The notes under the pieces were generated by a model. The model was not told where the DNA came from and did not search any database. It saw only the letters and a list, made by a program, of their open reading frames with translations. From the sequence record MZ311864.1: a stretch of DNA of 64,000 nucleotides. One strand, 5' to 3'. The position numbers and the translations under genes are program-made. Of the stretch, positions 1 through 64,000 are shown piece after piece (position 1 is the first letter of the stretch; the number at the start of each line of letters is the position of its first letter). This DNA comes from Escherichia phage vB_EcoM_LNA4.

Positions 1-284
1 ACCGTATGTTTGTTCACAAGAACGTAACTTACATCGAGGATATCTCCAACTACATCCCTGATGGTGAAGCTTACATTCTGCCGCAAGGAATCGACGACAT
101 GTTCCAGATTCACTATGCACCAGCAGATGACGTTCGTGAAGCGAACACTCCTGCACAGGAACTGTACCTGTGGTACAAATCTTCTGCATACCTGCGTGAA
201 GAAAAGGTTGAGTCCGAAACTTCCTTCCTGACTGTTAACACCCGTCCGGAACTGGTTGTTCGCTCTACTGGTACTTTCGCATAA
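1..284 (+). CDS. structural protein, C-terminal fragment (5' end outside window; possibly major capsid protein)
   Basis: ORF open from window edge, ends 284, followed directly by a strong hairpin terminator; sits upstream of the head/tail module. Confidence 0.4.
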   Translation, partial: RMFVHKNVTYIEDISNYIPDGEAYILPQGIDDMFQIHYAPADDVREANTPAQELYLWYKSSAYLREEKVESETSFLTVNTRPELVVRSTGTFA

Positions 285-306
285 GATAGCGTAACTGCTA
301 CCTCTA

Positions 307-347
307 AGAGGGGGAGGTGATTATTCACCTCTCCCTTTTTCTTTTTC
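307..347 (+). terminator. rho-independent terminator
   Basis: GC-rich inverted repeat (gggggaggtga / tcacctctccc) followed by tttttcttttt. Confidence 0.7.
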
Positions 348-417
348 GTCACCTTAATAATAGCCACTTCATCAATGGTGTCAAGTGGTTTTTACTAAGG
401 TAACCAATGGAGATTTT

Positions 418-942
418 ATGGCTAATCAAAACTATCGTATTTTCCCGAACAAAGTAGAACTGTTCAAATTCTTCGGCACTTATGCTCCGGAACTGAATGT
501 TGGTGTTTCCTCACGTCTTCCTCTGAATGGATTTTGTGTTGGAAAAGAGCATAAGGCTTTCCGCAACTCTGTTGAGTTCTTCAAGGCACTAGCAGAGATC
601 TCTGGCCTAGATGTAGATGCTGAACATTCAACGCTGCGTATGGGTACATACATCGTATTTTTCAACAGTGCTCTTCCAAACCCTAACCGTCGCGGTAAGG
701 CAGTTGAGGCGACTGTGGCTCCGAAGGTTGATGCTCCGGTGGTTGAGGTTAAGTCTGCGAGTTATGAAGCAATCCTAACAGAAGCAGAAGCCCTCAATGA
801 TGAATCTGACAAAAAAGGAAGCAAGGATAAACTTGCTGACCTGGCAGCAACCAAAGGCATCACCCTTGCGAAAAACAAATCTTTCGAAAACATGATGGCT
901 GACTTCAAGGCTGCTCTTGAAGAACTAGAGCCTGCAAAATAA
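418..942 (+). CDS. hypothetical structural protein
   Basis: ORF with GGAG 5 nt upstream of ATG at 418 (preferred over ATG at 385); stop abuts next gene. Confidence 0.55.
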   Translation: MANQNYRIFPNKVELFKFFGTYAPELNVGVSSRLPLNGFCVGKEHKAFRNSVEFFKALAEISGLDVDAEHSTLRMGTYIVFFNSALPNPNRRGKAVEATVAPKVDAPVVEVKSASYEAILTEAEALNDESDKKGSKDKLADLAATKGITLAKNKSFENMMADFKAALEELEPAK

Positions 943-951
943 GGGGTAAAA

Positions 952-3573
952 ATGGCAGATTACAATGATAAGGTCGTTAACGCCGAACTGATCCTCCCAG
1001 AGGGCGGTGCGGGGGAGACCTTTGTTGATGATGGTCAATTCCACACGGAAGACACGACCACCGTCACACTTCTCGGTAATGGTACATCCACTACCCCACT
1101 GAAGGCAACTGTTATTGTAGATCCTGCTTCCGGAAACGCACTTGTAGCTGGCTCTGACGGTCTTTCCGTTGGTGTCAGTACAATCAGTGACAACCTGCTT
1201 GTATTGGCGGGTGGAAAGCTGTATGTTGCTCCTCCTCAGATCGTCATCCCAATTTCTACTAAGACTGGAAACACTCTAGTAGAAGTCACCGACCCAGGTG
1301 AAGAGGGGCTATATGTCCCGCCGGGTGAAAAGGGTGATAAAGGGGATCAGGGGCCGCAAGGTGAACCGGGTGTCGGTATTTACATCCAAGGTATTGTTGG
1401 AGATCCATCCCAACTACCGCCTGCATCAACAATGCAGGAAGGCGATACATACGTTATTGGAACACACTACTGGACTGTTGTAAACCAGCAATGGGTTGAC
1501 CTTGGTGACTTCGCTGGTCCACAGGGACAGGACGGTATCGGCTTGGTAATCAAAGGATCTTTCACCGACACTGCATTCCTTCCGCAAGATGGGAACACCG
1601 AAGGTGATACCTACATCATCCAGGAACAGATGTGGGTTTGGACAGGAAATGAAGACGGCTGGCAACCAGTTGGGCAAGTTGGACCAACAGGCCCACAGGG
1701 TGCTACTGGTGCTACAGGCCCACAGGGTCCTCAAGGTTTAAAAGGCGACAAGGGTGACAAGGGTGACCAAGGCCCTCAAGGTATTCAAGGCCTCACCGGA
1801 GAACAGGGTCCTCAAGGACCTAAAGGTGATAAAGGTGAAGATGCTGCCATTGTTAAACTGAAAGGTACTAAAGCCACTGAAGCTGATCTTCCGGCTTTCG
1901 GTAATGCTGTCGCTGATGCTTGGGTTGTACAGGAAAACAACCACGTATGGGTTTGGACATCAGATGGTGCCTGGGAAGATATTGGCCCTGTACAGGGTCC
2001 GAAGGGTGATCAAGGTGATGTTGGCCCTCAAGGACCACAGGGACAGAAAGGCGACCAAGGTCCAATCGGCCCTGATGGTGCCCCTGGCCCAGCAGGTGCT
2101 GAAGGCCCTCAAGGTATTCAGGGTCCAATCGGCCCTAAAGGTGACAAAGGCGATACAGGTCTAACTGGTCCAGTAGGCCCACAAGGTCCAGTTGGACCAA
2201 AGGGTGACCGTGGCGAAACAGGTTATGGTGCTCGCGTTCTTGGTACTAAAGGCTCAACCGTCGATCTTCCAGCTACAGGAACACCTGGTGACGCATGGAT
2301 CATTGTGCCTAACCTTTACGTCTGGAGTCAGTCTGATGCTCAATGGATCAACGTAGGTCCTTATGTAGGACCGAAGGGTGATAAAGGCGATACTGGGGAT
2401 GTTGGTGCAACAGGCCCTAAAGGTGATACTGGCGCTGATGGGCCGCAGGGTCCACAGGGTGATGTTGGCCCCCAAGGACCAGCAGGTGCTGATGGAGCAC
2501 AAGGACCAGAGGGACCTATGGGTGTTGCTCTTGTTCCGAAAGGTACTGTAGCTAGCCAAGCTGCATTGCCGACAGGTGCATCGCACGGGGATTATTACAC
2601 AACTGATGACACCGGGGAAGGCTTTGCTTTTGATGGTTCCGGTTGGATTAATCTTGGTGTTATGAGAGGTCCTCAAGGGGATCAAGGTCCACAAGGGCTA
2701 CAGGGCGACACGGGGCCACAAGGTCCGAAGGGCGACACAGGACTTACAGGACCAACAGGACCGCAAGGCCCTCAAGGTGAAATGGGTCCTGGTGTAGAGA
2801 TCATCGGCAAACTGGACAACAGTTCTGAACTACCTTCAACAGGTACATTAGGCCAGGGATACCTGATCAATGGTGACTTCTGGGGGTGGACAGGAACAAC
2901 CTACGAAAACCTTGGACCTATTCAAGGACCTCAAGGTGATGTTGGTCCAGCAGGACCAACTGGTCCACAGGGTAGCCAAGGGATTCAGGGTGTTAAGGGA
3001 GACCAAGGTACACTTTGGTTAAACTTTGCACGTAACCCAGGCCCTGCTGATGGTCGTGTTGGGGATTACTTCATTAACAAATCTACACTTGAATATTTCC
3101 AGAAAACCTCTGCTACGGTATGGGCTTCTCTCGGATATATGGGTGGTGGTAACGTTTATGATACCTCCTCTACCACACCACAAGCTCGTACAAGTTCAGG
3201 TTGGGTGGATGTTCCAGTTCTTGAAGCACCTACTGATAGCGGTTATTATGTTCGTGTAAACAGCGCATGGAAGAAGCTTGATCGTTACGATCTTCTTGTT
3301 ACCTCCACGACTGGTGCAATGGACGTTAACGTATCACAAGTGTTCAAAGTCGATGGTACTGCAAACAAGACCATGAGCTTTACAAACCTCCCTGCTGACC
3401 GAGCGATGACAATCGTGATCGTGTTTACTGGTTCCGGTGCGTCACTGACGTGGCCTGGAAACCTTGCATGGTCAAACGGTACGTCAGTAACTCTTGGAAC
3501 AACCCGTACAGTGGTGACTATCCTTTGGGATGGCACAAACCTGACAGGTACTACATCCTTAACGGTTAACTGA
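952..3573 (+). CDS. collagen-like repeat protein (Gly-X-Y tracts), putative fibre/decoration protein
   Basis: 873 aa; long GPQGxxGxKGDxG runs alternating with seven Trp-containing modules; AAGGGG RBS. Confidence 0.85.
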   Translation: MADYNDKVVNAELILPEGGAGETFVDDGQFHTEDTTTVTLLGNGTSTTPLKATVIVDPASGNALVAGSDGLSVGVSTISDNLLVLAGGKLYVAPPQIVIPISTKTGNTLVEVTDPGEEGLYVPPGEKGDKGDQGPQGEPGVGIYIQGIVGDPSQLPPASTMQEGDTYVIGTHYWTVVNQQWVDLGDFAGPQGQDGIGLVIKGSFTDTAFLPQDGNTEGDTYIIQEQMWVWTGNEDGWQPVGQVGPTGPQGATGATGPQGPQGLKGDKGDKGDQGPQGIQGLTGEQGPQGPKGDKGEDAAIVKLKGTKATEADLPAFGNAVADAWVVQENNHVWVWTSDGAWEDIGPVQGPKGDQGDVGPQGPQGQKGDQGPIGPDGAPGPAGAEGPQGIQGPIGPKGDKGDTGLTGPVGPQGPVGPKGDRGETGYGARVLGTKGSTVDLPATGTPGDAWIIVPNLYVWSQSDAQWINVGPYVGPKGDKGDTGDVGATGPKGDTGADGPQGPQGDVGPQGPAGADGAQGPEGPMGVALVPKGTVASQAALPTGASHGDYYTTDDTGEGFAFDGSGWINLGVMRGPQGDQGPQGLQGDTGPQGPKGDTGLTGPTGPQGPQGEMGPGVEIIGKLDNSSELPSTGTLGQGYLINGDFWGWTGTTYENLGPIQGPQGDVGPAGPTGPQGSQGIQGVKGDQGTLWLNFARNPGPADGRVGDYFINKSTLEYFQKTSATVWASLGYMGGGNVYDTSSTTPQARTSSGWVDVPVLEAPTDSGYYVRVNSAWKKLDRYDLLVTSTTGAMDVNVSQVFKVDGTANKTMSFTNLPADRAMTIVIVFTGSGASLTWPGNLAWSNGTSVTLGTTRTVVTILWDGTNLTGTTSLTVN
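1285..3010 (+). repeat. Gly-X-Y codon repeat region inside collagen-like gene
   Basis: Repeated ggtccNcaaggt / aaaggtgataaaggcga units visible at DNA level. Confidence 0.7.
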
Positions 3574-3575
3574 CA

Positions 3576-3597
3576 AAAGGGGCTTCGGCCCCTTCTA
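3576..3597 (+). terminator. GGGGC-UUCG-GCCCC stem-loop, weak terminator or RNA stability element
   Basis: Perfect 5-bp GC stem with UUCG loop after collagen-like gene; short T tract (ttct). Confidence 0.45.
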
Positions 3598-3608
3598 AAG
3601 GAGAACAA

Positions 3609-4253
3609 ATGGTAGTATATTCCTACACACCGATGATCAGGTCTTCTGACGGTAAATACCCAGTATATCTTACTGATTTCAGGGCAGACAACCCTAACGT
3701 CAGCATTGGTACTTGGGTTTACTCAGAGAACATTGCAGAGTTCGGATATTTTCCGGTGATCCCTGTGACACCGCCAACTGGTGATGTTGTCATGGAAGGA
3801 CCTCCTGAATTTAACGACCAAACCCAGCAATGGGAACAGACATGGACATCTCGTGATTTCTTACCTGAAGAAATTGCTGCGAATCTCGAATCTGCAAAGC
3901 AGAGTAAGAAAGCAGAGGCACAGAACGTCCTCTCCCGCGATGTTGATTTAGGTATTCCATACCCGGTTGGTAACGTTGAGTATAAAGTCAGAGTGAAAAG
4001 CTTCGACCTCGCAACCCTTCTTACAATCAAATCGGTGCTGGATTCAGATGGTGACCAAAGCTCTGAAGTATATCCGTTCAGATTCCTTGATGGATATAAA
4101 TCAGACTTTACACACGCTGAAATGAAAGACCTTGTGATTCAGGTTTCTCGTGCTCAGTATGGTTTAATGAAGTCTTACTGGGCGTATCTTGATCAGGTCG
4201 AGCAGGCAACTACTCTACAAAATATCCCTGCACTCCCAGATTCATTCCTGTAA
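3609..4253 (+). CDS. hypothetical structural protein
   Basis: 214 aa ORF with AAGGAG RBS, tightly packed in structural block. Confidence 0.55.
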   Translation: MVVYSYTPMIRSSDGKYPVYLTDFRADNPNVSIGTWVYSENIAEFGYFPVIPVTPPTGDVVMEGPPEFNDQTQQWEQTWTSRDFLPEEIAANLESAKQSKKAEAQNVLSRDVDLGIPYPVGNVEYKVRVKSFDLATLLTIKSVLDSDGDQSSEVYPFRFLDGYKSDFTHAEMKDLVIQVSRAQYGLMKSYWAYLDQVEQATTLQNIPALPDSFL

Positions 4254-4262
4254 GGAGTTGTC

Positions 4263-4814
4263 ATGGTAGCTGCAACAACGGGTGTTGGTGGTATAGTTTA
4301 TGGTAGGACTCTTGTTAGCCAAAAAACTGGCAAGAAAATAGATTTTGATGATATTGGTGTGATGACCAGCAGGGTTAAGTCAGAATGTTATTTCACTGGT
4401 CTTAACCTTGTTATTCAAACAACCCCTGTAAATCTGATAAGTCTTATAAAATCTTTACCGCATACAGGTTCGTTATCCCCATTCTTTAATACAACAACCA
4501 ATAAGTTGAATGTTTTTAATGAGGATGCGACCTGCGACTTCAAATTGAACGTTGCCGGATCTTGGGGAGGCTCTACAGGCAATAGAAGCATGACCGTAGA
4601 TTTCCCACAGACAAACGGCAACTCACTGACAAAGACAAGAGATGCTCAAGTAACCTCTGACATCCTTTCTTTCCCTACCTTCTTCAGTGTTGACAAAGGT
4701 GGTAACATTGCGACTAACGGTACAGACATAACAATAGTCTCTAACGGGTCCAATTTTACGATCACATCGCTGTTGATTATAGCTGAACAAATCATACCGA
4801 CCACAATGGTCTAA
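4263..4814 (+). CDS. hypothetical structural/fibre-like protein
   Basis: 183 aa ORF, RBS AAGGAG, Thr/Asn/Gly-rich. Confidence 0.5.
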   Translation: MVAATTGVGGIVYGRTLVSQKTGKKIDFDDIGVMTSRVKSECYFTGLNLVIQTTPVNLISLIKSLPHTGSLSPFFNTTTNKLNVFNEDATCDFKLNVAGSWGGSTGNRSMTVDFPQTNGNSLTKTRDAQVTSDILSFPTFFSVDKGGNIATNGTDITIVSNGSNFTITSLLIIAEQIIPTTMV

Positions 4815-4834
4815 CCTCTAAAGGAGAAATAAAT

Positions 4835-5134
4835 ATGGCAACTTCTGGTGTAGCTGGTCTGCTTTACGCAACTAAACTCATCGACCTCGGTACTGGACAA
4901 TCCATCAGCGTTGCTGATATTATCTCAGGATCTGGTGGCGGTGGTTCAGTAGCTTGGGCCGACATCACAGGTAAACCAACCACTTTCGCACCTGTGGCAG
5001 CAACCACAAGCGTAGTTGGTGGTGTTAAGATGGCAGCAACCCAGGCAAACAGCACAGCAACTGATGCCGCTGGTCTGGTTACTGACTTCAACGCCTTGCT
5101 TGCAAAACTTAAAGCCGCTGGTATTATGGCGTAA
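4835..5134 (+). CDS. Gly-rich small fibre-like protein
   Basis: 99 aa; AAGGAG RBS; motif WADITGKPTTFAP resembles fibre proteins. Confidence 0.5.
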   Translation: MATSGVAGLLYATKLIDLGTGQSISVADIISGSGGGGSVAWADITGKPTTFAPVAATTSVVGGVKMAATQANSTATDAAGLVTDFNALLAKLKAAGIMA

Positions 5135-5138
5135 TCAA

Positions 5139-5164
5139 GAGGCCCTTCGGGGCCTTTTATTTTA
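5139..5164 (+). terminator. rho-independent terminator (UUCG loop)
   Basis: GGCCC-TTCG-GGGCC followed by ttttatttt. Confidence 0.7.
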
Positions 5165-5561
5165 GGAGTGGCCTAACACCCGCTTCCATGTTCACGTTTA
5201 CCATTGGCTCTTTACCATCTTTGTAATATGTGCAGATGTATGCCCCCTTAAAACCTTGGGTCCCATACAGGATTGCAACATCATTCAAATATTGATACCC
5301 CTCTGTTTGTTCCGTGATTTCATTCATCTCTCCGGTCTGCACTACAGATACACCGGGTTTAAATGCCTTACGAAATGCTTGATCGCAAGAGAGCCGCACA
5401 AGACGATGAATGCTCGCTGTCTTTTCTTCTTTTGATAACCAGCTTGTCTCGATAGATCTTAGGTTGTCTTGGTCTGGGTGCTTCATGATATAGGTGGTAG
5501 TGACCAAAGCTGCAACAACAGCACCAACAACCAATGCAACAATTCCCTTAGTATTCTTCAT
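5157..5561 (-). CDS. membrane-anchored protein encoded opposite to the structural genes (moron-like)
   Basis: 134 aa ORF on minus strand with N-terminal hydrophobic helix (IVALVVGAVVAALV), flanked by terminator and AT-rich promoter region. Confidence 0.5.
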   Translation of the reverse strand: MKNTKGIVALVVGAVVAALVTTTYIMKHPDQDNLRSIETSWLSKEEKTASIHRLVRLSCDQAFRKAFKPGVSVVQTGEMNEITEQTEGYQYLNDVAILYGTQGFKGAYICTYYKDGKEPMVNVNMEAGVRPLLK

Positions 5562-5630
5562 AAAATGTTCTCCTGTATTCGTTAATTACCATTACGATAA
5601 CACGTTAGATCAGTCTGTCAAGCGTTTTTA

Positions 5631-5659
5631 ATGACAAATAGAATCTTTTATGATAAGAT
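5631..5659 (+). promoter_or_regulatory. sigma70-like promoter candidate (ATGACA-N17-TAAGAT with TG extension)
   Basis: -35 TGACA, 17-nt spacer, TGaTAAGAT extended -10, about 40 nt upstream of gene at 5696. Confidence 0.4.
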
Positions 5660-5695
5660 ATTGATTAATAGAAGAGCAATCCAACAGGAGCGAAA

Positions 5696-6214
5696 ATGAC
5701 AGACCAAGAAATTATTGATTACATTCGACTGCTCCTTGGGTCAATTCCTCCAGAGGTCTTGCCTGATGAAACCATTTTGGCATTCCTTGCAATCGAAAAG
5801 GTAAAGGCTAATTGGCCTAACCCTGATGCAACCCCTTGCGACATGTGGCGTGTTATTTATAACACAATGGTCGATGTCGTTCGTTGGTTAATTCTGCAAG
5901 AAGTTAACTCTGGTGAAGCATCTATCACAGAACGTCTGGAAAAGATCGGTGACGAAACAATCCAGGTTAAGGGTGGTTCCACATACCAGAACTGGAAAGA
6001 CTTCCTGGACTGGCTGCAAGCTAACCCTGATTATGTGAATGATTGCCTCAGCGCGGTATCAAGTTTAGTCATTGTTGGCGGTGTCCGTCAAGATGAATAT
6101 CTTCGCGTTAAAAGGAATCCAAACTCAAGAGGTCCTTTCGATGTTGCAGGCATTGTACCCCAGACTGGTGTACCGGGAATCCCTCGTAGATACCCTCACC
6201 GCTGGCCTCGTTAA
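5696..6214 (+). CDS. hypothetical head-tail joining region protein
   Basis: 172 aa ORF, CAGGAG RBS. Confidence 0.55.
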   Translation: MTDQEIIDYIRLLLGSIPPEVLPDETILAFLAIEKVKANWPNPDATPCDMWRVIYNTMVDVVRWLILQEVNSGEASITERLEKIGDETIQVKGGSTYQNWKDFLDWLQANPDYVNDCLSAVSSLVIVGGVRQDEYLRVKRNPNSRGPFDVAGIVPQTGVPGIPRRYPHRWPR

Positions 6215-6232
6215 TTATCCTTCGCTTGATCG

Positions 6233-6261
6233 TTGATTTTGCTAAGATAATGTGGTAAAAT
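6233..6261 (+). promoter_or_regulatory. sigma70-like promoter candidate (TTGATT-N17-TAAAAT, extended -10 TGg)
   Basis: Read directly; lies in the 59-nt gap before the gene at 6274. Confidence 0.45.
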
Positions 6262-6273
6262 ACCTAAACGGAT

Positions 6274-6756
6274 GTGGCTATGAGACCAAAATTCACAAGT
6301 AAGCAAGATCTGAGCCAGTTAGAGAACTTCTTCAAAGCTACCAAAGTGCTTGATTATCGTCAAGTATCATATGGTTACTACGACGACCCTCACTACTCAG
6401 GTCTTAATACTGCGACTCTCGCAGCGATTCACCAAGAGGGCTGGAACGGGCTACCTGCTCGCACATTTATGACCAGCGCCGCAGTTGCTTTCAATAAGGA
6501 ACTGAACAAACTACAACAAGATCTGTTTGCATATCTCGCAATGGGCGGTCAGAACCTGACCCCGATTCTCAACAGGATCGGTAAAGCCGGGGCGAGAAAA
6601 ATCCAATTCGTGATCGATACCGGACTATTCCCTCACAACACAGTATCTGATGCCTGGGCTGATGTCAAGGGATTCAAAGAGGCTATGTTCCACTATGGAG
6701 ACCTCAAAGAGTCCACAACATTCAGAATTTCAAAAGGTAAGGATTCGGGGGTATAA
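6274..6756 (+). CDS. hypothetical protein (head-tail module)
   Basis: 160 aa ORF (GTG at 6274 or ATG at 6280). Confidence 0.55.
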   Translation: MAMRPKFTSKQDLSQLENFFKATKVLDYRQVSYGYYDDPHYSGLNTATLAAIHQEGWNGLPARTFMTSAAVAFNKELNKLQQDLFAYLAMGGQNLTPILNRIGKAGARKIQFVIDTGLFPHNTVSDAWADVKGFKEAMFHYGDLKESTTFRISKGKDSGV

Positions 6757-7190
6757 TGGCAGGTTACAAACTTATTGGTAAGAACAAACTGATCCCACGC
6801 CCAACATTTGTTGGACGACACAGAGAATACGCCAAAGTGGATATGGACAACCCGTTTGAAAACCAAGGCATCCAAATCAACTATGAAGAGTTCGATGTCC
6901 TTGAATGCGTTGTTCAGCCGCTTACTGGTAAGGCCGCACGAGACTATACTTCTCAACTGATGCAGGAAGGTGGGAGACAATATGACTCCTTCACCGTGTA
7001 TTCCTCAGTGATGTTACGTGGCCCGGTAGAGGGTTCTAATGAACTTGCTGACCAAATTAAGCTGATGAATTCCCGTGGGGAAATGGTGTGGTTCACCGTG
7101 ATAAAGTCTGATCCCTATCAGACCACAGGTGTTGCACGTTTCCGCGCTTACGTGGTGTCTGTTCCTGAAGGGACAAACGGAGGAATTTAA
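6756..7190 (+). CDS. hypothetical protein (head-tail module)
   Basis: 144 aa ORF, start overlaps upstream stop. Confidence 0.55.
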   Translation: MAGYKLIGKNKLIPRPTFVGRHREYAKVDMDNPFENQGIQINYEEFDVLECVVQPLTGKAARDYTSQLMQEGGRQYDSFTVYSSVMLRGPVEGSNELADQIKLMNSRGEMVWFTVIKSDPYQTTGVARFRAYVVSVPEGTNGGI

Positions 7191-7720
7191 TGGCAGGATT
7201 CACCAATTCCGATGAGATCTTTGATGCCCTGACAAAAACTGTAGGTTCTTTCTGCAAAGAAACAACAGGCCGAAAAGTTGTACTGGCAGGTGAAGATGAG
7301 ATCCCAAAAATTGATGGTGAATTCATTCTTGTAGACCTTACAGCAGTTGACCAGATTGACTGGCAGGCTGATGAAGGTTTGGATGCTAACGGCAATGCAA
7401 CGACGATTCACAACTATGAGGTTGTGTATACGCTCACAGCATATCGTGGAAAAGCTCCAAGCGCTCTTAGTAGGGTTTTACAGGCGATGAACTTACCATT
7501 CATTTACGATAAATATTTTCCGACCAATTCTCCTTTTGCATACTCATCCTCTTCGACGATTTCTCGTCTGAGAGTGCCTCTGAATGTGCAGAAGTTCGAA
7601 AACCGTGCTGTGGTGCTGATTACGTTCAACGTATGCTTCATCGAAACAGACACCGGAGCTTTCGAGGACCTGGAGAAGATCAACGCTCAACTCGTTTATC
7701 ACTTTCCGGATCAAGACTAA
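7190..7720 (+). CDS. hypothetical protein (neck/tail completion region)
   Basis: 176 aa ORF, start overlaps upstream stop. Confidence 0.55.
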   Translation: MAGFTNSDEIFDALTKTVGSFCKETTGRKVVLAGEDEIPKIDGEFILVDLTAVDQIDWQADEGLDANGNATTIHNYEVVYTLTAYRGKAPSALSRVLQAMNLPFIYDKYFPTNSPFAYSSSSTISRLRVPLNVQKFENRAVVLITFNVCFIETDTGAFEDLEKINAQLVYHFPDQD

Positions 7721-7768
7721 AGAAAACCACTCGGTTATTGATAAGCATTCGCTTATTAGTGATCGTAT

Positions 7769-7788
7769 AAGAGGGCTTCGGCCCTCAT
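7769..7788 (+). other. GAGGGC-UUCG-GCCCUC stem-loop without T tract
   Basis: Perfect hairpin with UUCG loop upstream of sheath gene; no U run, so likely processing/stability element rather than terminator. Confidence 0.4.
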
Positions 7789-7850
7789 AATACAGCACAA
7801 AGAGGTGCTGGTCAATAACTGTATGTACAGAAATAAAGAAGAGGAAACCG

Positions 7851-9263
7851 ATGGCTTATAATGATAAGGTGGTTGACGTTACGGTCACGCTTGGTACTCA
7901 ACCAATCGACACCAAAGGGTTTGAAACCCCGCTGTTCCTGGCTATCCACAACGTCTTCCCTGAACGTTTTCGCGCCTATACCGAACTCGATCAGCTAGTA
8001 GATGATGGATTCGCTCCAGGTTCCCCAGCTTATGTCTTCGCAACAAAAGCATTCGCTGGTACATTCCGTCCTCAGTACCTGATGGTTGGTCGTCAAGGCT
8101 TCACTAATACCATCGTGGACTTCACTGGACAGGTAAATACCGACCCTGAAGCGCCTGTAGCCCTGAACGTAGTTTCCGGTGCTTATCAGACCAGCGTTAT
8201 CGTGGCGGTAACTGGTGCATCCACCCCAACCAGTATTGCTACCGCTCTGGCAGCATCTCTGAATGGTGATGCAACACTGACCACTGTTTTAACTGCAACC
8301 GCCAGCGCAGGTGTGGTAACAATCGCTCCTAAGAATGGTGGTGCATTCAGCGTCGGTCGCGATAGCGGAAACATGACTATCAGCAACACCTCTGGTGAAA
8401 CTGTGTCCTCTGTTCTTCCTCAGATCCTGACTGCAACTGAGAACTGGTACTTCCTGAGCACCGAGTCTCACACCAACGCATCCATCCTGGCTGCTGCTGC
8501 ATTTGCTTCTGCTAACTACAAGCTGCATGTGTATGCAACCGCCGATGAACTGGTTAAAACTGCTGGTAGCAACTCCATTGCTAACCAACTGAAAGCCCTC
8601 CAGTACGATACTTCTATCGGTATGTATGATCCGCTTGCGGATAGCGCATTCTCTGAAGGTGGTATCATCGGTGCAATGGCTTCCAACGATCCTTCTTACG
8701 GTGACTCTATTCACCTGAAGACAATGGAAGGTGTGATTGCTCCTACCCTGAGCGCTACCGACCGTATGACCATTTGGGGACAAAACTTGAACTTCTACCG
8801 TATGATTAACGGTGTTGGTTCCTTCTACGAAGGTAAGTGTGCTTCTGGCAACTACGTAGACGTTGTTCGTTTCGGTCACTGGCTGAAGTTCCGCACAGAA
8901 GAGAGCGTGTTTGGTTACATGTCTCGTCGTTCTAACATGGGTCTCTCCATGAAGATGAGTGATGACGATCTGCCAAACCTGAAGTCCGTGATGATGAACA
9001 ACCCAATCAACGTTGGCATCACCAACGGCTCTATCCTGACGGGATATGATGACGTAAACAAAGTGTTCTACGATCCGGTGATCACAATCCCGCTTCGTGC
9101 AAACATCCCGACTAACGATCTGGCTGCTCGTACTCTGAACAATGTGAAAGTGGAACTTGTGTACAACACACCACTGCACTTCGTTAAGATCCGCATGACC
9201 GTTCTGTTAGATAAAACAGGGTCTAGTTCCGGAAACGGTCAGACTGTAACAGCAGGAGTGTAA
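7851..9263 (+). CDS. tail sheath protein
   Basis: 470 aa ORF first in the order sheath-tube-chaperone-tape measure typical of myoviruses. Confidence 0.6.
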   Translation: MAYNDKVVDVTVTLGTQPIDTKGFETPLFLAIHNVFPERFRAYTELDQLVDDGFAPGSPAYVFATKAFAGTFRPQYLMVGRQGFTNTIVDFTGQVNTDPEAPVALNVVSGAYQTSVIVAVTGASTPTSIATALAASLNGDATLTTVLTATASAGVVTIAPKNGGAFSVGRDSGNMTISNTSGETVSSVLPQILTATENWYFLSTESHTNASILAAAAFASANYKLHVYATADELVKTAGSNSIANQLKALQYDTSIGMYDPLADSAFSEGGIIGAMASNDPSYGDSIHLKTMEGVIAPTLSATDRMTIWGQNLNFYRMINGVGSFYEGKCASGNYVDVVRFGHWLKFRTEESVFGYMSRRSNMGLSMKMSDDDLPNLKSVMMNNPINVGITNGSILTGYDDVNKVFYDPVITIPLRANIPTNDLAARTLNNVKVELVYNTPLHFVKIRMTVLLDKTGSSSGNGQTVTAGV

Positions 9264-9266
9264 TAA

Positions 9267-9740
9267 ATGAATACAGCTATCCTAACACCGTATGCTTACG
9301 ACCCTAAAAAAGTCAAGCTATACCTGATGACTCAGCGTGTTACTGGATTTGCCGCAGATACCAAGATCGTCGTTGCTCGTAACGAAGATAACATCATCCC
9401 CCACATGGGGGTTGATGGTGAGCTATCCGCTGCACTGTCCCGTAACCAATCTGGTGTTATGACAGTTTCCCTCCAGAACACCGCTTCTTGGAACGGAAAC
9501 TTCGCAAACTGGCAGAAACAAGCCTCCATCACCGGGCTGATCTTCTTCCCTGTCCTTCTTGAAGGTTCTCAGGGTATGGGTCTCAGCACTATCGGTTGGA
9601 TTCAGAAACAACCAGACCTGACCTACGGTACAGAAGTGGGCCAGATGGACTGGGAAATCGGTATCCTCGACGCTTGGTTAAGCCCAGATACTCTGTCTTC
9701 CGCAGGCTTCGGTCTTGCTGGTCTTGCAGGTATCGTATAA
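9267..9740 (+). CDS. tail tube protein
   Basis: 157 aa ORF immediately after sheath gene, GGAG RBS. Confidence 0.55.
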   Translation: MNTAILTPYAYDPKKVKLYLMTQRVTGFAADTKIVVARNEDNIIPHMGVDGELSAALSRNQSGVMTVSLQNTASWNGNFANWQKQASITGLIFFPVLLEGSQGMGLSTIGWIQKQPDLTYGTEVGQMDWEIGILDAWLSPDTLSSAGFGLAGLAGIV

Positions 9741-9815
9741 GTGTTTCGTGTGCCACATGGACGTGGCCTTTCACACACGTAAGGATCTCTCAATCTCAAA
9801 GACGCAGGAGCGTAC

Positions 9816-10289
9816 ATGAATATCAGACCAACAACTGAAATCGACCTCGCAGGTCACAACTTTGTTATCACGCACTGGTCTCCTTCCAAGGTTATGAAAA
9901 ACCTTCCGAAGATCGGTCGTTATGTAGCAGTCCCTATGGCAACCATCTCTGGTTCCATGATGACTGGAGGCCAGAACCTATCTGACGCCCTCCCAACTGC
10001 TATTCTATACCTCTTTGAACAGATGGAGCAAGATGATATCGAAAAACTTTTCGCATTGATTCTTGAGGATGTATCCGTTGATGGTATGGCGGGTAAAGTA
10101 GATATTGACGCTCTGTTCCAAGATAAAATGTTAGACCTCATTAAGCTTGTTGCTAAAGTTCTGGAGATTAACTACGGCTGTTTTTTCACGAAAGACGGTT
10201 TCGCAGACCTTCAGGGACTTCTGGGACGCCTGGGACAGACCCATCAAGTGAATACGGTGGATCAGGCGACGGAAGTGGCAGCGGAGTAA
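9816..10289 (+). CDS. tail assembly chaperone (G-like, zero-frame product)
   Basis: 157 aa ORF just upstream of tape measure gene; contains slippery heptamer near 3' end. Confidence 0.6.
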   Translation: MNIRPTTEIDLAGHNFVITHWSPSKVMKNLPKIGRYVAVPMATISGSMMTGGQNLSDALPTAILYLFEQMEQDDIEKLFALILEDVSVDGMAGKVDIDALFQDKMLDLIKLVAKVLEINYGCFFTKDGFADLQGLLGRLGQTHQVNTVDQATEVAAE

Positions 10290-10567
10290 CACCGTCCAAA
10301 ATTTCGAAAGTCGTCCTGAGAGCTATGGAGTATGCAAAGAAAAATAGCTCACTGACTTGGTTCGATTACTTGTGGTGTCGTGCTCTGAAAAATTTCAAAG
10401 GGGAATCTTATATGTCCCTTGAACATGCGGATATGGCCTATCTGCTCAGGCTGAATGAATTTCTTGATGTGGAAGAGTTTGTCAACGATGTCCACGAGAG
10501 AGAGGAAGATAGTAAAGCAAAAGCTGCTCAAGCCGCTAACAAGCCGCGCCGTGGTAGAAGAGGTTAA
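10172..10567 (+). CDS. -1 frame extension of tail assembly chaperone (GT-like fusion product, about 250 aa)
   Basis: Frame is open 150 nt upstream of its first ATG (10325), overlapping the chaperone 3' end; ATG at 10325 lacks a good RBS. Confidence 0.5.
   Translation, partial: LRLFFHERRFRRPSGTSGTPGTDPSSEYGGSGDGSGSGVTPSKISKVVLRAMEYAKKNSSLTWFDYLWCRALKNFKGESYMSLEHADMAYLLRLNEFLDVEEFVNDVHEREEDSKAKAAQAANKPRRGRRG
10181..10187 (+). other. candidate -1 programmed ribosomal frameshift slippery site T_TTT_TTC
   Basis: X_XXY_YYZ heptamer in frame 0 of chaperone gene; -1 frame open from 10172 to 10567. Confidence 0.5.
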
Positions 10568-10570
10568 TCT

Positions 10571-10609
10571 CAAGCCGGGTTCCTTTTCGGGAACCTGGCT
10601 TTTTTATTG
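10571..10609 (+). terminator. rho-independent terminator
   Basis: aagccgggttcc-ttttc-gggaacctggctt hairpin followed by tttttatt. Confidence 0.7.
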
Positions 10610-10620
10610 AGAGGAAATCA

Positions 10621-13014
10621 ATGGCGAACATTATTGTTACCCAGACAGTCAACAAGGTTGTTTGGGATGTTGATAAGACATCCTACGGACGCGCTCTGAA
10701 AGCCGTCAAGTCTTTGAAGACAGAATGGGAAAAAGCTGGTAAGGCGTTCTCTGCCAGCAAGTCCGACCCCGCAGCAGCACTAAAGCGTTCAGCAATGCAA
10801 GCTCGCCTTGTCAACAAAAGACTGCAACAGACTGAACGTGCTGAACAAGCAAAGACCACAGCCCACAATATCGCGATGGCGAAGAAAGAGGCTCGTGCTC
10901 GTGAAGCAATTGATAAGATCCAAAGAGCACGTAGGAAACAAGCTGTAGCCCAGCTTACAGCAAAACGCTCACCAGAGTCTCAGGCTGATTATAATGGACT
11001 AAAAGCTCGTCTGCGTCAAATGGAAAAAACAGGGGGTGGTTACGGTACTAATCCTGCAATTTCCGCTGCACGTCAAGCTGCACTGCAAGAAGAACTGGCT
11101 CGCCGTTCTAAATCAGGAAACGCTTCAGGTATGGTTGGTAGTGGTACTGCCTCTGATCCGGCACTGATTGCTCGTCAAAACCGTGCAATGCAACAGCAGG
11201 TCCAGCGTCAACAGCAGAAAGCATCCAGAGAGCAACTTCGTGCTCGTGAACAAGCTCGTAAGAAACAAGAGGCAGAAGACCTTCGTTACTCTCGTTATCT
11301 TGCAGGTAAAGAATCTACCGTAGCCAACGCTGCTGTACGTCTTCGTGCAAAATATGGTGATAACTACGCAACGAAACTCAAGGGTTTCGACTCCTTGAAA
11401 GAAAGATTCCTTGACAGCAACACAATGAAGTCTTCTAACTTCCGTGCTGAACTTGCTGCTATGGAGACCGGGCTTCGTAAAGCAAATCAGAACACCCTCT
11501 CCCTGACAGATGGGCTGAAGAACCTGCGTAGCACACTAGTCAGTGTCACTGCTGCTTACGGAGCATTCAACGCTGCTGCAAGTGTTGTAAGAACAGGTCA
11601 GTTCTTCCAGGGTATGGAGGCCACTATGTTGATGGTTTCTGATAACTCAGAGGAGGCTGGTAAGCGCATGAAGTTTGTCCGTGACCAGTCCTACCGTTTA
11701 GGTCTTGATCTTAAGGTAGCGGCACAGGGTTACACGCAGATGGCTATCGCTGCTGACGGTGTTCTGAGTAAATCACAGAACGATGAGTTGTTCAAGTCTT
11801 TCTCTGAGTATGCAACAGCCCTACAGGTTGACCCGGTTAAATACCAACGTGGTATTACCGCGATTCAACAGATGATGGGTAAGGGTCAGATCATGGCTGA
11901 AGAACTTAAGCAACAACTTGCGGAAGGTATTCCGGGTTCTTTACAGGTGTTCATTAAGGCTTCTCAAGAAGCATTCAATGACTCCACCATCGACGTAACC
12001 AAGATGCTCGACATGATGCAGAAGGGTGAGTTGAAGGCTGCTAAAGTTCTACCGTTCGTTGCCAAGTATTACTCTCAAGCTGCAAATAAGGGTGGCGCTC
12101 TACAGACCGCTCTGAAAGGTAACCGTGTTGCAATGCAGCGCCTGACGCTGACATGGATGGACTTCCAGAACAAGGTGTTTGCAAGTGGTTTTGGTGACTC
12201 ATTAACTGAAGCTTTCAACGAACTCTCAAAAATTCTTGACTCCAACGGGCCTTTGGCTCAGAATCTGGGTCAATTCTTCAAGGGGTTCACTGATGGGTTC
12301 ATGTTTATGGTCTACACTGTCTACAACACCTTTGTCCTCATCCAGGGGATCATGGAGCGCTACATCCCGATCTTCCGTAAAAACGGTGAAGAACTTTCCT
12401 CTGCATGGAAATGGGTTGGATGGGGTCTTGGTGCTCTGTTCTTTGCTTCTGCACTTTTCCGTGTGTTCAACATTCTATCCAAAATTGCTGGCCTTTCCGG
12501 AGCACTCGGCTTCCTGAAGACCATCTTTGGTGGCCCTGATGATGAGGAAGGCGGTGGCGGCGATGGTAAGAACAAGAATCGTAAAGGCCCTCGTTTCGGT
12601 AAGTTTGGTAAGGCTGCTCGCTGGTTTGGTCTTTACGGACTAATTGCCGGGGAGAGTATGCTTGCTGGTGATTGGGTGTTCGACCAAGCCCAGGACTACA
12701 GCGACAAGACCTACGGAACTGAGACCACCGCAGGTGGTAACCTTAAGAAAAACTCTTGGATGGGTCAGACGTGGGACTTCATCACAGGACAGAGATCAAT
12801 GACTGACCAGCGCAGACTTGATTATCTGAACCAGAATGGTATGGTTCCTGGACCAGCAGGGGCAGCAACACCTCCGATGGTCATTCCGACAGAACCTGTT
12901 AACGGTGAGATTACGATCAAAATCGACGCAGGCGAAATGAAGAACATGATTGACCAGCAGATTGAAGCTGCGAACATGGGTAACATCAACCTAATCCTTG
13001 GTGTTCCTCAATAA
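10621..13014 (+). CDS. tail tape measure protein
   Basis: 797 aa; Ala/Gln/Arg-rich coiled-coil N-terminus, hydrophobic Gly-rich segment, position after chaperone pair. Confidence 0.8.
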   Translation: MANIIVTQTVNKVVWDVDKTSYGRALKAVKSLKTEWEKAGKAFSASKSDPAAALKRSAMQARLVNKRLQQTERAEQAKTTAHNIAMAKKEARAREAIDKIQRARRKQAVAQLTAKRSPESQADYNGLKARLRQMEKTGGGYGTNPAISAARQAALQEELARRSKSGNASGMVGSGTASDPALIARQNRAMQQQVQRQQQKASREQLRAREQARKKQEAEDLRYSRYLAGKESTVANAAVRLRAKYGDNYATKLKGFDSLKERFLDSNTMKSSNFRAELAAMETGLRKANQNTLSLTDGLKNLRSTLVSVTAAYGAFNAAASVVRTGQFFQGMEATMLMVSDNSEEAGKRMKFVRDQSYRLGLDLKVAAQGYTQMAIAADGVLSKSQNDELFKSFSEYATALQVDPVKYQRGITAIQQMMGKGQIMAEELKQQLAEGIPGSLQVFIKASQEAFNDSTIDVTKMLDMMQKGELKAAKVLPFVAKYYSQAANKGGALQTALKGNRVAMQRLTLTWMDFQNKVFASGFGDSLTEAFNELSKILDSNGPLAQNLGQFFKGFTDGFMFMVYTVYNTFVLIQGIMERYIPIFRKNGEELSSAWKWVGWGLGALFFASALFRVFNILSKIAGLSGALGFLKTIFGGPDDEEGGGGDGKNKNRKGPRFGKFGKAARWFGLYGLIAGESMLAGDWVFDQAQDYSDKTYGTETTAGGNLKKNSWMGQTWDFITGQRSMTDQRRLDYLNQNGMVPGPAGAATPPMVIPTEPVNGEITIKIDAGEMKNMIDQQIEAANMGNINLILGVPQ

Positions 13015-13017
13015 TTT

Positions 13018-13043
13018 AAAGGGGCTTCGGCCCCTTTTTTATT
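13018..13043 (+). terminator. rho-independent terminator (GGGGC-UUCG-GCCCC)
   Basis: Perfect hairpin followed by tttttt. Confidence 0.8.
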
Positions 13044-13070
13044 GTTTTATCTCAAGATTTATGATAAAAT
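13043..13070 (+). promoter_or_regulatory. sigma70-like promoter candidate (TTGTTT-N16-TAAAAT with TGa extension)
   Basis: Motif tatgataaaat shared with the promoter candidate at 22299. Confidence 0.45.
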
Positions 13071-13095
13071 CGTAACATGTATAATGGGAGGACTT

Positions 13096-13968
13096 ATGGC
13101 ATTTGTATCCAACAACCAGTCCAAACCGCAACAGGGCAAGGCCACGGCTAACGTCGAGAAAAAGGTCAGTACAGCCCAGGAAGCCAGCGGTGAGGTGCAA
13201 TATACGCTCTTCGCCAGTGGTCTTAACTACGGCGGTAGAAACGTAGAGCTAAAGGACAAAAACTACACCAACGACCTCGCGATCATTTTCGACGTTGTTG
13301 AACAACACTCTTACACACGCACAGTTGATAAGACATCGTATGCTGTTGAAGAAAAGGTAAAATTCAGTGACCACGGTGTTATTGAGGATGGTAAATTCTC
13401 TTTCAGTGCCAGAGTTAACTCATCTCCTGTTTACCTGATCGAAAACAACTACCTTGACAAAGATACTGACGATCAAAACCCGGTTGCATCTCGTCGTCCA
13501 GAGAAGGCTCTGGAGATCCTTGAGAGACTGATTACTGACCGTCAGATTGTTACCCTTGTCACTGAAGACAAAATCATTGAGAACTATATCCTTACCTCGA
13601 TGGAGGCCGCTCGCAGCAACTCTGATGGTGCTGCTCTGGTATTCCAGCTTGAATTTACAGAGTTCCGTACATTCACCCTCGGTAAGACAGCCCTCGCAAC
13701 GGTGTACTCAGACCCTAAAAAGTCTGGTGGTAAGACCAAGCAGAAGGGTTCTCAACAATCTTCAGCAACAGACAACGAGGTTGAAGTAACAGCCCGACGC
13801 ACTAACTTTGCAGGCCCAAACAAAGATGGCTGGCAGAAGATTGCAGAGGGAATGGACTCAGGCAACTTCACCAAACAAGACCAGGTTATCGGCACACTTA
13901 CCCCGGATGGTAAAATCCGTGGTGCTGACGGGTCTATCATGGACTACAACAAAGCAGTGGGGAACTAA
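13096..13968 (+). CDS. tail/baseplate-associated protein
   Basis: ATG at 13096 with GGGAGG RBS preferred over ATG at 13042, which would overlap the promoter. Confidence 0.5.
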   Translation: MAFVSNNQSKPQQGKATANVEKKVSTAQEASGEVQYTLFASGLNYGGRNVELKDKNYTNDLAIIFDVVEQHSYTRTVDKTSYAVEEKVKFSDHGVIEDGKFSFSARVNSSPVYLIENNYLDKDTDDQNPVASRRPEKALEILERLITDRQIVTLVTEDKIIENYILTSMEAARSNSDGAALVFQLEFTEFRTFTLGKTALATVYSDPKKSGGKTKQKGSQQSSATDNEVEVTARRTNFAGPNKDGWQKIAEGMDSGNFTKQDQVIGTLTPDGKIRGADGSIMDYNKAVGN

Positions 13969-14318
13969 TGTCAGCTATTACTTTCTCATGGGACATTGAC
14001 GGGTTCGCTGACCAGACCATGCGTGTGGTTCTGGACAGTCAGACCTATGAAATGCGCTTCCAATGGAACGAGCGAGATGAGTCTTGGCTCGTTTCCTTTG
14101 GTGATGTTGGTCAAACGCCAACAATCTCTTTTAAACTCACAACAATTTTCGACATCTTTGCCCCTTTTAAATATCTGGAGAACATCCCCTCCGGGCAACT
14201 GCGTGTCTTTTCTTTTACACAGTCAACCAAACGCGTTGGTAGATACAATATCGGATTCCTGTCTGACTTGCAACTCCTTTATTCATCTCCTGACGAAGAG
14301 TTAACTGGCGAGGAGTAA
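13968..14318 (+). CDS. hypothetical tail/baseplate protein
   Basis: 116 aa ORF, start overlaps upstream stop. Confidence 0.5.
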   Translation: MSAITFSWDIDGFADQTMRVVLDSQTYEMRFQWNERDESWLVSFGDVGQTPTISFKLTTIFDIFAPFKYLENIPSGQLRVFSFTQSTKRVGRYNIGFLSDLQLLYSSPDEELTGEE

Positions 14319-14320
14319 TC

Positions 14321-15310
14321 ATGCCTTCTTACAGAACACGAACATTCAAACTCACAATCGGCAAGCCCGTGTACATCGGGCAAAAGCCGACTAACATCTC
14401 TGACTACACCAACCAAAACACGAAAGATGCGTATGTCGTTAGTAATGAAACTGGCGCTGCAAACATCGAGTTTGAGGTGAAGAAAGATAACTCAAAAGAC
14501 CCTAACAAGGGGTATGTTACCCTTTACAACCTGTCTGATGAAACAGTAAGTTATCTCGATGCTAACCAGCGTGAGTCAATTGCCATTGTTCTGGAGGCAG
14601 GTTTTGATGGGGAAAACCAGACAATCTTTTCCGGGACAGTTGAATTTGTTCAGGATAAGTGGGATGGTCATACTCGCCAGACGAAGATGATCCTTGGTGA
14701 TGCAACGACCAACATTATGACGGCTAAGACTGCGAGATCTTACAAGAAGGGTACACCTATGGACACGGTGCTTAATGACCTTATTTCCGACTTGAAACTC
14801 CCTATTGGTAAGGTGGTTAAGTTCGGTAATCAAACTCTCCAGCAGTCAATGGCTTTTACCGGGAACGCTGCAAACAACCTTGAACGCTTGGCAAAGAACA
14901 CAGGTTCTACTTTCAGCGTTCAGGACGGTGCTGTGTATTGGACCACACAGGGGAAGCGTTTCCGTAATGCTGTTTTTGAAATCAGCGCGGAATCTGGGAT
15001 GCACGACTCACCAACCCCACAAAACCCGGAACCAGCAAAGCGCCGTCTTGAGAAAAAGAAGAAGTCTAAGAGCAAGCCAAAGACTAATAAGGGTCCTAGC
15101 CGTGCTGAGATCAAGGAAGACGCAGGTCTTGTTGTGGTAACAGAACTGAACGGTGCGATCATTCCTGAAAGCACGATCTATTTAAAAAGCCAGAAGTACA
15201 CAGGCTTCTACAAGGTAGTTTATCTTACCCATAAAGGCCAACTTGAAGGTGGTGATTGGGTGTCTGAAATCGGCCTTGCTGAAACCCGTGGCGGCATTGT
15301 GGAGGAATAA
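14321..15310 (+). CDS. putative baseplate hub protein
   Basis: 329 aa ORF in baseplate block; Lys-rich segment; assignment by position only. Confidence 0.45.
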   Translation: MPSYRTRTFKLTIGKPVYIGQKPTNISDYTNQNTKDAYVVSNETGAANIEFEVKKDNSKDPNKGYVTLYNLSDETVSYLDANQRESIAIVLEAGFDGENQTIFSGTVEFVQDKWDGHTRQTKMILGDATTNIMTAKTARSYKKGTPMDTVLNDLISDLKLPIGKVVKFGNQTLQQSMAFTGNAANNLERLAKNTGSTFSVQDGAVYWTTQGKRFRNAVFEISAESGMHDSPTPQNPEPAKRRLEKKKKSKSKPKTNKGPSRAEIKEDAGLVVVTELNGAIIPESTIYLKSQKYTGFYKVVYLTHKGQLEGGDWVSEIGLAETRGGIVEE

Positions 15311-16011
15311 TGGCATCAATTCAACGTATGGATGCTGCACTAAACCAATGGTTTGCTCGTCAGGCTCGTGATATCCACACAGGCCTGAGAGCCAGGGTTG
15401 TGGATGTGGATTATAATGTACCATCAGCAACCGTACAACCACTGGCTTCAACTAACTTCGATGATGGCACCGTAGACGCTTATCCTGCTGTTTTTGACGT
15501 CCCCCTGTCCATGCCTTCGGCTAACGGGGGAAAGGCTCGCCTGACGCTTCCTGTGAAGCCTGGTGATGTTGTAGGACTATCATTCTCTGAACGTAATGAG
15601 GGTGATGCAAATGACACGACAACCCACGGACTTTTTCCTGGTTGGTCAATCATTGGTGTACACAGTGATGGAAACGCGATGACCATTCACCCGGACAACG
15701 TGGAGTTATGGAACGACACTGTTCATTTCTCAATGACTCCGGAGGGGGACTTTACTTTAACAGGTCCACAAGGGACTTTCAAGGTAGATAAATCTGGTCA
15801 AATGCAATTCACAAACGGTGCTGCAACCTTGACAGCAAAGAGTGATGGGAATATCGAAATGAATGGTGCAAAGATCACCCCTGACGGGAACTTAATCACC
15901 GCCCGTGGTGTTAACATGAACGATTTCTATGATTACTTCATGCGACACACCCACCACTACACCTGGACGGACGGCTCTGGTCAGAGCGATACTGCCCGAC
16001 CTAACGCATAA
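15310..16011 (+). CDS. putative baseplate spike/assembly protein
   Basis: 233 aa ORF preceding the gp25-like gene. Confidence 0.4.
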   Translation: MASIQRMDAALNQWFARQARDIHTGLRARVVDVDYNVPSATVQPLASTNFDDGTVDAYPAVFDVPLSMPSANGGKARLTLPVKPGDVVGLSFSERNEGDANDTTTHGLFPGWSIIGVHSDGNAMTIHPDNVELWNDTVHFSMTPEGDFTLTGPQGTFKVDKSGQMQFTNGAATLTAKSDGNIEMNGAKITPDGNLITARGVNMNDFYDYFMRHTHHYTWTDGSGQSDTARPNA

Positions 16012-16020
16012 GGGGAATAA

Positions 16021-16638
16021 ATGGCAACTCTTTATTCTGACCTTCTAATGGACCCGGTTACTGGAGACCTTGATGTCTCCACGGGTCTTCAGATCATTGA
16101 GTCCAACCAGACAAGCCTCCGTCAAAGACTATGGCTTCGCTTCAACATCTGGGCTGGAAACTGGTATTTCGATGAGACTTTTGGTTTCCCATACCGAACA
16201 TATCTGAGCAAGAAGGTAATGAAAACTGTCCTTGACAACAAGATCAAGGAAGTGACCCGTCTTGAGCCTGACGTGCTTGAGATCACCTCATTCCACTCTT
16301 CAATGGATCGTACAACACGTAGTTACCAGGCCTTCTTCGAAGTAACAACTAAAGAGCAAGAGGTTGTAAGACTTGCTTTCGTAGGGCAGGATGAGTATTA
16401 TTACCCAATCCCTGATGAAGGTGCAACGGTTCTTTGTGACGACGATGGTTGGATTACGTGGGCTAACAAGCTTTACTACCTGATCAACTTCCGTCTGCCT
16501 CGCACTGGCGATGCTACATGGTGGAACACTTGGGCTGGTACGGATATTGATAACCCAATTCCGGTCGGTAGCCTGATGGATGACAAGAACAACGTCATCA
16601 CCACTGAAGATGGCAAGTCCATTAACCGTAACCACTAA
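16021..16638 (+). CDS. baseplate wedge protein (gp25/W-like)
   Basis: N-terminal pattern GDLDVSTGLQIIESNQTSLRQRLWLRFNIWAGNWYFDETFGFPY resembles gp25/W-family baseplate proteins. Confidence 0.5.
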   Translation: MATLYSDLLMDPVTGDLDVSTGLQIIESNQTSLRQRLWLRFNIWAGNWYFDETFGFPYRTYLSKKVMKTVLDNKIKEVTRLEPDVLEITSFHSSMDRTTRSYQAFFEVTTKEQEVVRLAFVGQDEYYYPIPDEGATVLCDDDGWITWANKLYYLINFRLPRTGDATWWNTWAGTDIDNPIPVGSLMDDKNNVITTEDGKSINRNH

Positions 16639-16648
16639 GGGGTAAATA

Positions 16649-17323
16649 ATGGCAGATGTTGCATTTCCAACAGTGAAGGTCTCTGACCTTCCTACTGCCG
16701 TCACCGTTTCCGGTGGCGATTTTGTTGTTACCGATCAGTCAGACACAACCAGAAAAGCTTCGCTGGACACAATTGTTTCCAAAATGAGCTTGACAAGAGT
16801 TGTGTTTTTTGCTGAGGGGGGTTATCTTGAGTCCAAAAAAGACCTCGCCTTCTTCGCAACTGATGGAAAATATTACACATGGAATGGGACTTACCCGAAG
16901 ACAATTCCAATGTCTTCATCCCCTGCGACAACCGGGGGAATTAGTTCTAATGCTTGGCAAGAGTTTGGTGCAAGTGGTGGAGGTAGCTCTACAGGTAAGG
17001 TTGTTAATTTAGGGAGCGTCCAGGGGACTGCAACCTGTAACCTTTCTCTTGGAGATACTTTCGTTGCTAATCTTACCTCCGGGCAGTGTGTGGTTGGTAT
17101 CACCAACCCATCTACCGCCCAAGGTATTTCCCAGACTTTCCAGTTATCTTTGACCCAAGGGACAGGTGCAAATCTCGTTTCATGGCCTAGTAACATTAAG
17201 TGGAACTATGGGCGAGAGCCAGTTCTTTCATACAAAACCGGAGTACGAGACATCTTCCAGTTCGTCACCTATGACGGGGGGAATACGTGGTTCGGCTCCC
17301 TCATTATGGCAGGAGTTGAGTAA
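16649..17323 (+). CDS. tailspike N-terminal anchor-domain protein
   Basis: First ~100 aa homologous to N-terminus of the 20122 tailspike (PTVKVSDLPTA...GDFVVTDQSD.TRK...WNGTYPK). Confidence 0.55.
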   Translation: MADVAFPTVKVSDLPTAVTVSGGDFVVTDQSDTTRKASLDTIVSKMSLTRVVFFAEGGYLESKKDLAFFATDGKYYTWNGTYPKTIPMSSSPATTGGISSNAWQEFGASGGGSSTGKVVNLGSVQGTATCNLSLGDTFVANLTSGQCVVGITNPSTAQGISQTFQLSLTQGTGANLVSWPSNIKWNYGREPVLSYKTGVRDIFQFVTYDGGNTWFGSLIMAGVE

Positions 17324-20112
17324 TGGCAAAGTTAAGCCACAACATTGATAATGTGTTTCAGTTGATCGACGGACACATTCAGTTTCTTCAGAGAAACACC
17401 GGAGAGACAATCGATCCTACGGTTCAGCACTATATCCTGAACTTACAAAATGTTCTGGCTAACAACCGCCACTTCATCAACTGGACGGCGCAGGAAGCCC
17501 AACCAAATGGTGACGCAACAACCGAGGGTCAGTCAGTGCTGATCCTCGGCTGTGCTTATGCGTATCTCGCGTCTAATGACCCGAAATACCTTGAACTCGC
17601 AGAGGCCTATTGGCAGGCATATATCGACTGGTTCTTTGCGGGTCAGCCAATTCCTGATCCCCCTGCGGTATATCGCCCTAACTGGATCATTAATGGAAAA
17701 GAACCCCGCCTTGCTCACTACCCTCTTACCGATGATGGGTATCCAACCCACGGTGGTTTTAAGGGAAGTGTAATGTCATGGACAAACGGAAGAACCCTGA
17801 TCCCGCATGGCGCTCCTAATTGGGGTGAGTACCTTGACAAAGCTTGGTTTGCTTTTGACGGCAACCTTGGGTGGAACTCTGTCAACGCCACGGTGTATAA
17901 AGAAAACCCAGATGGAAGCACCAACTGGAATGAGTACGGTTCACAGTGGGATGTAGACTGGATCATTGATCGTCTGGGACGCAAGGTTGACTGGGATGGT
18001 AACATTCTCGAAGAGGGTCTTCCTGAATCCCAGTGGGGAACTGTTCAACTGAAGGATACCACAATCACGGGCAATTACAAGTTCAACTATGCGACATGTA
18101 ACCCTGTTGAGCATGGTGGATATCTGATGGGTAGAAATACCATGTGGCACAACCGCCCGGTTAACGTACCTATTGAAATGGGCTTCCAGGATAATGCCTC
18201 TGACGCAGAAACTTGGTGGTGCGATGCAAACTACGTGATGTATCAGATCACCGGGGAAAGAAAATACTGGCTTTGCTGGCAGTCTTCACTAATCGTCTGT
18301 GATAACTATTCAGATATCGACCGTTTTGACAAGTTCTTCCGTAAGTCAACATTCGCGACAATCCCATTCACCGACGGGATCAGTTATGACTACTCATATC
18401 CGTCAACGGCAATTCCTCAGTATTCTCGTGATTCTGATGGGTATATCGGTATTCGCCAAACTGTAGCAGCGCAAACTACCCTTGAGCAACAGGCAATCTG
18501 GTTCCGTGTTGACGGCACTTCAAAGCTCCGTGTTCAGTTCTCAGGGAAAGATGATGCTGGCAATGGGCTGCTATTCAGGCCAGAGCTTGATCTTAATAAA
18601 ACAAAATCTGAAACCGGAAGAGTAACCTATCGTTGTGGTCTTCCACGCGGTACAGACTCTATCGTTTCTATGGATATCCCCCTCTCAAACTTCGTGAGAC
18701 TAACCCCTCCGGGGGGCGGCAGTTACATTGTAGCAGACCCGCGTATTGTTGTTGATTGGGGATCTAACACGGTTATTGACTTCCAGTACCAGACAGGTAT
18801 CCTTGGAAGAATCAATGACCAAGCTTGTACGCTTGTGACCGATGCAGATGGTGGATGCACTATTGGTTTCTGGTTAACAGATACCGAGACCGCCGATCTT
18901 TCAGCGTTCACATACCGTTCTTATGCAGACAATTTTAACATTACCATCACCGACGACAACCTGTGGAGATGGTGGGCTATGGTTCCTGCGACCAACGGGG
19001 ATTGGACAACGCTCCAGTTGTCTCCGTCAAACTTTGTACTCAGCAGTTACCAACCCGACCACCCGGAAACAGATCCTAAACCAAACCAGATCAGTCTTCA
19101 CAATCTGAAGCAGATCAACTTGGCACCGGACACAGATCCGGTTGATGGTGTTAGCGCGAAGATCGACTGGTACTGTATCAACGCAGTTCCTGAGTTATAC
19201 ACCTCCACAGGTGGTGATGACTACACGATGTATTTCCGTATCACCGTGTCCGGGGACAACGCGTACAATGCTAAACTGGGCGACTGCACGATCATCGACT
19301 ACAAGACTAACAGCCTGTATTACACCCCAGGGTTGATTCCATTCTCTAACATTAGTGACCCTAACACGGCACTTTATGATGGGTGGCGAGGTCTTCCATA
19401 CCCAGGATATCAGTACCCAACCCTGTACTGCTTCAAAGGCCAGAATATCGACTGGACAAGGTTGAATAGTACGATTGATTTCCTGTACGACTCACAGATG
19501 TGGTTTTATAACACATTCCACCCTGTTATGCCGGGGCCTATGGCACAGGCATTTGTATGGGATCGATGGGATGCCCGTAAATATGGTCAACCAAACACCT
19601 TCACCATGAAACACTGGAACGAGAAGGCTTGGGACGGCTATGAGGCTCGTGCTTTCTTCTGTGTGTGTCGTTGCATCTATGAACTCTCTCAGCGTGGTGA
19701 GTCCATTCCTAGCAAGCTATTTACTGTTGCGAAGAACTGGGTTGATTATCTGAAGTGGTTCCAAGACAACAACGAGGGCCGTACCCCAACAATCTTTAAC
19801 CCTGACGGTACTGTTCTGGCACCAGAGGATGACTTTACAAGCCACATGTCAGCGTTGTTCATGGGTGGTTGCTCCATCCTCGGAATGGCGGGGATGCGTA
19901 ACCGTATTCCTAATATTGACATTGTGGCGGAGCGTTGTTTCAGTCTGATCCAAGAGAACTACATCATTCTTACTGCCAATCACCCTATGAATGGTAGCTG
20001 GTCTGTTGCCCCTCGTGCAGATACTGACAATGGGATGTTCTTTGGCTTCCATGCTGGGGAACTGTTACGAGGATTTGGACTGTATGCTATGTACAGAAAC
20101 CTTACAAGATAA
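17323..20112 (+). CDS. large tail-associated protein, possible polysaccharide-degrading receptor-binding protein
   Basis: 929 aa; ATG overlaps stop of anchor-domain gene (TAATG); Trp/Tyr-rich. Confidence 0.55.
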   Translation: MAKLSHNIDNVFQLIDGHIQFLQRNTGETIDPTVQHYILNLQNVLANNRHFINWTAQEAQPNGDATTEGQSVLILGCAYAYLASNDPKYLELAEAYWQAYIDWFFAGQPIPDPPAVYRPNWIINGKEPRLAHYPLTDDGYPTHGGFKGSVMSWTNGRTLIPHGAPNWGEYLDKAWFAFDGNLGWNSVNATVYKENPDGSTNWNEYGSQWDVDWIIDRLGRKVDWDGNILEEGLPESQWGTVQLKDTTITGNYKFNYATCNPVEHGGYLMGRNTMWHNRPVNVPIEMGFQDNASDAETWWCDANYVMYQITGERKYWLCWQSSLIVCDNYSDIDRFDKFFRKSTFATIPFTDGISYDYSYPSTAIPQYSRDSDGYIGIRQTVAAQTTLEQQAIWFRVDGTSKLRVQFSGKDDAGNGLLFRPELDLNKTKSETGRVTYRCGLPRGTDSIVSMDIPLSNFVRLTPPGGGSYIVADPRIVVDWGSNTVIDFQYQTGILGRINDQACTLVTDADGGCTIGFWLTDTETADLSAFTYRSYADNFNITITDDNLWRWWAMVPATNGDWTTLQLSPSNFVLSSYQPDHPETDPKPNQISLHNLKQINLAPDTDPVDGVSAKIDWYCINAVPELYTSTGGDDYTMYFRITVSGDNAYNAKLGDCTIIDYKTNSLYYTPGLIPFSNISDPNTALYDGWRGLPYPGYQYPTLYCFKGQNIDWTRLNSTIDFLYDSQMWFYNTFHPVMPGPMAQAFVWDRWDARKYGQPNTFTMKHWNEKAWDGYEARAFFCVCRCIYELSQRGESIPSKLFTVAKNWVDYLKWFQDNNEGRTPTIFNPDGTVLAPEDDFTSHMSALFMGGCSILGMAGMRNRIPNIDIVAERCFSLIQENYIILTANHPMNGSWSVAPRADTDNGMFFGFHAGELLRGFGLYAMYRNLTR

Positions 20113-20121
20113 GAGGAATTA

Positions 20122-22260
20122 ATGGCAGAACTATTACCTACCGTCAAGATTTCGGACCTGCCGACTGCGACGGATTCTTTCGAGGGAGATTTTCTGGTTG
20201 TTGACCAATCGGATGCTACACGTAAATCCACATGGTCAAGCCTGTTTTCCCGCTTCGGTGTTATGCGTATGTTCTCATTCCAGGATGGTGGTACGCTGAC
20301 CTCCGCTAAGGACCAGGTAATTGACCGAACAACCAACAAGGTATACCAGTGGACGGGGACTTACCCTAAGCTGGTCCCTGCTAACTCAACCCCGGAAAGC
20401 ACCGGGGGTGTTGGCACCGGAGGGTGGTCAGTTAACGATCCTTCTCTCCGTGGAGACCTTGCCGGGATCAACGGATCAACCTACGTTGGTGGCCCTGCGG
20501 GTACGGTGGCACAATCCCTTGATGGGTTTGTAACACCCTCTCAGTTTGTTGGGAAATACCCATCAACAAGTGAAGCAGTAACTGCAATGGTTGCTTATGC
20601 GAAAACCAACAAGAAAGCTATTCTGGCTTGGGGCTGGGAACTGACACTAGAGACAAGTGTTTACATCGACGGTGTAGAGTGGTATGGTGGTGCATTCAAC
20701 CAGTCCGGCGGTAACCGCTATATGTACTTGTCAAACAGTACATTCCGTTGGACTACCTTTACTGGGGTTTGTACCCGCCACTACGGTGGGCGACTGATCA
20801 TCACTGATTCTGCTTGGTTAAACAACACAAACACAGCAGCAATGCTGATTCAGGCACTCCCTGTTGATGGTACAATTGACATTCTTGACAGTGATTTCCG
20901 TGGGTGTAAATACGGTATCCTGCAACAAGGTACTGGCGCTCTGATCACCCGTGCTCGTTTTGCTCGACTGAACTTCAATGATTTGACAGGCGATGCGATT
21001 GAGTGTAACGTTGTTAACCGTCACTACAAAGCGGGTGGTTTGACAATCGAAGATATCAACATTGACAATATCAACAACACAGACAACTCTCCTAACTGGG
21101 GTATCGGTATCGGTGTTGCTGGTCAGGGTCCATACGGTGCCAACGCTTCCGATGACCAGTACGTCAGTGGGATCATCATTCGTAACGTCAAGATGCGCCG
21201 TGTACGTCAGTGTATCCACTTCGAACTTTGCCGAGATTTCAAGGTAGAGAACGTAGAGGTTTACCCGGACGCTTCCGTTTCTAACGGTACACTTCTGGCA
21301 TCGGGCGGTGTTGTTTGCTACGGCTCTAAAGACTTCATCATTGATGGTGTTCGTGGAGAGATGGTTAATGGTGCAACACGCTTCATTTACTTTGGTTGGG
21401 GTGTTAACGCCGGAACATATGCTGCTCCGTGTCGTGACTTTACGTTGAGAAACGTTAGAACCCACACTGGGCTGGTAGACATCCCTGTGAGTGCCAGAGA
21501 TGACTGGACTAACACTGTGACGGTTGAGGATGTCGAGTGCGACACCTTCAAATACCGTGGTCTTGTTTCACGTCTTCGTCTTGCAGACATCCGTTGCAAT
21601 CTCTTTGATGGTATCGGTGACTACGAGGCAGGCCAAGGTGAGGCAGGTGGGGCTATGAAACGCTGGGCTTGGTGTTCTGCCGAGATCCTGAATATCAACA
21701 GCCTTGATGCTAACGGTGTTGCGAACGGTAGTTTTGGACAGGTTGGCTTCGACCATGTTACGACATACGGTTGTAACTTTGACGTAGTTCAACACTCCAA
21801 GACAAATGGTAACCGTGGTGTTACACTGTTGAACGCTGGGAACATTTACATCGCTGATAACGACCTTTTCCCACAAGGTAAAGAGTTCGTGAAAGGTGAC
21901 ATCATTCTTAAAAAGACTGGTGGTTTATTCGTTGTTGAAACTGGAGGTTCCTACATTGAAGCAAATGACTTTATCCGTGCTACAACAGTCGGATCTAAGA
22001 CCATTCAATGTGCTGCCGATTCCGGAGTAAGTCAGCCTTGGGCGACTCGTGCGTTTAAATCCGCAGGTCTCCAGTTGACCATCCCAGGAGCAGGCGCTGG
22101 AGGTACAGACCTGAAGACAACCGTCATTCGCGCTCCATATCAAAACGGGGCCTGGACAACACCGTTCTATCTGGATATTGCTGATCCTATTCAGACAGCC
22201 ACTCCTGATAATACGGCTCTTGTTTCAACAAACCCGGTAGTATACAGCGAAAGGACTTAA
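20122..22260 (+). CDS. tailspike protein with beta-helix-type repeats
   Basis: 712 aa; conserved N-terminal anchor domain then Asn/Gly/Val-rich repeats typical of parallel beta-helix depolymerases. Confidence 0.65.
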   Translation: MAELLPTVKISDLPTATDSFEGDFLVVDQSDATRKSTWSSLFSRFGVMRMFSFQDGGTLTSAKDQVIDRTTNKVYQWTGTYPKLVPANSTPESTGGVGTGGWSVNDPSLRGDLAGINGSTYVGGPAGTVAQSLDGFVTPSQFVGKYPSTSEAVTAMVAYAKTNKKAILAWGWELTLETSVYIDGVEWYGGAFNQSGGNRYMYLSNSTFRWTTFTGVCTRHYGGRLIITDSAWLNNTNTAAMLIQALPVDGTIDILDSDFRGCKYGILQQGTGALITRARFARLNFNDLTGDAIECNVVNRHYKAGGLTIEDINIDNINNTDNSPNWGIGIGVAGQGPYGANASDDQYVSGIIIRNVKMRRVRQCIHFELCRDFKVENVEVYPDASVSNGTLLASGGVVCYGSKDFIIDGVRGEMVNGATRFIYFGWGVNAGTYAAPCRDFTLRNVRTHTGLVDIPVSARDDWTNTVTVEDVECDTFKYRGLVSRLRLADIRCNLFDGIGDYEAGQGEAGGAMKRWAWCSAEILNINSLDANGVANGSFGQVGFDHVTTYGCNFDVVQHSKTNGNRGVTLLNAGNIYIADNDLFPQGKEFVKGDIILKKTGGLFVVETGGSYIEANDFIRATTVGSKTIQCAADSGVSQPWATRAFKSAGLQLTIPGAGAGGTDLKTTVIRAPYQNGAWTTPFYLDIADPIQTATPDNTALVSTNPVVYSERT

Positions 22261-22263
22261 ATA

Positions 22264-22288
22264 ACAAGGGGCTTCGGCCCCTTTTCTC
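22264..22288 (+). terminator. rho-independent terminator (GGGGC-UUCG-GCCCC)
   Basis: Hairpin followed by ttttctc. Confidence 0.75.
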
Positions 22289-22298
22289 ATTATAAGCC

Positions 22299-22327
22299 TT
22301 TATAATTAAATCACAATATGATAAAAT
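22299..22327 (+). promoter_or_regulatory. sigma70-like promoter candidate (TATAAT and TGaTAAAAT -10-like elements)
   Basis: AT-rich region between terminator and GTG-start gene. Confidence 0.4.
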
Positions 22328-22368
22328 AGCAACATCTTAGAGCAAAAATCTAGCAAGAGGAGGCGTTC

Positions 22369-23862
22369 GTGGCTGCTCAATATGGATTAAACGACTACGG
22401 CTTTGCGATCCCATCCCTTGATGATCTAATCGCAGATACAAAGCAGTCACTAATCCGAACTTTCGGTGAGAACTTCAACACACAGTCAAACACTATTGTT
22501 GATAAGCTTACCACAATTTTGAATGAAAGGGAGTACCAGTTAATCCTTCTGGCTGCGGCTGTGTATTCTGCACAGACCCTTGCAGGTGCTGAAGGTATTT
22601 ACCTGGATGAACTGCTTGGTCGTCGTGGTATTTATCGTCGTGGGAAAACAAGAGGCTCCGGTACGGTACAGATGGTTGTAAACAACACTGTGCCATACAA
22701 CATGATCTACAGTGCTGCAACATATAGCATCGACAGTGGCAACTTCGTACTTAACCAAGACACCCCGGTAGCTGGTAATATCCTTGCACAGCAAATCCTG
22801 AACCCGGACTGGGTGCTTGGTAACTACACCTTCCAGATGATGAACCAGAATGATGGTACAACTAAGACAATGGCCCTGACCCTGAGCAACAAAACGCCTA
22901 ACAGCGCTCAGATGAATGCCTTTATGTCTTCCATCAAAGACTTTATCATCCAGAACACCACGCAGTTAAACGAAGACAGAATCTTCATTGATTCTGCCAA
23001 CGGTGCTCTGTATATTGGTTATGATGCCAACAAAAAAATGATCGGTCTTAACAGCCGTGTTGATTTTCGTTCCTCCCCAGTTATCGGGCAGAGAACGATC
23101 ACGATGGATGTTATTGCCGCTGAAGCTGGTGAGATCTCTCGTGAAGCAAACACCGTAACAAACATCAGCCCAACCCCAAGTGGCTTTATCAGTATGACGA
23201 ACATGGCTGCATTTAACGATGGGTCAGACGTTGAAACCGATACAGACTACAAGGTCCGTGCTGCTAACAGTACAGCCGCTGGCGCTGCTGCTACCCGTCC
23301 TGCTGTCATCTCTGCTGTTCTTAACGTAGAGGGTGTCAGCAAGGTCCGTGTGTTCTCTAACAACACCGGATCAACGGATCAGTATGGTGTGCCTGCATAT
23401 AAGTTCGAAACTGTTGTGTATGGTGGTTCAACTGAGGATATCAGTCAAGCGCTTTATAACACAATTGCATTATCCAACGCAACCTATGGTAATGTCTTCT
23501 ATGATATCACCACAGAGGATGATCAGACAGAACGAATTTTCCACAGTAAGGCTCAGGCCCGTGAACTCGCACTTCGCGTTCGTTACAAAGGGAAACTTCT
23601 CTCAGTCACAGAGCAAAACACAATCAAAGATGCTTTGAAGGCAGTTGTTGATCCTTTAAACATCGCAGACACCCTGTACAACATTCAGTTGGTATCTGCG
23701 GTAGGTTCTTCAATCTCTCCTGGTCGATTCACTCAACTGTTTGTTGATGTAAAGAATGTTGGTCAACCAGACAGTTCCTACACAAACAGCGATGTGGTGG
23801 CCGGGATGACACAAGTCTTCGCACTGGATACAGACGACATCACCTTCCAGCAAATCATCTAA
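22369..23862 (+). CDS. baseplate J-like protein (gp6/gpJ family)
   Basis: GTG start with AGGAGG RBS; segment AEGIYLDELLGRRGIYRRGKTRGSGTVQMVV matches baseplate J-type pattern. Confidence 0.55.
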   Translation: MAAQYGLNDYGFAIPSLDDLIADTKQSLIRTFGENFNTQSNTIVDKLTTILNEREYQLILLAAAVYSAQTLAGAEGIYLDELLGRRGIYRRGKTRGSGTVQMVVNNTVPYNMIYSAATYSIDSGNFVLNQDTPVAGNILAQQILNPDWVLGNYTFQMMNQNDGTTKTMALTLSNKTPNSAQMNAFMSSIKDFIIQNTTQLNEDRIFIDSANGALYIGYDANKKMIGLNSRVDFRSSPVIGQRTITMDVIAAEAGEISREANTVTNISPTPSGFISMTNMAAFNDGSDVETDTDYKVRAANSTAAGAAATRPAVISAVLNVEGVSKVRVFSNNTGSTDQYGVPAYKFETVVYGGSTEDISQALYNTIALSNATYGNVFYDITTEDDQTERIFHSKAQARELALRVRYKGKLLSVTEQNTIKDALKAVVDPLNIADTLYNIQLVSAVGSSISPGRFTQLFVDVKNVGQPDSSYTNSDVVAGMTQVFALDTDDITFQQII

Positions 23863-23872
23863 CGAGGTAAGC

Positions 23873-24505
23873 ATGGCAGATTATCTAAAGGATGTCAACC
23901 ACATCCATACTCTGCCAGATTTCGTACAGGGTGGTATTGATTACCTCCCTGGCGATTTTCTGAAAGAGAAAGAAAACCTTGTCAAGTTCATGACGGTATA
24001 TCTCGAAAGACTTAAAGCAATTGACGAAATGTGGGTCAATCTGTCTGAAGGTAGATTACTGAAGAATGCAACTGGTGTCAACCTCGATGAGATTGGCAAG
24101 CAGGTGGGGATTGAGCGTAACGGTCTTAGCGATATGAACTATCGTGCGATCATCATCATCCTCCTTGCGAGTGCTGCGAAGCACGGTACAAGACCAGAGG
24201 TTATTGACACACTTGACCAACTGTTCGGGACAGGAAATTTCACCACGTATAAGGGTGACAACTACCGTTTCGACATTAACATTTCAAAGACGTGTTTTGA
24301 ATTGGAGACAGCCCTCCAGGAAATCCAAGACATGTTGCCTATGCCTACCCACCTGAGACTCACAGAGTCCAGCGGTACGGCTTTTGGTTTCTCAGGCGAT
24401 AAGTATGCACTTGGGTTTGGTTCAGTCCACTCAGGTGGTCGTACAGGTGAAGGTGGCCTTGCACACCTGACATATACGTCTGATGAAGAGAATACCTTGA
24501 TTTAA
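23873..24505 (+). CDS. putative baseplate wedge protein (P2 gpI-like position)
   Basis: 210 aa ORF between baseplate J-like gene and tail fibre gene. Confidence 0.4.
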   Translation: MADYLKDVNHIHTLPDFVQGGIDYLPGDFLKEKENLVKFMTVYLERLKAIDEMWVNLSEGRLLKNATGVNLDEIGKQVGIERNGLSDMNYRAIIIILLASAAKHGTRPEVIDTLDQLFGTGNFTTYKGDNYRFDINISKTCFELETALQEIQDMLPMPTHLRLTESSGTAFGFSGDKYALGFGSVHSGGRTGEGGLAHLTYTSDEENTLI

Positions 24506-24516
24506 GGGAGATAGCA

Positions 24517-25629
24517 ATGGCAGCGCCAACAGTACCTATTGAAATTTGGGCCTATGGGAACATTGTCCTCCCTAATACCCACGAGTTAAACAAATCCCGT
24601 CCTATTGATGACCTTTGGAACAAAGGTTGGGACATGGGTGAAAAACCTTCTTGCGAAGAGTTCAACTATGTGCTAAACATGGTTACGGCATGGGCCAAGT
24701 ACATCACTGGTGAACAGATCCCCGCTCTTGATAGCCGATTCCTACGTGTTACTCAGAACTTGGCTGATGTACCCAACAAGGCCACTGCTCGTACAAACCT
24801 CGATGTGTGGAGCAAGGGAGAGTCCGACACGCGTTATGTGAATGTGTCTGGTGACACCATGACCGGGAACCTTTCTGTTCCTCGTTTAGATTTGCAGGCA
24901 TCTTCTTCTGACTTTGCCTACATCACCACAACTAACCCAGCATCTGACTGGACATACTTTGATTTTGTTCTTGGTGATAATCCAGGGACGGCAGGGTCTT
25001 CCGGTGTTGATACAATGCGTTTCCGCTTCACACCTTCTGGTGGCAGCATCTTTAACATGATGGAGCTGAACGCTATCAGCGCCACTGCTGCCCTGTGTCG
25101 TGTAACAGGTAACATCATCGCGAGCGGAAGTATTCAGGGTTCTTCAATGACAGCAACCTCTGCAACTTTCACGAACGGTACAGTAAGCAACACCTGGACG
25201 GTAAACACCCTCCAGTCAACAACAACCCGTGCGACCAACGTTGTGGCTACAAACAACGTATCCACCGGGACACTGAACGTAAGCTCAACAACCACAACTG
25301 CTAACCTTGTTGTCCAGAACAACAGTGCAACGGTTGGTGGTCGTCACGTTGTCCGTGCTGTGAACGGTAACACTGCTGATGGTAACGGTAACGTAACAAT
25401 CTCCCTGCCTCCGCAAGGTGTTCAGGATGTTCGTCTGGGTTCAGAGATCTCTACGAACCGTTATTCTCTTGGTGGTGAATCCTTTGTGTATCGTGCGCCT
25501 GGGGGATGTGTTGTGACAGGTTTCAACATCTGGTCAAAATCTGGTAACAACGATGAATTCCGCGATATGTATTCTCGCCCAATCCAGAAGTATATCAACG
25601 GCGGTTGGTACACAATCGGACAGCTCTAA
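24517..25629 (+). CDS. tail fibre protein
   Basis: 370 aa; N-terminal fibre-type motif (DDLWNKGWDMGEKP...EEFNYVLNMVTAWAKYI), Thr/Asn/Val-rich shaft. Confidence 0.6.
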   Translation: MAAPTVPIEIWAYGNIVLPNTHELNKSRPIDDLWNKGWDMGEKPSCEEFNYVLNMVTAWAKYITGEQIPALDSRFLRVTQNLADVPNKATARTNLDVWSKGESDTRYVNVSGDTMTGNLSVPRLDLQASSSDFAYITTTNPASDWTYFDFVLGDNPGTAGSSGVDTMRFRFTPSGGSIFNMMELNAISATAALCRVTGNIIASGSIQGSSMTATSATFTNGTVSNTWTVNTLQSTTTRATNVVATNNVSTGTLNVSSTTTTANLVVQNNSATVGGRHVVRAVNGNTADGNGNVTISLPPQGVQDVRLGSEISTNRYSLGGESFVYRAPGGCVVTGFNIWSKSGNNDEFRDMYSRPIQKYINGGWYTIGQL

Positions 25630-25640
25630 CAGGAGGCTAA

Positions 25641-26156
25641 ATGGTACACCTTAAGAATGTGGAGATCTATACTCCTGAGAAAGTACCTGAAGAACTCGCA
25701 ACCTACGGGGTGATGTTCTTTAGATCTGAGGATGGTCAGGATTTCTACGAGGCCATCAAAGACATGAAAGAAGACACAATGAAGGTCTTATACGCAGATG
25801 GTATTGTAACAGGGTTTTCCCTTGATGCAAGCTCTCTGTATCCACCGGGTGCCTCTCTCGTTGAGGTCCCTCTGGATAAAGTCCCTGCGGATCTTGAACT
25901 TGGTCGGAAATATCTCTTTGATGCAAAGACTCTCAAATTCAAAGTCAACCCTGACTTCTTGACAAGAGATCTTGACATCCAGAAGCAAAACCTACTGGCG
26001 CTGGCGAACGATAAGATCGCCCAGTATCAGGATAAGGTGGATCTGGAGACCGCTACCAAGGGAGAGGTAACCGCCCTTAAGAACTGGAAAGCCTATAGAA
26101 TCAAAGTTCGTGAAGCGACTGACGTGGGTTCTCTACCAAAACAACCACGCGTGTAA
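25641..26156 (+). CDS. tail fibre assembly protein (Tfa-like)
   Basis: 171 aa after fibre gene; C-terminal pattern ALKNWKAYRIKVREATDVGSLPKQP typical of Tfa chaperones. Confidence 0.6.
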   Translation: MVHLKNVEIYTPEKVPEELATYGVMFFRSEDGQDFYEAIKDMKEDTMKVLYADGIVTGFSLDASSLYPPGASLVEVPLDKVPADLELGRKYLFDAKTLKFKVNPDFLTRDLDIQKQNLLALANDKIAQYQDKVDLETATKGEVTALKNWKAYRIKVREATDVGSLPKQPRV

Positions 26157-26165
26157 GGAGCTACC

Positions 26166-26480
26166 ATGTCCATTGATCTATTTGCTATCCTGAAAGCTGT
26201 CTGGGGCGTTGTCACGTTTGTCCTGATTGGTGTCCTTAGAATCACATACTCCGATTACAAAAAAACGCAAGAACGCCTTGATGAACTTGATAAAGATATC
26301 ATAAGGATTAAGGCAGAGATGGTCACAAAAGAGAAACTGGATGAGATTCTGGATAAGAAACTCAAGACTGTTCGTGATGACGTTTCAGAATTGCGTAAGG
26401 ACATCAAAGAAGACGTGGGTGATCTGAGAGCAGACCTGAGCAATCAGTTTAAAATGCTCATGGAGCGTCAACTTAGATGA
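26166..26480 (+). CDS. membrane protein with coiled-coil domain
   Basis: 104 aa; N-terminal helix LFAILKAVWGVVTFVLIGVL then charged coiled coil. Confidence 0.5.
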   Translation: MSIDLFAILKAVWGVVTFVLIGVLRITYSDYKKTQERLDELDKDIIRIKAEMVTKEKLDEILDKKLKTVRDDVSELRKDIKEDVGDLRADLSNQFKMLMERQLR

Positions 26481-26950
26481 TAAGTTCAGCACTGTATTTT
26501 ATTTGCTTTGCAGTGCTGCTGCTTAACGCTGACAAGGGAATACGGATCATGTCGATTTTTGGTATGATCCATATTCTTTTAGAGAATGCACTGTACTGGT
26601 GGTTCTCTGCTCACGGCGTTTATTTTGATTTGTCGTTGTATATGACCCTGTGTTGGTTGCTCGACATCGCCCTTTTATTCGGTACAGCGTGTGTATTGTC
26701 GGGATGGAAGAAGAAGTTGACACTTTCAGTGTCAGTTCCGATACTCTTCTGCCAGATAATAGTCATGCAATTTCCATTCCTCTTACCCTTTGCATTGAAC
26801 TTTGTCATCAACTCGTCATATCAGTCCTTAATGGAAGTGCTGATCCTTTGCGCCTCTTTCAAGGATAACACAATCAAAGAGTGGATAAAAACTGCAACAG
26901 TGGTAAGCCTCGTGGTTCTTGCAAGGTTCCTACCCATGTTAGTTCATTGA
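26477..26950 (+). CDS. polytopic membrane protein
   Basis: 157 aa with 4-5 hydrophobic segments; ATGA overlap with upstream gene. Confidence 0.5.
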   Translation: MISSALYFICFAVLLLNADKGIRIMSIFGMIHILLENALYWWFSAHGVYFDLSLYMTLCWLLDIALLFGTACVLSGWKKKLTLSVSVPILFCQIIVMQFPFLLPFALNFVINSSYQSLMEVLILCASFKDNTIKEWIKTATVVSLVVLARFLPMLVH

Positions 26951-26965
26951 GAATCTTGAGGAAAT

Positions 26966-27235
26966 ATGTTAAAATCAATAATGAAATTTTTGAAGGATCT
27001 CGTTAGGTCACCAGTTGATCCGGCGAAGGCCTCACACACAAAGTTCTGGAGCAATATCGGCCTGGCATCTATGACCGCAGTATTCCTCTATTGGGGATTC
27101 AAAGGCACGTTGACAGAGTGGTACATGTGGGTTTATGCACCCACTGTTGCTGCACCGCAACTTATCAGCAAACTCATCTCTCTCCGCTGGGGCGTAACAG
27201 AAGCCCAGCGCGAAGATCAAAAGTCAGACCAATAA
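26966..27235 (+). CDS. small membrane protein
   Basis: 89 aa with hydrophobic segments. Confidence 0.45.
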   Translation: MLKSIMKFLKDLVRSPVDPAKASHTKFWSNIGLASMTAVFLYWGFKGTLTEWYMWVYAPTVAAPQLISKLISLRWGVTEAQREDQKSDQ

Positions 27236-27245
27236 GGAGACTCTT

Positions 27246-29054
27246 GTGGCAGATATGACTCAATTTGAACAGGCTGTTGATCAGGTCATCGAAGACTCTG
27301 AACGCCTGCACAAAGTTGTCAACGGAACGGCTTCTGAAACTGTTGTTACTGAAGATGGTAGCACCATCCCAACAGTTCGTAAAGCACTTCTCGACAACTT
27401 ATTTTTCAAGACACCGCCTATTCCTTGGGTAGCCGGGTCTCAGGCAACGGTCTTTAACCAGCTTTACGCATTCAACGGTACAAATGGTATCCAGTGGTGG
27501 TATGCACCTGGTGCAACAGCAACCACCCCTGTAACCCTGCCTGCAAACCCATCTACCAGTGTAAGCTGGAGACTGTATAATGATGCGGCTGCGATGGCTT
27601 CCATCTATGCCCCTATCAACAGCCCGATCCTGACTGGTAACCCGCAGGCACCTACCCCTGCTGCTAACAGCAACAGCACCACGATTGCAACAACAGCCTT
27701 TGTGACAACAGCAATTGCAAGCGCACTGTCCAGCATCTCTGGTGGTAGCGTTACTTTTGCAAACGTAACTGTCTCTGGGGCAACAACACTGAATACCCTT
27801 ACCGTCAACGGCACAACTACGTTAAACGGTCCGGTGAACGCAGACAACTCTACGGGTCGTTTCCAGAACCTGATCTTGACTAAGCAGGCCTCCAGCCTGA
27901 CATTTGTCTACACAGATGCTGCTAACCCGACATTCTTCAAGACACGTCTTGATCCTTACGCGATCCAGACCCATAACCTGCAAACAGACATTATTGTCAA
28001 CGGTACAGTTTCCGCTGATGACACCACAATGTCAATGACGGGTGTTGGTAACAACGTCTTCGATTATGTTTATATTCGCGGTAATAACGCGAAAGATATC
28101 TCTGCTCCACGACTGAAAGTTTCAGGGATGACTGAGGTAGAGAACCTTCACATCACAGGCTCTGTAACTGGTTTAAGCTTCAGTGTAAATGGCTTAGATA
28201 TCAGCCCTAACTCTGTAACAACCACAGCAGGTATCACCGTAGGTTCCGATCTGCAAGTGAACGGGTCTGCAACGCTGGGGAACACCACGGTTTCAAGTCT
28301 TGAAGTGATCAATACCCTGAAGGTAGATGGTTCTACAACGCTTGTTGACTTCACAGCTTCAAGTGGTACAATCACAGGGCCTTTCACTGTCGGGGGACTA
28401 AGCAACCTGAATGGTGGTTTCACTACAGGATCAGCCAACGGTACAATCGGCGGCAACCTTTCTGTAACCGGATCAACAGAGCTTCTTTCTGGTCTGAATG
28501 TAACTGGCGATGTTGCGATCACTGGTAACCTATCAGCGACTGGCGATGTCAACCTGAATAACGGTTCCGGAACAACAACTGTCAACAACCTTGTGATCCA
28601 AGGTACTGTGACAGGGCTTACTGTTGACCTGACCGGACAATCCATCAGTGTGGCATCCTTGACCGCAACAGGATCTGTGACGACAGCAACACTGACTGTT
28701 CAGGATAGTGCAGACCTTCCTAATGCCCGTGTTGGATTCTTGACGCTGGTTGCGGAAGATGTTGAGAGTTCCACTGCGAACTGGACCCCAAGCGGGACAT
28801 CCAACATCTATACGGTTCTGGTTGACGCAGACCTGACAATCGGTGCATGGCCTTCTCCACCTAACGCATTCTCTGCAATGATTTACCTGACGCAGGATGC
28901 AACCGGAGGACACACGGTAACACTCGACCCTAACTATCTGGTGCTTAACAGCGAAACAATTAACCAGACAGCAGGGTCTGTGACTATTCTTCAACTTACC
29001 TACAACGGGGTTGAAGATGGGGTTATCGACACAGTGATTGTTCGTCGTCCATAA
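27246..29054 (+). CDS. long tail fibre protein
   Basis: 602 aa; GTG start with AAGGAG RBS; fibre repeat motif SPILTGNPQAPTPAANSNSTTIATTAFV; Thr/Asn/Gly-rich. Confidence 0.7.
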   Translation: MADMTQFEQAVDQVIEDSERLHKVVNGTASETVVTEDGSTIPTVRKALLDNLFFKTPPIPWVAGSQATVFNQLYAFNGTNGIQWWYAPGATATTPVTLPANPSTSVSWRLYNDAAAMASIYAPINSPILTGNPQAPTPAANSNSTTIATTAFVTTAIASALSSISGGSVTFANVTVSGATTLNTLTVNGTTTLNGPVNADNSTGRFQNLILTKQASSLTFVYTDAANPTFFKTRLDPYAIQTHNLQTDIIVNGTVSADDTTMSMTGVGNNVFDYVYIRGNNAKDISAPRLKVSGMTEVENLHITGSVTGLSFSVNGLDISPNSVTTTAGITVGSDLQVNGSATLGNTTVSSLEVINTLKVDGSTTLVDFTASSGTITGPFTVGGLSNLNGGFTTGSANGTIGGNLSVTGSTELLSGLNVTGDVAITGNLSATGDVNLNNGSGTTTVNNLVIQGTVTGLTVDLTGQSISVASLTATGSVTTATLTVQDSADLPNARVGFLTLVAEDVESSTANWTPSGTSNIYTVLVDADLTIGAWPSPPNAFSAMIYLTQDATGGHTVTLDPNYLVLNSETINQTAGSVTILQLTYNGVEDGVIDTVIVRRP

Positions 29055-29057
29055 TAT

Positions 29058-29088
29058 CAGGGGCTGTCTTCGGACAGCCTTTTCTTTA
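29058..29088 (+). terminator. rho-independent terminator (UUCG loop)
   Basis: GGCTGTC-TTCG-GACAGCC followed by ttttcttt. Confidence 0.75.
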
Positions 29089-29098
29089 GGAGGTTTTA

Positions 29099-30802
29099 AT
29101 GTTTCCTATTCCAAGCCTGTTCCTGCTAATGGCGGGTGGTGGTACAACACCCCTACCTCCTGGCGGGGTGAAAAAGATCGCTTTCTCCAGAGAACAAACA
29201 ACTGGTGTAAAAAGGTCTATGGCTATTCTTCTAACAGACGGAAGACTATACACCCAAGGTGATAACGCGTGGGGTGAATGTGCAGACGGAACAACAAGCC
29301 CGTTCTACGACCACTGGAAACTCGCTGCAAGTAATGTAGCAGATGTTTTCGGTGTTGGGAAGGCTTTTGTAGTAAAATATAATAATGGTGGCTGGCAGTA
29401 TGCGGGGGACCAAGGACAATTTACAGGTGTCACCTCTAACATGATGGCGTGGACAAGTTTCCCATCCTCAATCACAGGGACTGTGAACCTTGCAAACCTC
29501 TCCAGTGTTATTGGTGGGGGTGGTAACACGTTGTGGTTGATGAACAATGGAACGCTGTATGGTAGCGGGTCCAATGCGAATGGGTGCCTTGGGTCAGGAA
29601 ACAGTAACTCAATCTCTATCCCAAGAACCATCAGCACCTCTTGTGTCAGGGCATACGGTCTACAGGCCTGTACTACATACCTCAACAACGTCGGTGTTCC
29701 TCGTGTCTGCGGTTCTCCATACGGGATCAATGGCTCGTTTGTTGCTATTATGAGTTATGCAAACGTAACGTTCCCAGGTGCCACAGGAACAATCTACGCA
29801 AAAGAGTGGATGTGTAACGAATCAAACACCATCGCCATTGCCTCCACCGGGGCATCAGACACAGATCACTATCTGTATACTCGTGGTATCACAACCAGTA
29901 ATGGTGCATACGAGAAAGTTGCCGGGTTTGGGCCTTTCACAACCTTCCGTGTGATCGAGGGCGGTCAGTCAAGATTCTTTATCGCTGATGATGTTTTATA
30001 TGCTCTTGGTGATTCACAGCGTACCCTTGGGCTTGGAGACACCACAACAGCGGTAACTGTGCCGACTGTTATCCCTGTGCCTACCGGGGCAGATTGGGAC
30101 CTTAGCAAGCTGACTTACGTGGCTGACATGAAAGGCGATAACCTGTCACAAGGTGGGACTATCGGGCACTGGATAGTTTATGATGGGAACCTATTCTACA
30201 CTGGGAGCGCAAAAGGATTCTTCGGGACCACAACCTCTGTCGGTAAGTTCACCAACGTTCCAGAGAACTCTTTCGAGGGTATCCGTGCCGACTCTATCAC
30301 AACAGGATCAATTGGCGTGGCGATTGTTGGTACTACGAAACAGCTTACGTGGTCTATTGATCCACCGGGGGCTGAAATCTATGACCTACAGTTTAGCTCA
30401 AGTCATCCAGAGTTTGCAACAATTGATGCGAATGGGCTTATGACCTTCGTTGCTGAGGGGGGTTTTGACATCACCATGACGGCGAAGACAGGGACAAGCG
30501 CAACAACCTTGACAGATACTTCAGGGGGTTATGCTTCAACACTTGGAATGGCTACTGATAGCCTTTCTGCGATGACTGTCGGTGAGACAAAACAGCTTGT
30601 TTATACGGTAACACCAGCGGGTGTTGAGAACCTTGACGGGTACTCTATCTCCTTCTCCAGTGAAGACCCAACGGTTGCGACAGTAAGCTCTACCGGGCTG
30701 ATCACAGCAGTTGCTGATGGTGGGACTCGTATCCATGCGACGGCAGCGGTCCAGACCGTAACAGCAGACGATAGCTCTTATCTGTCAGTGAACGCACCAT
30801 AA
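29099..30802 (+). CDS. RCC1-like repeat protein with two C-terminal Ig-like (Big_2-type) domains
   Basis: 567 aa; repeats like YTQGDNAWGECADG and LYGSGSNANGCLGSG; two similar Ig-like modules at C-terminus; AGGAGG RBS. Confidence 0.55.
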   Translation: MFPIPSLFLLMAGGGTTPLPPGGVKKIAFSREQTTGVKRSMAILLTDGRLYTQGDNAWGECADGTTSPFYDHWKLAASNVADVFGVGKAFVVKYNNGGWQYAGDQGQFTGVTSNMMAWTSFPSSITGTVNLANLSSVIGGGGNTLWLMNNGTLYGSGSNANGCLGSGNSNSISIPRTISTSCVRAYGLQACTTYLNNVGVPRVCGSPYGINGSFVAIMSYANVTFPGATGTIYAKEWMCNESNTIAIASTGASDTDHYLYTRGITTSNGAYEKVAGFGPFTTFRVIEGGQSRFFIADDVLYALGDSQRTLGLGDTTTAVTVPTVIPVPTGADWDLSKLTYVADMKGDNLSQGGTIGHWIVYDGNLFYTGSAKGFFGTTTSVGKFTNVPENSFEGIRADSITTGSIGVAIVGTTKQLTWSIDPPGAEIYDLQFSSSHPEFATIDANGLMTFVAEGGFDITMTAKTGTSATTLTDTSGGYASTLGMATDSLSAMTVGETKQLVYTVTPAGVENLDGYSISFSSEDPTVATVSSTGLITAVADGGTRIHATAAVQTVTADDSSYLSVNAP

Positions 30803-30836
30803 CAAAAAGGCTCCCAATCGGGAGCCTTTCTTTTTA
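30803..30836. terminator. bidirectional rho-independent terminator
   Basis: aaaaa-GGCTCCC-aatc-GGGAGCC-tttctttttat between converging + and - transcription units. Confidence 0.8.
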
Positions 30837-31265
30837 TACAGCGTTCTTTGCTTCGCCGTGTTGCCTGTGCCACTCTTCATGATGAATAGGGCATAGCCAC
30901 ATAACCTCTAAAGGTTTATCATAATCACAATGATGAGCCTGTACATCTTCACTTCCGCAAACCCCACAGGGCTGTTTTAATAGCTTGCCGTCACGGATTG
31001 CGTTACCTGTTTTTATATGCACAGATCTCTTCTTCGGATTCTTCTCAATATACTTCCGTTTTGCACGAGTCGCAGCCTCTTTCCCGATACCTTTAACGTA
31101 TCGCTCTTTCATTGCTTTACGCTCAGGATTTTGGTCCCTTACCCGATCACGCTCTCTGAGACAAACCCTACACGAAGCGGTTAAGCCATCTCTCGATGCT
31201 GCCCTTTTTCCAAACTCTTGCGGGGATTTAAGCTCCCCGCAATTGCTACAATGCTTATAAGTCAT
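30834..31265 (-). CDS. HNH endonuclease
   Basis: 143 aa; Cys pairs and HH motif (CGVCGS...AHHCDYD...WLCPIHHEEWH). Confidence 0.75.
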   Translation of the reverse strand: MTYKHCSNCGELKSPQEFGKRAASRDGLTASCRVCLRERDRVRDQNPERKAMKERYVKGIGKEAATRAKRKYIEKNPKKRSVHIKTGNAIRDGKLLKQPCGVCGSEDVQAHHCDYDKPLEVMWLCPIHHEEWHRQHGEAKNAV

Positions 31266-31270
31266 TGATT

Positions 31271-32407
31271 CTAAAAGGGAATATCGTCATCGAAGTCCAT
31301 TGGGGGAGTGTCGTCGAAGTCAACAGGCGGTGCCTGAACTGTACCGCTCAGAGGCTCCTGTACGGGCTGTGACGGCTTCTGACCTTCTTCCTGTGCAGTT
31401 GCACTAGCATAGGCATAGAACGTCGCTGCAAGGGCATACGCTTCGCGTGTTGCCTTCTCAAGTTCATCTGCGTCGATAGTCTTGCCTTTAACAGCAATTG
31501 TCGTTACAGCAAACTTAACCGCATTGCCAACTGTCTGGCCTACATCCTTACCTTCAACCTCTGACAGTTCTTTAATCAGCTTGGTTGTGACATCATGTAC
31601 CACCTTACCAGCAGCCTCTACATCACCTTTAAAGCCGGAAAGCTTCAGGTTAACGAGGGCATTCATGGCATGACCAGCAGACACACCGACAGGATCATAA
31701 GGTGTACGCTTACCTTTTCCCCCTGCTCCACCACCCTGACCAGCAGGGCCATAGGCCTTGAAGCTGTTGATGATGTTACCAGTTCCCAGATCAACGAATG
31801 CCGCCAGACGACCACCTACAGATACCTCTGCCAGTTGCTCATCAGAGAGAACTACACGACCCTCACCTTGTTTCTCATCGTTCACAACTGCAACGTTGCC
31901 TTCGATAGACAGGATTTCGCCGTAGATCTTAGCACCCTTTCCACCACCAACCTGTGCAGGAGCACTTGACTGCGGAGGTGCGGCATCTGCCGGGGCATCA
32001 ACCAGGATCTTGATGTCCTTCTTCTTACCCTGATAAGAGGTATTGGTTTTGCCGTCTTTCTCATAGGTCTGTTTCTGGACCGGGTAGATGGAGATCTCCG
32101 CACCCGGTAACAGGTCTTTATAGCTACCGTCAGCCTGCTTCACCTGGAACTGGTTTTCGTATTTCAGGTTCTTAACTTCACCTTCACCGAAAGACACAAA
32201 CTCATCAACGCCACCTGCGGTAAGCAGGATAGAGTAACGGTGAGTTGAGGAAATAGTTTTCCCCGCATTAGGACCCTTGTTGATGTGGGTAACCTTGGCA
32301 GAACCATCAGCGTTGATACGCTTGATGAATACACGCTTGATCACGCCTTTAGCTTTCAGTGCAACGGAATCATCAGCCGGGTTCACTACTTCAGTAATTA
32401 CGCTCAT
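31271..32407 (-). CDS. SSB-like replication protein with host-SSB-type acidic C-terminal tail
   Basis: ATG at 32407 with AAGGAG RBS; Gly-rich linker; C-terminus ...VDFDDTPPMDFDDDIPF. Confidence 0.6.
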   Translation of the reverse strand: MSVITEVVNPADDSVALKAKGVIKRVFIKRINADGSAKVTHINKGPNAGKTISSTHRYSILLTAGGVDEFVSFGEGEVKNLKYENQFQVKQADGSYKDLLPGAEISIYPVQKQTYEKDGKTNTSYQGKKKDIKILVDAPADAAPPQSSAPAQVGGGKGAKIYGEILSIEGNVAVVNDEKQGEGRVVLSDEQLAEVSVGGRLAAFVDLGTGNIINSFKAYGPAGQGGGAGGKGKRTPYDPVGVSAGHAMNALVNLKLSGFKGDVEAAGKVVHDVTTKLIKELSEVEGKDVGQTVGNAVKFAVTTIAVKGKTIDADELEKATREAYALAATFYAYASATAQEEGQKPSQPVQEPLSGTVQAPPVDFDDTPPMDFDDDIPF

Positions 32408-32420
32408 TCTCTCTCCTTTA

Positions 32421-32768
32421 TTACTTAGTTTCTTCAGTCTGGGTTTCAGCATTCACACCCAGAAGTCTATCAACAATCAGGTCTTCAACCTGGCTCAACA
32501 GGTTCATCGCGAAGGACGATGCACCGTTCAGTTGCAGCAGGTTGTTACGATGACCACGAACCCATGCTAAAGCCTCTTCAACAGTGCCGTACTGACCACT
32601 GTTGATAACTTTTAGCATTTCATCACGCATACGATCAGACCCGATGAATTGGCTCATCTGAGCGCCAGCGCTTGAAAGGAATACAACAGTTCCAAACTGA
32701 GCCTCATCGAGGTCAAGGAAGTGTAGTTGTTCAGGTTGTTTGTCGATAGGGGTTACTTCTTCAGTCAT
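32421..32768 (-). CDS. hypothetical protein
   Basis: ATG at 32768 with GGAGG RBS; acidic 115 aa. Confidence 0.5.
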   Translation of the reverse strand: MTEEVTPIDKQPEQLHFLDLDEAQFGTVVFLSSAGAQMSQFIGSDRMRDEMLKVINSGQYGTVEEALAWVRGHRNNLLQLNGASSFAMNLLSQVEDLIVDRLLGVNAETQTEETK

Positions 32769-32830
32769 CAATCCTCCATTTATGAGTGAACGGGTATCTT
32801 ACCCGTTTACACTCGGTATGTCAATAGCTT

Positions 32831-33037
32831 TTAGCGATTTTTCTTCAGCTTTTCAATGATGCTCGAAACACCAGCCACCCCAAAAACACCAAGGATGAAG
32901 AGCACGATCACACCAACAATAAAGGCAATACCGAAATAGAGCGGTAGAAGAACAAGCCACCAAGACCAGGTGATCACACCACACAGTTTTAGTGTGATGA
33001 ATACCAGCGCTAATAGCGCCATAAAACCAATTTTCAT
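32831..33037 (-). CDS. small membrane protein (two hydrophobic helices)
   Basis: 68 aa, strongly hydrophobic. Confidence 0.45.
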   Translation of the reverse strand: MKIGFMALLALVFITLKLCGVITWSWWLVLLPLYFGIAFIVGVIVLFILGVFGVAGVSSIIEKLKKNR

Positions 33038-33052
33038 TTTATCTCCCGTAGG

Positions 33053-33274
33053 TTATGAGTGCATCCACGATGGTATGGCTGAAGAGCCACCCATGAATAC
33101 AGTGCCTGAAGCAGCAAATGTGTCCAGTGTGCTATCGAGGCCGTTATCAAAATCAACAGCCTGTGGCTTATGCGTCGTCGCTGGAAGCCCACAACATGAG
33201 CATTCAAGTGTTGATACATAGCCCTCAACCACAGCGTCTGTCTTATGTCCGTGAGGACACCAGAACGATGTCAT
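33053..33274 (-). CDS. small Cys-rich protein
   Basis: ATG at 33274 chosen to avoid overlap; CxxH and CSCCG motifs. Confidence 0.3.
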   Translation of the reverse strand: MTSFWCPHGHKTDAVVEGYVSTLECSCCGLPATTHKPQAVDFDNGLDSTLDTFAASGTVFMGGSSAIPSWMHS

Positions 33275-33279
33275 CTGTT

Positions 33280-33786
33280 TCAATCGCAACTCCCACTGAA
33301 AGAAGAGCTTGAATCGCAAGACGAATACGAGTCGTGACTACTTGATGAATGACTCGGTGTATGATGGGAATACGTGTCGCTGATCGTTGTTGTGTTGATG
33401 AACACAGCATCATCATTTCGACGACGATAACTATCATCATCAGAAACAACACGACTCCGTGGTGGTGCCGGAGGAGCAGGTGGTCGGCTCTTAGACGCAG
33501 TTACTGCCCTCTTCAACTCTTCTGCCTTCAATGGCTTTGCATTGGGTCCAGGAGATGTCTTCGCAGGTGATCGTTCCACAGCAATAGCTTTGGTAACGAT
33601 CTTCTGTTCTGCAACAGTATTCACGGCTTTTGTTGCAATCTCCGAGATCTCTTCCTTTGTCAGGGGAGGGATCTTTGTGACCGTTGTGGTTGTTTGCGAA
33701 ACAAACGTTGTGTTGCCGTTACCGACAGTTACAACCGTGTTGTCGGAAGAAAACAGACTCGCCAACCATTTGAAAAATTTACGCAT
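33280..33786 (-). CDS. hypothetical protein with Ser/Pro-rich low-complexity tail
   Basis: 168 aa ORF. Confidence 0.4.
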   Translation of the reverse strand: MRKFFKWLASLFSSDNTVVTVGNGNTTFVSQTTTTVTKIPPLTKEEISEIATKAVNTVAEQKIVTKAIAVERSPAKTSPGPNAKPLKAEELKRAVTASKSRPPAPPAPPRSRVVSDDDSYRRRNDDAVFINTTTISDTYSHHTPSHSSSSHDSYSSCDSSSSFSGSCD

Positions 33787-34057
33787 AAAATTCCTCCAGT
33801 ACCTTCCAGATTGTGTTCAGTTCCCCGCCAGACATCAGGCTCCAGATCACCATGTCCTGATAACCCTTTCGGCAAACATCCGTCTGACGGAATGCTTTGT
33901 GGAAGCTCGTTGGATTATCCCAATCAACCGGGAGATCGTCAACGTTCTTTTTGAAATAAGAGAGAACGAGTTTCTCTTCCATGTTTGGATTTTCACCCAA
34001 ACTCGCTTCGTACATCTCTACAAACTTCTGCCCGGTACGTTCTGACTTCATAACCAT
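33779..34057 (-). CDS. hypothetical protein
   Basis: 92 aa ORF. Confidence 0.45.
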   Translation of the reverse strand: MVMKSERTGQKFVEMYEASLGENPNMEEKLVLSYFKKNVDDLPVDWDNPTSFHKAFRQTDVCRKGYQDMVIWSLMSGGELNTIWKVLEEFYA

Positions 34058-34419
34058 TCGCCAGTCTCCATTTGTTTTGGTGTCAGGGTTTTAACCTGGT
34101 TGTCGTCAACTGGTGCGAACCCAACCACAGGTTTGAAGCAACGCTCTTTCTGTGCATCGAACACATAGAACGCCTCTACCGCCGCTGGCTTGGTACACGT
34201 TGTCCAGTGACGCTTATACATCCCGTACCCGTCAAGGTATGTTGAAAGGTAGTTAAATAGCGTACCGCCACCACCAACCATAAGTGCAATAGCGATCACA
34301 TAGGTCTTCCATGAAGATCTGAAAGAAATAACCAGCGCCCAGATCAACATCATTACATACATCATAACCGCTGGAACCCAGTTATTGTGCATGGTAAGCC
34401 ATTCCCAAAATCCAATCAT
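34048..34419 (-). CDS. membrane protein
   Basis: 123 aa with 2-3 hydrophobic segments. Confidence 0.45.
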   Translation of the reverse strand: MIGFWEWLTMHNNWVPAVMMYVMMLIWALVISFRSSWKTYVIAIALMVGGGGTLFNYLSTYLDGYGMYKRHWTTCTKPAAVEAFYVFDAQKERCFKPVVGFAPVDDNQVKTLTPKQMETGEWL

Positions 34420-34422
34420 TCC

Positions 34423-34992
34423 TTACCCTCCAAAAGATGAGCGACTGCTCACAGAGCTACCAAAACCACCACGAGAAGATGTGGTGCTACGAGAAACCGT
34501 TGTACGAGGAGACTGCACTGTCGGCTTTGCAGCAGAGCTTGTCACCTTGAACGTTTGACCAGGACGTGCATTGTAGCTACGGAACTTATTGTCCATATAC
34601 TGCCCTGAACGATCCTGATACAGCGGTGCTGAATGATAACCGGAGTTCATGCTGTTACCCATCATGTACCCCATCATCAACGGCATCCATGAAGAACCGC
34701 TGTCTGAACTGCTTGGGTTGTGTCGGCACTGATCACCGAACTCAGCGTAGCAGTCAGAGTAAGTAGCATAGCGTGGCGCTGTTTCATTTGCAACCTTTTC
34801 TGCTTCCTGTCTTGCTGCACGACACTGATCTGGTTTGTGCGTATCTGCAATACACTCATCAACATTTTTGTACATCTTCATGTCGATGTCTGCTTGCTCA
34901 CAACCTGCAACTGTGATTGCTACCGCAAAAGGCAGGGCATAGCGCCCCACCTTCCGGAAAGCATTCTTATTGATATGCTTTGTTCTTTTCAC
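34423..34992 (-). CDS. lipoprotein, YgiB/DUF1190-like
   Basis: Signal peptide with lipobox TVAGC; motifs APRYATYSDCYAEFGDQC, SWMPLMMGYMMG, RGGFGSSV. Confidence 0.45.
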   Translation of the reverse strand: MKRTKHINKNAFRKVGRYALPFAVAITVAGCEQADIDMKMYKNVDECIADTHKPDQCRAARQEAEKVANETAPRYATYSDCYAEFGDQCRHNPSSSDSGSSWMPLMMGYMMGNSMNSGYHSAPLYQDRSGQYMDNKFRSYNARPGQTFKVTSSAAKPTVQSPRTTVSRSTTSSRGGFGSSVSSRSSFGG

Positions 34993-35182
34993 TTATCCAC
35001 CTTTACCTAAACTAACGAGGGCATCACTGCAACCAGTGCGCCTGCGACCATCCCGATAAACATTCCGCCACCAACTAACCAACCAAAATCCCCTGTTCCA
35101 AACTTGAGGCCACCGCAAAATGCTGTAAGCACAGAACAGACAGTGATTAAAAGAAATACACTTATGAATACCAGTACCTGTT

Positions 35183-35890
35183 TCATTTTGATTCCTCTTT
35201 ACGCCACTTGTAAGCACCATACACAGAGTTTAGCAGGAAAGTGACCCACATTGCAAGGTTTGCTGCTCCAGCACCTTCGTGGTGTAACGTCAGGTTAACC
35301 CACATACCTACCGCAACGATATTCACAATGATCCACACATACCACTGTTCAGCATAACGAGTCATCATTAAGTATGTTGCCAGTACAGACAGGATAGCTG
35401 TCGCTGCATCTGGACCTGGAAGTGAGCCTTTCAGCAGGGAGATCCCTTCGGCATACAAACCAATCACAATCAGTGTACTAATACCCACCAACCAACGTTG
35501 TTTTGTGGTCAGATAGTTCTTGATGACATCTGCACGTTCACCGTCAGCAGAAACGTTCAGCTTACGCGCCCAGATAATACCACCAATGACCTGCATAGGG
35601 GTGAATAGGACGGTGTACATGATCGTTTCGCCATACAGTTTATATGTGAATGACACATACGCATACAGCACTGTCGCGATGAAGCCCCAATAGTAGCTGG
35701 AAAGTTTACCTTTCGCAACCAAAATTGCACCGACGATACCTGTCACGGAAGAGATAAACTCCACCATAGTACCACCAGTGACGATAGAAACTGTCGCGAT
35801 GGATGCGGAACAGATCAGAAGCCAGAGGTATTCGAGTTTTGTCCAACCATAGAAGTCTGTCCAGGTTGTTTTTACGTATAGATTCATCAT
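35183..35890 (-). CDS. pnuC: nicotinamide riboside transporter PnuC-like
   Basis: 235 aa polytopic membrane protein; C-terminal LMMTRYAEQWYVWIIVNIVAVGMWV matches PnuC signature region. Confidence 0.75.
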   Translation of the reverse strand: MMNLYVKTTWTDFYGWTKLEYLWLLICSASIATVSIVTGGTMVEFISSVTGIVGAILVAKGKLSSYYWGFIATVLYAYVSFTYKLYGETIMYTVLFTPMQVIGGIIWARKLNVSADGERADVIKNYLTTKQRWLVGISTLIVIGLYAEGISLLKGSLPGPDAATAILSVLATYLMMTRYAEQWYVWIIVNIVAVGMWVNLTLHHEGAGAANLAMWVTFLLNSVYGAYKWRKEESK

Positions 35891-35914
35891 GTAATCTTTT
35901 CTCCTGTGCCTAAT

Positions 35915-36142
35915 TTATAAGGTTACTTGCTCTAACGTTAAAGAGGTTAACCCATATTTTTCTGGTTGTCCAGCAAATTCTTCTTCTGTGTAAGAAAAAG
36001 ACCAGGAACTCCCACGAGCGTCAAACATATCGAACCGTGCAGTGTTCATGTCCGGTGCTTCGATGCAGACGTAGAAGTTGCCGAGAGACATTCCATCCTT
36101 CGTCTGTTGGTTCATCCCGAAGGTGAAGTAGTATTTGTTCAT
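35915..36142 (-). CDS. hypothetical protein
   Basis: 75 aa ORF. Confidence 0.4.
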   Translation of the reverse strand: MNKYYFTFGMNQQTKDGMSLGNFYVCIEAPDMNTARFDMFDARGSSWSFSYTEEEFAGQPEKYGLTSLTLEQVTL

Positions 36143-36387
36143 AGAATGCTCTCCAGCCTTTTCAGAAGCACTTCGATCTTTGGATTCGCTGCACCGTTAC
36201 CGTACAACTTATACTTAAGATCCAGTACAGCGTCAAGCAATTCTGGTGCTGCTGCGATCAGTTTTGCATTTGCACGGGCCTCTTCGTAATCCGTCCCGTA
36301 ACACTTAGCAACCTTCACATCATGCAGAATACCAGTCCCGACTTCTGTGCCGTCATTAGTCCAAGGACCAGGGGAATATTTAACCAT
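36139..36387 (-). CDS. Ead/Ea22-like small protein
   Basis: Motifs SPGPW and ANAKLIAAAPELLDAV. Confidence 0.4.
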   Translation of the reverse strand: MVKYSPGPWTNDGTEVGTGILHDVKVAKCYGTDYEEARANAKLIAAAPELLDAVLDLKYKLYGNGAANPKIEVLLKRLESIL

Positions 36388-36718
36388 TTTGGCTCCTTTG
36401 TTTAGCCCATTCAATTGCCGCAAGTATCACATCGCAATGACATGCTACTTCTTTGTTCGGCTGTTTACAAAAGCATACAAGGTCTTTACCGTCCAAGTCA
36501 AGCAGATCTTGAATAGTTATTTTGCCTGCGCGGATCTGTTGCCATAACCAGACACGATATCTTTCAATTGTGGCCCCACGAGGCTCATCCTTCGACAACT
36601 TATATGGGTTAGCGAATTTAGACTGCTTCAGACCAAGGTGGGGCATTGCTCGCCCCATGTACTCAGCATTCTCAGGTATCACTTTACCGATGTGGTAGAA
36701 GTTGAGCACCTTAGCCAT
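36380..36718 (-). CDS. DUF4326-like protein
   Basis: 112 aa; pattern FYHIGKV...YMGR...NPY...ERYRVWL...GKDLVCFC...CHCDV. Confidence 0.45.
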   Translation of the reverse strand: MAKVLNFYHIGKVIPENAEYMGRAMPHLGLKQSKFANPYKLSKDEPRGATIERYRVWLWQQIRAGKITIQDLLDLDGKDLVCFCKQPNKEVACHCDVILAAIEWAKQRSQNG

Positions 36719-37143
36719 TAGAAATCCATCCTACTATGAAGCTCCGCTGACATCTCCTTCACCCACTGGGTGATTGGAATATCCTCGTAAACATCGTCGA
36801 GCAAAGAGTCCGTCAGCAACCAAATGATCGCATTGCGAAGATGCTCATCCGACATGCGGGTGATCCGGACAACATTACCTTCCTGTGTTTTCCAGACGAG
36901 AATCTGCTCTTTCTTTTCAGGCCTTGGAAGCATATCATACCCAGCAGGAGCAATCATAATACCATTACAACCGCACAGGCAACGTGTGATCATCTTTTCC
37001 CGTTCTAGGAACATCAGGGCATTATCAACCACGTCAGTGCTTAGGTTCAACGCCTCTTCGATCACGTAGTGAAAGGTCCATGCCTCAGTTCTCTCCAAAT
37101 CCTCACTCAGGAACTGTAGGATTGCCAGATTAGTTTGATCCAT
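36718..37143 (-). CDS. hypothetical protein
   Basis: 141 aa ORF, start overlaps upstream stop. Confidence 0.45.
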   Translation of the reverse strand: MDQTNLAILQFLSEDLERTEAWTFHYVIEEALNLSTDVVDNALMFLEREKMITRCLCGCNGIMIAPAGYDMLPRPEKKEQILVWKTQEGNVVRITRMSDEHLRNAIIWLLTDSLLDDVYEDIPITQWVKEMSAELHSRMDF

Positions 37144-37495
37144 CTTTATCCCCTTTCAGGTACGAGATAATCCAGTCTGCCGCCTCTTCGTACTTCTCAT
37201 AACCAAAGTATTTACGACGAGAAAAATATGTGTCGTCATCAGGAACATTGGTCTGATAGTTGAAGTTCCCTGGTTGTCCCCAGTACACATTGATCTGGTC
37301 ACTGTTACGGCATTCAGAGAAAGAAACTTGCTTCGAAAGATCATTCTCACAACTGTGATTCCATTTGGTGATGGAGAACCCTTGTTCACGACAGTTTGCG
37401 TATGCCTGAAGTCCTTCTGATAACTCTGGGGCCTTTTCCAGAATAACCTTCAAGATTCCAAAAGCCTGCTTCATGCTTGAATTACTTACGTTCAT
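37130..37495 (-). CDS. hypothetical protein
   Basis: 121 aa ORF. Confidence 0.45.
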   Translation of the reverse strand: MNVSNSSMKQAFGILKVILEKAPELSEGLQAYANCREQGFSITKWNHSCENDLSKQVSFSECRNSDQINVYWGQPGNFNYQTNVPDDDTYFSRRKYFGYEKYEEAADWIISYLKGDKDGSN

Positions 37496-37496
37496 C

Positions 37497-38570
37497 TTAT
37501 TCTCCTTTGATATTCAGCAAGTTACGGACAGCTTCTTCGGCCTTTTGAATACGATCTTCGTAATCACTGCCGGAGATAACCACCACCTTGCTTGTATCGT
37601 AAGATGCTCTGATCATTGTGTCAAGCAAAGAATGTGTTTCTTTACGCTTTTCTGGAGTATCCTGCAAGCGAAGAGGATCAGCAACCCACGGAACCTCTGG
37701 GGTGAGGAACAAGAACAAGTCATAGAAATTGTAGCCCTCTTCACGGCTCAGTGTCCGGAACAGCAGATCTGAGTAATCGATCTTGTCTGCACAAACACCA
37801 GAGAAGTGTGTGATCAGATTTGTGGTGTCGGAGAACATTACCCCACGGTCACCCCAACCTGCCACCTCCATCTCCTTCAGGCGGTGCTCCATTGCAATAC
37901 GCAGGTAATCCTCACGGGTCATTGCAAACTCGCTTGAATGATACTCACGCTCACAGATCAGCCTTCCGATCTCAGGAATCCAGGCAGCACCGAACGTGTG
38001 TGCCAAGTGTTCGGTCATGGTCGTTTTTCCTGTGCTCTCTACACCAATGATAGCCACCTTCTTAATGAAGCGCTTACGTGCAGGCCACGACAAGTGGTAG
38101 AAATTCTTGTACGGGTCATTACGGATCATTGTGGCTGAGACAGGAACAGCTTTACGTTCTGCGTCGATAACAACATGCTTCGCTTCAGGGAAGAACTCAC
38201 TGAAGTAAGACTCGTACTCCGGCTCAGAAGAGAAAGCAAAGTCGTACTTAACGAAAGGTTGTTTTTCACGGATCAGTTTTGCATAAGCAGCACCGCCTTC
38301 AGGGTATCCGGGGATATTCGACTCATCAACGTAGTCAACCTTCACGTTATCCAGACCCTCATCGGCAATAACATCCAGCAGGTCACGATAGCGGTCAGCA
38401 AGGCCCAACTTTGGACGAATCCACTCTGGTTGAGCGTCAACAAATTTCTGGTCATACGACAGGAACAGATACAGGCAACTTACCTGCGAGGCCGCCTGGC
38501 GAATGAACTCAATATGCCCGTTGGTCAGCGGTGCAAATTTTCCGAAGATAAGGCCGCGAGTCATAGTCAT
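37497..38570 (-). CDS. nadR: NadR-like bifunctional NMN adenylyltransferase / ribosylnicotinamide kinase
   Basis: ATG at 38570 with AGAAGG RBS; nucleotidyltransferase motif GKFAPLTNGHIEFI; P-loop IGVESTGKTT in C-terminal half. Confidence 0.75.
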   Translation of the reverse strand: MTMTRGLIFGKFAPLTNGHIEFIRQAASQVSCLYLFLSYDQKFVDAQPEWIRPKLGLADRYRDLLDVIADEGLDNVKVDYVDESNIPGYPEGGAAYAKLIREKQPFVKYDFAFSSEPEYESYFSEFFPEAKHVVIDAERKAVPVSATMIRNDPYKNFYHLSWPARKRFIKKVAIIGVESTGKTTMTEHLAHTFGAAWIPEIGRLICEREYHSSEFAMTREDYLRIAMEHRLKEMEVAGWGDRGVMFSDTTNLITHFSGVCADKIDYSDLLFRTLSREEGYNFYDLFLFLTPEVPWVADPLRLQDTPEKRKETHSLLDTMIRASYDTSKVVVISGSDYEDRIQKAEEAVRNLLNIKGE

Positions 38571-38571
38571 A

Positions 38572-38892
38572 TTATTGATCCTTCTGGCATTTGTAGACTT
38601 GTGACACACGGGTCACAGACTTTTTGGTTGGGTTGATAGATGACCCCTGATACCAGCGAGACTCTTCGCTCAGAACATTCCCCACCTGAGCATCCTTTTT
38701 AGGGATCACTGTGTCGATGCAGGTCTCACCCATACTATCCTTCATATGGGACCAAATGCTCAGAGAAAAACGCTCGATCTTGTTGCACACCTCGACCTTG
38801 CACATAGGTTCGGTCTGGAAATCATCATCTTCTTCCGCATGGGCGGCTCCAACAAAAGCCATAGCCAGCAGAGCAATCGTTAATTTTTTCAT
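38572..38892 (-). CDS. secreted small protein
   Basis: Signal peptide MKKLTIALLAMAFVGAAHA; several Cys. Confidence 0.5.
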   Translation of the reverse strand: MKKLTIALLAMAFVGAAHAEEDDDFQTEPMCKVEVCNKIERFSLSIWSHMKDSMGETCIDTVIPKKDAQVGNVLSEESRWYQGSSINPTKKSVTRVSQVYKCQKDQ

Positions 38893-38925
38893 TTGAATCT
38901 CCTCTTGAGATTATTTGTTCAGGAT

Positions 38926-39132
38926 TTAGTAACGAGACCACTTCACGCGACCACCGTCGCAGATCAGTTTGTTCTCAACGACAACACCATCAGCACTGTT
39001 TGCGAGGCGTTGTTCACCGTTAGGCTTACAATTATGGGTGACGGTATCTGCGATGTCAACAACAATAAACACCGCAACAACAATTATTCCGACAACCACC
39101 AAGGGTTTAATCCAAGGCATGTGACCACGCAT
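38926..39132 (-). CDS. small membrane protein
   Basis: ATG at 39132 with GGAGA RBS; one hydrophobic helix. Confidence 0.4.
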   Translation of the reverse strand: MRGHMPWIKPLVVVGIIVVAVFIVVDIADTVTHNCKPNGEQRLANSADGVVVENKLICDGGRVKWSRY

Positions 39133-39142
39133 TTTATTCTCC

Positions 39143-39337
39143 TTACCAGTTTGAGGCATCAACAATCATTGCACCGAAAATCAGCACAAAGACTTCAAAC
39201 ATGAACATACACAATCCGCCGCCCAGAATGTCGTTAGTTTGTTGCTGGTAGTCTGCTGTATAAGCAAGACCAAGCGTGGTGAGCATTGTCAGTGCCATAA
39301 GGCACAGGACGGCACAAATAAAGTGCGAAAGTTTCAT
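39143..39337 (-). CDS. small membrane protein
   Basis: ATG at 39337 with GGAGG RBS; two hydrophobic helices. Confidence 0.4.
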   Translation of the reverse strand: MKLSHFICAVLCLMALTMLTTLGLAYTADYQQQTNDILGGGLCMFMFEVFVLIFGAMIVDASNW

Positions 39338-39403
39338 AGGTCCTCCGTTATTAACTCCCATAACAATAAAGCCCCTCAACCGTGAAGTCAAGGGGCTTTA
39401 AAA

Positions 39404-39802
39404 TTATTTTTTCAATCCAACAATCCAAGTTAACACGTTGTCTGGTAATTTGGTGATGGTTTTGTACATCTTCACTTCGTCCTTAGTGAGGACACGGATA
39501 TTCTCATCAACACCCACATTATTGTGGTAATCGAAATCAGCATCTCTCTCAATTAAGGTTAGATAATTCCCCTCGCCGGACTCTGGAACATTTCGATGAT
39601 GTTTAGACCAGTAGCGTTCAGCGATAAATAGATCCCCTTTTCGATCCCCCGCTAACTTGACGATAAACTTATTCATAAGCTTATCACGAAGAATTATAGA
39701 CAGGGCATGGGGGTCCAAACTATCAGCCACCCGGAGGACCTCAGCATCGCCCAGCTCCACATCCACGGTTTGCACCGTGGTTTGTGTGCCTTTTACCTTC
39801 AT
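39404..39802 (-). CDS. hypothetical protein
   Basis: 132 aa ORF. Confidence 0.45.
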   Translation of the reverse strand: MKVKGTQTTVQTVDVELGDAEVLRVADSLDPHALSIILRDKLMNKFIVKLAGDRKGDLFIAERYWSKHHRNVPESGEGNYLTLIERDADFDYHNNVGVDENIRVLTKDEVKMYKTITKLPDNVLTWIVGLKK

Positions 39803-39999
39803 GCCTTATCTCCAAGCAGACCTGGGGGGACAGGAAGGTCCTGCCAGTGTGTGACTGTGAGATTATTTCTGAAATCCCCATCATCCCAGCGTCCATCTTC
39901 TGAGCGGAAGGCGATCCACAGGTTCTCACCATCAGTGACCAGAACGTATTTACCCACTGAAGGCAACCAAACTTTGCATGAAACCCAATCAGTAAACAT
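39799..39999 (-). CDS. hypothetical small protein
   Basis: 66 aa, start overlaps upstream stop. Confidence 0.35.
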   Translation of the reverse strand: MFTDWVSCKVWLPSVGKYVLVTDGENLWIAFRSEDGRWDDGDFRNNLTVTHWQDLPVPPGLLGDKA

Positions 40000-40001
40000 A
40001 A

Positions 40002-40475
40002 TTAAATCCTCGCTTTGTTATTTACAATAGTGGAGATAACCGACTGATTAACTCCGTATAACCTTGCTAACGCTCTCGTTCCACGATCCCTTGAATACGG
40101 AACATATGCATCTCTGATCTCAGCCACTTGTAAATCTGTAAGCTTATGATGAGGATGCTCCTCATTCTTAACAGGCTTCAAAAGTCCGGTCTCTGAGGCA
40201 TGTTCCATATTCTCTTTTACGGTTGACCATTCGAGATTATCAACATGGTTGTTCTCTTTGTTACCGTCCTTGTGATTAACAAAGGGTTTGTCATCAGGGT
40301 TGGGAATATACTGCATTGCTACCAGTCTGTGAACAAGAAAGTTCCTAATCTTCCCATCTATAGTTGTATGAACCTTCATGTACCCATTTTTAAGACGGGT
40401 TTGTTTTATGACATTGCCCGTCTTTACCCTGGTAACAACCTTTCCGTCAACACTAACAACGAACAGGCTGTTCAT
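40002..40475 (-). CDS. HNH homing endonuclease (HNH_3-type)
   Basis: HRLVAMQYIPNPDDKPFVNHKDGNKENNHVDNLEWSTVKEN; C-terminal HTH-like region; AAGGAG RBS. Confidence 0.75.
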   Translation of the reverse strand: MNSLFVVSVDGKVVTRVKTGNVIKQTRLKNGYMKVHTTIDGKIRNFLVHRLVAMQYIPNPDDKPFVNHKDGNKENNHVDNLEWSTVKENMEHASETGLLKPVKNEEHPHHKLTDLQVAEIRDAYVPYSRDRGTRALARLYGVNQSVISTIVNNKARI

Positions 40476-40501
40476 AAAACTCCTTATAAATCAATAACCT
40501 G

Positions 40502-43216
40502 TTAATGGCACTCGGCCCAGTTGCGGCCTGTTAAGTAAGCCCCAGTAATCATGACCGGAGAACCCATCATCTTAGCGGCTTTCTCGACACATTTCACAAC
40601 CATCTCACCAACAGGGCAATACTGGATCTTGATCTTGCCGTCTTCACCAAAGATACCTTCGTAAACGGTGTTGCCTTCAGCATCTTTGACCTTTTCCCCA
40701 TTCTCATCCTTGACAGCTTTTCTCCACTCGTGACCGTCGAATACACGGCCCTTTGCTTCCCACTCTGTGACAAAGGCGGTAGCCTCTTCAAGAGTATCGA
40801 ACTTCCATTTCTTCAGGTACTTTTTAGGGACCTGAAGCTGGTATTCATCGTGGTAGTAAATCAGGCGACGAACATCGTCATCATACCATCCACGCTTGAT
40901 CAGTTCCCAGTGCAGCAGGATACCAACCAAGTCGAACAGAGAAGCACCACCATTCTGCTGGTAAGCATTCAGAAGTGAGTGCTTGGAGCGGGTCCAGATT
41001 TTACGACCATCTAAACCAGGAATGTAACGTTTTCCGGTTGCTTCCCAGAAGTTTTCAAGCCACTCTTTACGACCTTTCAACCCAAAGTTACTATCCCAGA
41101 AAGCATCAATTACCGCCTGTGCTTTGTCAAGCGAGATGTTCAGCATTGCTGCAATCTTCGCTGCCTGAGCACCGTACATGATACCGTATGTTACACCCTT
41201 ACCACCGTTACGAGTAACGAGAGTTCCGGACGCTTTGGTGTACGCCTCGGCGTTTCGTGCGTGAGCATCTCCACTTTCCATGATGCGGAGATATTCACCG
41301 CCGTCAAATTGATATGCACCCCATGCGGCGATCATACCTTCCAGGTTGGAACCGTCAATACCTACCTGATAGTATTCATCGGTGACACCCCAAAGCCCTC
41401 GCATCTCTTTACCCAGCAACACCTTAGGATCAGGTTTAGGCATGTTTGCACAAATGGTGTGCTTACAGCGGCCTGTGTTCGTGATCCCAGAGAACCTTGC
41501 TGGAAGTTTACCATCAATCGCCAGGCGAGGGTGGTTCAACAATCCAGTGTCGTTCTTATCCTCGTCGATAGGGTCGAGAACAGAGCGACGGTTACGCAGT
41601 GACAGCCACTTAACAATCTGTTTAGCCAAGTGAACATCAATGCGTTCAAGGTTCGGACATAGCTTACCAAAGTTATCCTTCAACTGTGGTGAGGTAGGCA
41701 ACTGTCGTGCCTTACGTCTGAACTTCTTGAATACCTCAGCATAACCCTTATCAGAGGCATGACGCAAGTCAAATTTTCGCTCAGAGATATTAAATTTTTC
41801 ATCAGAGTTATTCAAGTGCTCAAGGATCAAAGACTTGTACTCAGATTCAGCAAGCTCTTCGATGTATTTACGAACTAGTTCATCCTGTTCCTCATCAGAA
41901 CGGGCTTTTTTGAACTGGTCCTTGGACACATCCTTCACACGCCACAGCGTAGGCTTCCAGCCTGCGTCCCTGATCAGGTATTTCTTGATGTCGTCCTGGT
42001 TAGAGATCTTCATCGGAACCATCAGGTCAGGCATCTTCCCGTTTCGCAAATCCTCTTTAGCCTTCTCCATCAGGTCAGGAGGCAACGGAACAAGGGTGTT
42101 TTCCTTGTTAAGTTGAGACCGGATGAAGTCTGCAAAGTGCATAGGGTCTTCAACACCATTTGCAATGCAGTAGCGCTCTCCCGCTGCACTCACTTCTCCG
42201 TTGGTCTTAAAGGCGGTCTTAGGTGGTCCTTTGAACTCCAAAGCTTCACGATTTACCGGATAACCCAACTTGAATTCTAGCCAGTTCCAGCCGTGGTGTG
42301 AGATGTTTCCTGCACCATCAAACGGGTTAGCTGGGAACTTTGGCTGTTGAGATTTTGTCATCTCTTTCATAGGAAGTAAAGGTTCAACCTCCTCTTCGAT
42401 CTCGTGCATCATAACATCAATGCGATCACGAAGTTTCTCAGCCTCATGCTTGTTGAACGGAACACCCTGAATCTCTTGCTCAATCATCAGGTAATCCGTC
42501 AGCATACGGCGACGAAGAGCGTTTTTCCAGTTAATCTGACGCATACCTTCGGGTTTATCCGTATACATAAACTGCTTATCATCAGGCCAACGAGCACCAG
42601 TGGATTCATCAATCAATGCTTTCCACGTCAGTTCGTTGATCAGAACGTCTTCCCACACACGGTTAACGTACTCCCAGAGTGGTTGGTTACGCCAGTCATC
42701 AATCTGAACTTTCTTGTTCGCTACACGATAACCCCATGCAAGTAAGCCATGCGGCCCCACACGGTCACGCTTCCCTGTCACAGGGTTCAGTACAGAATCA
42801 GGACAACCATTTGGTAACGGGCGGTCTGGGTACAGAACACGACTCATTGACAACGTATCGTACAGGTTGACCTGGGTGTCCCCGATAGTCCCCAGGCACT
42901 TAGGGTCTTTGAACATATCGTATTCAATGCCGGACAGCTTCTTCCAGAGGCGCAGGTCGTAACCAAAGAGGTTATGACACGCAATCCCACGGCAAGTTTT
43001 AAGGAACGCCTCAAGCTCGTCATAAGAGCGGATCGTGAGATTGGCTTCCGTCTTGCTTCGTGCGTATGTTACCGCACTTTCGTACTCTGGGTGTGCAGGA
43101 TCTAAAAACAGATTCCAGTTGTTAACACCATACTCCTTTAACAGGGTGCAGTGGTACTTCGTTACCTCTTCTAACAGGCCATCGGCCTCGTTATCGAGTA
43201 TAAATAAACCTTTTAT
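40502..43216 (-). CDS. DNA polymerase, family A, T7 gp5-like with 3'-5' exonuclease domain (non-canonical start)
   Basis: Motif A DGSNLE, motif B RNGGKGVTYGIMYG, motif C YHDEYQ; frame open upstream of first ATG (42916) and encodes ILDNEADGLLEEVTKYHC Exo I region after an AGGAGG RBS. Confidence 0.8.
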   Translation of the reverse strand: MKGLFILDNEADGLLEEVTKYHCTLLKEYGVNNWNLFLDPAHPEYESAVTYARSKTEANLTIRSYDELEAFLKTCRGIACHNLFGYDLRLWKKLSGIEYDMFKDPKCLGTIGDTQVNLYDTLSMSRVLYPDRPLPNGCPDSVLNPVTGKRDRVGPHGLLAWGYRVANKKVQIDDWRNQPLWEYVNRVWEDVLINELTWKALIDESTGARWPDDKQFMYTDKPEGMRQINWKNALRRRMLTDYLMIEQEIQGVPFNKHEAEKLRDRIDVMMHEIEEEVEPLLPMKEMTKSQQPKFPANPFDGAGNISHHGWNWLEFKLGYPVNREALEFKGPPKTAFKTNGEVSAAGERYCIANGVEDPMHFADFIRSQLNKENTLVPLPPDLMEKAKEDLRNGKMPDLMVPMKISNQDDIKKYLIRDAGWKPTLWRVKDVSKDQFKKARSDEEQDELVRKYIEELAESEYKSLILEHLNNSDEKFNISERKFDLRHASDKGYAEVFKKFRRKARQLPTSPQLKDNFGKLCPNLERIDVHLAKQIVKWLSLRNRRSVLDPIDEDKNDTGLLNHPRLAIDGKLPARFSGITNTGRCKHTICANMPKPDPKVLLGKEMRGLWGVTDEYYQVGIDGSNLEGMIAAWGAYQFDGGEYLRIMESGDAHARNAEAYTKASGTLVTRNGGKGVTYGIMYGAQAAKIAAMLNISLDKAQAVIDAFWDSNFGLKGRKEWLENFWEATGKRYIPGLDGRKIWTRSKHSLLNAYQQNGGASLFDLVGILLHWELIKRGWYDDDVRRLIYYHDEYQLQVPKKYLKKWKFDTLEEATAFVTEWEAKGRVFDGHEWRKAVKDENGEKVKDAEGNTVYEGIFGEDGKIKIQYCPVGEMVVKCVEKAAKMMGSPVMITGAYLTGRNWAECH

Positions 43217-43242
43217 GATTCCTCCTATGCAAGGCTGCTTGA

Positions 43243-43866
43243 CTATACTGTCGCAGCGTCTTGTCTCATTTTATAAGCAATGCCTTTTAATCTCGCAACA
43301 AGATCGGGATTGGCATAATCCTTCTCTTCGTATTCCTCAACCATCTCGGCCAGCAATTTAGATTTTGCTAGCAACCATGCTTTATGGGCCTCCAACGCAG
43401 TCGAAAATCTACCCAGTGTTTTGGAAGATATCTGTGCTCGATAAAGCCCCCTATCTAAAGAAACACCCATTGGCAATCCATTCTTACTTATGGAACAGTT
43501 AACCAATAAGGAATTTAGTTTTTTAGGGACAAAGACACAAGTATCTGGACCATAGACCTTGTTTCCCTCCACCAAGAGGTCTTTATCAAGGTCTAATCCT
43601 TCTCCGTTGAGCCATGCCTCGTGGCATGGTTGTAACTGGACCCACTTTTTAAAACGCGAAAATACTAACCACTCTTCACAGACATAGACATCGGCATATG
43701 TTTTCCTCCTGGTTTTGAATTTTTTAGAAATACCCCTTTCCAACATACTCCTCCAAAGAGTGTGGTACGGGCATCTCCACAAGGTTACCTTTTTTCCCTC
43801 TATTGTTACTGATTTGGTAACGGGATAGTCAGCATCGTTTATACCCATGCCACACTTATTGGTCAT
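43243..43866 (-). CDS. AP2-domain protein, putative homing endonuclease
   Basis: AP2-like segment GVSLDRGLYRAQISSKTLGRFSTALEAHKAW; lies between primase-helicase and polymerase genes. Confidence 0.5.
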   Translation of the reverse strand: MTNKCGMGINDADYPVTKSVTIEGKKVTLWRCPYHTLWRSMLERGISKKFKTRRKTYADVYVCEEWLVFSRFKKWVQLQPCHEAWLNGEGLDLDKDLLVEGNKVYGPDTCVFVPKKLNSLLVNCSISKNGLPMGVSLDRGLYRAQISSKTLGRFSTALEAHKAWLLAKSKLLAEMVEEYEEKDYANPDLVARLKGIAYKMRQDAATV

Positions 43867-43877
43867 AATAATCGTCC

Positions 43878-45893
43878 TTAGAACGGGGTATCATTCTCGA
43901 ATTCTGCGGGGTTAGGAAGCTGAACAGGAGAATCCATAACAGGCGCTGGCACGTTGACCTTGCCTACCGGAGTCTCAAGTTGCAGAGATTGAATCATACC
44001 TTCAGGGCGGAGCATAACCACCCCATCAAGTTTGAACATCCCGTCTTCCCATACCCAACCAGACGCATCAGTGAATTGTCCGTTTTCATCCATGATCATA
44101 GTGTCAGCAACACCAAGTTTTTTGTGTGGGCGGTTCTTCATTACAACCACACGCACACGTCCACGAGAACGGTCTGGCAGTTCTTCTGGTTCAACACCTA
44201 ATACAATCCAGGATAATTGCTCCAGTGCAGCAGAACCACGCAGGTCTTCTTTACGTACAGGATACCAGAAAGGCAACATGTTGCCGTCTTTGTCCTTCGG
44301 TAGCTGAAGTTCCTTACGCTTCATGTGGCTAATGCTGAGAATGAACACATCGTACTGCTTACAGAATGCCGCAAGCTCGGTCATGATGTTGTCCAGATCT
44401 CGACGTTCGTTATCCGACTTAAGGCCAGAGATAACCATGCTGAGGTGGTCAAGGATAATCCACTTACAACCATCCAGGAATACCATCTGCTTCAGCTTCT
44501 GAATCAACTGGTCCGTAGGGATAGAGCCGAAGTGATCAAAGATCTTGATCTTGTCTTCCTTAATCCATCGTTGGTGAATCTCCAGGTGCTGCTCTTCGGT
44601 CAGGAACTGCTCAGGGTCTGCCACGAAAGCTTTAGGGTCAACCTTCAACTCCTCAGCGTACAAGCTGTTTACAGATTCTTCCTCGTCCTCTTCCAGACGG
44701 ATGATCGCAACCTTTTCATGTTCAGTCCAACCATCAAGACGAGGGATGCTCATATCTCGAAGGTAGTTCACAATGGCATACTCGATCTTACGTGAGATTG
44801 TTGACTTACCACCACCAGAAGGGCCAGTTAGTGTCCACAACTCACCAGTACGAGGACCTTTTGTTAACTCATAAAGACGAGGCATACCAGGTAACGGGAC
44901 ACCATCTTTCTTCTTCTTGCGAAGGTTTTCGATGGTAATGTTGCTCAGGCTGATCAGTTTGTCAGGGACATAGCGATCTTCTGCCTTGGAGAACATGTTC
45001 CAGATCTCACGACCCTTACCCGCATCGTACATGTCACGAACGTCTTTAACCCCGGAAGGATCATTTCGTTCATTGGGGTAACGTGCCACAAAGATGTTGT
45101 CTGTCAGCAGGAATGCTGCCACATCGTCTGTTGCTTCTTTACCTTTCTTGACCTTACGTTCCTTTTCCAGAGCGGTTGCTTCATCGTTATCAAAACCGAG
45201 AACAACCTTCTCATAGCCACGAATGAACTTCTCGTTATTGGCAAAGGTATCTACTGCGTTGGCTGTGCCACAGTTTAATCCGACAAACGGTAATGTCGGA
45301 ACACCTGCAATCTCTTCACCGTTCTGAATAGAGGCGATACCTTTCAGAACGCTTGCAGCCCAATCCTTAACACCCTTCGGTGCATTAGGGCTTGCTTGCA
45401 GAGCTTTCACGAACTCAAAACCTGCCTGCCAACCAGCGGTAACATCCCCCTCGCCCTCTACAATGAAGATCTGTTTACGACCTGCGCCCATAGCGGCTTC
45501 GTGTTGACCGAAGAACTGTGAAGCGGCCTTAACAGTCCCCACAACAGAAAAGTGACCTTTCTTCTCTTTCGGCAGGGTCCAGTCACGTTTTTTATATCCA
45601 GTCAGCTTACCGTACTTGTCGTAATATGGCAAATAGGTGGCTGTGATCGTCACACCGTCACTTGGGGATACGGATGAACGGATCTTAAAATACTTTGCTG
45701 CGTCGAGAGAGAGGCTCATTTCAGGAACTGGCAGAATGCGGGTGCCATTGACTACAGATTCCAGGGTCTCTTCTTCACGTTGCTGATAACTCACTCTTCC
45801 TCCACGATTGCCTTTACTTCCAAAATTCTGCGCTTTCGGGTTCTCCTGTCCACCTTGTCGGTAAGCAGCCCAATCCGGACCATTTCCCATCAT
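43878..45893 (-). CDS. DNA primase/helicase (TOPRIM + DnaB-like, T7 gp4-like)
   Basis: TOPRIM IFIVEGEGD and GFDNDEA; Walker A TGPSGGGKST; Walker B WIILDHLS; C-terminal ...EFENDTPF. Confidence 0.85.
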   Translation of the reverse strand: MMGNGPDWAAYRQGGQENPKAQNFGSKGNRGGRVSYQQREEETLESVVNGTRILPVPEMSLSLDAAKYFKIRSSVSPSDGVTITATYLPYYDKYGKLTGYKKRDWTLPKEKKGHFSVVGTVKAASQFFGQHEAAMGAGRKQIFIVEGEGDVTAGWQAGFEFVKALQASPNAPKGVKDWAASVLKGIASIQNGEEIAGVPTLPFVGLNCGTANAVDTFANNEKFIRGYEKVVLGFDNDEATALEKERKVKKGKEATDDVAAFLLTDNIFVARYPNERNDPSGVKDVRDMYDAGKGREIWNMFSKAEDRYVPDKLISLSNITIENLRKKKKDGVPLPGMPRLYELTKGPRTGELWTLTGPSGGGKSTISRKIEYAIVNYLRDMSIPRLDGWTEHEKVAIIRLEEDEEESVNSLYAEELKVDPKAFVADPEQFLTEEQHLEIHQRWIKEDKIKIFDHFGSIPTDQLIQKLKQMVFLDGCKWIILDHLSMVISGLKSDNERRDLDNIMTELAAFCKQYDVFILSISHMKRKELQLPKDKDGNMLPFWYPVRKEDLRGSAALEQLSWIVLGVEPEELPDRSRGRVRVVVMKNRPHKKLGVADTMIMDENGQFTDASGWVWEDGMFKLDGVVMLRPEGMIQSLQLETPVGKVNVPAPVMDSPVQLPNPAEFENDTPF

Positions 45894-46054
45894 CTCTCCT
45901 TAAAATGGCTTAACTACCACAGCTACATACCAATTACCGTCAACGGTGATTCCACCACTAATGTGGTAACCCTTTTCAAAATAGGCATTCAGTCGGTCTT
46001 CAAGATCCTTGATGTCACGACACTGAAGGATTTGTACATTTTTCAACTACCCTC

Positions 46055-46747
46055 CTACTTGTTTTCTTGATAGAAAGCCTCTGCAAAACCACGAGGCGTA
46101 CAGCTACGGATGTTCTTAGTCTTGATAGACTTGCCACCACACTTCTTCCATCCGGGATTATCTTTGTGCAATTCCTTCACAGGAAGCTTTGTGGGCTGTT
46201 TTGCACCATTACCCATCCAAATACACGTCTTCTTGTTGTAAGCGTCTTGTGGAGGGTATACATGCGGATACAGAGGGTGTACGTCATCAGGAGGAAGATA
46301 CCCGCCGTAATCCTTTGGATCAAACATGTAATCTGGTTTGCGATACATCGACGAGAGAACTCCAACCGGGTTCTCAAAAGCCCAAGGAACGCCGCATTCA
46401 TTACCCAATTTCTCTACCAGCAGGCATAACTCCATCGCTTCCTTCTGGAAGTTAGGGTTAGCGGCGCGTTTTTTAGCCCAATGTCTTGAACCTGCATTGG
46501 TTAGGTGAGTACACTCTGGGAAGCCAAAGACGAGGTGAACACCTTCACCAACCATCTCTGCGATCTCTGATGCTTGTTCGTTGGTTTTGTCATGGAAAAA
46601 CCACATACCAACCTTAACCAGATTCCCTTCCCGGTGAATGCCGGGGGAATGCTGACCATCAAATGTCCAGACTTCATAGCCAGCCCTTAACCAGGGCTGT
46701 GCCATTACAGAGGTGTAATCATAAAGAATTATGATCTTCTTTGTCAA
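46055..46747 (-). CDS. C5-cytosine methyltransferase-like protein (divergent, function uncertain)
   Basis: GFPEC (cf. motif IV GFPCQ) and AFENPVG (cf. motif VI ENV) at MTase-like spacing; no glycine-rich motif I. Confidence 0.35.
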   Translation of the reverse strand: MTKKIIILYDYTSVMAQPWLRAGYEVWTFDGQHSPGIHREGNLVKVGMWFFHDKTNEQASEIAEMVGEGVHLVFGFPECTHLTNAGSRHWAKKRAANPNFQKEAMELCLLVEKLGNECGVPWAFENPVGVLSSMYRKPDYMFDPKDYGGYLPPDDVHPLYPHVYPPQDAYNKKTCIWMGNGAKQPTKLPVKELHKDNPGWKKCGGKSIKTKNIRSCTPRGFAEAFYQENK

Positions 46748-46757
46748 TCAACCTCCA

Positions 46758-47021
46758 TCAATGAAGAACTCGGACAACAGTCCCGTTCTCAATTTTATAT
46801 TTTGCCTCTGCGGTAACCTGATGGTCTGGCTCGCCATTGATCATCATCGCGATGTTATGGGTTGTTCTGACTAGGGTGTAGTTCAGATACCCGTCTGCTT
46901 CATGCTGTGATACGATGGTAAAACCTTCGTCCAGCAGTTCAGCCAATTCTGATTCGATATCCGCTTTTTCTCGCTCACTGATCTTGAACTCAACCAGACG
47001 GACAGTGTTCTTTCCAGCCAT
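46758..47021 (-). CDS. hypothetical protein
   Basis: 87 aa ORF. Confidence 0.45.
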   Translation of the reverse strand: MAGKNTVRLVEFKISEREKADIESELAELLDEGFTIVSQHEADGYLNYTLVRTTHNIAMMINGEPDHQVTAEAKYKIENGTVVRVLH

Positions 47022-47302
47022 TAAAAGCTCTCCTCTCGTTCAAAGCAACCTTCAATTTCTGCATTACGCAGATGTTCACGTAGGTGATGGTACAGGACAT
47101 CATTTGGAATGTCAACGTAGATCTGGGCGGTGCTTTTGAATACAGCATAATACTCTAAATCCTGAAAACCGTTATAGTCCCAGTCGCTCTCTTTACTGTA
47201 GAAATCTGGCTTCTGAACAGTATAAAGTGCTTCGACCACCACAGCACCGTGATCAGGATGATCGTACTCAAACTCAATCTCTACTTTCTGTGGTTTAATC
47301 AT
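47021..47302 (-). CDS. hypothetical protein
   Basis: 93 aa ORF, start overlaps upstream stop. Confidence 0.45.
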   Translation of the reverse strand: MIKPQKVEIEFEYDHPDHGAVVVEALYTVQKPDFYSKESDWDYNGFQDLEYYAVFKSTAQIYVDIPNDVLYHHLREHLRNAEIEGCFEREESF

Positions 47303-47796
47303 ATTGCCATCTCCAGATCTGACTTCAGTTGCTCATTCTCTTCAATCAGTGCCTTGATGAAGTAAATCAGGTGAGTTGCTGCACTGTTGCAACCATCCCG
47401 GTTAAGCTCGTCGCTTACTCGTTCTTTTACTTCCTTCCCGTATCCGCTGAGGTCTTCCTTTAAATAGGTACTCACAGCCTTCCACGCATTGCTTTGGCTA
47501 ACGCGAGAGTCTAACTCTTTCAGCAAACGCAAGATATTCTCAGGACAAGCCGTGGCGATGTAGGTTGCATCAACATCGTTATTCCACTGGGACAGATTAC
47601 CTGTGCTCGCATGACGTACAGCAGGCCCCATGTTCGGATCAGTAATGAAGACAGTCTCCATATTCTTATCATCGGAGAAAGCCACCATTGAATGACCGTG
47701 CGAATCGATCCACCACTGCCCCGGTGTTGCATCCTTTGCCAGACGCTCAAGGTCTTCACGGAGCTTCTCGATTGAACGTTCCTTATTCATTATCAA
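47299..47796 (-). CDS. Ead/Ea22-like protein
   Basis: N-terminal coiled coil then ATPGQWW motif. Confidence 0.4.
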   Translation of the reverse strand: MIMNKERSIEKLREDLERLAKDATPGQWWIDSHGHSMVAFSDDKNMETVFITDPNMGPAVRHASTGNLSQWNNDVDATYIATACPENILRLLKELDSRVSQSNAWKAVSTYLKEDLSGYGKEVKERVSDELNRDGCNSAATHLIYFIKALIEENEQLKSDLEMAI

Positions 47797-48106
47797 CGCC
47801 CTCGTAACGGGACATCGTTAATTGTGTGATGCCAAGAGCCACAGGCTCAGTAGTATCCACCACGAAGGTAACAGTCAGGTTATCTGTAGATTTAGAATCA
47901 CTCAGATCCACAACGATAAAGTCACCCACTTCCGGTGCGTCAGCGCCCATGTCGAGGAAAACAACAGCCTCAGCATATTCACCATCACCGATCACACGGA
48001 GCGTGATATCGTTACCAGGCCCACGGGTGGTAAAGTCGTATACACGCACCTGCTTAGGCGCTTCATCTTCTTTGGCAAACAGCCAGTTAAACAGCTTTTT
48101 CAGCAT
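47783..48106 (-). CDS. hypothetical protein
   Basis: 107 aa acidic ORF. Confidence 0.45.
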   Translation of the reverse strand: MLKKLFNWLFAKEDEAPKQVRVYDFTTRGPGNDITLRVIGDGEYAEAVVFLDMGADAPEVGDFIVVDLSDSKSTDNLTVTFVVDTTEPVALGITQLTMSRYEGVDNE

Positions 48107-48267
48107 TCTTCCGCTCCTTCAGTTCATTCTCGATATCGTTCAAACGATTCCATGCCTCAAGCTCTGCCTGTTGCATCTCGTCGTGATAATCGCGAGCAAC
48201 GTCACGCAGTTTTAATAGCTTCTCTGTGGAAACCTTGCTCAGGTCAGTAAAGTCTTCAACCTGCATT

Positions 48268-48777
48268 TTATTCTCCTTCTTTGTTTACAAGACCATCATC
48301 AAATGGAATACCGAAGTATTCACTATTCAGGTCATCGCAGAATTCTACCCATTTCTTCTGGGATTTAATACCGCTACCATCGTTGCCCCATTTCTTGTCA
48401 CGCTGGATAGCGACTTGCTGGACAATGCGGTTAGTCAAGGCGAACGCCATACGATTGCTCATACGACGAAGTGGGTTGCCACGATAATCACCAGCATTGT
48501 GCATATGCACCGCATCTTCCAAGGAAAAGTGCATCGGAAGAGAGGTGATATCGTTGTTGAATGCACGGACGTAGCCGAAACGACCATCGGTGATGTTTGG
48601 GTACTCAGGCAAGCGACGAGGGACGTAACCAAAGGCAGACATCATCTCGTCAAGAGAGGCCATTTGGATGTGAACGGTGTCCATTGCCTTTTCTGCACGG
48701 AGACCGGACATTGAGTTCCAGTCTTCAATTTCCTTACGGAATTTTTTAGCCAACTCTAAACGAGAAAATGATGCCAT
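48268..48777 (-). CDS. hypothetical protein
   Basis: 169 aa ORF. Confidence 0.5.
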   Translation of the reverse strand: MASFSRLELAKKFRKEIEDWNSMSGLRAEKAMDTVHIQMASLDEMMSAFGYVPRRLPEYPNITDGRFGYVRAFNNDITSLPMHFSLEDAVHMHNAGDYRGNPLRRMSNRMAFALTNRIVQQVAIQRDKKWGNDGSGIKSQKKWVEFCDDLNSEYFGIPFDDGLVNKEGE

Positions 48778-48788
48778 GATTTTATCTC

Positions 48789-50096
48789 CTATTTGCCAGG
48801 GAAAGTTCTTTCGTAGAAGTCTACAATACGTTGGTCAACAATGATATCTTTTTCTTTGACCTTACGCAAGAGTCTTAAACCGTTTGCAGTCGTAGCACGG
48901 CTAAAGGCGACGTATGCCATACCGGGTGCGAATGCTCCATACCCAAAGTCTACATTAAGGAGCGGCAATGTCAAGCCCTGTGCCTTATGAATTGTCACCG
49001 CCCATCCTAAACGGATAGGGAGTGCTCGATATTCACCAATGGTGATCTTCTCAAGCTCTTCGGTGATAGTCCCATCAGTATTACGGACCTTGATCGGGTT
49101 GTACTCAACGTTCTCCCACACATGCGGTTCAACATCAACAACTTTACCACACTCAAGGCGCACCTTAACACTCTCTTTTCCAAGCTCAATCACCTCACCG
49201 CGCGAGCCGTTAACATACTCTGGCTCTTCAAACCCCTTCGGGTCGTTCACGGTGATCATTACCTTGGCACCCTCCTTCAGATATAACTCCTCCGGGACAG
49301 GTTTTTGGGTGAAATCGCCAGTCTTTTTCGCAGAATAAAGCACAGGAAGTCCCGGAATTTCTTCAAAGCGCTTCTTGTTTACCTTATCCGCAGCAGCGTT
49401 GGTGGATGTGATCGTAATCGCATCTGGGATTGCCTGACCACCACGGTAACAGACACCGTTAAGTTCCCTCACAATATCAGGAATACGCTGTCCACGACGA
49501 AGACAGTTAAGCAACCCTGAGAAACGCGTGCTGTTCTGGCGATAAACCTTCTCAAGAATAACCGGGTAAGGGTTAAGCTCTTGCCACGTATCGGAGAAGC
49601 AACACAATTCCGTTGGGTGGAACTGGAAGTACATTTCCTTTTCCGCCTCTGTGAGGACAGGTGGGTTCTGGAAGAAGTCCCCAAACATGCAAATCTGCAA
49701 ACCACCGAAAGGTTTGTTTGGTTCTCTACGTGCAATACGGCACTTCATATCCATTTCCCAAAGCTTATCAGCACGAAACATACTGATCTCATCAATGATT
49801 ATGATCTTTAATGCTTTGCTTTTCAAAAGTTTTTTTACTTTAGGCTTTAATTCTTCCGCTTCTTTCTTTGTCGCAACACCCATTGATAATCTAAACGCAC
49901 GGTGAGCCGTCATACCATCAACGTTAATGGCAGCAGCCCCCGTAGGGGCTACAGTTAGAACGGAACCTGCGTAAAGAGATTGGATGGTCTTAATGGTGTA
50001 GCTTTTGCCACTACCTCCGGGACCCGTAACGAATACGTTGTCACCGGACATGATAGCACCAAGGGCTGCTTCAACGCCCACGCCAAAATCAGACAT
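48789..50096 (-). CDS. SF1 DNA helicase, Dda/RecD-like
   Basis: Walker A VTGPGGSGKS; Walker B IIIDEISM; GDFFQNPPV; motif VI TIHKAQGLT; ATG at 50096 with GGAGG RBS. Confidence 0.8.
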   Translation of the reverse strand: MSDFGVGVEAALGAIMSGDNVFVTGPGGSGKSYTIKTIQSLYAGSVLTVAPTGAAAINVDGMTAHRAFRLSMGVATKKEAEELKPKVKKLLKSKALKIIIIDEISMFRADKLWEMDMKCRIARREPNKPFGGLQICMFGDFFQNPPVLTEAEKEMYFQFHPTELCCFSDTWQELNPYPVILEKVYRQNSTRFSGLLNCLRRGQRIPDIVRELNGVCYRGGQAIPDAITITSTNAAADKVNKKRFEEIPGLPVLYSAKKTGDFTQKPVPEELYLKEGAKVMITVNDPKGFEEPEYVNGSRGEVIELGKESVKVRLECGKVVDVEPHVWENVEYNPIKVRNTDGTITEELEKITIGEYRALPIRLGWAVTIHKAQGLTLPLLNVDFGYGAFAPGMAYVAFSRATTANGLRLLRKVKEKDIIVDQRIVDFYERTFPGK

Positions 50097-51376
50097 CAAT
50101 CCTCCTTAGTTTCTTCTTCCAGGTAGATTTGTTCCAAGATTTCACCTGCTGCACCAATTACCAGAATATCTGGTGCGCCCACTGGCTTGTCCACACCCGT
50201 CAACACCTCATAACGACAGCAACGGCACTTCTGCTGGTTGTAGTCGTAAGGAACACTTACAACGTCAGCCGGGTTAACAGCTACCTCGATAAGGCTGTTA
50301 CCAACAAAGCCGCCTGCGTATTCCAGAGAGGCAATGTGCAGACCTTGGCTACAGGAGACACTTGGATTATCTTCAACCATGTTTCGTGGCATAGAAATAA
50401 TCTGGCCTTTGTAGTTTGGAACCTTCTTGGTGCGGGTATCGCGAGGACCATCAGCAGTGTTGGTGATCTTCTTGTACGCCTTAACGTCACCATTTTCAAG
50501 GATCTCAAGGTCGTTGTGCTGAATAAAATCATACAGCATCTTCACAGAGGCATAAGACGGGTTGTGCATCAGCTTCTGCATGAACTTCACATAACGCTCA
50601 TCGAAAGTATCATTGTTGATATCGTTGAGGATACGTTTTGCAAGAGTGGTCTCTTGCTTCTGCCCGTGCCAGTACAGAACACCATCCAATAGCTTCAGGT
50701 CTGGACCGAGATCAACGACCTTCTCTGCCTTCGCTTCCTTCCCTGCTTCGATCAGGGCGATAGCCCCATCAATGTCGCCCTCAATCAACAGCAGACCGAC
50801 ATCCGGGAAGATATCGTTGTCACGGTTAATCGTGTGCTGAGTACCATCAGGCATAGAGATGCAGACGTTACCGGGAGTCATGATGACCACAGGGTCTTTC
50901 TTCTCGGTGACCTCTTCGTCGAAATATGTTTTCGGTGCAGACTCTTCAACAACCACACTCACAGGGACCTTGTAAGGCTCCGGCAATAGTGTGACCGTTG
51001 CTTCGATATGCAGGTCGGTTACTTCGAAAGTGACTTCCCAGCGTTTTCCCTGCTTACCAAGATCCTTAACAACACCGTAGTTTACCCCCCGGTCACCCTG
51101 GGCGTGGTCAATAATCTTAGCATTCTTTTTGCCCTTTGCAAAGTCACGGGCCTCACCACGACTTCCGAAGAACATAGAAGACCGAGCAGGAACGGCTTCA
51201 GAGGTGAAGCTCATGTCAACTTCTGGGGGCTTAGAAGCCCCTTGACTATCTTTTGGTACAACCATCCAACGGCCTTCTGCCAGCACCGCTGGTGATACAC
51301 CACGGTCTACAACCTTCATACCGTTGAGGGATGCGTACTCACGCGCCTTACTGCGGGATTCAAAAAGATTACTCAT
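50096..51376 (-). CDS. rIIB: rIIB-like protein (tentative)
   Basis: 426 aa ORF translationally coupled (ATGA) downstream of the rIIA-like gene; assignment by synteny only. Confidence 0.4.
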   Translation of the reverse strand: MSNLFESRSKAREYASLNGMKVVDRGVSPAVLAEGRWMVVPKDSQGASKPPEVDMSFTSEAVPARSSMFFGSRGEARDFAKGKKNAKIIDHAQGDRGVNYGVVKDLGKQGKRWEVTFEVTDLHIEATVTLLPEPYKVPVSVVVEESAPKTYFDEEVTEKKDPVVIMTPGNVCISMPDGTQHTINRDNDIFPDVGLLLIEGDIDGAIALIEAGKEAKAEKVVDLGPDLKLLDGVLYWHGQKQETTLAKRILNDINNDTFDERYVKFMQKLMHNPSYASVKMLYDFIQHNDLEILENGDVKAYKKITNTADGPRDTRTKKVPNYKGQIISMPRNMVEDNPSVSCSQGLHIASLEYAGGFVGNSLIEVAVNPADVVSVPYDYNQQKCRCCRYEVLTGVDKPVGAPDILVIGAAGEILEQIYLEEETKED

Positions 51377-53367
51377 TTATTTTCTCCTTTGCTATCAATA
51401 AGTTGTCTATACTCAACCATCTCTGGTGAGTTAAAGTACTTCAGGTCAATGTATTTCAGAAGAGGATATTTTGCCTTTTTAGCAGCAAGCAAATTCTTCC
51501 CGATTCGCATACGTGCCTTGACGATGCGCTCCGCTTTTCTTTCAATATCATAGTAACCCATGATGTTAGAGAGGGCTGAAGACATATTGACCTTTTGTAC
51601 ATATTCAGGGTCTTCTTTCACTCCAATCCCAAAGACAGCAAGACAACTTACCATGTACCGATAATCAGTTGTCTTAGTAAATTGTTTGAGATGATACTCC
51701 ATAAGATTTGTTTTAGCAAGCTCATAAAGGTCATCACGGTCAATGATTCGCGTTTCTTCTGGCAACCAACCTGAACGATTCAATGGAACGATGTACAGTT
51801 TTCCTGTTACACCAAGTTCTTTCAGGAAGGTTTCAGACTGTGTATAGCGATGAGTCAGCGAGGAAACAGACCCCAGTGGACAATCACCTTTCACCTGACC
51901 ACCGCTGTAAATCATAGCTGCGTCAATGTCATCAAACTGAGCACGAGAAATCCTTGTTTTGTGGACAGACCCATCTTGTTCAATAATCCAAACAGCGTGA
52001 CCAGGCTCATACAGGCTGTAGCCACCATACTTTCTATCACCCTTCTCTACAGGCCGTTTTTCAAGCTCTGATAACTTAAAGACCATTCCCTCGAAGAAGG
52101 GATCTTTCAGAATATCTAAGGCTTCATAGCGTTCAGTAACAAATACACGCATATTTCTTTTTTCAGACAACCACTGACACTTAGACCGGATGCACCTATG
52201 ATCATCATCATAAACCAAAGGGTATCCGTTCATAAGCTCAGAATAGCCGTAATTTTGTTCTTTTAGCCGTTTGCTACCTTTTCCACCAAAGGTGATGCAG
52301 TCTTCTATTCTGAATGTTCCAAAATGCTCTTTGAACTTGTCAGCGATGAAACCAGAACCAAATCGGTTAGAGAAATATCCGCCGACACGGTTCATATAAT
52401 CCAAAACTTCTTTTAGGGTCGTGAATTGTTGAAGTTCTTTAACCACCTGTTCCCCACGCTTTTCAATTGCCTGGGTAACAAATCTCTCAAGGCGGTCACG
52501 AAATCCGCGATCATTCTTACCTTCAATAGTCCATTCACGCCCAGGGTTTACGTCACAATCCCCAATAGGAATGGAAACCATCATCATAGGCCATTCTTTG
52601 TTAGTGGACAGGAAATTAGACAGATAAGGTTGTTGCCCCATAACCACAACGCTGTCGGAGTTTTTGGATACAGACCCATACATTTCCAGCAGCCAACCAC
52701 TATCTTTATCTTCATAACGGTACTGCACCGGGTAGGTACGGTCGTTAAGTTCAGACGTGACGAATGGGTCATTGATCTCAAACGGAAACTTAGCGTAACG
52801 CAGGCATTTTACAATGGCCTGACGATATTTGTAAGTCTCAGAAGGATCGACGTTGAATTTGATTTCAACACCATTTTCTTCTTCTGTTTGTGATTCGTGC
52901 AGAGGAACAACCTCCGGGATACCCTCGTTTTTGTGGACAGAGTAAACAGTTTTAATTCCGTCCTTAATCGACGTGACCGTAAACATATCCGTCACAGTAA
53001 ACGGGGCTTTAGACCCGATACCTTTTGCGCCAATCAGATCGTTAGAATCACGCTTGGTGGAAGACCCCAACATCATAAAGGTCTGGGTGACCATATTGAA
53101 ATCCATACCAAGCCCTGAATCACGCACAGAATACCACGGTTCGAGATCGGTTGGAGAGTGGATGACAATCGCTTTCTCACGGCACCCAGCCTCCGTGTGT
53201 GAGTCTACAGCGTTGAACAGCGGTTCACGCACCGCAGCCAGAACTTTATCATTGTAAATACCGTCGATCAGGATGCTGAAAGTCTCAGCATTGATTGCGA
53301 TCCCTGCCTGATAGCGCTGTACGCTACCCGTTACCTGGACCTTCTCTTCGGCACGTTGGATTATCAT
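51373..53367 (-). CDS. rIIA: rIIA-like protein with GHKL-type ATPase domain
   Basis: 664 aa; N-box AVREPLFNAVDSH, G1 VRDSGLGMD, G2 GAKGIGSKA; no TOPRIM; followed by coupled second gene. Confidence 0.55.
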   Translation of the reverse strand: MIIQRAEEKVQVTGSVQRYQAGIAINAETFSILIDGIYNDKVLAAVREPLFNAVDSHTEAGCREKAIVIHSPTDLEPWYSVRDSGLGMDFNMVTQTFMMLGSSTKRDSNDLIGAKGIGSKAPFTVTDMFTVTSIKDGIKTVYSVHKNEGIPEVVPLHESQTEEENGVEIKFNVDPSETYKYRQAIVKCLRYAKFPFEINDPFVTSELNDRTYPVQYRYEDKDSGWLLEMYGSVSKNSDSVVVMGQQPYLSNFLSTNKEWPMMMVSIPIGDCDVNPGREWTIEGKNDRGFRDRLERFVTQAIEKRGEQVVKELQQFTTLKEVLDYMNRVGGYFSNRFGSGFIADKFKEHFGTFRIEDCITFGGKGSKRLKEQNYGYSELMNGYPLVYDDDHRCIRSKCQWLSEKRNMRVFVTERYEALDILKDPFFEGMVFKLSELEKRPVEKGDRKYGGYSLYEPGHAVWIIEQDGSVHKTRISRAQFDDIDAAMIYSGGQVKGDCPLGSVSSLTHRYTQSETFLKELGVTGKLYIVPLNRSGWLPEETRIIDRDDLYELAKTNLMEYHLKQFTKTTDYRYMVSCLAVFGIGVKEDPEYVQKVNMSSALSNIMGYYDIERKAERIVKARMRIGKNLLAAKKAKYPLLKYIDLKYFNSPEMVEYRQLIDSKGENK

Positions 53368-53378
53368 CCGTTTCTCCT

Positions 53379-53552
53379 CTATTTGCAGTTATTTATGGGG
53401 TTTCTTTTGCGAGCCTTCCGCACGATGTAGATACCTGCCAGCAGGCCAAGAGCGTAAGCTCCAGACACTTGCTCCCAGAACATCCATTGAGTTAAAGACA
53501 GTATCACAAGATATGGGATAATGCAAACACAAAGTAGCAAAATACTCTTCAT
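53379..53552 (-). CDS. small membrane protein
   Basis: ATG at 53552 with AGGGAG RBS; hydrophobic. Confidence 0.35.
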   Translation of the reverse strand: MKSILLLCVCIIPYLVILSLTQWMFWEQVSGAYALGLLAGIYIVRKARKRNPINNCK

Positions 53553-53556
53553 ACGT

Positions 53557-54087
53557 TCAGGCTCCCTGGGATTCAGGCTTTTCTTTGTAGAAAATGTGGT
53601 TATCAATCCTTACAGTGCGAATCATAACTTTCGTCCAGTATGGCTTAACCTTCTTTGAGTGATAATACGTAGAACCCTTAGTGATGTCAAGGGCATCGTA
53701 AACAATTTTATTGGTCGTGTGGACTTTGATCAGAAATGAGGCGAACTCCTTTGCCTTTTCCCAGCGTTCCTTTTCATACACTTTGAAAGAAGAACTTCCG
53801 GATGTCCAGGAGAATTGTCCAGACTGATAAACGATCTTCTTCACGGTGTGTGGGAACTTATCGTTGTCCTTGCGGTTCAGGGTAACAAAGGCGATAGACA
53901 TCATCCCAGAGTCGCTCTCACCACGGGCTTCACGATACATATTACATGCCAAGATATTTACCGCTGAGTCATCTTTTTTGCAGAGATGAATCACCTTGGG
54001 CTTCTTTGCGTTGTCTTTAGCCAGTACAGGCGTGGTGGCTAGAGAAAAAGCACAGGCGGTTGCCAGAATAAGGTTCTTTACTTTCAA
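53557..54087 (-). CDS. secreted SleB/CwlJ-like cell wall hydrolase (candidate endolysin)
   Basis: TTG start at 54087 with GGAG RBS; signal peptide KVKNLILATACAFSLATTPVLA; motif NMYREARGE...MMSIAFVTLNR...YQSGQFSWTSG. Confidence 0.65.
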   Translation of the reverse strand: MKVKNLILATACAFSLATTPVLAKDNAKKPKVIHLCKKDDSAVNILACNMYREARGESDSGMMSIAFVTLNRKDNDKFPHTVKKIVYQSGQFSWTSGSSSFKVYEKERWEKAKEFASFLIKVHTTNKIVYDALDITKGSTYYHSKKVKPYWTKVMIRTVRIDNHIFYKEKPESQGA

Positions 54088-54101
54088 ATTACGCTCCAAA
54101 T

Positions 54102-54124
54102 TAAAAAGCCCCAGGGTAGGGGCT
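54102..54124 (-). terminator. rho-independent terminator (minus strand)
   Basis: AGCCCC-tacccu-GGGGCU followed by UUUUU on the minus-strand transcript. Confidence 0.6.
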
Positions 54125-54129
54125 ATCAA

Positions 54130-54486
54130 TTAACGGCGGGAGATGTCGCCTGAGACAGTTTTTACATTGCCTTCTATTGTTTTTGCAAGTACATCTCCGG
54201 ACACAGTGGTAACGTCACCAAGTGCGCCGTTTTCGACATGAACATCACCAGAGGTGGTTTTGATATTACCAGCTACTGTGCCGTATACGTTGACATCGCC
54301 AGATACCGTGCTGACCCCTTTAACGTCGCCGTTAATCACGACAGTGATGTTCTTTTCTTGTGTGGTGTGGATGATCTGTCCGTTAAGGATAATGTTATCC
54401 CCGTCAGACGTGATATGAACATCCCCGGCCACAATACTACCATTGAGAATCTTGCCGTTAATGGTAATAACATTAGAGTTTACCAT
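54130..54486 (-). CDS. bactofilin-like beta-helix repeat protein
   Basis: ATG at 54486 with AGAGGAG RBS; periodic SGDV.V.G / V.G.V repeats across about 110 aa. Confidence 0.45.
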   Translation of the reverse strand: MVNSNVITINGKILNGSIVAGDVHITSDGDNIILNGQIIHTTQEKNITVVINGDVKGVSTVSGDVNVYGTVAGNIKTTSGDVHVENGALGDVTTVSGDVLAKTIEGNVKTVSGDISRR

Positions 54487-54514
54487 ATTTTCTCCTCTTA
54501 ATAAATCCTTAAGC

Positions 54515-54694
54515 TTATCCACGCATCGGAACAATTGGCTCTAAATCCTCTTCTGGGTACAACCGCCAGCCCAGCATATCAAAAGAATAACACCAACCAT
54601 CTTGCCATTGCACATCGGTGATTCTCATAACCCTGCCAGTGTGTTTGTCACGAACAAAGTGATTAACTTCGAACTTCGGTTGTGTCTGCTGCAT
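54515..54694 (-). CDS. hypothetical small protein
   Basis: ATG at 54694 with GAGGA RBS. Confidence 0.35.
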   Translation of the reverse strand: MQQTQPKFEVNHFVRDKHTGRVMRITDVQWQDGWCYSFDMLGWRLYPEEDLEPIVPMRG

Positions 54695-54848
54695 GAATGA
54701 TCCTCGCTTTTTGAACTGAGAAGACAAACGTACCATGTTCCTCTACGTATTGTCTACCCATTTCTTCATCTTCGAAGATAAGAGTATCAACCTCAGACTT
54801 CACTGGCCTGTCCTTAACAGGCCGTGAGGTGCATACGATTAGCGCCAT
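54663..54848 (-). CDS. hypothetical small protein
   Basis: ATG overlaps RNA ligase stop (TAATG coupling). Confidence 0.35.
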   Translation of the reverse strand: MALIVCTSRPVKDRPVKSEVDTLIFEDEEMGRQYVEEHGTFVFSVQKARIIHAADTTEVRS

Positions 54849-55894
54849 TACAGAGGACTCTCGTTCAGCTTCTGCATGTACCAACCACGAGATTTGTTGC
54901 TGATGAACTTCGCAACATCCTTCATGGTCAGGGAGTTAGCTTCCAGAACATCGCCTTCTTCCTTGTTGATGTCACGGCTAACCCAGGCAATGAACTCACC
55001 GATCTTAGATTGGTCGAGACCAACTTCACCAAGAGCCTGCTCAAGGCGGTTCTCAGTCACAGCGTACTCAACGAACTCACGCATGTTCTGGAGCCGTACC
55101 GGGTCAACCTCTGCCAGGGTTTTAACCTTGGATACAGAGTGCTTCTCACCCTTCACTTTGAACCACAGGCCGGAGTCTTTAGCCAGTTCTGGTTGCAGCG
55201 GGGACCAAACGATACCCTCACCTACACCCTCAACACCAAAGTGTTTACCAACCGGGCAGGATGCTTCCACCTGCATCGTCAGGGTTGTCAGATCGTTCTG
55301 TACCTGCTCAGGTTCATTGAACGGAATATTCACGGACCAGAAACCAAAGTCAAGAACACTGAAGATCCGCTCTTGTGGCAGGCCAATGCCGTACTGGAAG
55401 TTTGGTGGCATCCAGTTCAGGGCGTTGCCCTCTTCATTGCGACCAACAGCAACACGGAAGATCGTGAAGAAAGGTTCAACCTCACTTACAGCCACACCTT
55501 TCTGGATACCACGACCAGCCCACTCACCAGCGATCTCAACCGGGAAGGAGAACGGTGTGCCGTTGCATTCGCATAGGTATTTAACCTGCTCCAGAAGTTC
55601 TTTGGTATCTTTACGCACCATGAACGCAGCAAAGCCGTTGTTGTCGTCACCGACTTGGACGATACGTTCTTTGGACTGGAAAACAACCTCATCTTCAGAG
55701 TGGAAGACAATGCTGCCATTGGTCCCGTGGATCTTAACCGTACCAATGTACGGGATCAGGTACTGATCCGGCGCAACAACCTTACGCTTGATGTTACCAT
55801 TCTCATCAATCCCGTCAAAGGTCAGACGATCATGGATTGCCTTAATCACTTGGCGGAACTGGTGAGTGCTTGGGTATTTAATAGGTTTAGTCAA
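54848..55894 (-). CDS. ATP-dependent RNA ligase, Rnl2 family
   Basis: Motif I KIHGTN, motif FGEWAGRGIQKGV, motif V WFKVKGEKH; TTG start at 55894 with AAGGAG RBS 7 nt upstream. Confidence 0.75.
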   Translation of the reverse strand: MTKPIKYPSTHQFRQVIKAIHDRLTFDGIDENGNIKRKVVAPDQYLIPYIGTVKIHGTNGSIVFHSEDEVVFQSKERIVQVGDDNNGFAAFMVRKDTKELLEQVKYLCECNGTPFSFPVEIAGEWAGRGIQKGVAVSEVEPFFTIFRVAVGRNEEGNALNWMPPNFQYGIGLPQERIFSVLDFGFWSVNIPFNEPEQVQNDLTTLTMQVEASCPVGKHFGVEGVGEGIVWSPLQPELAKDSGLWFKVKGEKHSVSKVKTLAEVDPVRLQNMREFVEYAVTENRLEQALGEVGLDQSKIGEFIAWVSRDINKEEGDVLEANSLTMKDVAKFISNKSRGWYMQKLNESPL

Positions 55895-56276
55895 CTTTAG
55901 ACTCCTTTTTAGGTGCAATCGCTTGTGTGATCAGGTTGTCGATGTCGTCAACCCACTCTGGGGTGCGTAGGAACAGCATCAGATTCATTGTCTGAAGCAA
56001 ATACGCACTGTTTTGTGTGATCGCATAGATATCGTAACCATCTACCAGCAGTCGTTCAACTGTCGATGTACGGATGGGCTTATTATCAAAGCCACGGCCT
56101 TGATGATCACGACCATCTAAAAAACCACAAATACAACGAGGCCAGACCTCTACGTGGGGACGGGCATTAACCACCACCCCAGCAAAGAGCTTACCACCGA
56201 TGAATTTTGGTTCAGGAACAGTCTGTGCCAGACGAATTGGATCACCAACACCAACCTCAGATTTACTCATTGTCAT
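55887..56276 (-). CDS. hypothetical protein
   Basis: ATG at 56276 with GAGGGG RBS. Confidence 0.4.
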   Translation of the reverse strand: MTMSKSEVGVGDPIRLAQTVPEPKFIGGKLFAGVVVNARPHVEVWPRCICGFLDGRDHQGRGFDNKPIRTSTVERLLVDGYDIYAITQNSAYLLQTMNLMLFLRTPEWVDDIDNLITQAIAPKKESKVD

Positions 56277-56535
56277 TACTTTTCCCCTCAAATATGTATC
56301 GTACAAGAAGTTCACTAATCTGAACTATGACATAACGCGTTTGTTCATCGAACTTAACCTTCACCGGGCGATCCCCGTTATTCGGATCATAGACAGTCTT
56401 GGAGCAAAGATTCCATGCGTTCTTAGCCGCCCCGGTGGTGACCCACCCAATCTTTGTACCGTTCGAGTTCCAAAGCTTACCCTCTTGAGTATCGTATATG
56501 ACGAATACTGAGTCAAGGTGTTTTTTAGACTTCAT
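56263..56535 (-). CDS. small protein, paralog A of tandem pair
   Basis: Shares ...G.AK.A......KF.EQTR..IV... pattern with adjacent ORF. Confidence 0.4.
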   Translation of the reverse strand: MKSKKHLDSVFVIYDTQEGKLWNSNGTKIGWVTTGAAKNAWNLCSKTVYDPNNGDRPVKVKFDEQTRYVIVQISELLVRYIFEGKSNDNE

Positions 56536-56767
56536 GAGCAACAATTCCGTCTGGTGTGATCGCCACCCGGACAATCTTAAAGCGTGTTTGCTCACCGAAC
56601 TTACAGCGAAGCGGATTCTTCGCACTGGAAGAAAATGCGGTCTTAGCAATCCCAGAGGATGAATATGCTACACGGTTCATACCAGAGAACCAGAAAGAGT
56701 TGCTTTCAGTATCAAGAATAGCAAATAGCTCTTTCTGTTGCTCTGCGGATTTATGCTTGTAGTACAT
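56525..56767 (-). CDS. small protein, paralog B of tandem pair
   Basis: 80 aa; similar to paralog A. Confidence 0.4.
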   Translation of the reverse strand: MYYKHKSAEQQKELFAILDTESNSFWFSGMNRVAYSSSGIAKTAFSSSAKNPLRCKFGEQTRFKIVRVAITPDGIVAHEV

Positions 56768-56967
56768 TATTCCTCCAGTTTCCAGCCGCGTTTATTAAGC
56801 CACTCGTCGATTTGAATCCCGTTGCCATCACCACTTGGCTTCTCAGCACCAAGCAATAACACAACAAAACTCTGTCCACGAGGGGCTGTATATGAGAACA
56901 CTGTGTTCCCAACATGAAGATCGATCTTTTTGGTATGTGCAACCATACCGTCTTTTAGTTCAATCAT
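56767..56967 (-). CDS. hypothetical small protein
   Basis: ATG at 56967 overlaps upstream stop (ATGA). Confidence 0.35.
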   Translation of the reverse strand: MIELKDGMVAHTKKIDLHVGNTVFSYTAPRGQSFVVLLLGAEKPSGDGNGIQIDEWLNKRGWKLEE

Positions 56968-57149
56968 TTCCAGTTCCCATTGAAAAGCCGCAGCACCAAG
57001 AGGTTCATGAAGTACAGGGGCCAAAGCAGGCCCATGAACACACCACCAAGAAGATCCATAGTGTCTAATCTCCAGAATTGCTGCGCTCTTTTCATGAAGA
57101 TATAAAACCCTACAAATGCGAACAGAAGATAGGTAATCCCAACCATCAC
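56964..57149 (-). CDS. small membrane protein
   Basis: 61 aa, two hydrophobic helices. Confidence 0.35.
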   Translation of the reverse strand: MMVGITYLLFAFVGFYIFMKRAQQFWRLDTMDLLGGVFMGLLWPLYFMNLLVLRLFNGNWK

Positions 57150-57637
57150 TTTTTCTCCGGAAGGATATAAACTGTTACATCACAATCCCAGAAAACAGAT
57201 TTGATCATCGCTTCAATGACGTTCCAGTCACCACCTGCAAGACCAGCACCGATTTTCGGGAAGCCGATTTTGTAGTCAGCCATAGAGCCGTCTGTAAAGC
57301 TCTGTAAGGCCTTCTTCATCTGATCCAACGAATCATACAGGGCATTGTAATCGAGGTCACGTAGGCCCTGTTTACGGCGATTATAACCATATTGCGAATA
57401 CAGATTAAATCCTGCGAGAGATCCGTCCTTCATGAAGGCCACAGTGAAGGTCCCAAGTTTGGCTTTATCACCTTTCTCGGTCTTCAGATCCGCAGCGTAC
57501 ATTTTAGGGAACGCTTCTTTGATCAGTGGAGCTATACCGCTACCCATTGTGCAATAACAATTGCAGCCATGCGCAAAAACATTAACCTCACCAGATTTCA
57601 CAGCCTCAATTAGGTCGCCTACTTTATACTTAAGCAT
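57146..57637 (-). CDS. macrodomain protein, TARG1/DarG-like ADP-ribosyl hydrolase family
   Basis: NVFAHGCNCYCTMGSGIAPLIKEAFP and KIGFPKIGAGLAGGDWNVIEAMIKSVF resemble TARG1-type macrodomain core motifs; GGAGGA RBS. Confidence 0.6.
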   Translation of the reverse strand: MLKYKVGDLIEAVKSGEVNVFAHGCNCYCTMGSGIAPLIKEAFPKMYAADLKTEKGDKAKLGTFTVAFMKDGSLAGFNLYSQYGYNRRKQGLRDLDYNALYDSLDQMKKALQSFTDGSMADYKIGFPKIGAGLAGGDWNVIEAMIKSVFWDCDVTVYILPEKK

Positions 57638-58140
57638 CAGTCCTCCACTATAATATCATGAATCGTTTTTACGTATGCTTGATAACATTCACTCGCTTCC
57701 TCAGCGGAGTCGAATGTTCCAAGGTGGATCTTACTATACACAGCATGGTATCTTAACCTAGTCCACCTTTTGTCTACGAATACACCACGGAATCCTGTTT
57801 GGTTCTTCTTTCCTCTGCTGTAATTGTAGACGTTTACAAACTTCTGGACATCCCTGAGGTTAGTAATACGATTGTTATCTTTTTGTCTGTCCTTGTGGTC
57901 AATAAAATAAGTGGGCCACACGCCGTAATAAAAAGCCCAGGCCACTCTGTGTGCCAAGAAGTAAAAACCTTTACCTTCAATCTTAACACCAAGCCTTACG
58001 TAACCGTCTTTTCTTTTTGTGCCTGCAACCTTTCCAAAATGACGACGAGCGAGAGGATTGATACACGTAAACAAACCTGTCTCAGGGTCATATGAGAAGG
58101 AAGATTTAAGCGCCTGTAATGCCTCTTCACTCTCCTTCAT
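57637..58140 (-). CDS. HNH endonuclease with AP2 domain
   Basis: LAHRVAWAFYYGVWPTYFIDHKDRQKDNNRITNL plus AP2-like GFRGVFVDKRWTRLRYHAVYSKIHLGTFDSAEEA. Confidence 0.75.
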   Translation of the reverse strand: MKESEEALQALKSSFSYDPETGLFTCINPLARRHFGKVAGTKRKDGYVRLGVKIEGKGFYFLAHRVAWAFYYGVWPTYFIDHKDRQKDNNRITNLRDVQKFVNVYNYSRGKKNQTGFRGVFVDKRWTRLRYHAVYSKIHLGTFDSAEEASECYQAYVKTIHDIIVED

Positions 58141-58358
58141 CAGTAATCCTCTTTCAGTATACTCATGATAGGCTCGATAAGATATTGAGCCTTAACCTTT
58201 TTATAACCACCAGGGTCAGGAACCTTCATTGTGATAACGTGATGTTCGCCAATGATCTCTATATCAAAGTCATCACATGAGAATGTTGCAACCCGCCCAA
58301 CAACTGTCAGGATTGATACCTGTTTTGGTCTTGAATCATCAAGAATCGTCATGCACAA
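58140..58358 (-). CDS. hypothetical small protein
   Basis: 72 aa ORF, start overlaps upstream stop. Confidence 0.4.
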   Translation of the reverse strand: MCMTILDDSRPKQVSILTVVGRVATFSCDDFDIEIIGEHHVITMKVPDPGGYKKVKAQYLIEPIMSILKEDY

Positions 58359-58579
58359 CTCCTTTCTATGAAAGCAGTCATGCTCTCACGAGCTTCTGCT
58401 TTGGTTTTAGCACAGACAACGAACACTCGATGCCCTTTATAGGTGTATCCTCCCATAACAATGTTGGCGGTGTCAAGCCACCAACGCTCGTTTAGTTCAG
58501 ATTTTGGGAATTTAAACTTAGCCATTAGCGATTGTACCATGCAACATGTGTGGCCCACTCTGGACGTGGTTTCCAGCAA
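58349..58579 (-). CDS. hypothetical small protein
   Basis: 76 aa ORF. Confidence 0.4.
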   Translation of the reverse strand: MLETTSRVGHTCCMVQSLMAKFKFPKSELNERWWLDTANIVMGGYTYKGHRVFVVCAKTKAEARESMTAFIERSCA

Positions 58580-58722
58580 CTTAGGTTCGACTCATACTTG
58601 TCGTTTTTGCACCAGTAACCGTCCCCATCGTCAGGGATGAATGCCCCGACCCTAACACAGTTTGTCCAGTCCTCCACGGACATAACATCAGCATAGTCCG
58701 GGATGGGTTTGAATTCTACCAT
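58525..58722 (-). CDS. hypothetical small Trp-rich protein
   Basis: 65 aa ORF. Confidence 0.35.
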   Translation of the reverse strand: MVEFKPIPDYADVMSVEDWTNCVRVGAFIPDDGDGYWCKNDKYESNLSCWKPRPEWATHVAWYNR

Positions 58723-59009
58723 AACTCCCCCTTCATTAAGACAATATGGTTGCGTTGAGCAAAGTCACGAACAAAGTGAACATACTCTTTGTCGTGTTCA
58801 GAAATCTTAGCCAGAATCGCCCCGGCAGATTCACCAGCAGTCCAAGAAGACTGGCAGAAACCACTGTCTTCTCGAATGTGACAGTTCTTTGCATCAGGAC
58901 CGTACTGGTCTTTCACGTAGTCGATATCGAGGGAGCCAAGACGAACAAGGCGATCATCGCCCTCTTTATCAACGATGTAAATATAACCGAAACCAGGTCT
59001 ACGACTCAT
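58716..59009 (-). CDS. hypothetical protein
   Basis: 97 aa ORF. Confidence 0.4.
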   Translation of the reverse strand: MSRRPGFGYIYIVDKEGDDRLVRLGSLDIDYVKDQYGPDAKNCHIREDSGFCQSSWTAGESAGAILAKISEHDKEYVHFVRDFAQRNHIVLMKGELW

Positions 59010-59154
59010 GCTTTGCTCTCCACGTAATATGGTAGGCGTCTGATCAGGTCTTCAGGAGCACCGTTCTCTGTCCAGGTAAGGCCCTGGTCACCAGACACAT
59101 AGCCTTTCCCGTTGACAAACTTGCGCCAGACATTGCGGAACTGGTTTTTGTAGA

Positions 59155-59376
59155 TCATTCGATCACGCTCCAGCCTTCATCCTGCCAGGATTCTCCACGA
59201 TACCAACCTGCCATAGGGCAACCGTCTTCTGCGTAGATACGACCACCAACCATTTCAAACCACTCATCACTGGTGAAATATTGGTTGCGTACACGCTTAC
59301 CTTCGCGCATGGCCTGCTGTGCTTCTTTCCAGGTTAATTTAGACACGGAATTGCCCCTTCTTGTTCTTGAAGCCAT
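59155..59376 (-). CDS. DUF2829-like small protein (possible Tad2-type sponge; tentative)
   Basis: 73 aa; pattern LTWKEAQQAMREGKRVRNQYF...GWYRGESWQDEGWSVIE recalled as resembling DUF2829. Confidence 0.35.
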   Translation of the reverse strand: MASRTRRGNSVSKLTWKEAQQAMREGKRVRNQYFTSDEWFEMVGGRIYAEDGCPMAGWYRGESWQDEGWSVIE

Positions 59377-59680
59377 TAGAGATCTTCTGACCAGCCAAGA
59401 ATTTCGGATTTGTCAGACGAGATTCAAAAGACTGACGGACCTTGTGTGCCAGCTTAGAGCAGTAATCCACATCGGACAGTGCTTCTTGGTTCGCTTTAAC
59501 ACGGATACGCTTCACACTCGGAACGATGGTCAGACCACCAAAGCCGTCAACGTAATAGAACTCGACCTCATAACCGTCAGTGGTCAGTTCGTTGAAGATT
59601 GGGAATGTCTGTTGCAGTGCCTCTTTATGTGCAAGAGACATCAGACGTTGTTGGTCGTTCAAAGTTTCAGTGATTTGCAT
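59339..59680 (-). CDS. hypothetical protein
   Basis: ATG at 59680 with GAGGA RBS. Confidence 0.4.
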   Translation of the reverse strand: MQITETLNDQQRLMSLAHKEALQQTFPIFNELTTDGYEVEFYYVDGFGGLTIVPSVKRIRVKANQEALSDVDYCSKLAHKVRQSFESRLTNPKFLAGQKISNGFKNKKGQFRV

Positions 59681-59738
59681 TGAGTTTATCCTCGTTTTGT
59701 TTGGTATGCACAAAGATTAACAGCCTCCGAAGAGGCTG

Positions 59739-60428
59739 TCAAATGTTTTTCGCAGGTTTTTTAGATGATCCTCGGTTGTAGGGTATTCCTCCCCACTCCA
59801 TGTTCTCAATTATATATCCATTGAAGCATGTCTCATCCCCACACTCGTGCTGTGTTTTTGTCAGGAATGTTATGTAATTTCGATCTTCTGTTACCATGTG
59901 TACACTGTACATTTCCCTGAACCTGTCACATCGCAAGATAGTTCCGGGGATGCTTACCTTATCCCTTGAAGGTTTGTAATAATTAGCCCGATCCTGGATA
60001 GACAGGTACGCACCAAGACAGGCGGCCTTCAGAGAGCAAGAGACCTTCAGATTATCAAAATCACCCCCGCTGATATACCACAGCAGGAGGGGTGGAGGAC
60101 AATCCTCAAACGCAACACCCGCCCATTCACCGAAGGGGAATATTCCCCTTTCGATAAAATTGAGGTGCCTGCGCTGTGTGTCTGTCTCCACATCAACATA
60201 ACTTCTTTTCTGCTTCAGGTCTATGCTTCTGTCGTAACTCTCCTCTCCCAACAAAGGTAAAGACCTTTTAAAGTAGTCTTCAGCAGCAAATTCAGGACTG
60301 TAGCTCTCCGAACCAAGGGAGATAACAGAGGCATAAGCCCATTCATCTCCACTGTTGATGCAGAGTTTAAGCTCATAAAACCCAAGCTCATGTTGTTGAC
60401 GATACAGAATCCAGCGATCTACAGACAC
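59739..60428 (-). CDS. hypothetical protein
   Basis: 229 aa ORF immediately downstream of AAA+ ATPase gene. Confidence 0.5.
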   Translation of the reverse strand: MSVDRWILYRQQHELGFYELKLCINSGDEWAYASVISLGSESYSPEFAAEDYFKRSLPLLGEESYDRSIDLKQKRSYVDVETDTQRRHLNFIERGIFPFGEWAGVAFEDCPPPLLLWYISGGDFDNLKVSCSLKAACLGAYLSIQDRANYYKPSRDKVSIPGTILRCDRFREMYSVHMVTEDRNYITFLTKTQHECGDETCFNGYIIENMEWGGIPYNRGSSKKPAKNI

Positions 60429-60437
60429 AAAGCCCCC

Positions 60438-61646
60438 TTAGTTCACGATTGCATCAACACCATCAGAGAAGTTCTTACGGTATTCTGTGATGATCTCCAT
60501 GACAACCGGGTATTTCTGGAGCAGTTTAGCAGGTAAACGCTCACGGTTCCCGGACATTAAGATCGCTTTACCGAAGGAGTTCTCCTGGATGAACGACATG
60601 AACACAGAACTAACGAAGTCGCGGTTGGATGCCGTATCATGCTGACCGAAGTTATCATACATATACTTCAGGAAGTTCGCAGCGAACGCGATTACCTCAT
60701 CGTCGGTATACTCTTTGTTCTGGATCGCCTTGCGTAACCAGATAGACCCCTGAGAGCCTAGAGTCCACAGGATATCCGAAGAGTCAGCACCCGTATGTTT
60801 GGTGAGTTTGCCACTCATAACATCTTGGATAGAGACCATTTTGGAGATACGGGTATGGTATTCCCACAGTTCGTTAGCCAGAGGCTTACCGATACTGCCC
60901 TGCAACGATGCCAGAGCCAGACGAGCAGACAACAGGCCAGCGTCATAATCGTACAGAATATCACTTGCCGTTACCCAGGTGCGTGGTGTGGCGTATGAAG
61001 GGGAGTTAATCTCCAGCATCTCTTCATAGTTCTCAATCTTACCTGGGTTTGCGCTCACAAAACCAACAACCGATGGATGGACATCGTTGTGCATGGCGTA
61101 GTCCTGCAACCAGACAGTCGTGTCGTAATCCAGTTCGACGAGGATCATACGGTTAGCTAGCGGAGCTTCCAGCATACTTACCGCAGTACCATCACCAGGG
61201 CGGTTGCCTGCACCTGCAAACACCGCACCTGCCGGGAATTTGTATGTACCGATCTTGTGATCAAGCATGATCTGATAGGCAACTTTCTGGAGATATGGTT
61301 CCGCGTGTAGCAATTCATCCAGGAATACAATACCCTTCCAGTTCGGGTCATCAGGCCAGAAGCTTGGAATAGCATACACAGTGCGTGTAATACCATTGTC
61401 GTCGGTTACGGGGATCTGCACCCCAACAACGTCAGACGGTTCTTTATCCGCAAGACGGAAGTCGATCAGGTTATCGTCGCGGTCACCAAACATCATGTTG
61501 GCTACCTGCTTCATTGCCTGGCTCTTGCCAAGACCTGCACCGCCAAACATCATCAGGGCGCGTCCACGACGCTGACAGAACTTCATCAGATCAGGCACAT
61601 CCCGAAGCGTGATACGGTTCTCGTCAAAAATGTTACGACTCGACAT
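60438..61646 (-). CDS. AAA+ ATPase (MoxR/AAA_5-like)
   Basis: Walker A MMFGGAGLGKSQ; Walker B IVFLDELLHA; ATG at 61646 with AAGGAG RBS. Confidence 0.6.
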   Translation of the reverse strand: MSSRNIFDENRITLRDVPDLMKFCQRRGRALMMFGGAGLGKSQAMKQVANMMFGDRDDNLIDFRLADKEPSDVVGVQIPVTDDNGITRTVYAIPSFWPDDPNWKGIVFLDELLHAEPYLQKVAYQIMLDHKIGTYKFPAGAVFAGAGNRPGDGTAVSMLEAPLANRMILVELDYDTTVWLQDYAMHNDVHPSVVGFVSANPGKIENYEEMLEINSPSYATPRTWVTASDILYDYDAGLLSARLALASLQGSIGKPLANELWEYHTRISKMVSIQDVMSGKLTKHTGADSSDILWTLGSQGSIWLRKAIQNKEYTDDEVIAFAANFLKYMYDNFGQHDTASNRDFVSSVFMSFIQENSFGKAILMSGNRERLPAKLLQKYPVVMEIITEYRKNFSDGVDAIVN

Positions 61647-61875
61647 TAGTTTGTCTCCTTTGTTCAAGATAGTTTTCGATTATCCCCTCTACATCTCCGG
61701 GGTCGATATCATTGTATAGGGTATGGATTCTCTCTGCAAGGTCTTTCGGCAATAACTTATCTGTTTGATGCACCCTACCAGCACCAAAAACCACATACCA
61801 TGCACGACGACTCAGGCGGTGCCGTTGACGAGGAACGTCCCTGTTAAAATCTAAAGGCTTCACTTCTCCACCCAT
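61633..61875 (-). CDS. hypothetical small protein
   Basis: 80 aa ORF. Confidence 0.35.
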   Translation of the reverse strand: MGGEVKPLDFNRDVPRQRHRLSRRAWYVVFGAGRVHQTDKLLPKDLAERIHTLYNDIDPGDVEGIIENYLEQRRQTNVES

Positions 61876-62231
61876 ACTCGATTCTCATCACACCAGTTGT
61901 AAAGATCTTTCATGATGTCGTTGAACTCCCGCATCGGTGTATAATGCCGGATCGGATCTGCATCATGCCCCTCTGCCTCACATTCCGCAATGGAAGCCTG
62001 CCACTCAAGATATGTAGGGACATCCCGGAAATAGATTATAATATCAACAAGGTCTGCATCACACTGAACGCTGTCGTAGCTTGCCTTGTTCGGGAATTTA
62101 AATTCCAGACGACGAGCAATCTCTTTCGCAAGCTCATGAACTGTTTTATCAGTCCAATCTTCAGGGCCACACTCGCCGTTTCGCTTTCTCCACACATCAT
62201 CAATGCGGAGGGTTTGTTTCCACTCAGCCAT
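61860..62231 (-). CDS. hypothetical protein
   Basis: 123 aa acidic ORF. Confidence 0.45.
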   Translation of the reverse strand: MAEWKQTLRIDDVWRKRNGECGPEDWTDKTVHELAKEIARRLEFKFPNKASYDSVQCDADLVDIIIYFRDVPTYLEWQASIAECEAEGHDADPIRHYTPMREFNDIMKDLYNWCDENRVWVEK

Positions 62232-62712
62232 TGGTTATTTTCCTCAATTCAAATTCGTCACCATACCCGATCATATGCCCTTTGGCAGTGATCACCTTTT
62301 CTCCGAACACGCTGCCAGTGCATTTACCAATGAAAACTTCCGGCATATCTTCCTCAGACAGGAGAATATCTACCTTGAACTTGCCTTGATAATGTCTAGC
62401 ATTGTAATGTGGCCCTTTATCATCTGTCTTGTGCCAGCATTTGCCGTTCCAGCGATATTTATTGTGCTTGTACCATGTATATGATACCCAGTTATCCTGC
62501 GCTATATGGTCCACCTGAACAGTAATCAGTCGTCCTGTGCTGCGAAGTAGATCGTCATATTGCTTTTCGTATAACTTCGCACGATTTTTCATATCGTTGT
62601 AATACTGTTGATAGCGATCCGCCCTGTTGACCATAACCTTGAGGATACTCTCGATTGGTGTGCCTTTCTCAAGATGTTCTTCATAAAGCTGTTTGCTTGA
62701 TTTGATATTCAT
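62224..62712 (-). CDS. hypothetical protein
   Basis: 162 aa; AAGGAG RBS. Confidence 0.5.
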   Translation of the reverse strand: MNIKSSKQLYEEHLEKGTPIESILKVMVNRADRYQQYYNDMKNRAKLYEKQYDDLLRSTGRLITVQVDHIAQDNWVSYTWYKHNKYRWNGKCWHKTDDKGPHYNARHYQGKFKVDILLSEEDMPEVFIGKCTGSVFGEKVITAKGHMIGYGDEFELRKITNG

Positions 62713-62921
62713 TTAAGCTCCTTAATGGATTCCAGGTCAAGGTAGTCATCACCACCCACCACTTTCCCGTCAGTTTTGCGATACTTTACGACTTTTCCGG
62801 TCTCTGAATGCTGGTAAGACATCCAGTAACGAGGCGTTTCGCGAAGTTTCTCAGTCCACGCCCAGCCGAGGCGGGGTTTTTTGACTGTACCTTTGTGGGT
62901 GTAACCTTGATTTCTGGACAT
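62709..62921 (-). CDS. hypothetical small basic protein
   Basis: 70 aa; AGGAG RBS; stop overlaps downstream start (ATGA). Confidence 0.45.
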   Translation of the reverse strand: MSRNQGYTHKGTVKKPRLGWAWTEKLRETPRYWMSYQHSETGKVVKYRKTDGKVVGGDDYLDLESIKELK

Positions 62922-63142
62922 TCTTTGCTCCTGTATAGAGTCACTTTGTAAAGATTCTGATCGTAAATCAAAAAAGGCCTTGACACCGGACCGACAGACC
63001 TGTATCTACGATTCACCTGAATGTAGCCGCGCTCCTCCAACTTGAGAACGAGCTTACTTACTTTCCATGAAGGAATTCCCAGCAGGAACCCCATCTGTTT
63101 CTGAGTATACTTGTTTGTGCGGAGCAGTGTCAATAGATTCAT
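62786..63142 (-). CDS. putative HTH DNA-binding protein (3' extent uncertain)
   Basis: N-terminal helix-turn-helix-like segment LRTNKYTQKQMGFLLGIPSWKVSKLVLKLEERGYI; C-terminal half overlaps another ORF. Confidence 0.35.
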   Translation of the reverse strand: MNLLTLLRTNKYTQKQMGFLLGIPSWKVSKLVLKLEERGYIQVNRRYRSVGPVSRPFLIYDQNLYKVTLYRSKECPEIKVTPTKVQSKNPASAGRGLRNFAKRLVTGCLTSIQRPEKS

Positions 63143-63648
63143 AATTGCGACAGCATGTTGATTGCTTCGTGATGTTCTTTCATCTTTGTCAGACGAAGAT
63201 ACATGTCATGGTACTTACGAATACGAAGCAAGTCTTTATCGCTAAGTCCTTTCAGACGACGAACATCAGAGTTGTGTCGCAGGTCTGCGAGCTTAACACG
63301 GATTGCATCGTAGTTTCTTGCAATACCCTGGAAATACTCCTCCGGTGTCTGATTTGGTGTTTTCGTCAAAAGAACCACAGCATCTTTAACACGATTAGAG
63401 AAGCCCAACAGCACTAGGTCAGCAGCCGTCACATCGGTATCTTCCACCACATCGTGAAGAGCCGCGATAGCCATAAGCTGAAAATCATCGCTCTTCAGGT
63501 AGTGCATCACCTTTAGCGGGTGGAGGATGTAGGGGTTACCACCCTTATCTTTCTGATTCAGGTGTCCTTCTGCTGCAATCTTGATAGCCAGGGCAAGTTC
63601 TTGCGCCGGGGTTAAAACTGGAATCGTGGAATTGTAAGTTCGTACCAT
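63139..63648 (-). CDS. HD-domain small alarmone hydrolase (SpoT/Mesh1-like (p)ppGpp hydrolase family)
   Basis: EGHLNQKDKGGNPYILHPLKV...AIAALHDVVEDTDVT matches HD-domain ppGpp hydrolase pattern; GGAG RBS. Confidence 0.65.
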   Translation of the reverse strand: MVRTYNSTIPVLTPAQELALAIKIAAEGHLNQKDKGGNPYILHPLKVMHYLKSDDFQLMAIAALHDVVEDTDVTAADLVLLGFSNRVKDAVVLLTKTPNQTPEEYFQGIARNYDAIRVKLADLRHNSDVRRLKGLSDKDLLRIRKYHDMYLRLTKMKEHHEAINMLSQL

Positions 63649-63986
63649 CTTTGTTGCTCCATCATGTTAAAAGGTTTGATCTTGAGTGTATCAAAACCAT
63701 CAATGTTGTCAAGCCAGAATTCATCTTTATATCCAGCCATTTCCATCATCATTAACTCTTCCGGGCTGGGTGTCTCCCCTGCCATCATGTTTCTGAGTCT
63801 TTCATCCCAGCGGAAAGTGAATAATGTCTCATTTTTATTGCAAATTAATAGTGCTTCACGGGCATTTTTAATCTTAACACTACGATCACGTAGATGAAAC
63901 ACACTGTGACCAATGTGATTACACTGGACATCAAAGTTATCCCTGTCTCTGAAGTCACAAAACACCAGGAGATCACCGATAGACAA
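63612..63986 (-). CDS. hypothetical protein (start uncertain)
   Basis: 124 aa ORF overlapping start of hydrolase gene. Confidence 0.35.
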   Translation of the reverse strand: MSIGDLLVFCDFRDRDNFDVQCNHIGHSVFHLRDRSVKIKNAREALLICNKNETLFTFRWDERLRNMMAGETPSPEELMMMEMAGYKDEFWLDNIDGFDTLKIKPFNMMEQQRWYELTIPRFQF

Positions 63987-64000
63987 GGATATACCGAGAA

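Follow-up and report, generated by a model that had tools for sequence, protein, structure and literature searches.

We find that P3, a small protein encoded among the tail-fibre genes of Escherichia phage vB_EcoM_LNA4, belongs by profile comparison to a wider family that reaches Mu-like phages and prophages, and that this family occupies the holin slot of the Mu-like lysis cassettes, the holin assignment there being one by position. Because the family has, in the Mu-like phages, the cell-wall enzyme on one side and the proteins that break the outer membrane on the other, P3 is probably a holin. For P3 together with the two genes that precede it, P1 and P2, we infer with slightly better than even confidence that they make up a late inner-membrane lysis-control module in a T4-like position (37-38-t). 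The first-pass annotation had offered holin or spanin-type lysis components, or an exclusion or receptor-modifying module, as possible functions of the three genes; its holin option is retained for P3 as a reading suggested by the Mu-like holin slot, while its spanin option is given up, as discussed below.

The window analysed here is a stretch of 64,000 nucleotides (sequence record MZ311864.1) from this Seunavirus genome, which has about 97% identity to GAP31/EC152. The three ORFs lie tightly packed on the plus strand between a Caudo_TAP tail-fibre chaperone upstream and a 602-aa tail fibre downstream, the latter being the counterpart of PVP-SE1 gp41 and rV5 gp028 (Table 1), at exactly the coordinates and in the gene order given before. 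They are real, conserved genes. AAGGAG precedes the start of P1 and GAGGAA that of P3, and tblastn finds matches to P1, P2 and P3 in 222, 107 and 374 phage records, respectively. Their earlier description as three membrane-protein genes also holds, P1 being a predicted single-pass protein with a charged helical tail, P2 polytopic and P3 small with two weakly hydrophobic helices.

Table 1. Coordinates of the features discussed, in positions of the window (P1, P2 and P3 are the three membrane-protein genes).
Feature	Position	Strand	Evidence and remarks
Terminator, GC-rich hairpin	22266..22283	.	7-bp stem, 5 GC pairs, T-run; both strands; terminator scan
Late-promoter-like motif TGATAAAATA	22319..22328	+	41 nt upstream of baseplate-wedge gene
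Tail-fibre assembly chaperone, 171 aa	25641..26156	+	Pfam Caudo_TAP E 2.8e-11; phrog_136 E 6.8e-43; directly before P1
P1, 104 aa	26166..26480	+	ORF with ribosome-binding site; phrog_5345 E 1.8e-49, full length
P2, 157 aa	26477..26950	+	ORF; ATGA overlap with P1 stop; phrog_7451 E 1.8e-79, full length
P3, 89 aa	26966..27235	+	ORF with ribosome-binding site; phrog_1322 E 2.7e-32
Tail fibre, 602 aa	27246..29054	+	phrog_4549 E 3.7e-243; directly after P3
Strong terminator	30806..30829	+	10-bp stem, 6 GC pairs, T-run; 4 nt past stop of 567-aa gene
57-aa two-TMD ORF, basic C-tail (candidate holin or pinholin)	53379..53552	-	At 3' end of SleB-like gene
SleB-like cell-wall hydrolase	53557..54129	-	Hydrolase_2 E 7.7e-21; TIGR02869 E 3.5e-12; N-terminal signal or SAR-like segment; start codon uncertain

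The trio is predicted to lie within a late operon at 22.3-30.8 kb, because a terminator and a late-promoter-like motif stand upstream, a strong terminator stands downstream, and the trio is separated from its neighbours by gaps of 9-15 nt or by overlaps. The intergenic gaps leave no room for promoters of its own. The upstream hairpin ends the unit before it and sets the operon's upstream boundary, and the downstream terminator ends the operon, with terminators annotated at the matching place in the PVP-SE1 record. The promoter-like motif has one mismatch to the rV5 late-promoter core TGGTAAAATA, and in Table S4 of the rV5 report the late promoter P036 is found at the equivalent position and P030 just 5' of gp030-gp029; it is the position of the motif alone that is suggestive, since the count of such motifs in the window (6 observed versus 4.3 expected) is not above chance. 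The relatives of the first operon gene (22369-23862) are annotated as baseplate wedge. The search for muralytic domains covered the eight proteins encoded at 23873-30802 of the 22369-30802 operon and found such a domain in none of them, in agreement with the earlier statement that no muralytic enzyme is adjacent.

P3 matches phrog_1322 with its residues 4-88 on profile positions 2-85 of 87, and is thus a member of that family. It has a basic N-terminus, an amphipathic N-terminal helix and weakly hydrophobic helices at residues 24-45 and 51-74, with all 19-residue windows below a Kyte-Doolittle value of 1.3. The PVP-SE1 annotators predicted one TMD for gp42, the counterpart of P3 (in rV5, gp029), and the AlphaFold2 model of P3 is of low confidence (pLDDT 59), too weak for a fold search. 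A profile built from Vequintavirinae sequences only detects 94 representative clusters at E <= 1e-3, and the HMM from the same sequences gives 35 bits to the homologue in Ralstonia RS138 and 41 bits to that in Pseudomonas Bise; the reciprocal tblastn from Bise returns GAP31_230, the two being 37% identical across 72 aa (database E 1e-3). All 75 of the remote P3 relatives tested match phrog_1322. The family is marked by two motifs, SHTK(F/L)W(S/A)N(I/V)G preceding helix 1 and SK(F/L)LSL(R/K)(Y/W)G following helix 2. Pfam DUF2644 (PF10841) is matched by 5 of the 75 remote relatives, with E down to 2e-4, and not by P3 itself at E <= 10, so P3 is related to DUF2644 without being a member of it. 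No match to the Pfam holin families is found for P1, P2 or P3, and the NCBIfam and PADLOC scans of the three proteins give nothing significant. Scanning of viral contigs with the P3 alignment yields long matches that all lie in rV5-like contigs (mostly 80-153 kb), a few short fragments of unassigned placement, and no new context.

The genomic setting of the remote relatives is that of lysis. In Ralstonia RS138 the order is GemA, Mor, the endolysin ORF26, the P3-like ORF27 and the Rz-like spanin ORF28, and in Pseudomonas Bise it is Mor, a Peptidase_M15_4 enzyme, the P3-like 80-aa ORF, a 165-aa TMD protein and a 92-aa protein with a TMD and a coiled coil. The cassette protein of these two phages is like P3 in size, in the N-terminal motif SHTKxWxN and in the two-helix layout; it differs in being flanked by the endolysin and the spanins, where P3 stands between tail-fibre genes. 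In a prophage census comprising 46 betaproteobacterial loci with a P3-like gene, a muralytic gene ends at most 403 bp upstream of the P3-like gene in 39 loci, the enzyme being of the GH108 class in 16, CHAP in 12, VanY/M15 in 7 and Amidase_2 in 4 of them. Representatives of all four enzyme classes have neither an N-terminal TMD nor a signal sequence. The pairing of one membrane protein with many enzyme classes is the usual pattern of holins. Downstream of the P3-like gene, an i-spanin-like ORF is present in 31 of the 46 loci and a lipobox ORF within 900 bp in 34, while an ORF that has a TMD at its N-terminus and a coiled coil occupies the position of Mu gp25 in 28.

Compared with the holin class, P3 is small and has a charged C-terminus, and its hydrophobicity is weak. 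Many holins have a basic C-terminal tail, while that of P3, though charged, is slightly acidic with a net charge of about -1. The class II holins and pinholins such as phage 21 S68 resemble P3 in being small, in having two helices with a high content of Gly, Ala, Ser and Thr, and in the N-in/C-in topology and the late expression that are predicted for P3, and the Met1-Lys3-Met6 of P3 is reminiscent of dual starts, although no Shine-Dalgarno sequence precedes Met6. They differ from P3 in that there is no family match, that the C-tail of P3 is slightly acidic and that no SAR endolysin is adjacent. Holin genes are also expected to cluster with those of the endolysin and spanins, which is not the case for P3 in the window and is the case in the 39 Mu-like loci. 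T4 shows that clustering is not obligatory: the T4 holin gene t is late, stands directly after the fibre gene and its chaperone (37-38-t) and lies apart from the endolysin and the spanins, as does the trio, which is predicted to be late. The likeness to T4 is one of position. T4 T has no sequence relationship to P1, P2 or P3, and tblastn with T4 T gives, among the best 25 of 1980 records, no real match in Vequintavirinae, one match in a 141-kb Escherichia phage consisting of 25 residues under an exonuclease gene. T4 T has 218 aa, with one TMD, an N-in/C-out topology and a large periplasmic domain, a layout that none of the three proteins has.

The rate of divergence shows that P3 evolves like a core gene. 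The identity of P3 to its counterparts in PVP-SE1, a Klebsiella-phage-like contig, CB7, rV5, phi92 and 2L372X is 88, 82, 60, 53, 34 and 38%, respectively. For the baseplate J protein the same series reads 92, 77, 55, no value, 32 and 47%, the gap at rV5 being due to a gene cut off at the locus, and for the chaperone (Tfa) it reads 33, 25, 27, 27 and 25%, with no match in 2L372X. P3 thus diverges about as fast as the baseplate proteins, and P1 and P2 somewhat faster, all three far more slowly than the tail-fibre chaperone. P3 is kept in phages with differing fibres whose hosts are Escherichia, Salmonella, Klebsiella, Cronobacter, Pectobacterium and Aeromonas. In the virion proteomes of CB7 (MS/MS) and rV5 (MudPIT) the flanking tail proteins were detected and the trio was not, and the cryo-EM model of phi92 does not include gp144 and gp149. 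The first-pass annotation had set the finding of the proteins in virions against its own lysis reading; these two proteomes and this model give no such finding.

These data bear on a different reading, that the trio serves superinfection exclusion or membrane protection, blocking DNA entry by secondary phages or membrane damage in the manner of Imm or Sie, or else preventing progeny loss on debris. We regard it as improbable. It is noted that exclusion genes are known near tail or receptor-binding genes, as with T5 llp, HK97 gp15 and lambdoid cor, and the trio consists of small inner-membrane proteins in just such a place. The PHROGs category of phrog_1322 is 'moron, auxiliary metabolic gene and host takeover', some lineages can dispense with P2, and the P3-like gene of Moby, ACP17 and X1 adjoins the DNA polymerase gene, among replication genes, T4 imm being also roughly near the DNA polymerase gene. 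By contrast, exclusion is most useful early, and the trio lies in a predicted late structural operon with gaps that have no room for early promoters. Moreover, the slow divergence of P3 and its retention across hosts with different fibres, the lack of a PADLOC or other family match, and the Mu-like context of the P3 family, which is a lysis cassette and not an early or accessory region, all argue against it. The option of an exclusion or receptor-modifying module raised by the first-pass annotation is disfavoured by the slow divergence relative to the chaperone and the want of promoter room, least so for P2.

A further reading is that the trio would act as tether or chaperone for the assembly of fibres or the baseplate on the cytoplasmic side of the inner membrane, and would stay behind once the virion is complete. 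In every case the P1 gene comes after that of the tail-fibre chaperone and the P3 gene comes before one for a fibre or a baseplate wedge. This is so even in rV5 and phi92, where the trio is split and its members are interspersed with tail-fibre and baseplate genes, an interleaving that would fit such a role. P3 also co-evolves with the baseplate core, the long cytoplasmic helical tail predicted for P1 could bind fibres, and the absence from virions fits a chaperone. If this reading were true, it would be hard to see why the remote homologues of P3 occur in Mu-like lysis cassettes far from tail genes, and in the Moby type among replication genes. We know of no tail-fibre assembly pathway that needs an integral membrane protein, which also counts against a role in morphogenesis. 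We consider it improbable.

P2 is proposed to be a polytopic inner-membrane accessory component. Its AlphaFold2 model (pLDDT 80.5) is all-helical with 6-7 helices, and the PVP-SE1 annotators gave 4 TMDs for its counterpart. PF26221 appears as a precomputed match in all 34 P2 homologue clusters, and the local copy of Pfam gave no match to P2. The gene is absent from rV5 and was not seen in the phi92 stretch examined. The polytopic ORF of the Aeromonas phage was rejected as a P2 homologue (10.5 bits) and is a positional analogue only. The residues H32, E36, N37, D63, Q93, Q98 and E120 of P2 are invariant, polar or charged, and intramembrane, as would be expected of an enzyme or a transporter, and P2 adjoins receptor-binding genes. 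One might therefore suppose that P2 is a small polytopic enzyme or flippase that modifies the receptor or envelope in the manner of a GtrA-like O-antigen modifier, and that P1 and P3 assist it. This is very unlikely: P2 has no significant match in Pfam, NCBIfam or PADLOC, GtrA included, the operon holds no glycosyl- or acyl-transferase partner, and, the phage being virulent and the genes predicted to be late, little time would remain for a surface conversion to have an effect. The searches with P2 yielded neither an informative homologue nor an informative structure match.

P1 has one hydrophobic segment, with its hydropathy peak in residues 1-30, and contains 21 K/R and 21 D/E. Its tail of about 79 residues, of which D, E, K, R and H make up 49%, is taken as helical from weak matches to coiled-coil families. 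The N-terminal flank MSID is without K or R, and four K/R are found in the 16 residues after the TMD, a pattern that is the same in phi92 gp149 and 2L372X_075. Because the flank before the TMD is free of positive charge and the K/R follow it, the positive-inside rule favours an N-out/C-in topology, and the tail is probably cytoplasmic. The homologues or analogues of P1 that follow the Tfa gene are rV5 gp031, CB7_33, phi92 gp149 and 2L372X_075.

With this orientation, P1 can hardly be the periplasm-bridging i-spanin of a spanin-type system with a neighbour as its outer-membrane partner: the one N-terminal TMD and the long helical domain that it shares with Rz/Rz1 give it a superficially Rz shape, yet its charge pattern is the opposite of that of an N-in/C-out i-spanin, it has no lipoprotein partner, with no plus-strand ORF of at least 30 aa inside P1 and no lipobox seen by eye in P2 or P3, and we reject this reading of the first-pass annotation because the relatives have a genuine spanin pair whose genes adjoin that of the large terminase. 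The pair of PVP-SE1 consists of gp78, with a basic N-terminus and a TMD, and gp77, with the lipobox LVGC; the other pairs are CB7_252/253, conserved in rV5 and PVP-SE1, and LL12 gp66/gp65.

The architecture predicted for P1 is closer to that of the Mu releasin. Mu gp25 has about 100 aa, an N-terminal TMD and an N-out/C-in topology, with about four residues in the periplasm and a helical tail in the cytoplasm, and P1 is predicted to have likewise an N-terminal TMD, N-out/C-in, few residues on the periplasmic side and a tail whose length falls in the releasin range of about 70-80 aa. The two differ in setting: the target of the Mu releasin is a SAR endolysin, while rV5-like phages have soluble main endolysins, and a releasin gene is expected at most five genes downstream of the endolysin gene, whereas none of the eight proteins scanned in the operon at 22.3-30.8 kb is muralytic. 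As to kinship, P1 gives 13.5 bits (E 0.08) to DUF2730 (PF10805), below the gathering cutoff of 24.9, where Mu gp25 gives 50.4 bits; four other P1 homologues do not match DUF2730 and match assorted coiled-coil families only, and hhalign of the P1 family with Mu gp25 gives 2.4%. Membership of P1 in DUF2730 or the releasin family is thus rejected. WP_016054494.1, which is 99% identical to P1, carries the NCBI name 'DUF2746 domain-containing', which is not reproducible with Pfam or hhalign: P1 does not match DUF2746 (PF10874) at E <= 10, where the control, Che8 gp35, gives 49.6 bits, and hhalign of P1 with Che8 gp35 gives 1.5%. This membership is rejected as well. Against the TMD and coiled-coil family of the Mu-like cassettes, hhalign of P1 gives 77%, above 300 column shuffles; since the reversed alignment is only 6 points lower (27.6 versus 33.6 for the real one), the match is taken to reflect coiled-coil periodicity.

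A parallel for two proteins acting together is provided by mycobacteriophage LysF1a, of about 80 aa with two TMDs and N-in/C-in, and LysF1b, with one TMD, N-out/C-in and a charged tail, which have been shown genetically to be holin-like partners (PMC13056207). The architecture of LysF1a is like that predicted for P3, and that of LysF1b, with basic residues after the TMD and a tail that is 30-50% charged (PMC13056207), is like that predicted for P1, where the charged share is 49%. P1 has the LysF1b shape throughout, that is, a length within 92-150 aa, one N-terminal TMD, a predicted N-out/C-in topology, a basic segment after the TMD and a tail within the 30-50% charged range. A sequence similarity between the two pairs was looked for and not found (hhalign of the P3 family with gp34 gives 0.7%, and P1 with gp35 the value above), and the LysF1a and LysF1b genes, unlike the trio, belong to a lysin A/lysin B cassette in phages whose hosts are of the Gram-positive type. 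From these likenesses we propose that P1 may be a lysis partner or regulator with a releasin/LysF1b-like architecture.

We now turn to the other lysis genes. The endolysin of the genus that has been studied by experiment is of the PVP-SE1 gp146 type, and the 64-kb window has no match to a gp146-like endolysin or to the spanins of the relatives. Because the endolysins of rV5 and PVP-SE1 have no signal sequence, a canonical holin is required in the rV5-like phages. For LL12 the authors located the endolysin and the spanins and could not identify the holin, while the rV5 and CB7 authors each proposed a different lineage-specific small ORF, so that none of the three reports contains a positive identification of the holin of rV5-like phages. 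In the window, the 57-aa two-TMD ORF beside the SleB-like gene is a rival candidate holin or pinholin, with a longer TTG-start ORF (53379-53606) overlapping the SleB-like gene, and the CB7 authors proposed the same two-TMD/SleB arrangement as a class II holin. The CB7-type two-TMD candidate is detectable in 59 phage records, compared with 374 for P3. It was suggested by the first-pass annotation that the trio pairs with the hydrolase at 53.5 kb; this pairing may be a mis-assignment, the hydrolase having its own export signal and its own two-TMD neighbour.

Under the lysis-control reading, the trio would act as follows. Encoded inside the baseplate/tail-fibre operon and apart from the endolysin, like T4 gene t after 37-38, P3 would be the holin, a protein whose basic N-terminus would lie in the cytoplasm and which has an amphipathic helix and a hairpin of weak hydrophobicity. 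It would build up in the cytoplasmic membrane during late expression and permeabilise it at a set time, upon which the soluble endolysin would reach the cell wall. The last step, breakage of the outer membrane, would fall to the spanins, whose genes adjoin that of the terminase. P1, anchored by its N-terminal helix with its highly charged helical tail in the cytoplasm, would work with P3 as a co-holin, a timing regulator or a releasin-like factor. P2 would be an accessory polytopic protein, maybe a regulator or an antiholin, that is dispensed with in some lineages. The analysis shows the genes themselves, their conservation, their operon setting, their absence from the virion data sets and the homology of P3 to the holin-slot proteins of Mu-like cassettes, and what we infer in this scheme is hole formation, the topology and what P1 and P2 do.

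A bolder version, which we hold at low confidence, is that P3 and P1 are an ancient two-component holin, composed of a two-helix N-in/C-in protein and a one-helix N-out/C-in protein with a charged cytoplasmic tail. It would be common to the Mu-like phages, where it stands in the lysis cassette, and to the supergroup of rV5, phi92 and Plateaulakevirus, where it would have moved into the tail-fibre operon. It would be a parallel to the mycobacteriophage LysF1a/LysF1b pair, and the DUF2730 'releasin' of Mu, which has no holin, would be its surviving half. If this is true, phrog_1322/DUF2644 would be a large holin family that has not been recognised as such and that supplies the holin of Vequintavirinae and Stephanstirmvirinae. 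The co-occurrence with a one-TMD, N-out/C-in protein with a charged tail connects the Mu releasin, mycobacteriophage LysF1b and the trio, which together could form one idea of two-component control of membrane permeabilisation. The rV5-like phages, that is, Vequintavirinae and Stephanstirmvirinae, are in wide use in phage therapy and biocontrol, and a conserved, testable holin candidate would close the gap in the annotation of their lysis timing, for which the published candidates differ by lineage. If P3 is indeed a holin, lysis timing and burst size would be open to engineering, and a function would be given to phrog_1322/DUF2644, a family carried by phage genomes in the hundreds and by many betaproteobacterial prophages.

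Finally, it is noted that PVP-SE1 gp120/gp121, considered as the SleB-like pair, was set aside, the homologue of the small two-TMD ORF being instead PVP-SE1 gene 244.

Sequence comparisons support P3 as a member of a candidate holin family, with P1 and P2 as its putative partners. The three genes, each with a full-length match to a separate PHROG, occupy open reading frames between the tail-fibre chaperone and the tail fibre exactly where the first-pass annotation had put them, and its description of a single-pass, a polytopic and a small membrane protein agrees with the hydrophobic segments of P1 and P3 and with the model of P2. Good Shine-Dalgarno sequences are present at P1 and P3, while the stop of P1 is overlapped by the start of P2. 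Over 25600-27300, identity is 96.9% with Enterobacter phage EC152, 96.8% with Cronobacter phage GAP31, 91% with Escherichia phage 4MG and, across the alignable two-thirds, about 86% with Salmonella phage PVP-SE1. All four are Seunavirus of the Vequintavirinae (rV5-like myoviruses), where the counterparts (GAP31_228-230; PVP-SE1 gp44/43/42) are annotated merely as hypothetical membrane proteins.

Features of the three-gene region, its operon and the candidate lysis genes in the window
Feature	Coordinates	Strand	Properties
Hairpin terminator	22266-22283		5' of baseplate-wedge gene
Motif like rV5 late promoters	22319-22328		5' of baseplate-wedge gene
Tail-fibre assembly protein (Caudo_TAP)			171 aa; 5' of P1
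P1	26166-26480	+	104 aa; one N-terminal hydrophobic segment, then tail 49% charged
P2	26477-26950	+	157 aa; polytopic, all-helical, AlphaFold2 pLDDT 80.5
P3	26966-27235	+	89 aa; amphipathic N-terminal helix, two weakly hydrophobic helices
Tail fibre			602 aa; 3' of P3
Last operon gene	29099-30802		567 aa; RCC1-like repeats, two Big_2 domains
Strong terminator	30806-30829		after ninth gene of operon
57-aa ORF	53379-53552	-	two TMDs, basic C-tail; at 3' end of SleB-like gene; CB7-type holin/pinholin candidate
SleB-like Hydrolase_2 enzyme	53557-54129	-	N-terminal signal or SAR-like segment KVKNLILATACAFSLATTPVLAKD

The main evidence comes from the relatives of P3. Against 1.84 billion representative proteins, a profile made from the P3 sequences of Vequintavirinae gave 94 clusters of proteins of 70-150 aa, which share the motif SHTKxWxN(I/V)G at the N-terminus, two helices and the motif SKxLSLxYG; all the members tested match phrog_1322, the PHROG of P3, and a few match the Pfam family DUF2644. 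The homologue in Ralstonia phage RS138 stands just 3' of GemA and Mor, with the annotated endolysin on one side and an Rz-like spanin on the other; that of Pseudomonas phage Bise is flanked by a Peptidase_M15 endolysin and an i-spanin-like gene. The two score 35 and 41 bits, respectively, with an HMM of Vequintavirinae sequences only, and tblastn with the Bise protein recovers GAP31_230. A scan of bacteria, with one genome per species, gave 46 betaproteobacterial loci, in 39 of which a muralytic gene ends at most 403 bp upstream of the P3-like gene (GH108 (+PG_binding_3) in 16, CHAP in 12, VanY/M15 in seven and Amidase_2 in four). An i-spanin-like ORF follows in 31 of the 46, a lipobox ORF within 900 bp downstream in 34, and an ORF that encodes an N-terminal TMD plus a coiled coil stands at the position of Mu gp25 in 28. 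Representatives of all four enzyme classes have no N-terminal TMD. One small membrane protein is seen at a fixed position beside interchangeable soluble endolysins, followed by spanins, which is the pattern of a holin gene.

It is noted that the recognised lysis genes of rV5-like phages lie elsewhere. The first-pass annotation had also offered a spanin reading, which is rejected because the spanins of the relatives adjoin the large terminase gene (CB7_252/253, LL12 gp65/66, PVP-SE1 gp77/78); its holin reading is supported for P3, whose family occupies the holin slot of Mu-like cassettes, and plausibly for P1. The endolysins (PVP-SE1 gp146; that of rV5, locus tag rv5_gp085, named 'Gp89' in the rV5 paper) are among the early or middle genes and carry no signal sequence. 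Neither PVP-SE1 gp146 nor the PVP-SE1 spanins have a homologue in the 64-kb window. For the holin, the rV5 authors guessed gp129 and the CB7 authors a 65-aa ORF overlapping a SleB-like gene, and in LL12 it was explicitly stated to be unidentified. This CB7-type arrangement is present in the window (53379-53552 beside 53557-54129) and can be detected in 59 phage records only (Seunavirus, Mydovirus), versus 374 for P3. P3 is a concrete and easily tested candidate for the holin still sought in this therapeutically important phage group.

The genes are embedded in a predicted late structural operon, with gaps of 9-15 nt or overlaps around P1-P3; in the rV5 annotation, late promoters are placed upstream of gp036 and of gp030-gp029. 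The order Tfa-P1-P2-P3-fibre is retained in Certrevirus (CB7_32-36) and also in Aeromonas phage 2L372X of an unrelated genus, whose middle polytopic ORF is unannotated. In rV5, P2 is replaced by a tail-fibre gene, giving gp031, gp030 and gp029. In phi92 the P3 homologue gp144 precedes the baseplate-wedge gene, and gp149 (L003:8927-9268), a P1-type protein, is directly 3' of the tail-fibre assembly gene. P3 diverges at the rate of the baseplate proteins, P1 and P2 only somewhat faster and the chaperone much faster. The first-pass annotation had named presence in virions as an observation that would count against its reading, and the counterparts were not found there: in CB7 MS/MS the chaperone and the three membrane proteins are not among the confirmed proteins, while five flanking structural proteins are; rV5 MudPIT (19 proteins, including gp30, gp32 and gp33) did not detect gp29 and gp31; and gp144 and gp149 are absent from the phi92 cryo-EM model of 2026 (gp134-139, gp145-146, gp143 and gp147 assigned). 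Because membrane proteins are hard to detect, this absence is supportive, short of proof.

P1 has the same predicted architecture as the Mu releasin gp25 and as mycobacteriophage LysF1b, a genetically supported one-TMD, N-out/C-in holin whose partner is the two-TMD LysF1a (PMC13056207), and most Mu-like loci have a protein built in this way alongside the P3-like gene. By this analogy P1 probably works like the two proteins, which is no claim of common family: its best profile match, to a Mu-like TMD and coiled-coil family, scores 33.6, barely above the reversed-sequence control of 27.6. Sequence tests of P1 for membership in DUF2730 and in DUF2746 were both negative. P2 has conserved polar residues within its helices and no informative relative in sequence or fold searches; it is missing from rV5, and none was seen in the phi92 stretch examined. 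Some lysis cassettes pair a one-TMD with a four-TMD protein (PMC13056207), to which P1/P2 can be likened by analogy only. An exclusion or receptor-modifying role is disfavoured for the three genes, though less strongly for P2.

Based on the candidate holin role of P3, we propose the following model. Late in infection, the operon would yield P1, P2 and P3 along with the baseplate and fibre proteins. P3 would build up in the inner membrane and permeabilise it once a critical level is reached, releasing the soluble endolysin, with the timing set or sharpened by P1, and by P2 where present; the spanins would then complete lysis. The gene position mirrors that in T4, where t comes after genes 37 and 38. 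Of this scheme, the gene structure, the conservation, the operon setting, the absence from virion data and the homology to proteins of lysis cassettes are observed; topology, hole formation and partnership are inferred.

Some further observations are noted. In Seunavirus and Mydovirus P3 starts (window 26966-26983) with Met1-Leu-Lys3-Ser-Ile-Met6, while in other genera it begins near Met6; the arrangement recalls the holin/antiholin dual-start motif, with Met6 lacking a preceding Shine-Dalgarno sequence. The polytopic ORF of 2L372X (about 146 aa, L004 ~4530-4970, between genes 075 and 074) scores just 10.5 bits with the P2 HMM, which makes it either an analogue by position or a very remote homologue. 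The 'lipoprotein' label of phi92 gp149 is wrong: the sequence has no lipobox but an acidic N-terminus together with one TMD and a coiled coil. The 567-aa product of the last operon gene matches phrog_11922 (tail protein) and is fast-diverging, with 57% identity to PVP-SE1.

In the T4-distant phages Stenotrophomonas Moby (L049 ~4960-5240, +), Acidovorax ACP17 (L096:3438-3875) and Xanthomonas X1 (L097:3417-3710), a P3-like gene with an extra N-terminal TMD stands alone on the opposite strand between DNA polymerase and dUTPase/regA genes; in Moby this gene lacks an annotation, and an annotated ORF on the other strand overlaps it. Between 15 and 21 public MG0656xx records ('Campylobacter phage', 135-143 kb), given as phages of Campylobacter jejuni, carry P1 and P3 genes whose identity equals that in E. 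coli Vequintavirus genomes, and the host label looks doubtful. Two proteins deposited under Staphylococcus haemolyticus (P0080/P0128, MCC3722196/7) are identical to GAP31 proteins and probably reflect phage contamination of the assembly; the NCBI name 'DUF2746 domain-containing' on one of them was not reproduced here. Finally, in Neisseriaceae Mu-like prophages (L079:3753-3953, L080:3771-3953 and similar loci) the GH108 endolysin is separated from the P3-like gene by an ORF of about 60 aa, whose N-terminus resembles a signal and whose C-terminus is poly-Lys/Arg; it may be another lysis peptide.

What the first reader, a model, noticed from the sequence alone, without database searches (positions are those of the whole stretch)
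31271..32407. SSB-like protein ends in the exact C-terminal tip of E. coli SSB
The protein ends ...VDFDDTPPMDFDDDIPF. The last 11 residues (PPMDFDDDIPF) match the C-terminal tip of E. coli SSB, which is the docking site for many host replication and repair proteins. The N-terminal domain does not resemble bacterial SSB, so the phage protein may hijack or titrate host SSB-interacting proteins. The tail also suggests an enterobacterial host.
Basis: partly seen in the sequence, partly recalled or inferred. Interest (0 to 1): 0.65.

Follow-up and report, generated by a model that had tools for sequence, protein, structure and literature searches.

The report
Phage SSB carrying the host SSB tip
This gene most likely encodes the phage's own single-stranded-DNA-binding protein, built on an unusual fold but ending in the same docking peptide as the host protein; that tail is common among phages of these bacteria, and a 2026 preprint already describes this protein family.

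Summary
The minus-strand ORF 31271-32407 encodes a 378-aa protein whose last 11 residues (PPMDFDDDIPF) are identical to the end of E. coli SSB.

The gene closes the replication operon of a Seunavirus (Vequintavirinae) that is 95% identical at this gene to Cronobacter phage GAP31. GAP31 has no other annotated SSB.

The protein is a full-length ortholog (37% identity, E 4e-56) of Bas52_0087. An April 2026 preprint describes Bas52_0087 as an SSB-like protein with a C-tip that triggers the DRT10 defence system in a pathway modulated by the host exonuclease SbcB.

The tip is not special to this family. A tip-plus-cap query matched 680 phage records, on at least four unrelated SSB scaffolds. ssDNA binding and partner hijacking remain untested.

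Side finding: GAP31 and about 17% of the family carry a conserved 15-aa cap after the tip. In this window an HNH endonuclease gene occupies that position instead.

Verdict: real, ordinary in kind, a new member of a known family.

The parts
31271..32407 (-). CDS of the SSB-like protein (378 aa plus TAG stop); PHROG 4477; ortholog of GAP31_233 and Bas52_0087
32413..32418 (-). Ribosome-binding site AAGGAG, 5 nt upstream of ATG 32407; supports the 378-aa start over the ATG at 32452
   Evidence: all homologs start at this Met
32000..32407 (-). Residues 1-136: first OB-like beta domain, basic (pI 9.4, net +6), pLDDT above 90; the likely main ssDNA-binding domain (inferred)
31742..31936 (-). Residues 158-222: second small OB-type barrel (three strands, a short helix, two strands). 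Invariant K160, G163, R200, F216 and Y219. Absent from the shorter Stephanstirmvirinae homolog
31394..31696 (-). Residues 238-338: four-helix domain. D238 and Y331 correspond to the DRT10 escape positions D252 and Y351 of Bas52_0087, which the preprint places at a putative oligomerisation interface
31307..31393 (-). Residues 339-367: disordered, poorly conserved acidic linker (pLDDT below 50 over residues 339-363; conservation 0.38). It contains a partial copy of the tip motif (PPVDFDD)
31274..31306 (-). Residues 368-378, PPMDFDDDIPF: identical to the C-terminal tip of E. coli SSB and terminal in this phage
30834..31265 (-). HNH endonuclease ORF (143 aa, phrog_2340) starting 5 nt after the SSB-like stop codon. 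Absent from GAP31 and 4MG. It occupies the position where GAP31 encodes a 15-aa extension of the SSB-like protein
30801..30826 (-). Terminator-like hairpin GGCTCCC-gatt-GGGAGCC plus a T run, shared with the convergent tail gene. In relatives without the HNH gene it follows the SSB-like gene directly

Best explanation
The gene most likely encodes the phage's own single-stranded-DNA-binding protein, made with the replication genes.

**Proposed mechanism**
- The basic N-terminal OB fold, helped by a second small OB fold, coats ssDNA at phage replication and recombination intermediates.
- The helical domain mediates self-association.
- The flexible acidic linker presents the terminal PPMDFDDDIPF peptide. 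This peptide is identical to the host SSB tip, so it should dock into the same pockets of host SSB-partner proteins (ExoI/SbcB, RecQ, PriA, the chi subunit and others). Phage replisome proteins may bind it too.
- Partners would thereby be recruited to phage ssDNA, in competition with host SSB.

**Shown here:** the sequence, family-wide conservation of the tip, the predicted OB-OB-helical-linker-tip architecture, the genomic position, and orthology to the DRT10 trigger Bas52_0087.

**Inferred:** ssDNA binding, oligomerisation and tip-partner binding.
For: **Tip and architecture**
- The tip is identical to E. coli SSB over 11 residues.
- The tip is the most conserved segment of the family, 0.94 against 0.38 for the adjacent linker. 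This is the same IDL-plus-tip logic as bacterial SSB.
- The AF2 model (mean pLDDT 81) has two beta domains, a four-helix domain and a disordered tail.
- OB1 is basic, pI 9.4.

**Genomic context**
- The gene is last in the minus-strand operon that also holds the PolA-type polymerase, DnaB-type primase-helicase and PIF1-type helicase.
- The complete annotation of GAP31 (95% nt identity at this gene) lists no SSB anywhere. The rV5 genome paper lists none either (PMC3606486).

**Family**
- The homolog in Stephanstirmvirinae belongs to the same PHROG 4477 and is named SSB by RefSeq.
- The window protein is a full-length ortholog of Bas52_0087 (37% identity, E 4e-56), with the escape positions D252 and Y351 conserved.
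- The preprint reports that Bas52_0087 is required to trigger DRT10, in a pathway modulated by SbcB/ExoI, a known SSB-tip partner.
- The same tip ends annotated SSBs on at least three other scaffolds in phages.
Against: - No member of the family has been shown to bind ssDNA or any tip partner.
- OB2 is acidic, pI 4.4.
- In the closest relative GAP31, in PVP-SE1 and in about 17% of family clusters, the tip is followed by 15 more residues. A free C-terminal Phe is therefore not needed for phage viability. By textbook structural knowledge, an internal IPF should not fit the SSB-Ct pockets.
- The phage has its own polymerase and helicase, so it is unclear which host partners it would need.
Confidence: 0.7

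Rival explanations
1. One reading: a decoy. The protein's main job is to soak up or redirect host SSB-partner proteins through the mimicked tip (for example to disarm ExoI, RecQ or RecJ, or to block host replication), not to serve as the replicative SSB.
For: - The tip is identical to the host's.
Against: - The protein has two predicted OB folds and lies in the replication operon.
- It is the only SSB candidate in the GAP31 genome.
- The preprint reports that expressing Bas52_0087 alone does not affect E. coli viability. Strong titration of essential SSB partners should be harmful.
- The tip is capped in GAP31 and PVP-SE1.
- The same tip is standard on ordinary phage and prophage SSBs.
Confidence: 0.1
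2. A recombination mediator or strand-annealing factor rather than a general SSB. It would be an OB fold plus helical domain protein, loosely like RecO, that loads or assists recombinases on ssDNA and uses the tip to reach SSB-partner sites.
For: - The genome has a DprA-like gene and no recognised recombinase partner.
- In other phages the same tail sits on SSBs encoded next to Erf- or Sak4-type annealing proteins.
Against: - The RecO matches have rmsd of 8-9 Angstrom and score no better than plain SSB or RPA OB folds.
- RecO is itself a binder of the SSB tip, not a bearer of it (established knowledge).
- No other SSB is available in the genome.
Confidence: 0.1
3. A virion or tail-associated protein, as one source's name ('Tail fiber protein', SalP219) and the neighbouring tail genes might suggest.
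For: - UniRef's name for P0047.
- The gene abuts the tail-fibre cluster.
Against: - It is on the opposite strand from the tail genes and convergent with them, separated by a terminator.
- It has OB folds and an SSB tail.
- The name is an unsupported automatic label.
Confidence: 0.02

Closest known systems
Bas52_0087 (QXV84166.1) of Escherichia phage RudolfGeigy (Bas52, Vequintavirus); bioRxiv 10.64898/2026.04.29.721553
   Same: - Full-length ortholog: 37% identity, E 4e-56, residues 1-378 against 1-408.
- Same position after the DNA polymerase block.
- Same predicted layout of two OB folds, a helical part and a disordered tail ending FDDDIPF.
- The escape positions D252 and Y351 are conserved as D238 and Y331.
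   Different: - It belongs to a different genus (Seunavirus, not Vequintavirus) and is 63% divergent.
- The window protein's tip matches E. coli SSB over 11 residues (PPMDFDDDIPF), where Bas52 has ...AQYSFDDDIPF.
- DRT10 triggering has been tested only for Bas52.
E. coli SSB (PF00436; PDB 1eqq, 1kaw)
   Same: - Same modular logic: OB-fold DNA-binding part, low-complexity disordered linker and acidic tip.
- The last 11 residues are identical.
   Different: - There is no sequence homology outside the tip.
- It has two OB folds plus a four-helix domain per chain, not one OB fold.
- Oligomeric state is unknown.
T7 gp2.5 and DUF669-type phage SSBs
   Same: - Phage SSBs with a non-PF00436 OB fold and an acidic C-terminal tail ending in Phe that recruits replisome partners (established knowledge for gp2.5; summarised).
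- A DUF669/phrog_9002 SSB from a Salmonella contig carries the very same PPMDFDDDIPF tail.
   Different: - No sequence or PHROG relationship to the body of the window protein.
- The gp2.5 tail is not the host tip.
Stephanstirmvirinae SSB (Mt1B1_P17 gp116, phi92 gp156)
   Same: - Same PHROG 4477 (E 5e-97).
- Homologous OB1 and helical domain, and the same tail.
- RefSeq names gp116 a single-stranded DNA-binding protein.
   Different: - It lacks the second OB fold (310 aa).
- It carries the 15-aa cap after the tip and a related HNH gene downstream.

Membership tests
Bacterial/canonical SSB family (Pfam PF00436) | Sequence match to the SSB OB-domain profile | tested here: not met
   Pfam gives no family at E <= 1 and NCBIfam none. 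The PDB sequence search returns only noise. tblastn of E. coli SSB aligns only the tip.
Bacterial/canonical SSB family (Pfam PF00436) | OB fold able to bind ssDNA | tested here: inconclusive
Bacterial/canonical SSB family (Pfam PF00436) | Disordered linker followed by an acidic C-terminal tip ending D-D-D-I-P-F with a free carboxyl end | tested here: met
   Residues 339-363 have pLDDT below 50. The protein ends PPMDFDDDIPF followed by a stop.
Bacterial/canonical SSB family (Pfam PF00436) | Homotetramer (or dimer of two-OB chains) giving four OB folds | not testable with these tools
   Only single-chain prediction is available. The preprint suggests an oligomerisation interface in the helical domain.
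PHROG 4477 / Bas52_0087 family (Vequintavirinae SSB-like protein) | Full-length sequence homology | tested here: met
   phrog_4477 at E 5e-145 over residues 1-378. BLASTP against Bas52_0087 gives E 4e-56 end to end. There are 118 homolog clusters on contigs of up to about 152 kb, many around 140-150 kb.
PHROG 4477 / Bas52_0087 family (Vequintavirinae SSB-like protein) | Two OB folds, a C-terminal disordered region and an FDDDIPF tip | tested here: met
   AF2 model; tail statistics.
PHROG 4477 / Bas52_0087 family (Vequintavirinae SSB-like protein) | Conserved residues at the DRT10 escape positions (D252, Y351 of Bas52_0087) | tested here: met
   They align with D238 and Y331 of the window protein. 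The D of the YDP motif is nearly invariant in the family.
PHROG 4477 / Bas52_0087 family (Vequintavirinae SSB-like protein) | Triggers DRT10 (UG17) during infection | not testable with these tools
   Experimental property, reported only for Bas52.
T7 gp2.5-like / DUF669 SSBs | Sequence or fold match to gp2.5/DUF669 | tested here: not met

The most novel reading that the evidence does not exclude
**What the data show**
- Phage SSB tails come in two interconvertible forms: an exposed host-type tip (...DDDIPF-COOH) and the same tip capped by a conserved 15-residue peptide (A-P-[VI]-G-L-[QP]-[YF]-x4-[ILM]-[HYF]-x-[ILF]).
- Both forms occur in near-identical phages: 4MG and this window are exposed, GAP31 is capped.
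- The capped form occurs on at least four unrelated SSB scaffolds.
- Capped ssb genes are present in at least 193 of 5426 complete E. coli genomes; the one locus inspected is in a P22-like recombination module.

**The novel reading**
- The cap is a functional switch. It would hide the free Phe carboxylate from host SSB-partner proteins or from defence systems that monitor phage SSBs (the DRT10/SbcB axis), or it would redirect the tail to another partner.
- A lineage of HNH homing endonucleases that always lodges at the 3' end of such SSB genes helps to swap the forms. In this window it sits where the cap would be.
Probability: 0.2. Interest if true: 0.6.

Novelty: new member of a known kind. 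Interest (0 to 1): 0.33.

Why it matters
**What the result does**
- It assigns a function to a conserved 'hypothetical protein' (GAP31_233, PVP-SE1 gp39, PHROG 4477). This fills the missing SSB slot in the replication machinery of Vequintavirinae, and through a shorter homolog also Stephanstirmvirinae. Both groups are widely used in therapy and biocontrol.
- It links this Seunavirus gene to a defence trigger (DRT10) described for a distant ortholog. That suggests Seunaviruses may be sensed by the same system.
- It shows that the host SSB tip is a portable module, grafted onto several unrelated OB scaffolds in phages.

**Caveats**
- A host-type tip on a phage SSB is expected, not surprising.
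- The specific family has already been described.

**What is potentially new**
- The capped form of the tip and the SSB-associated HNH lineage are the only parts I could not find in the literature.
- The gene in this window does not itself carry the cap.

Tried and rejected
- **Sequence searches of the body.** Pfam, NCBIfam and PDB sequence searches gave no informative hit.
- **Recent transfer of the tip from host ssb.** Only the last 36 nt align to E. coli ssb genes, at 89-92% identity. That is too short and too codon-constrained to support transfer.
- **The 15-aa extension as a by-product of homing-endonuclease insertion.** The idea came from Bas49, where an endonuclease gene overlaps the extension. 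I rejected it for three reasons:
  - Kashira, L011, GAP31, PVP-SE1, g341c and a Vibrio phage have the cap with no endonuclease gene. ChuuTotoro, L021, L040 and this window have the endonuclease without the cap.
  - The g341c cap contains no ATG.
  - The cap is always 15 codons, with only 42-79% nt identity but a conserved residue pattern.
- **The cap folding back on the protein.** The AF2 model of the capped member P0016 leaves the whole tail below pLDDT 50, so it is uninformative.
- **Short-peptide searches.** The 40-aa query found one capped 55-aa ORF. It is the tail end of a DUF669-type SSB ORF on a Salmonella contig.
- **Fold libraries.** Foldseek against the AlphaFold database was unavailable. 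Foldseek against BFVD found only family members plus weak SSB, LEF-3 and DUF3127 hits.
- **Other papers.** The DARNA paper does not mention this phage group, and the Hna paper contains none of the C-terminal-tail terms I searched for.
- **Salmonella phage 40.** Its 'SSB' annotation is a frameshifted fragment named after the tail only.

Full report
**1. Observation**

The window holds a minus-strand ORF, 31271..32452. AAGGAG lies 5 nt upstream, and the preceding gene stops at 32421-32423. Every homolog begins at this Met. The 378-aa product ends ...VDFDDTPPMDFDDDIPF, followed by TAG at 31271-31273.

E. coli SSB (PDB 1eqq_A) ends ...PSNEPPMDFDDDIPF, so the last 11 residues are identical. tblastn of E. 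coli SSB against the whole window aligns only this tail. It is also the only ORF end in six frames with such a motif.

In a 64-sequence family alignment the last eight residues are 94% conserved, with D371, P377 and F378 invariant. The linker before the tip is only 38% conserved.

**2. What the phage and the gene are**

At this gene the DNA is 95% identical to Cronobacter phage GAP31 (Vequintavirinae, Seunavirus). It is 92.5% identical to Enterobacter phage EC152 and 84% to Escherichia phage 4MG. In all of these the gene is annotated 'hypothetical protein'.

It is the last gene of a long minus-strand block, convergent with the tail-fibre genes. That block also holds:
- a family A DNA polymerase (40502-42916);
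- a DnaB-type primase-helicase (43878-45893);
- a PIF1-type helicase (48789-50099);
- the rIIA/rIIB genes and an RNA ligase.

Pfam, NCBIfam and PDB sequence searches find nothing for the protein. PHROGs places it full-length in phrog_4477, 'unknown function'.

A search of the large protein collection found 118 clusters of 375-425 aa, on contigs of up to about 152 kb. tblastn found it in 222 phage records, mostly from Escherichia, Klebsiella, Cronobacter, Salmonella, Pectobacterium, Enterobacter, Erwinia and Serratia phages.

**3. Structure**

AlphaFold2 with the family alignment (mean pLDDT 81) predicts five parts:
- residues 1-136: an all-beta domain, pLDDT above 90;
- residues 158-219: a small barrel with OB topology (three strands, a short helix, two strands);
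- residues 239-337: a bundle of four helices;
- residues 339-363: a disordered stretch;
- the tip.

OB1 is basic (pI 9.4). The tail is acidic.

The fold evidence is generic OB-fold similarity. It does not establish membership of a specific family.

**4. Is it the phage's SSB?**

The complete RefSeq annotation of GAP31 has 295 features. It lists a polymerase, primase-helicase, helicase, ligases, exonucleases, a DprA-like protein and endonuclease VII, but no SSB. The rV5 genome paper likewise names replication genes without any SSB (PMC3606486).

A shorter homolog in Stephanstirmvirinae (Mt1B1_P17 gp116) has OB1, the helical domain and the tail. It belongs to the same phrog_4477, and RefSeq names it a single-stranded DNA-binding protein.

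Taken together, the position, the fold, the SSB-like modular layout and the lack of an alternative make 'the phage's own SSB' the best-supported reading. ssDNA binding is inferred, not shown.

**5. Prior description**

A preprint of April 2026 (bioRxiv 10.64898/2026.04.29.721553) reports the following:
- Escape mutants of BASEL phage Bas52 against the DRT10 (UG17) reverse-transcriptase defence map to Bas52_0087 (D252V, Y351C).
- The tail carries FDDDIPF, like the E. coli SSB C-tip.
- The host exonuclease SbcB/ExoI, a known tip partner, modulates the system.
- Expressing the protein alone is neither toxic nor sufficient to trigger DRT10.

I located Bas52 (phage RudolfGeigy, MZ501102) and its gene. 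The window protein aligns with it end to end: 37% identity, E 4e-56. D252 aligns with D238 and Y351 with Y331. The window gene is thus a Seunavirus ortholog of a protein family already described as SSB-like with a host-type tip. It is equally untested.

**6. How special is the tip?**

Not very. tblastn with a 26-residue tip-plus-cap peptide hits 680 phage records. The features under the matches are SSBs of many kinds:
- canonical PF00436 SSB (P22-like g341c);
- short divergent OB proteins of phrog_44 type (morffagbaw; phiEB49 gp26 looks similar but was not scanned against PHROGs);
- a DUF669/phrog_9002 SSB on a Salmonella contig;
- OB-fold proteins of Vibrio phages;
- this family.

The exact 11-mer also occurs in Vibrio phages and in records labelled Acinetobacter phage. 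It therefore points to gamma-proteobacterial hosts in general rather than to Enterobacteriaceae specifically. The host inference is better supported by the nearest phages.

At the DNA level only the last 36 nt resemble E. coli ssb genes, at 89-92% identity. That does not demonstrate recent capture.

**7. Mechanism and rivals**

*Best explanation (confidence 0.7).* The protein is an OB-fold SSB that coats phage ssDNA, self-associates through the helical domain, and presents a host-identical tip on a flexible acidic linker. The tip would recruit proteins of the SSB interactome to phage DNA, in competition with host SSB. It might also recruit phage replisome proteins, by analogy with the acidic Phe-terminated tail of T7 gp2.5 (established knowledge).

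*Pure decoy (0.1).* Four points argue against it:
- the OB folds;
- the operon position;
- the absence of any other SSB;
- the lack of toxicity of the ortholog.

*Virion protein (0.02).* It rests on one automatic name.

**8. An unexpected complication: the capped tip and the HNH gene**

*Cap in the family.* Twenty of the 118 family clusters continue for 15-16 residues after ...IPF, with a conserved peptide such as APIGLPYGRNFIHCI or APVGLQYARHAIYAL. GAP31, the closest relative, is one of them.

*Three alleles at one site.* Between the Phe codon and TAA-ATAAGAAAGGCTCCC, GAP31 has exactly 45 extra in-frame nucleotides. 4MG has none. The window has TAG, 5 nt, and then a 143-codon HNH endonuclease ORF (30834-31265, phrog_2340, E 6e-42) before the same terminator.

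*The HNH lineage.* This HNH protein is:
- 70% identical to the endonuclease downstream of the SSB of Mt1B1_P17 (Stephanstirmvirinae);
- 52% identical to an uncalled ORF after the SSB-like gene of Serratia phage ChuuTotoro;
- about 39% identical to the endonucleases after the SSBs of morffagbaw and phiEB49 (Drexlerviridae).

An HNH lineage therefore appears to specialise in the 3' end of SSB genes with this tail.

*Cap and endonuclease are independent.* All four combinations occur among the 25 loci surveyed.

*The cap is conserved as a peptide.* It is always 15 codons. Its nucleotide identity between scaffolds is only 42-79%, but its residue pattern is conserved, and it appears on canonical SSB, phrog_44-type, DUF669-type and phrog_4477 scaffolds. 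Capped ssb genes are present in at least 193 of 5426 complete E. coli genomes. The one locus I inspected is in a P22-like recombination module.

*Open questions.*
- AlphaFold leaves the cap disordered.
- No paper in the held library contains the junction sequence.
- I could not determine what the cap does.
- By textbook knowledge of SSB-Ct complexes, which grip the free carboxylate of the last Phe, the cap should block canonical partner binding.

This bears on the finding in one way. The exposed tip in this window is one of two natural states, and its closest relative lives with the other.

**9. Verdict**

This is a new member (a Seunavirus ortholog) of a recently described family of non-canonical phage SSB-like proteins. 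Its host-type C-terminal tip is a common, portable feature of phage SSBs. Interest is modest. The capped-tip and HNH observation is the only potentially new element, and it lies beside the finding rather than within it.

Noticed in passing
window 30834-31265 (-); compare L001 (GAP31) 10150-10330, L019 (4MG) 3560-3760: An HNH endonuclease ORF (phrog_2340) starts 5 nt after the SSB-like stop codon and is absent from GAP31 and 4MG. It is 70% identical to the endonuclease downstream of the SSB of Stephanstirmvirinae phage Mt1B1_P17. It is also related to endonucleases placed after the SSB genes of ChuuTotoro, morffagbaw and phiEB49. This looks like a homing-endonuclease lineage specialised in the 3' end of SSB genes.
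   Followed up: partly
L001 (GAP31) about 10176-10224; L009, L011, L013-L017, L020, L025, L039, L042: A conserved, exactly 15-codon extension (A-P-[VI]-G-L-[QP]-[YF]-x4-[ILM]-[HYF]-x-[ILF]) follows the DDDIPF tip in several groups. These are GAP31, PVP-SE1, about 17% of this family, and SSBs on three other scaffolds. Capped ssb genes also occur in at least 193 of 5426 complete E. coli genomes; the one locus inspected is in a P22-like recombination module. Its function is unknown, it is not explained by endonuclease insertion, and no paper in the held library contains its junction sequence.
   Followed up: partly
window 40002-40475 (-), 43243-43866 (-), 57637-58140 (-): Three further HNH endonuclease ORFs (phrog_59, phrog_953, phrog_99) lie in window segments with no GAP31 counterpart. 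One is just downstream of the DNA polymerase gene, one lies between the polymerase and the primase-helicase, and one is further along the early region. The replication module of this phage is unusually rich in strain-specific endonuclease genes.
   Followed up: partly
window 31307-31327 (-), residues 360-366: The linker holds a partial duplicate of the tip motif (PPVDFDD) just before PPMDFDDDIPF. Similar tandem acidic motifs occur in many homologs, for example APAMDFDEPPMDFDDDIPF.
   Followed up: no
L018 1-803 (Bas52 DNA polymerase, flag j2): The DNA polymerase gene of Bas52 is annotated as joined from two pieces, implying an intervening sequence. In the window the polymerase ORF is 804 aa, against 904 aa annotated in GAP31, and an HNH ORF follows it.
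   Followed up: no
phage records MG065658, MG065659, MG065655 and others: Sixteen records named 'Campylobacter phage' carry copies of this gene that score like those of E. coli Vequintaviruses (37.6-37.9% identity to the window protein). The host labels are probably wrong or reflect mixed lysates.
   Followed up: no
P0047 (UniRef A0A AU7PI71) and L005 (Salmonella phage 40, KR296694): There are misleading names in public records. One family member is called 'Tail fiber protein'. In a frameshifted record, fragments of this gene are called 'terminase large subunit' and 'single-stranded DNA-binding protein'.
   Followed up: yes

Follow-up and report, generated by a model that had tools for sequence, protein, structure and literature searches.

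A predicted NadR-PnuC pair for nicotinamide riboside salvage in Escherichia phage vB_EcoM_LNA4 and its relatives

NAD+ rebuilding and nicotinamide riboside salvage

Bacterial antiviral systems commonly end in the depletion of NAD+ (e.g. Thoeris, SIR2-HerA, DSR, aRES), and the effectors responsible yield ADPR (or ADPR-1P) and nicotinamide, not nicotinamide riboside (NR). Two pathways by which phages rebuild NAD+ have been proven: NARP1, which consists of the PRPP-synthetase-like Adps and the NAMPT-like Namat, and NARP2, which consists of Nampt and Nmnat. Whereas both are validated counter-defence, such a role of NadR and PnuC has the status of a hypothesis, and one already published: their operon was proposed as a further hypothetical phage pathway of NAD+ reconstitution (Osterman et al., 2024, bioRxiv 10.1101/2024.02.11.579819), and NadR was listed among the phage NAD+ synthesis genes countering NADase effectors (Iyer et al., 2022, PMC9503650). 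Neither an experimental test of the phage pair (activity, infection or counter-defence) nor a 'NARP3' was found in literature searches.

The underlying biochemistry is known from bacteria, where NadR converts NR to NMN and further to NAD (PMC7221760), and where Pnu transporters operate by facilitated diffusion and metabolic trapping (PMC5749112). T5-like phages (Epseptimavirus, including phages of the BASEL collection) possess an operon with a two-domain NadR-like enzyme devoid of a helix-turn-helix (HTH) domain, followed after a 1-nt gap by pnuC. The structure of a T5-like NadR-like protein was solved (PDB 9x6f/9x6h) and 9x6f was named nicotinamide-nucleotide adenylyltransferase by its depositors; literature searches recovered no paper on it.

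Overall, PnuC homologues occur in 778 of 50,697 phage records (~1.5%) and NadR-like genes in 724, each with a PHROG family, and the PnuC/NadR-like counts agree for most host genera (Salmonella 176/176, Klebsiella 47/48, Escherichia 36/37, Bacillus 24/24, Lactobacillus 18/18, Erwinia 14/14). Both genes are neighbouring or near one another in at least six phage lineages, being adjacent in T5-like S116, ICP1, Vibrio D115 (4-nt overlap) and the Erwinia jumbo phage pEa_SNUABM_44, and near without adjacency in Bacillus phage Izhevsk and throughout Seunavirus and Mydovirus. The view of the original prediction that a phage-borne PnuC is unusual could not be upheld in the light of these counts, the PHROG family of PnuC and its annotation since Salmonella phage PVP-SE1. 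The pair is thus already known and annotated in hundreds of phages; what is added here is the presence of NARP1 in close relatives just outside the stretch analysed, of a DUF4326 gene between the pair, and of a small secreted protein flanking the pair in three lineages.

The PnuC and NadR-like genes and their counterparts

The present analysis covers 64,000 nucleotides of Escherichia phage vB_EcoM_LNA4 (MZ311864.1), hereafter the window. The phage is a virulent, Seunavirus-like myophage (Vequintavirinae), its DNA being 89% identical to that of Enterobacter phage EC152. Two minus-strand open reading frames (ORFs) had been predicted as PnuC and NadR; both are in place, and all three motifs quoted for them are present in the translations. 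The distance between them, given as about 1.6 kb, amounts to 1606 bp from the PnuC start at 35890 to the NadR stop at 37497.

The pnuC gene (35183-35890, minus strand) encodes a polytopic membrane protein of 235 aa, a predicted NR transporter. It surpassed the cut-offs of the Pfam family NMN_transporter (PF04973; E=3.2e-37, 128.6 bits against 27.3) and of the NCBIfam PnuC equivalog TIGR01528 (108.6 bits, cut-off 42.45), which bears out the assignment made originally, and it matched phrog_1880 (E=1.6e-75), while failing the enterobacterial subfamily model NF011926 (47 vs 335). With the solved PnuC of Neisseria mucosa (4QTN; E=4e-39) it shares 35.6% identity over 219 aa, and the alignment is ungapped over residues 13-231. 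The ligand motif WxxW(x)3N, situated in TM6 of Pnu transporters, reads WYVWIIVN (residues 183-190), the conserved gate tryptophans at the ends of TM3 and TM7 align with those of 4QTN in ...IIWARK and ...YKWRK, and at least six strongly hydrophobic segments were found, against a family core of seven TM helices to which an N-terminal helix may be added, the topology being judged from hydropathy and alignment only. The NadR-like gene, which lies 1.6 kb upstream in the same orientation, encodes a kinase that could trap the substrate.

The NadR-like gene (37497-38570, minus strand) encodes 357 aa with a HIGH-type nucleotidyltransferase, the putative NMN adenylyltransferase (~5-150), followed by a P-loop kinase, the putative ribosylnicotinamide kinase (~170-340). 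Profile searches agreed with the original identification: AAA_28 (E=9.4e-22, residues 171-340) and CTP_transf_like (E=5.6e-5, residues 8-150) were both above their Pfam gathering scores, TIGR01526 was matched over its full length (E=1e-53, model positions 1-324 of 325) and PRK08099 from model position 65 onward (E=9.6e-49). The protein also matched phrog_3462 (E=1.9e-139), PDB 9x6f (E=5.3e-60) and the structures of E. coli-type, L. lactis and H. influenzae NadR (E=1e-30 to 3e-26), four solved NadR structures being aligned end to end. Although the scores of both PnuC and the NadR-like protein lie far beyond chance, the latter stayed under the NCBIfam equivalog cut-offs (TIGR01526, 182.7 vs 341.15 bits; PRK08099, 166.6 vs 201) and is only 25-30% identical to characterised NadRs, so that by its sequence it is a divergent homologue rather than an NCBI 'equivalog'.

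In an alignment of phage and characterised bacterial NadRs the catalytic motifs were invariant throughout. The first nucleotidyltransferase motif comprises G10, F12, G18 and H19 in GKFAPLTNGH, where TNGH stands in place of the bacterial HTGH and G18 and H19 are invariant; the ISxTxxR motif reads VSATMIR with S145, T147 and R150 conserved and R139 likewise retained. In the kinase domain, with motif positions taken from PMC7221760, Walker A (GVESTGKT; G176, S179, G181, K182), D248 of Walker B and D298/R301 of the lid all fall on invariant columns. The tryptophan that follows YPxG in three of three characterised bacterial NadRs, and is kept in the T5-like enzyme, is a glycine in the window, at a position that varies among otherwise alike phage homologues. 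The protein starts 4-5 residues before the GKF motif, from an ATG at 38570 that agrees with the start codon annotated for EC152 and GAP31; a longer alternative ORF from a GTG at 38609 would overlap the upstream gene. Since its N-terminus lacks the HTH repressor domain that marks the trifunctional enterobacterial NadR (E. coli, Salmonella), the protein would be an enzyme only, and it is predicted to be a NadR-type NMN adenylyltransferase and NR kinase with intact catalytic motifs.

Domain architecture as well as catalytic and transporter motifs are those of bacterial NR salvage (NadR of H. influenzae and L. lactis, PnuC of N. mucosa), and the presumed logic of facilitated diffusion and metabolic trapping would be common to both. 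Compared with the T5-like operon, the NadR-like enzyme has the same two-domain, HTH-less layout (35% identity), PnuC belongs to the same transporter family (37% identity) and nadR lies upstream of pnuC in either case, but the T5-like genes are adjacent, whereas those of the window are split by five small ORFs.

Among the nearest relatives both genes were already annotated, as nicotinamide-nucleotide adenylyltransferase and nicotinamide mononucleotide transport, in PVP-SE1 (genes 26 and 32), Cronobacter phage GAP31 (GAP31_248 and GAP31_243), Escherichia phage 4MG and further Seunavirus/Vequintavirinae, to which Enterobacter phages EC152 and FENT2 add more carriers; place and order are identical to the window. 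Differences are of mosaic detail only: PnuC is 99.1% identical to that of GAP31 and 97.9% to that of EC152, the NadR-like protein 98.0% to FENT2, 97.5% to EC152 and 88.8% to GAP31. In a DNA-level comparison pnuC seemed to be missing from KNP2 and KpS8; KNP2 does possess a PnuC, with 82% protein identity.

Surroundings of the pair and its transcription

Five small, co-directional minus-strand ORFs lie between the pair at 35915-37495 (35915-36142, 36139-36423, 36380-36718, 36718-37143 and 37130-37495), with gaps or overlaps of -44 to +24 nt; apart from DUF4326 they belong to PHROG families without assigned function. The set varies across relatives, with 5 to 7 ORFs in EC152, GAP31, KNP2 and SSE121 and the homologue of 37130-37495 missing from GAP31, and no intervening ORFs were seen in T5-like phages, ICP1, Vibrio D115 or the Erwinia jumbo phage. 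The third ORF (36380-36718) encodes a DUF4326 protein of 112 aa (Pfam E=2.9e-18), which Seunavirus and Mydovirus phages retain between the pair with 65-100% identity and which is 100% identical to its counterpart in the Mydovirus KNP2; a sequence search found no relative in the PDB. According to a published prediction, DUF4326 proteins process terminal phosphates carried by the ribose of ADPr or of products of its breakdown (Iyer et al., 2022, PMC9503650). DUF4326 was rejected as a partner of the pair in general, for it was not found within the fetched loci of T5-like phages, ICP1, Bacillus phage Izhevsk, Vibrio D115 and the Erwinia jumbo phage; hence the link is lineage-specific only, and the gene is possibly a lineage-specific NAD/ADP-ribose-related accessory.

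On the other side of the pair an ORF at 38572-38892 (minus strand) ends 1 nt before the start of the NadR-like gene and encodes a small secreted protein (106 aa) that has a signal peptide and contains four conserved cysteines. Its gene is probably co-transcribed with the NadR-like gene. Such a four-cysteine protein also stands beside NadR/PnuC in T5-like and Erwinia jumbo phages, which brings the lineages with this arrangement to three, whereas in the seven other contexts checked the pair lacks such a neighbour; a functional link to the pair is uncertain.

The genes from 39132 down to 35007 are tightly packed (gaps of -44 to +33 nt), and a consensus scan revealed no minus-strand terminator-like site between 39169 and 34486. 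The minus-strand block that includes both genes and lies beside replication genes is therefore probably co-transcribed. A hairpin with a 15-bp stem at 39363-39400 (minus strand), which overlaps a promoter-like TTGACT-17-TATTGT detected by consensus scan only, is a candidate boundary or start of a unit running through the NadR-like gene to pnuC; as promoter-like matches were not above those in shuffled sequence (16 vs 13.9), no firm promoter call was made. An Rfam scan of 33000-40500 for an NAD+ riboswitch or another known RNA gave only sub-threshold chance matches (U12, mir-592). The DNA polymerase ORF appeared truncated because of a difference in start codon; the gene is not split. That the pair serves an NAD+-dependent DNA ligase of the phage was discarded, as no such ligase was found in the window and that of GAP31 is annotated as ATP-dependent.

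Genes of the NARP1 or NARP2 type were not among the 28 window ORFs scanned against Pfam. EC152, GAP31 and 4MG carry NARP1 in a separate operon, which in these relatives is situated ~15-18 kb past the window's left end; GAP31 and 4MG also appear in the supplementary tables of Osterman et al. (bioRxiv 10.1101/2024.02.11.579819). It is very likely that the lineage of the window phage carries NARP1 too.

Proposed role of the pair and its alternatives

We consider it probable that the pair is the known phage NadR-PnuC module for NR salvage and upholds the NAD+ pool of the infected cell. External NR would diffuse across the inner membrane through PnuC, the kinase domain of the NadR-like enzyme would trap it as NMN at the expense of ATP, and the adenylyltransferase domain would join NMN and a second ATP to NAD+. 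This chemistry, put forward originally as import of NR and its conversion to NMN and NAD+ during infection, is retained as a prediction in view of the profile scores, the preserved catalytic motifs and a pairing conserved in many phage lineages; the substrates and the timing are presumed. The likely purpose would be to keep up the NAD+ pool from an outside precursor, including when host immunity destroys NAD+. Because the products of NAD+-depleting effectors are not NR, the pathway could not recycle the debris and would depend on external NR.

In its presumed outcome, restored NAD+ in the infected cell, the pair would resemble NARP1 and NARP2, but it is of neither type, having different enzymes and drawing its precursor from outside via a transporter. 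In this lineage it would operate in parallel with NARP1, by which NAD+ is rebuilt from its breakdown products, and it would share with NARP2 an independence of ADPR, so that the mode of NAD+ cleavage would not matter. Counted against the salvage reading were the sub-cut-off NadR scores, the exchange of Trp for Gly after YPxG, the five unrelated ORFs splitting the pair and the consensus-level promoter.

The same chemistry could serve ordinary metabolism, as an NAD+ top-up that bypasses host NadR-controlled regulation and supplies a 150-kb lytic infection with its heavy redox and nucleotide metabolism, with any gain against NADases incidental; we regard this as a possible though not a likely explanation. 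It would suit the position of the genes beside DNA polymerase and primase/helicase with no obvious anti-defence island, the inability of the NR pathway to use NAD+ cleavage products, a lineage already provided with NARP1 for counter-defence, and the wide distribution of NAD+ synthesis genes in medium and jumbo phages (PMC9503650, PMC11662467). However, the DNA ligase of GAP31 is annotated as ATP-dependent, which leaves no obvious phage NAD+ consumer, several ADP-ribose-handling genes in the same genomes (Macro, NADAR, DUF4326) point to a conflict over NAD+, and NARP2, which likewise makes excess NAD+, is proven counter-defence. A main role of the NadR-like enzyme in recycling internal NMN, such as that released by the host NAD+-dependent ligase LigA during replication, with PnuC secondary or acting on another pyridine or vitamin, is unlikely. 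The neighbouring replication module, the thiamine and riboflavin transporters in the Pnu family (PMC5749112) and the non-adjacency of the genes in this lineage would fit; but the kinase domain, needed only for NR, retains Walker A, Walker B and the lid arginine, PnuC scores above the NR-specific equivalog cut-off and carries in WxxW(x)3D/N the Asn of PnuC, not the Asp reported for PnuT, and the pairing with PnuC is kept across those at least six lineages.

The annotation itself may mislead, in that the enzyme would adenylylate or phosphorylate another ribosyl compound (an immune signal or ADPR derivative) and the transporter would move that compound or its precursor. Such a reading could draw on the scores below the curated NadR cut-offs, the low identity to characterised NadRs together with the Trp to Gly exchange, a DUF4326 predicted ribose-phosphate phosphatase inside the block, and the precedent of NARP1, for which Pfam names misled (Osterman et al., bioRxiv 10.1101/2024.02.11.579819). 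Yet the full-length, two-domain alignment retains every invariant motif, the T5-like homologue 9x6f bears the depositors' adenylyltransferase name, the Trp position varies even among otherwise alike phage homologues and the module of the other lineages sampled lacks DUF4326, and we judge this highly improbable. A salvage pair forming the core of a larger NAD+/ADP-ribose block in Seunavirus and Mydovirus seems rather improbable as well; here DUF4326, as a predicted ribose-phosphate phosphatase, and perhaps the secreted four-cysteine protein, which could assist NR acquisition in the periplasm, would act together with NARP1 and a Poa1p-like Macro protein, giving several layers of response to the various modes of NAD+ cleavage.

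With two NAD+-rebuilding pathways of phages proven, NadR-PnuC is the obvious third candidate. Understood as NR salvage, it would be the only one drawing on an external vitamin, and its benefit would therefore depend on the environment. The window offers no special handle on this question, the same genes being annotated in hundreds of isolated phages, including T5-like members of the BASEL collection. With NARP1 very likely co-present, however, this lineage would be a natural system in which to ask why a phage keeps two routes to NAD+.

Identity of the PnuC and NadR-like proteins

Both genes of the proposed NAD+ salvage pair are real open reading frames (ORFs) on the minus strand (35183-35890 and 37497-38570). 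The former encodes 235 aa and was recognized as PnuC, the nicotinamide riboside (NR) transporter, in a profile search (Pfam NMN_transporter, E=3.2e-37), by the NCBI PnuC equivalog model TIGR01528, whose cut-off of 42.45 bits it passed with 108.6 bits, and by phrog_1880, 'PnuC-like nicotinamide mononucleotide transport' (E=1.6e-75). With the solved PnuC of Neisseria mucosa (4QTN) it aligned ungapped over 219 residues at 35.6% identity (E=4e-39). The ligand motif of Pnu transporters, WxxW(x)3D/N, is retained as WYVWIIVN, as are both proposed gate tryptophans.

The NadR-like protein (37497-38570, minus strand; 357 aa counted from the ATG used by relatives) combines a CTP_transf_like domain with an AAA_28 P-loop domain. 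It was matched end to end by the NadR models TIGR01526 and PRK08099, scoring below the NCBI curated equivalog cut-offs in both (182.7 vs 341 and 166.6 vs 201, respectively), and because the match to PRK08099 begins at model position 65, the protein is without the HTH repressor domain. Four solved NadR proteins were matched as well. The best PDB match, 9x6f/9x6h (E=5.3e-60), has exactly the sequence (100% identity) of the NadR-like protein from T5-like Salmonella phages, so a structure of a phage member already exists. An alignment of the window protein with ten NadRs from phages and three characterised ones from bacteria showed no variation in any catalytic element, namely G, F and GH of (H/T)xGH (TNGH in the window), SxTxxR, the Walker A motif GxxSxGK, Asp of Walker B, and the Asp and Arg of the lid. 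Residue 99 is Gly, whereas E. coli-type, H. influenzae and L. lactis NadR possess Trp at this position after YPxG; unlike the window protein, those of phages S116 and SSE121 have the Trp, and Ser, Ala or Val is found in some other phage homologues.

Relatives and distribution of the pair

The window belongs to a Seunavirus-like virulent myophage of the Vequintavirinae. Between 35000 and 38900 its DNA is 89% identical to that of Enterobacter phage EC152 and 88% to that of Cronobacter phage GAP31; at the protein level, PnuC shares 99.1% identity with GAP31 and the NadR-like protein 98.0% with FENT2. In EC152, GAP31, PVP-SE1, 4MG, FENT2 and many Klebsiella and Salmonella relatives, existing annotation labels nadR-like nicotinamide-nucleotide adenylyltransferase and pnuC nicotinamide mononucleotide transporter. 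In a tblastn survey of 50,697 phage records, PnuC homologues were present in 778 and NadR-like homologues in 724, with counts that agree in most host genera (PnuC/NadR-like: Salmonella 176/176, Klebsiella 47/48, Escherichia 36/37, Bacillus 24/24, Lactobacillus 18/18, Erwinia 14/14). Homology and motifs uphold the gene identities and the chemistry of the original prediction; its view of a phage-borne PnuC as unusual is contradicted by the 778 records and by the annotated relatives.

The spacing of the two genes differs between lineages. They adjoin in the T5-like Salmonella phage S116 (1-nt gap), in Vibrio phage D115 (4-nt overlap), in ICP1 and in the Erwinia jumbo phage pEa_SNUABM_44, lie two genes apart in Bacillus phage Izhevsk, and are separated by five to seven small ORFs throughout Seunavirus and Mydovirus.

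The gene block and its neighbours

Ten minus-strand ORFs occupy 39132 to 35007 in tight succession, spaced by -44 to +33 nt, and no terminator-like site was found on the minus strand from 39169 to 34486. The gap after ORF 39404-39802 holds a minus-strand hairpin with a 15-bp stem (39363-39400), which in its 3' half shares sequence with a promoter-like TTGACT-17-TATTGT and could serve as terminator and promoter in one at the head of the nadR-pnuC block. Promoter-like matches were no commoner than in shuffled sequence. From the packing, the lack of an internal terminator and the hairpin/promoter match we infer an arrangement that fits one transcription unit. No Rfam families, NAD+ riboswitches included, were detected between 33000 and 40500.

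Between nadR-like and pnuC lies a DUF4326 ORF (36380-36718, minus strand), whose position is kept in Seunavirus and Mydovirus. DUF4326 was predicted to act as a phosphatase on ribose-linked phosphates of ADP-ribose (ADPr) products (Iyer et al., 2022; PMC9503650), and the RefSeq label 'NrdA-like' is probably a misnomer. Compared with the Mydovirus relative KNP2, the DUF4326 protein is 100% identical and NadR 93%, a difference in sequence identity that points to mosaic exchange within the block.

Directly upstream of nadR-like, ORF 38572-38892 (minus strand; phrog_6894) encodes a secreted protein of 106 aa with four conserved cysteines. The protein is likewise encoded beside the pair in T5-like phages and the Erwinia jumbo phage, and across these lineages it is better conserved (58-71% identity) than NadR or PnuC. 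It is absent from KNP2 and SSE121, and in four further phages and three metagenomic contexts it has no NadR/PnuC nearby. No solved structure matched its predicted fold; it was treated as an unexplained neighbour and not as a component of the pair.

Two HNH_3 endonuclease ORFs were found, both on the minus strand (40002-40475 and 57637-58140). The former lies between a DUF551-like gene and the DNA polymerase gene, next to the 3' end of the latter. GAP31 and EC152 have nothing at this site, and insertion of a mobile homing endonuclease is the likely explanation. The DNA polymerase itself (904 aa; 43216-40505, minus strand) aligns over its full length with that of EC152 at 95% identity. Its first codon (43214-43216, minus strand) is ATA instead of the ATG of EC152, with AGGAGG intact ahead of it, and the next in-frame ATG/GTG/TTG lies at 42916, 100 codons downstream; this could reflect an error in sequencing, initiation at a non-canonical codon or truncation of the product.

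Probable NAD+ routes and a possible role against host defence

In GAP31 (29935-33037 of the stretch analysed) and EC152 (4522-7612 of the stretch analysed), genes for a ribose-phosphate-pyrophosphokinase-like (PRPP-synthetase-like) and a NAMPT-like protein share one operon, and the GAP31 and 4MG copies are listed as Adps and Adps-associated Namat, i.e., the NAD+ reconstitution pathway NARP1 (Osterman et al., supplementary tables; bioRxiv 10.1101/2024.02.11.579819). By synteny this operon is placed about 15-18 kb past the left end of the window (position 1), i.e., outside it, and the lineage probably carries two NAD+ routes, with NadR-PnuC as the second beside NARP1. GAP31 also encodes NADAR and a DNA ligase annotated as ATP-dependent. 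The window contains a Macro-domain ORF (57146-57637, minus strand; Pfam E=1e-5), whose best matches of solved structure are BT1257-type macro proteins and OARD1, followed by yeast Poa1p (E about 1e-5). Among characterised homologues of Adpp, the phage phosphatase extending NARP1 against aRES, the closest is Poa1p, an ADP-ribose-1''-phosphate phosphatase; the Macro ORF does not adjoin NARP1. With NARP1 in relatives, NADAR, Macro and DUF4326, the lineage therefore invests heavily in NAD+/ADP-ribose functions.

Pnu transporters are facilitators dependent on metabolic trapping (PMC5749112), and NadR makes NMN by phosphorylating NR and NAD by adenylylating NMN (PMC7221760). Since this is known for the families, the best reading is that NR would be imported through PnuC and converted via NMN to NAD+ in two ATP-dependent steps by the NadR-like enzyme, a route that would be unconstrained by host NadR-based regulation. 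For this reading, homology and motifs are established at the level of sequence; we infer the substrates, expression and benefit of the pair.

A counter-defence role is plausible and not new, having already been proposed: phage NadR genes were reported to share an operon with PnuC in most cases and may constitute 'yet another pathway', which was displayed for BASEL phages carrying NadR-PnuC and, by the authors' own statement, not examined (Osterman et al., bioRxiv 10.1101/2024.02.11.579819), and NadR was counted among the phage NAD+ synthesis domains countering NADase effectors (Iyer et al., 2022; PMC9503650). Literature searches found no published test of NadR-PnuC in counter-defence. Immune NADases release nicotinamide with ADPR or ADPR-1''P and not NR, so the NadR-PnuC route has no means of reusing these products and requires external NR. 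By analogy with NARP2 (Nampt and Nmnat), it would be indifferent to the mode of NAD+ cleavage. The NadR-PnuC pair of this phage represents an auxiliary module already known from phages.
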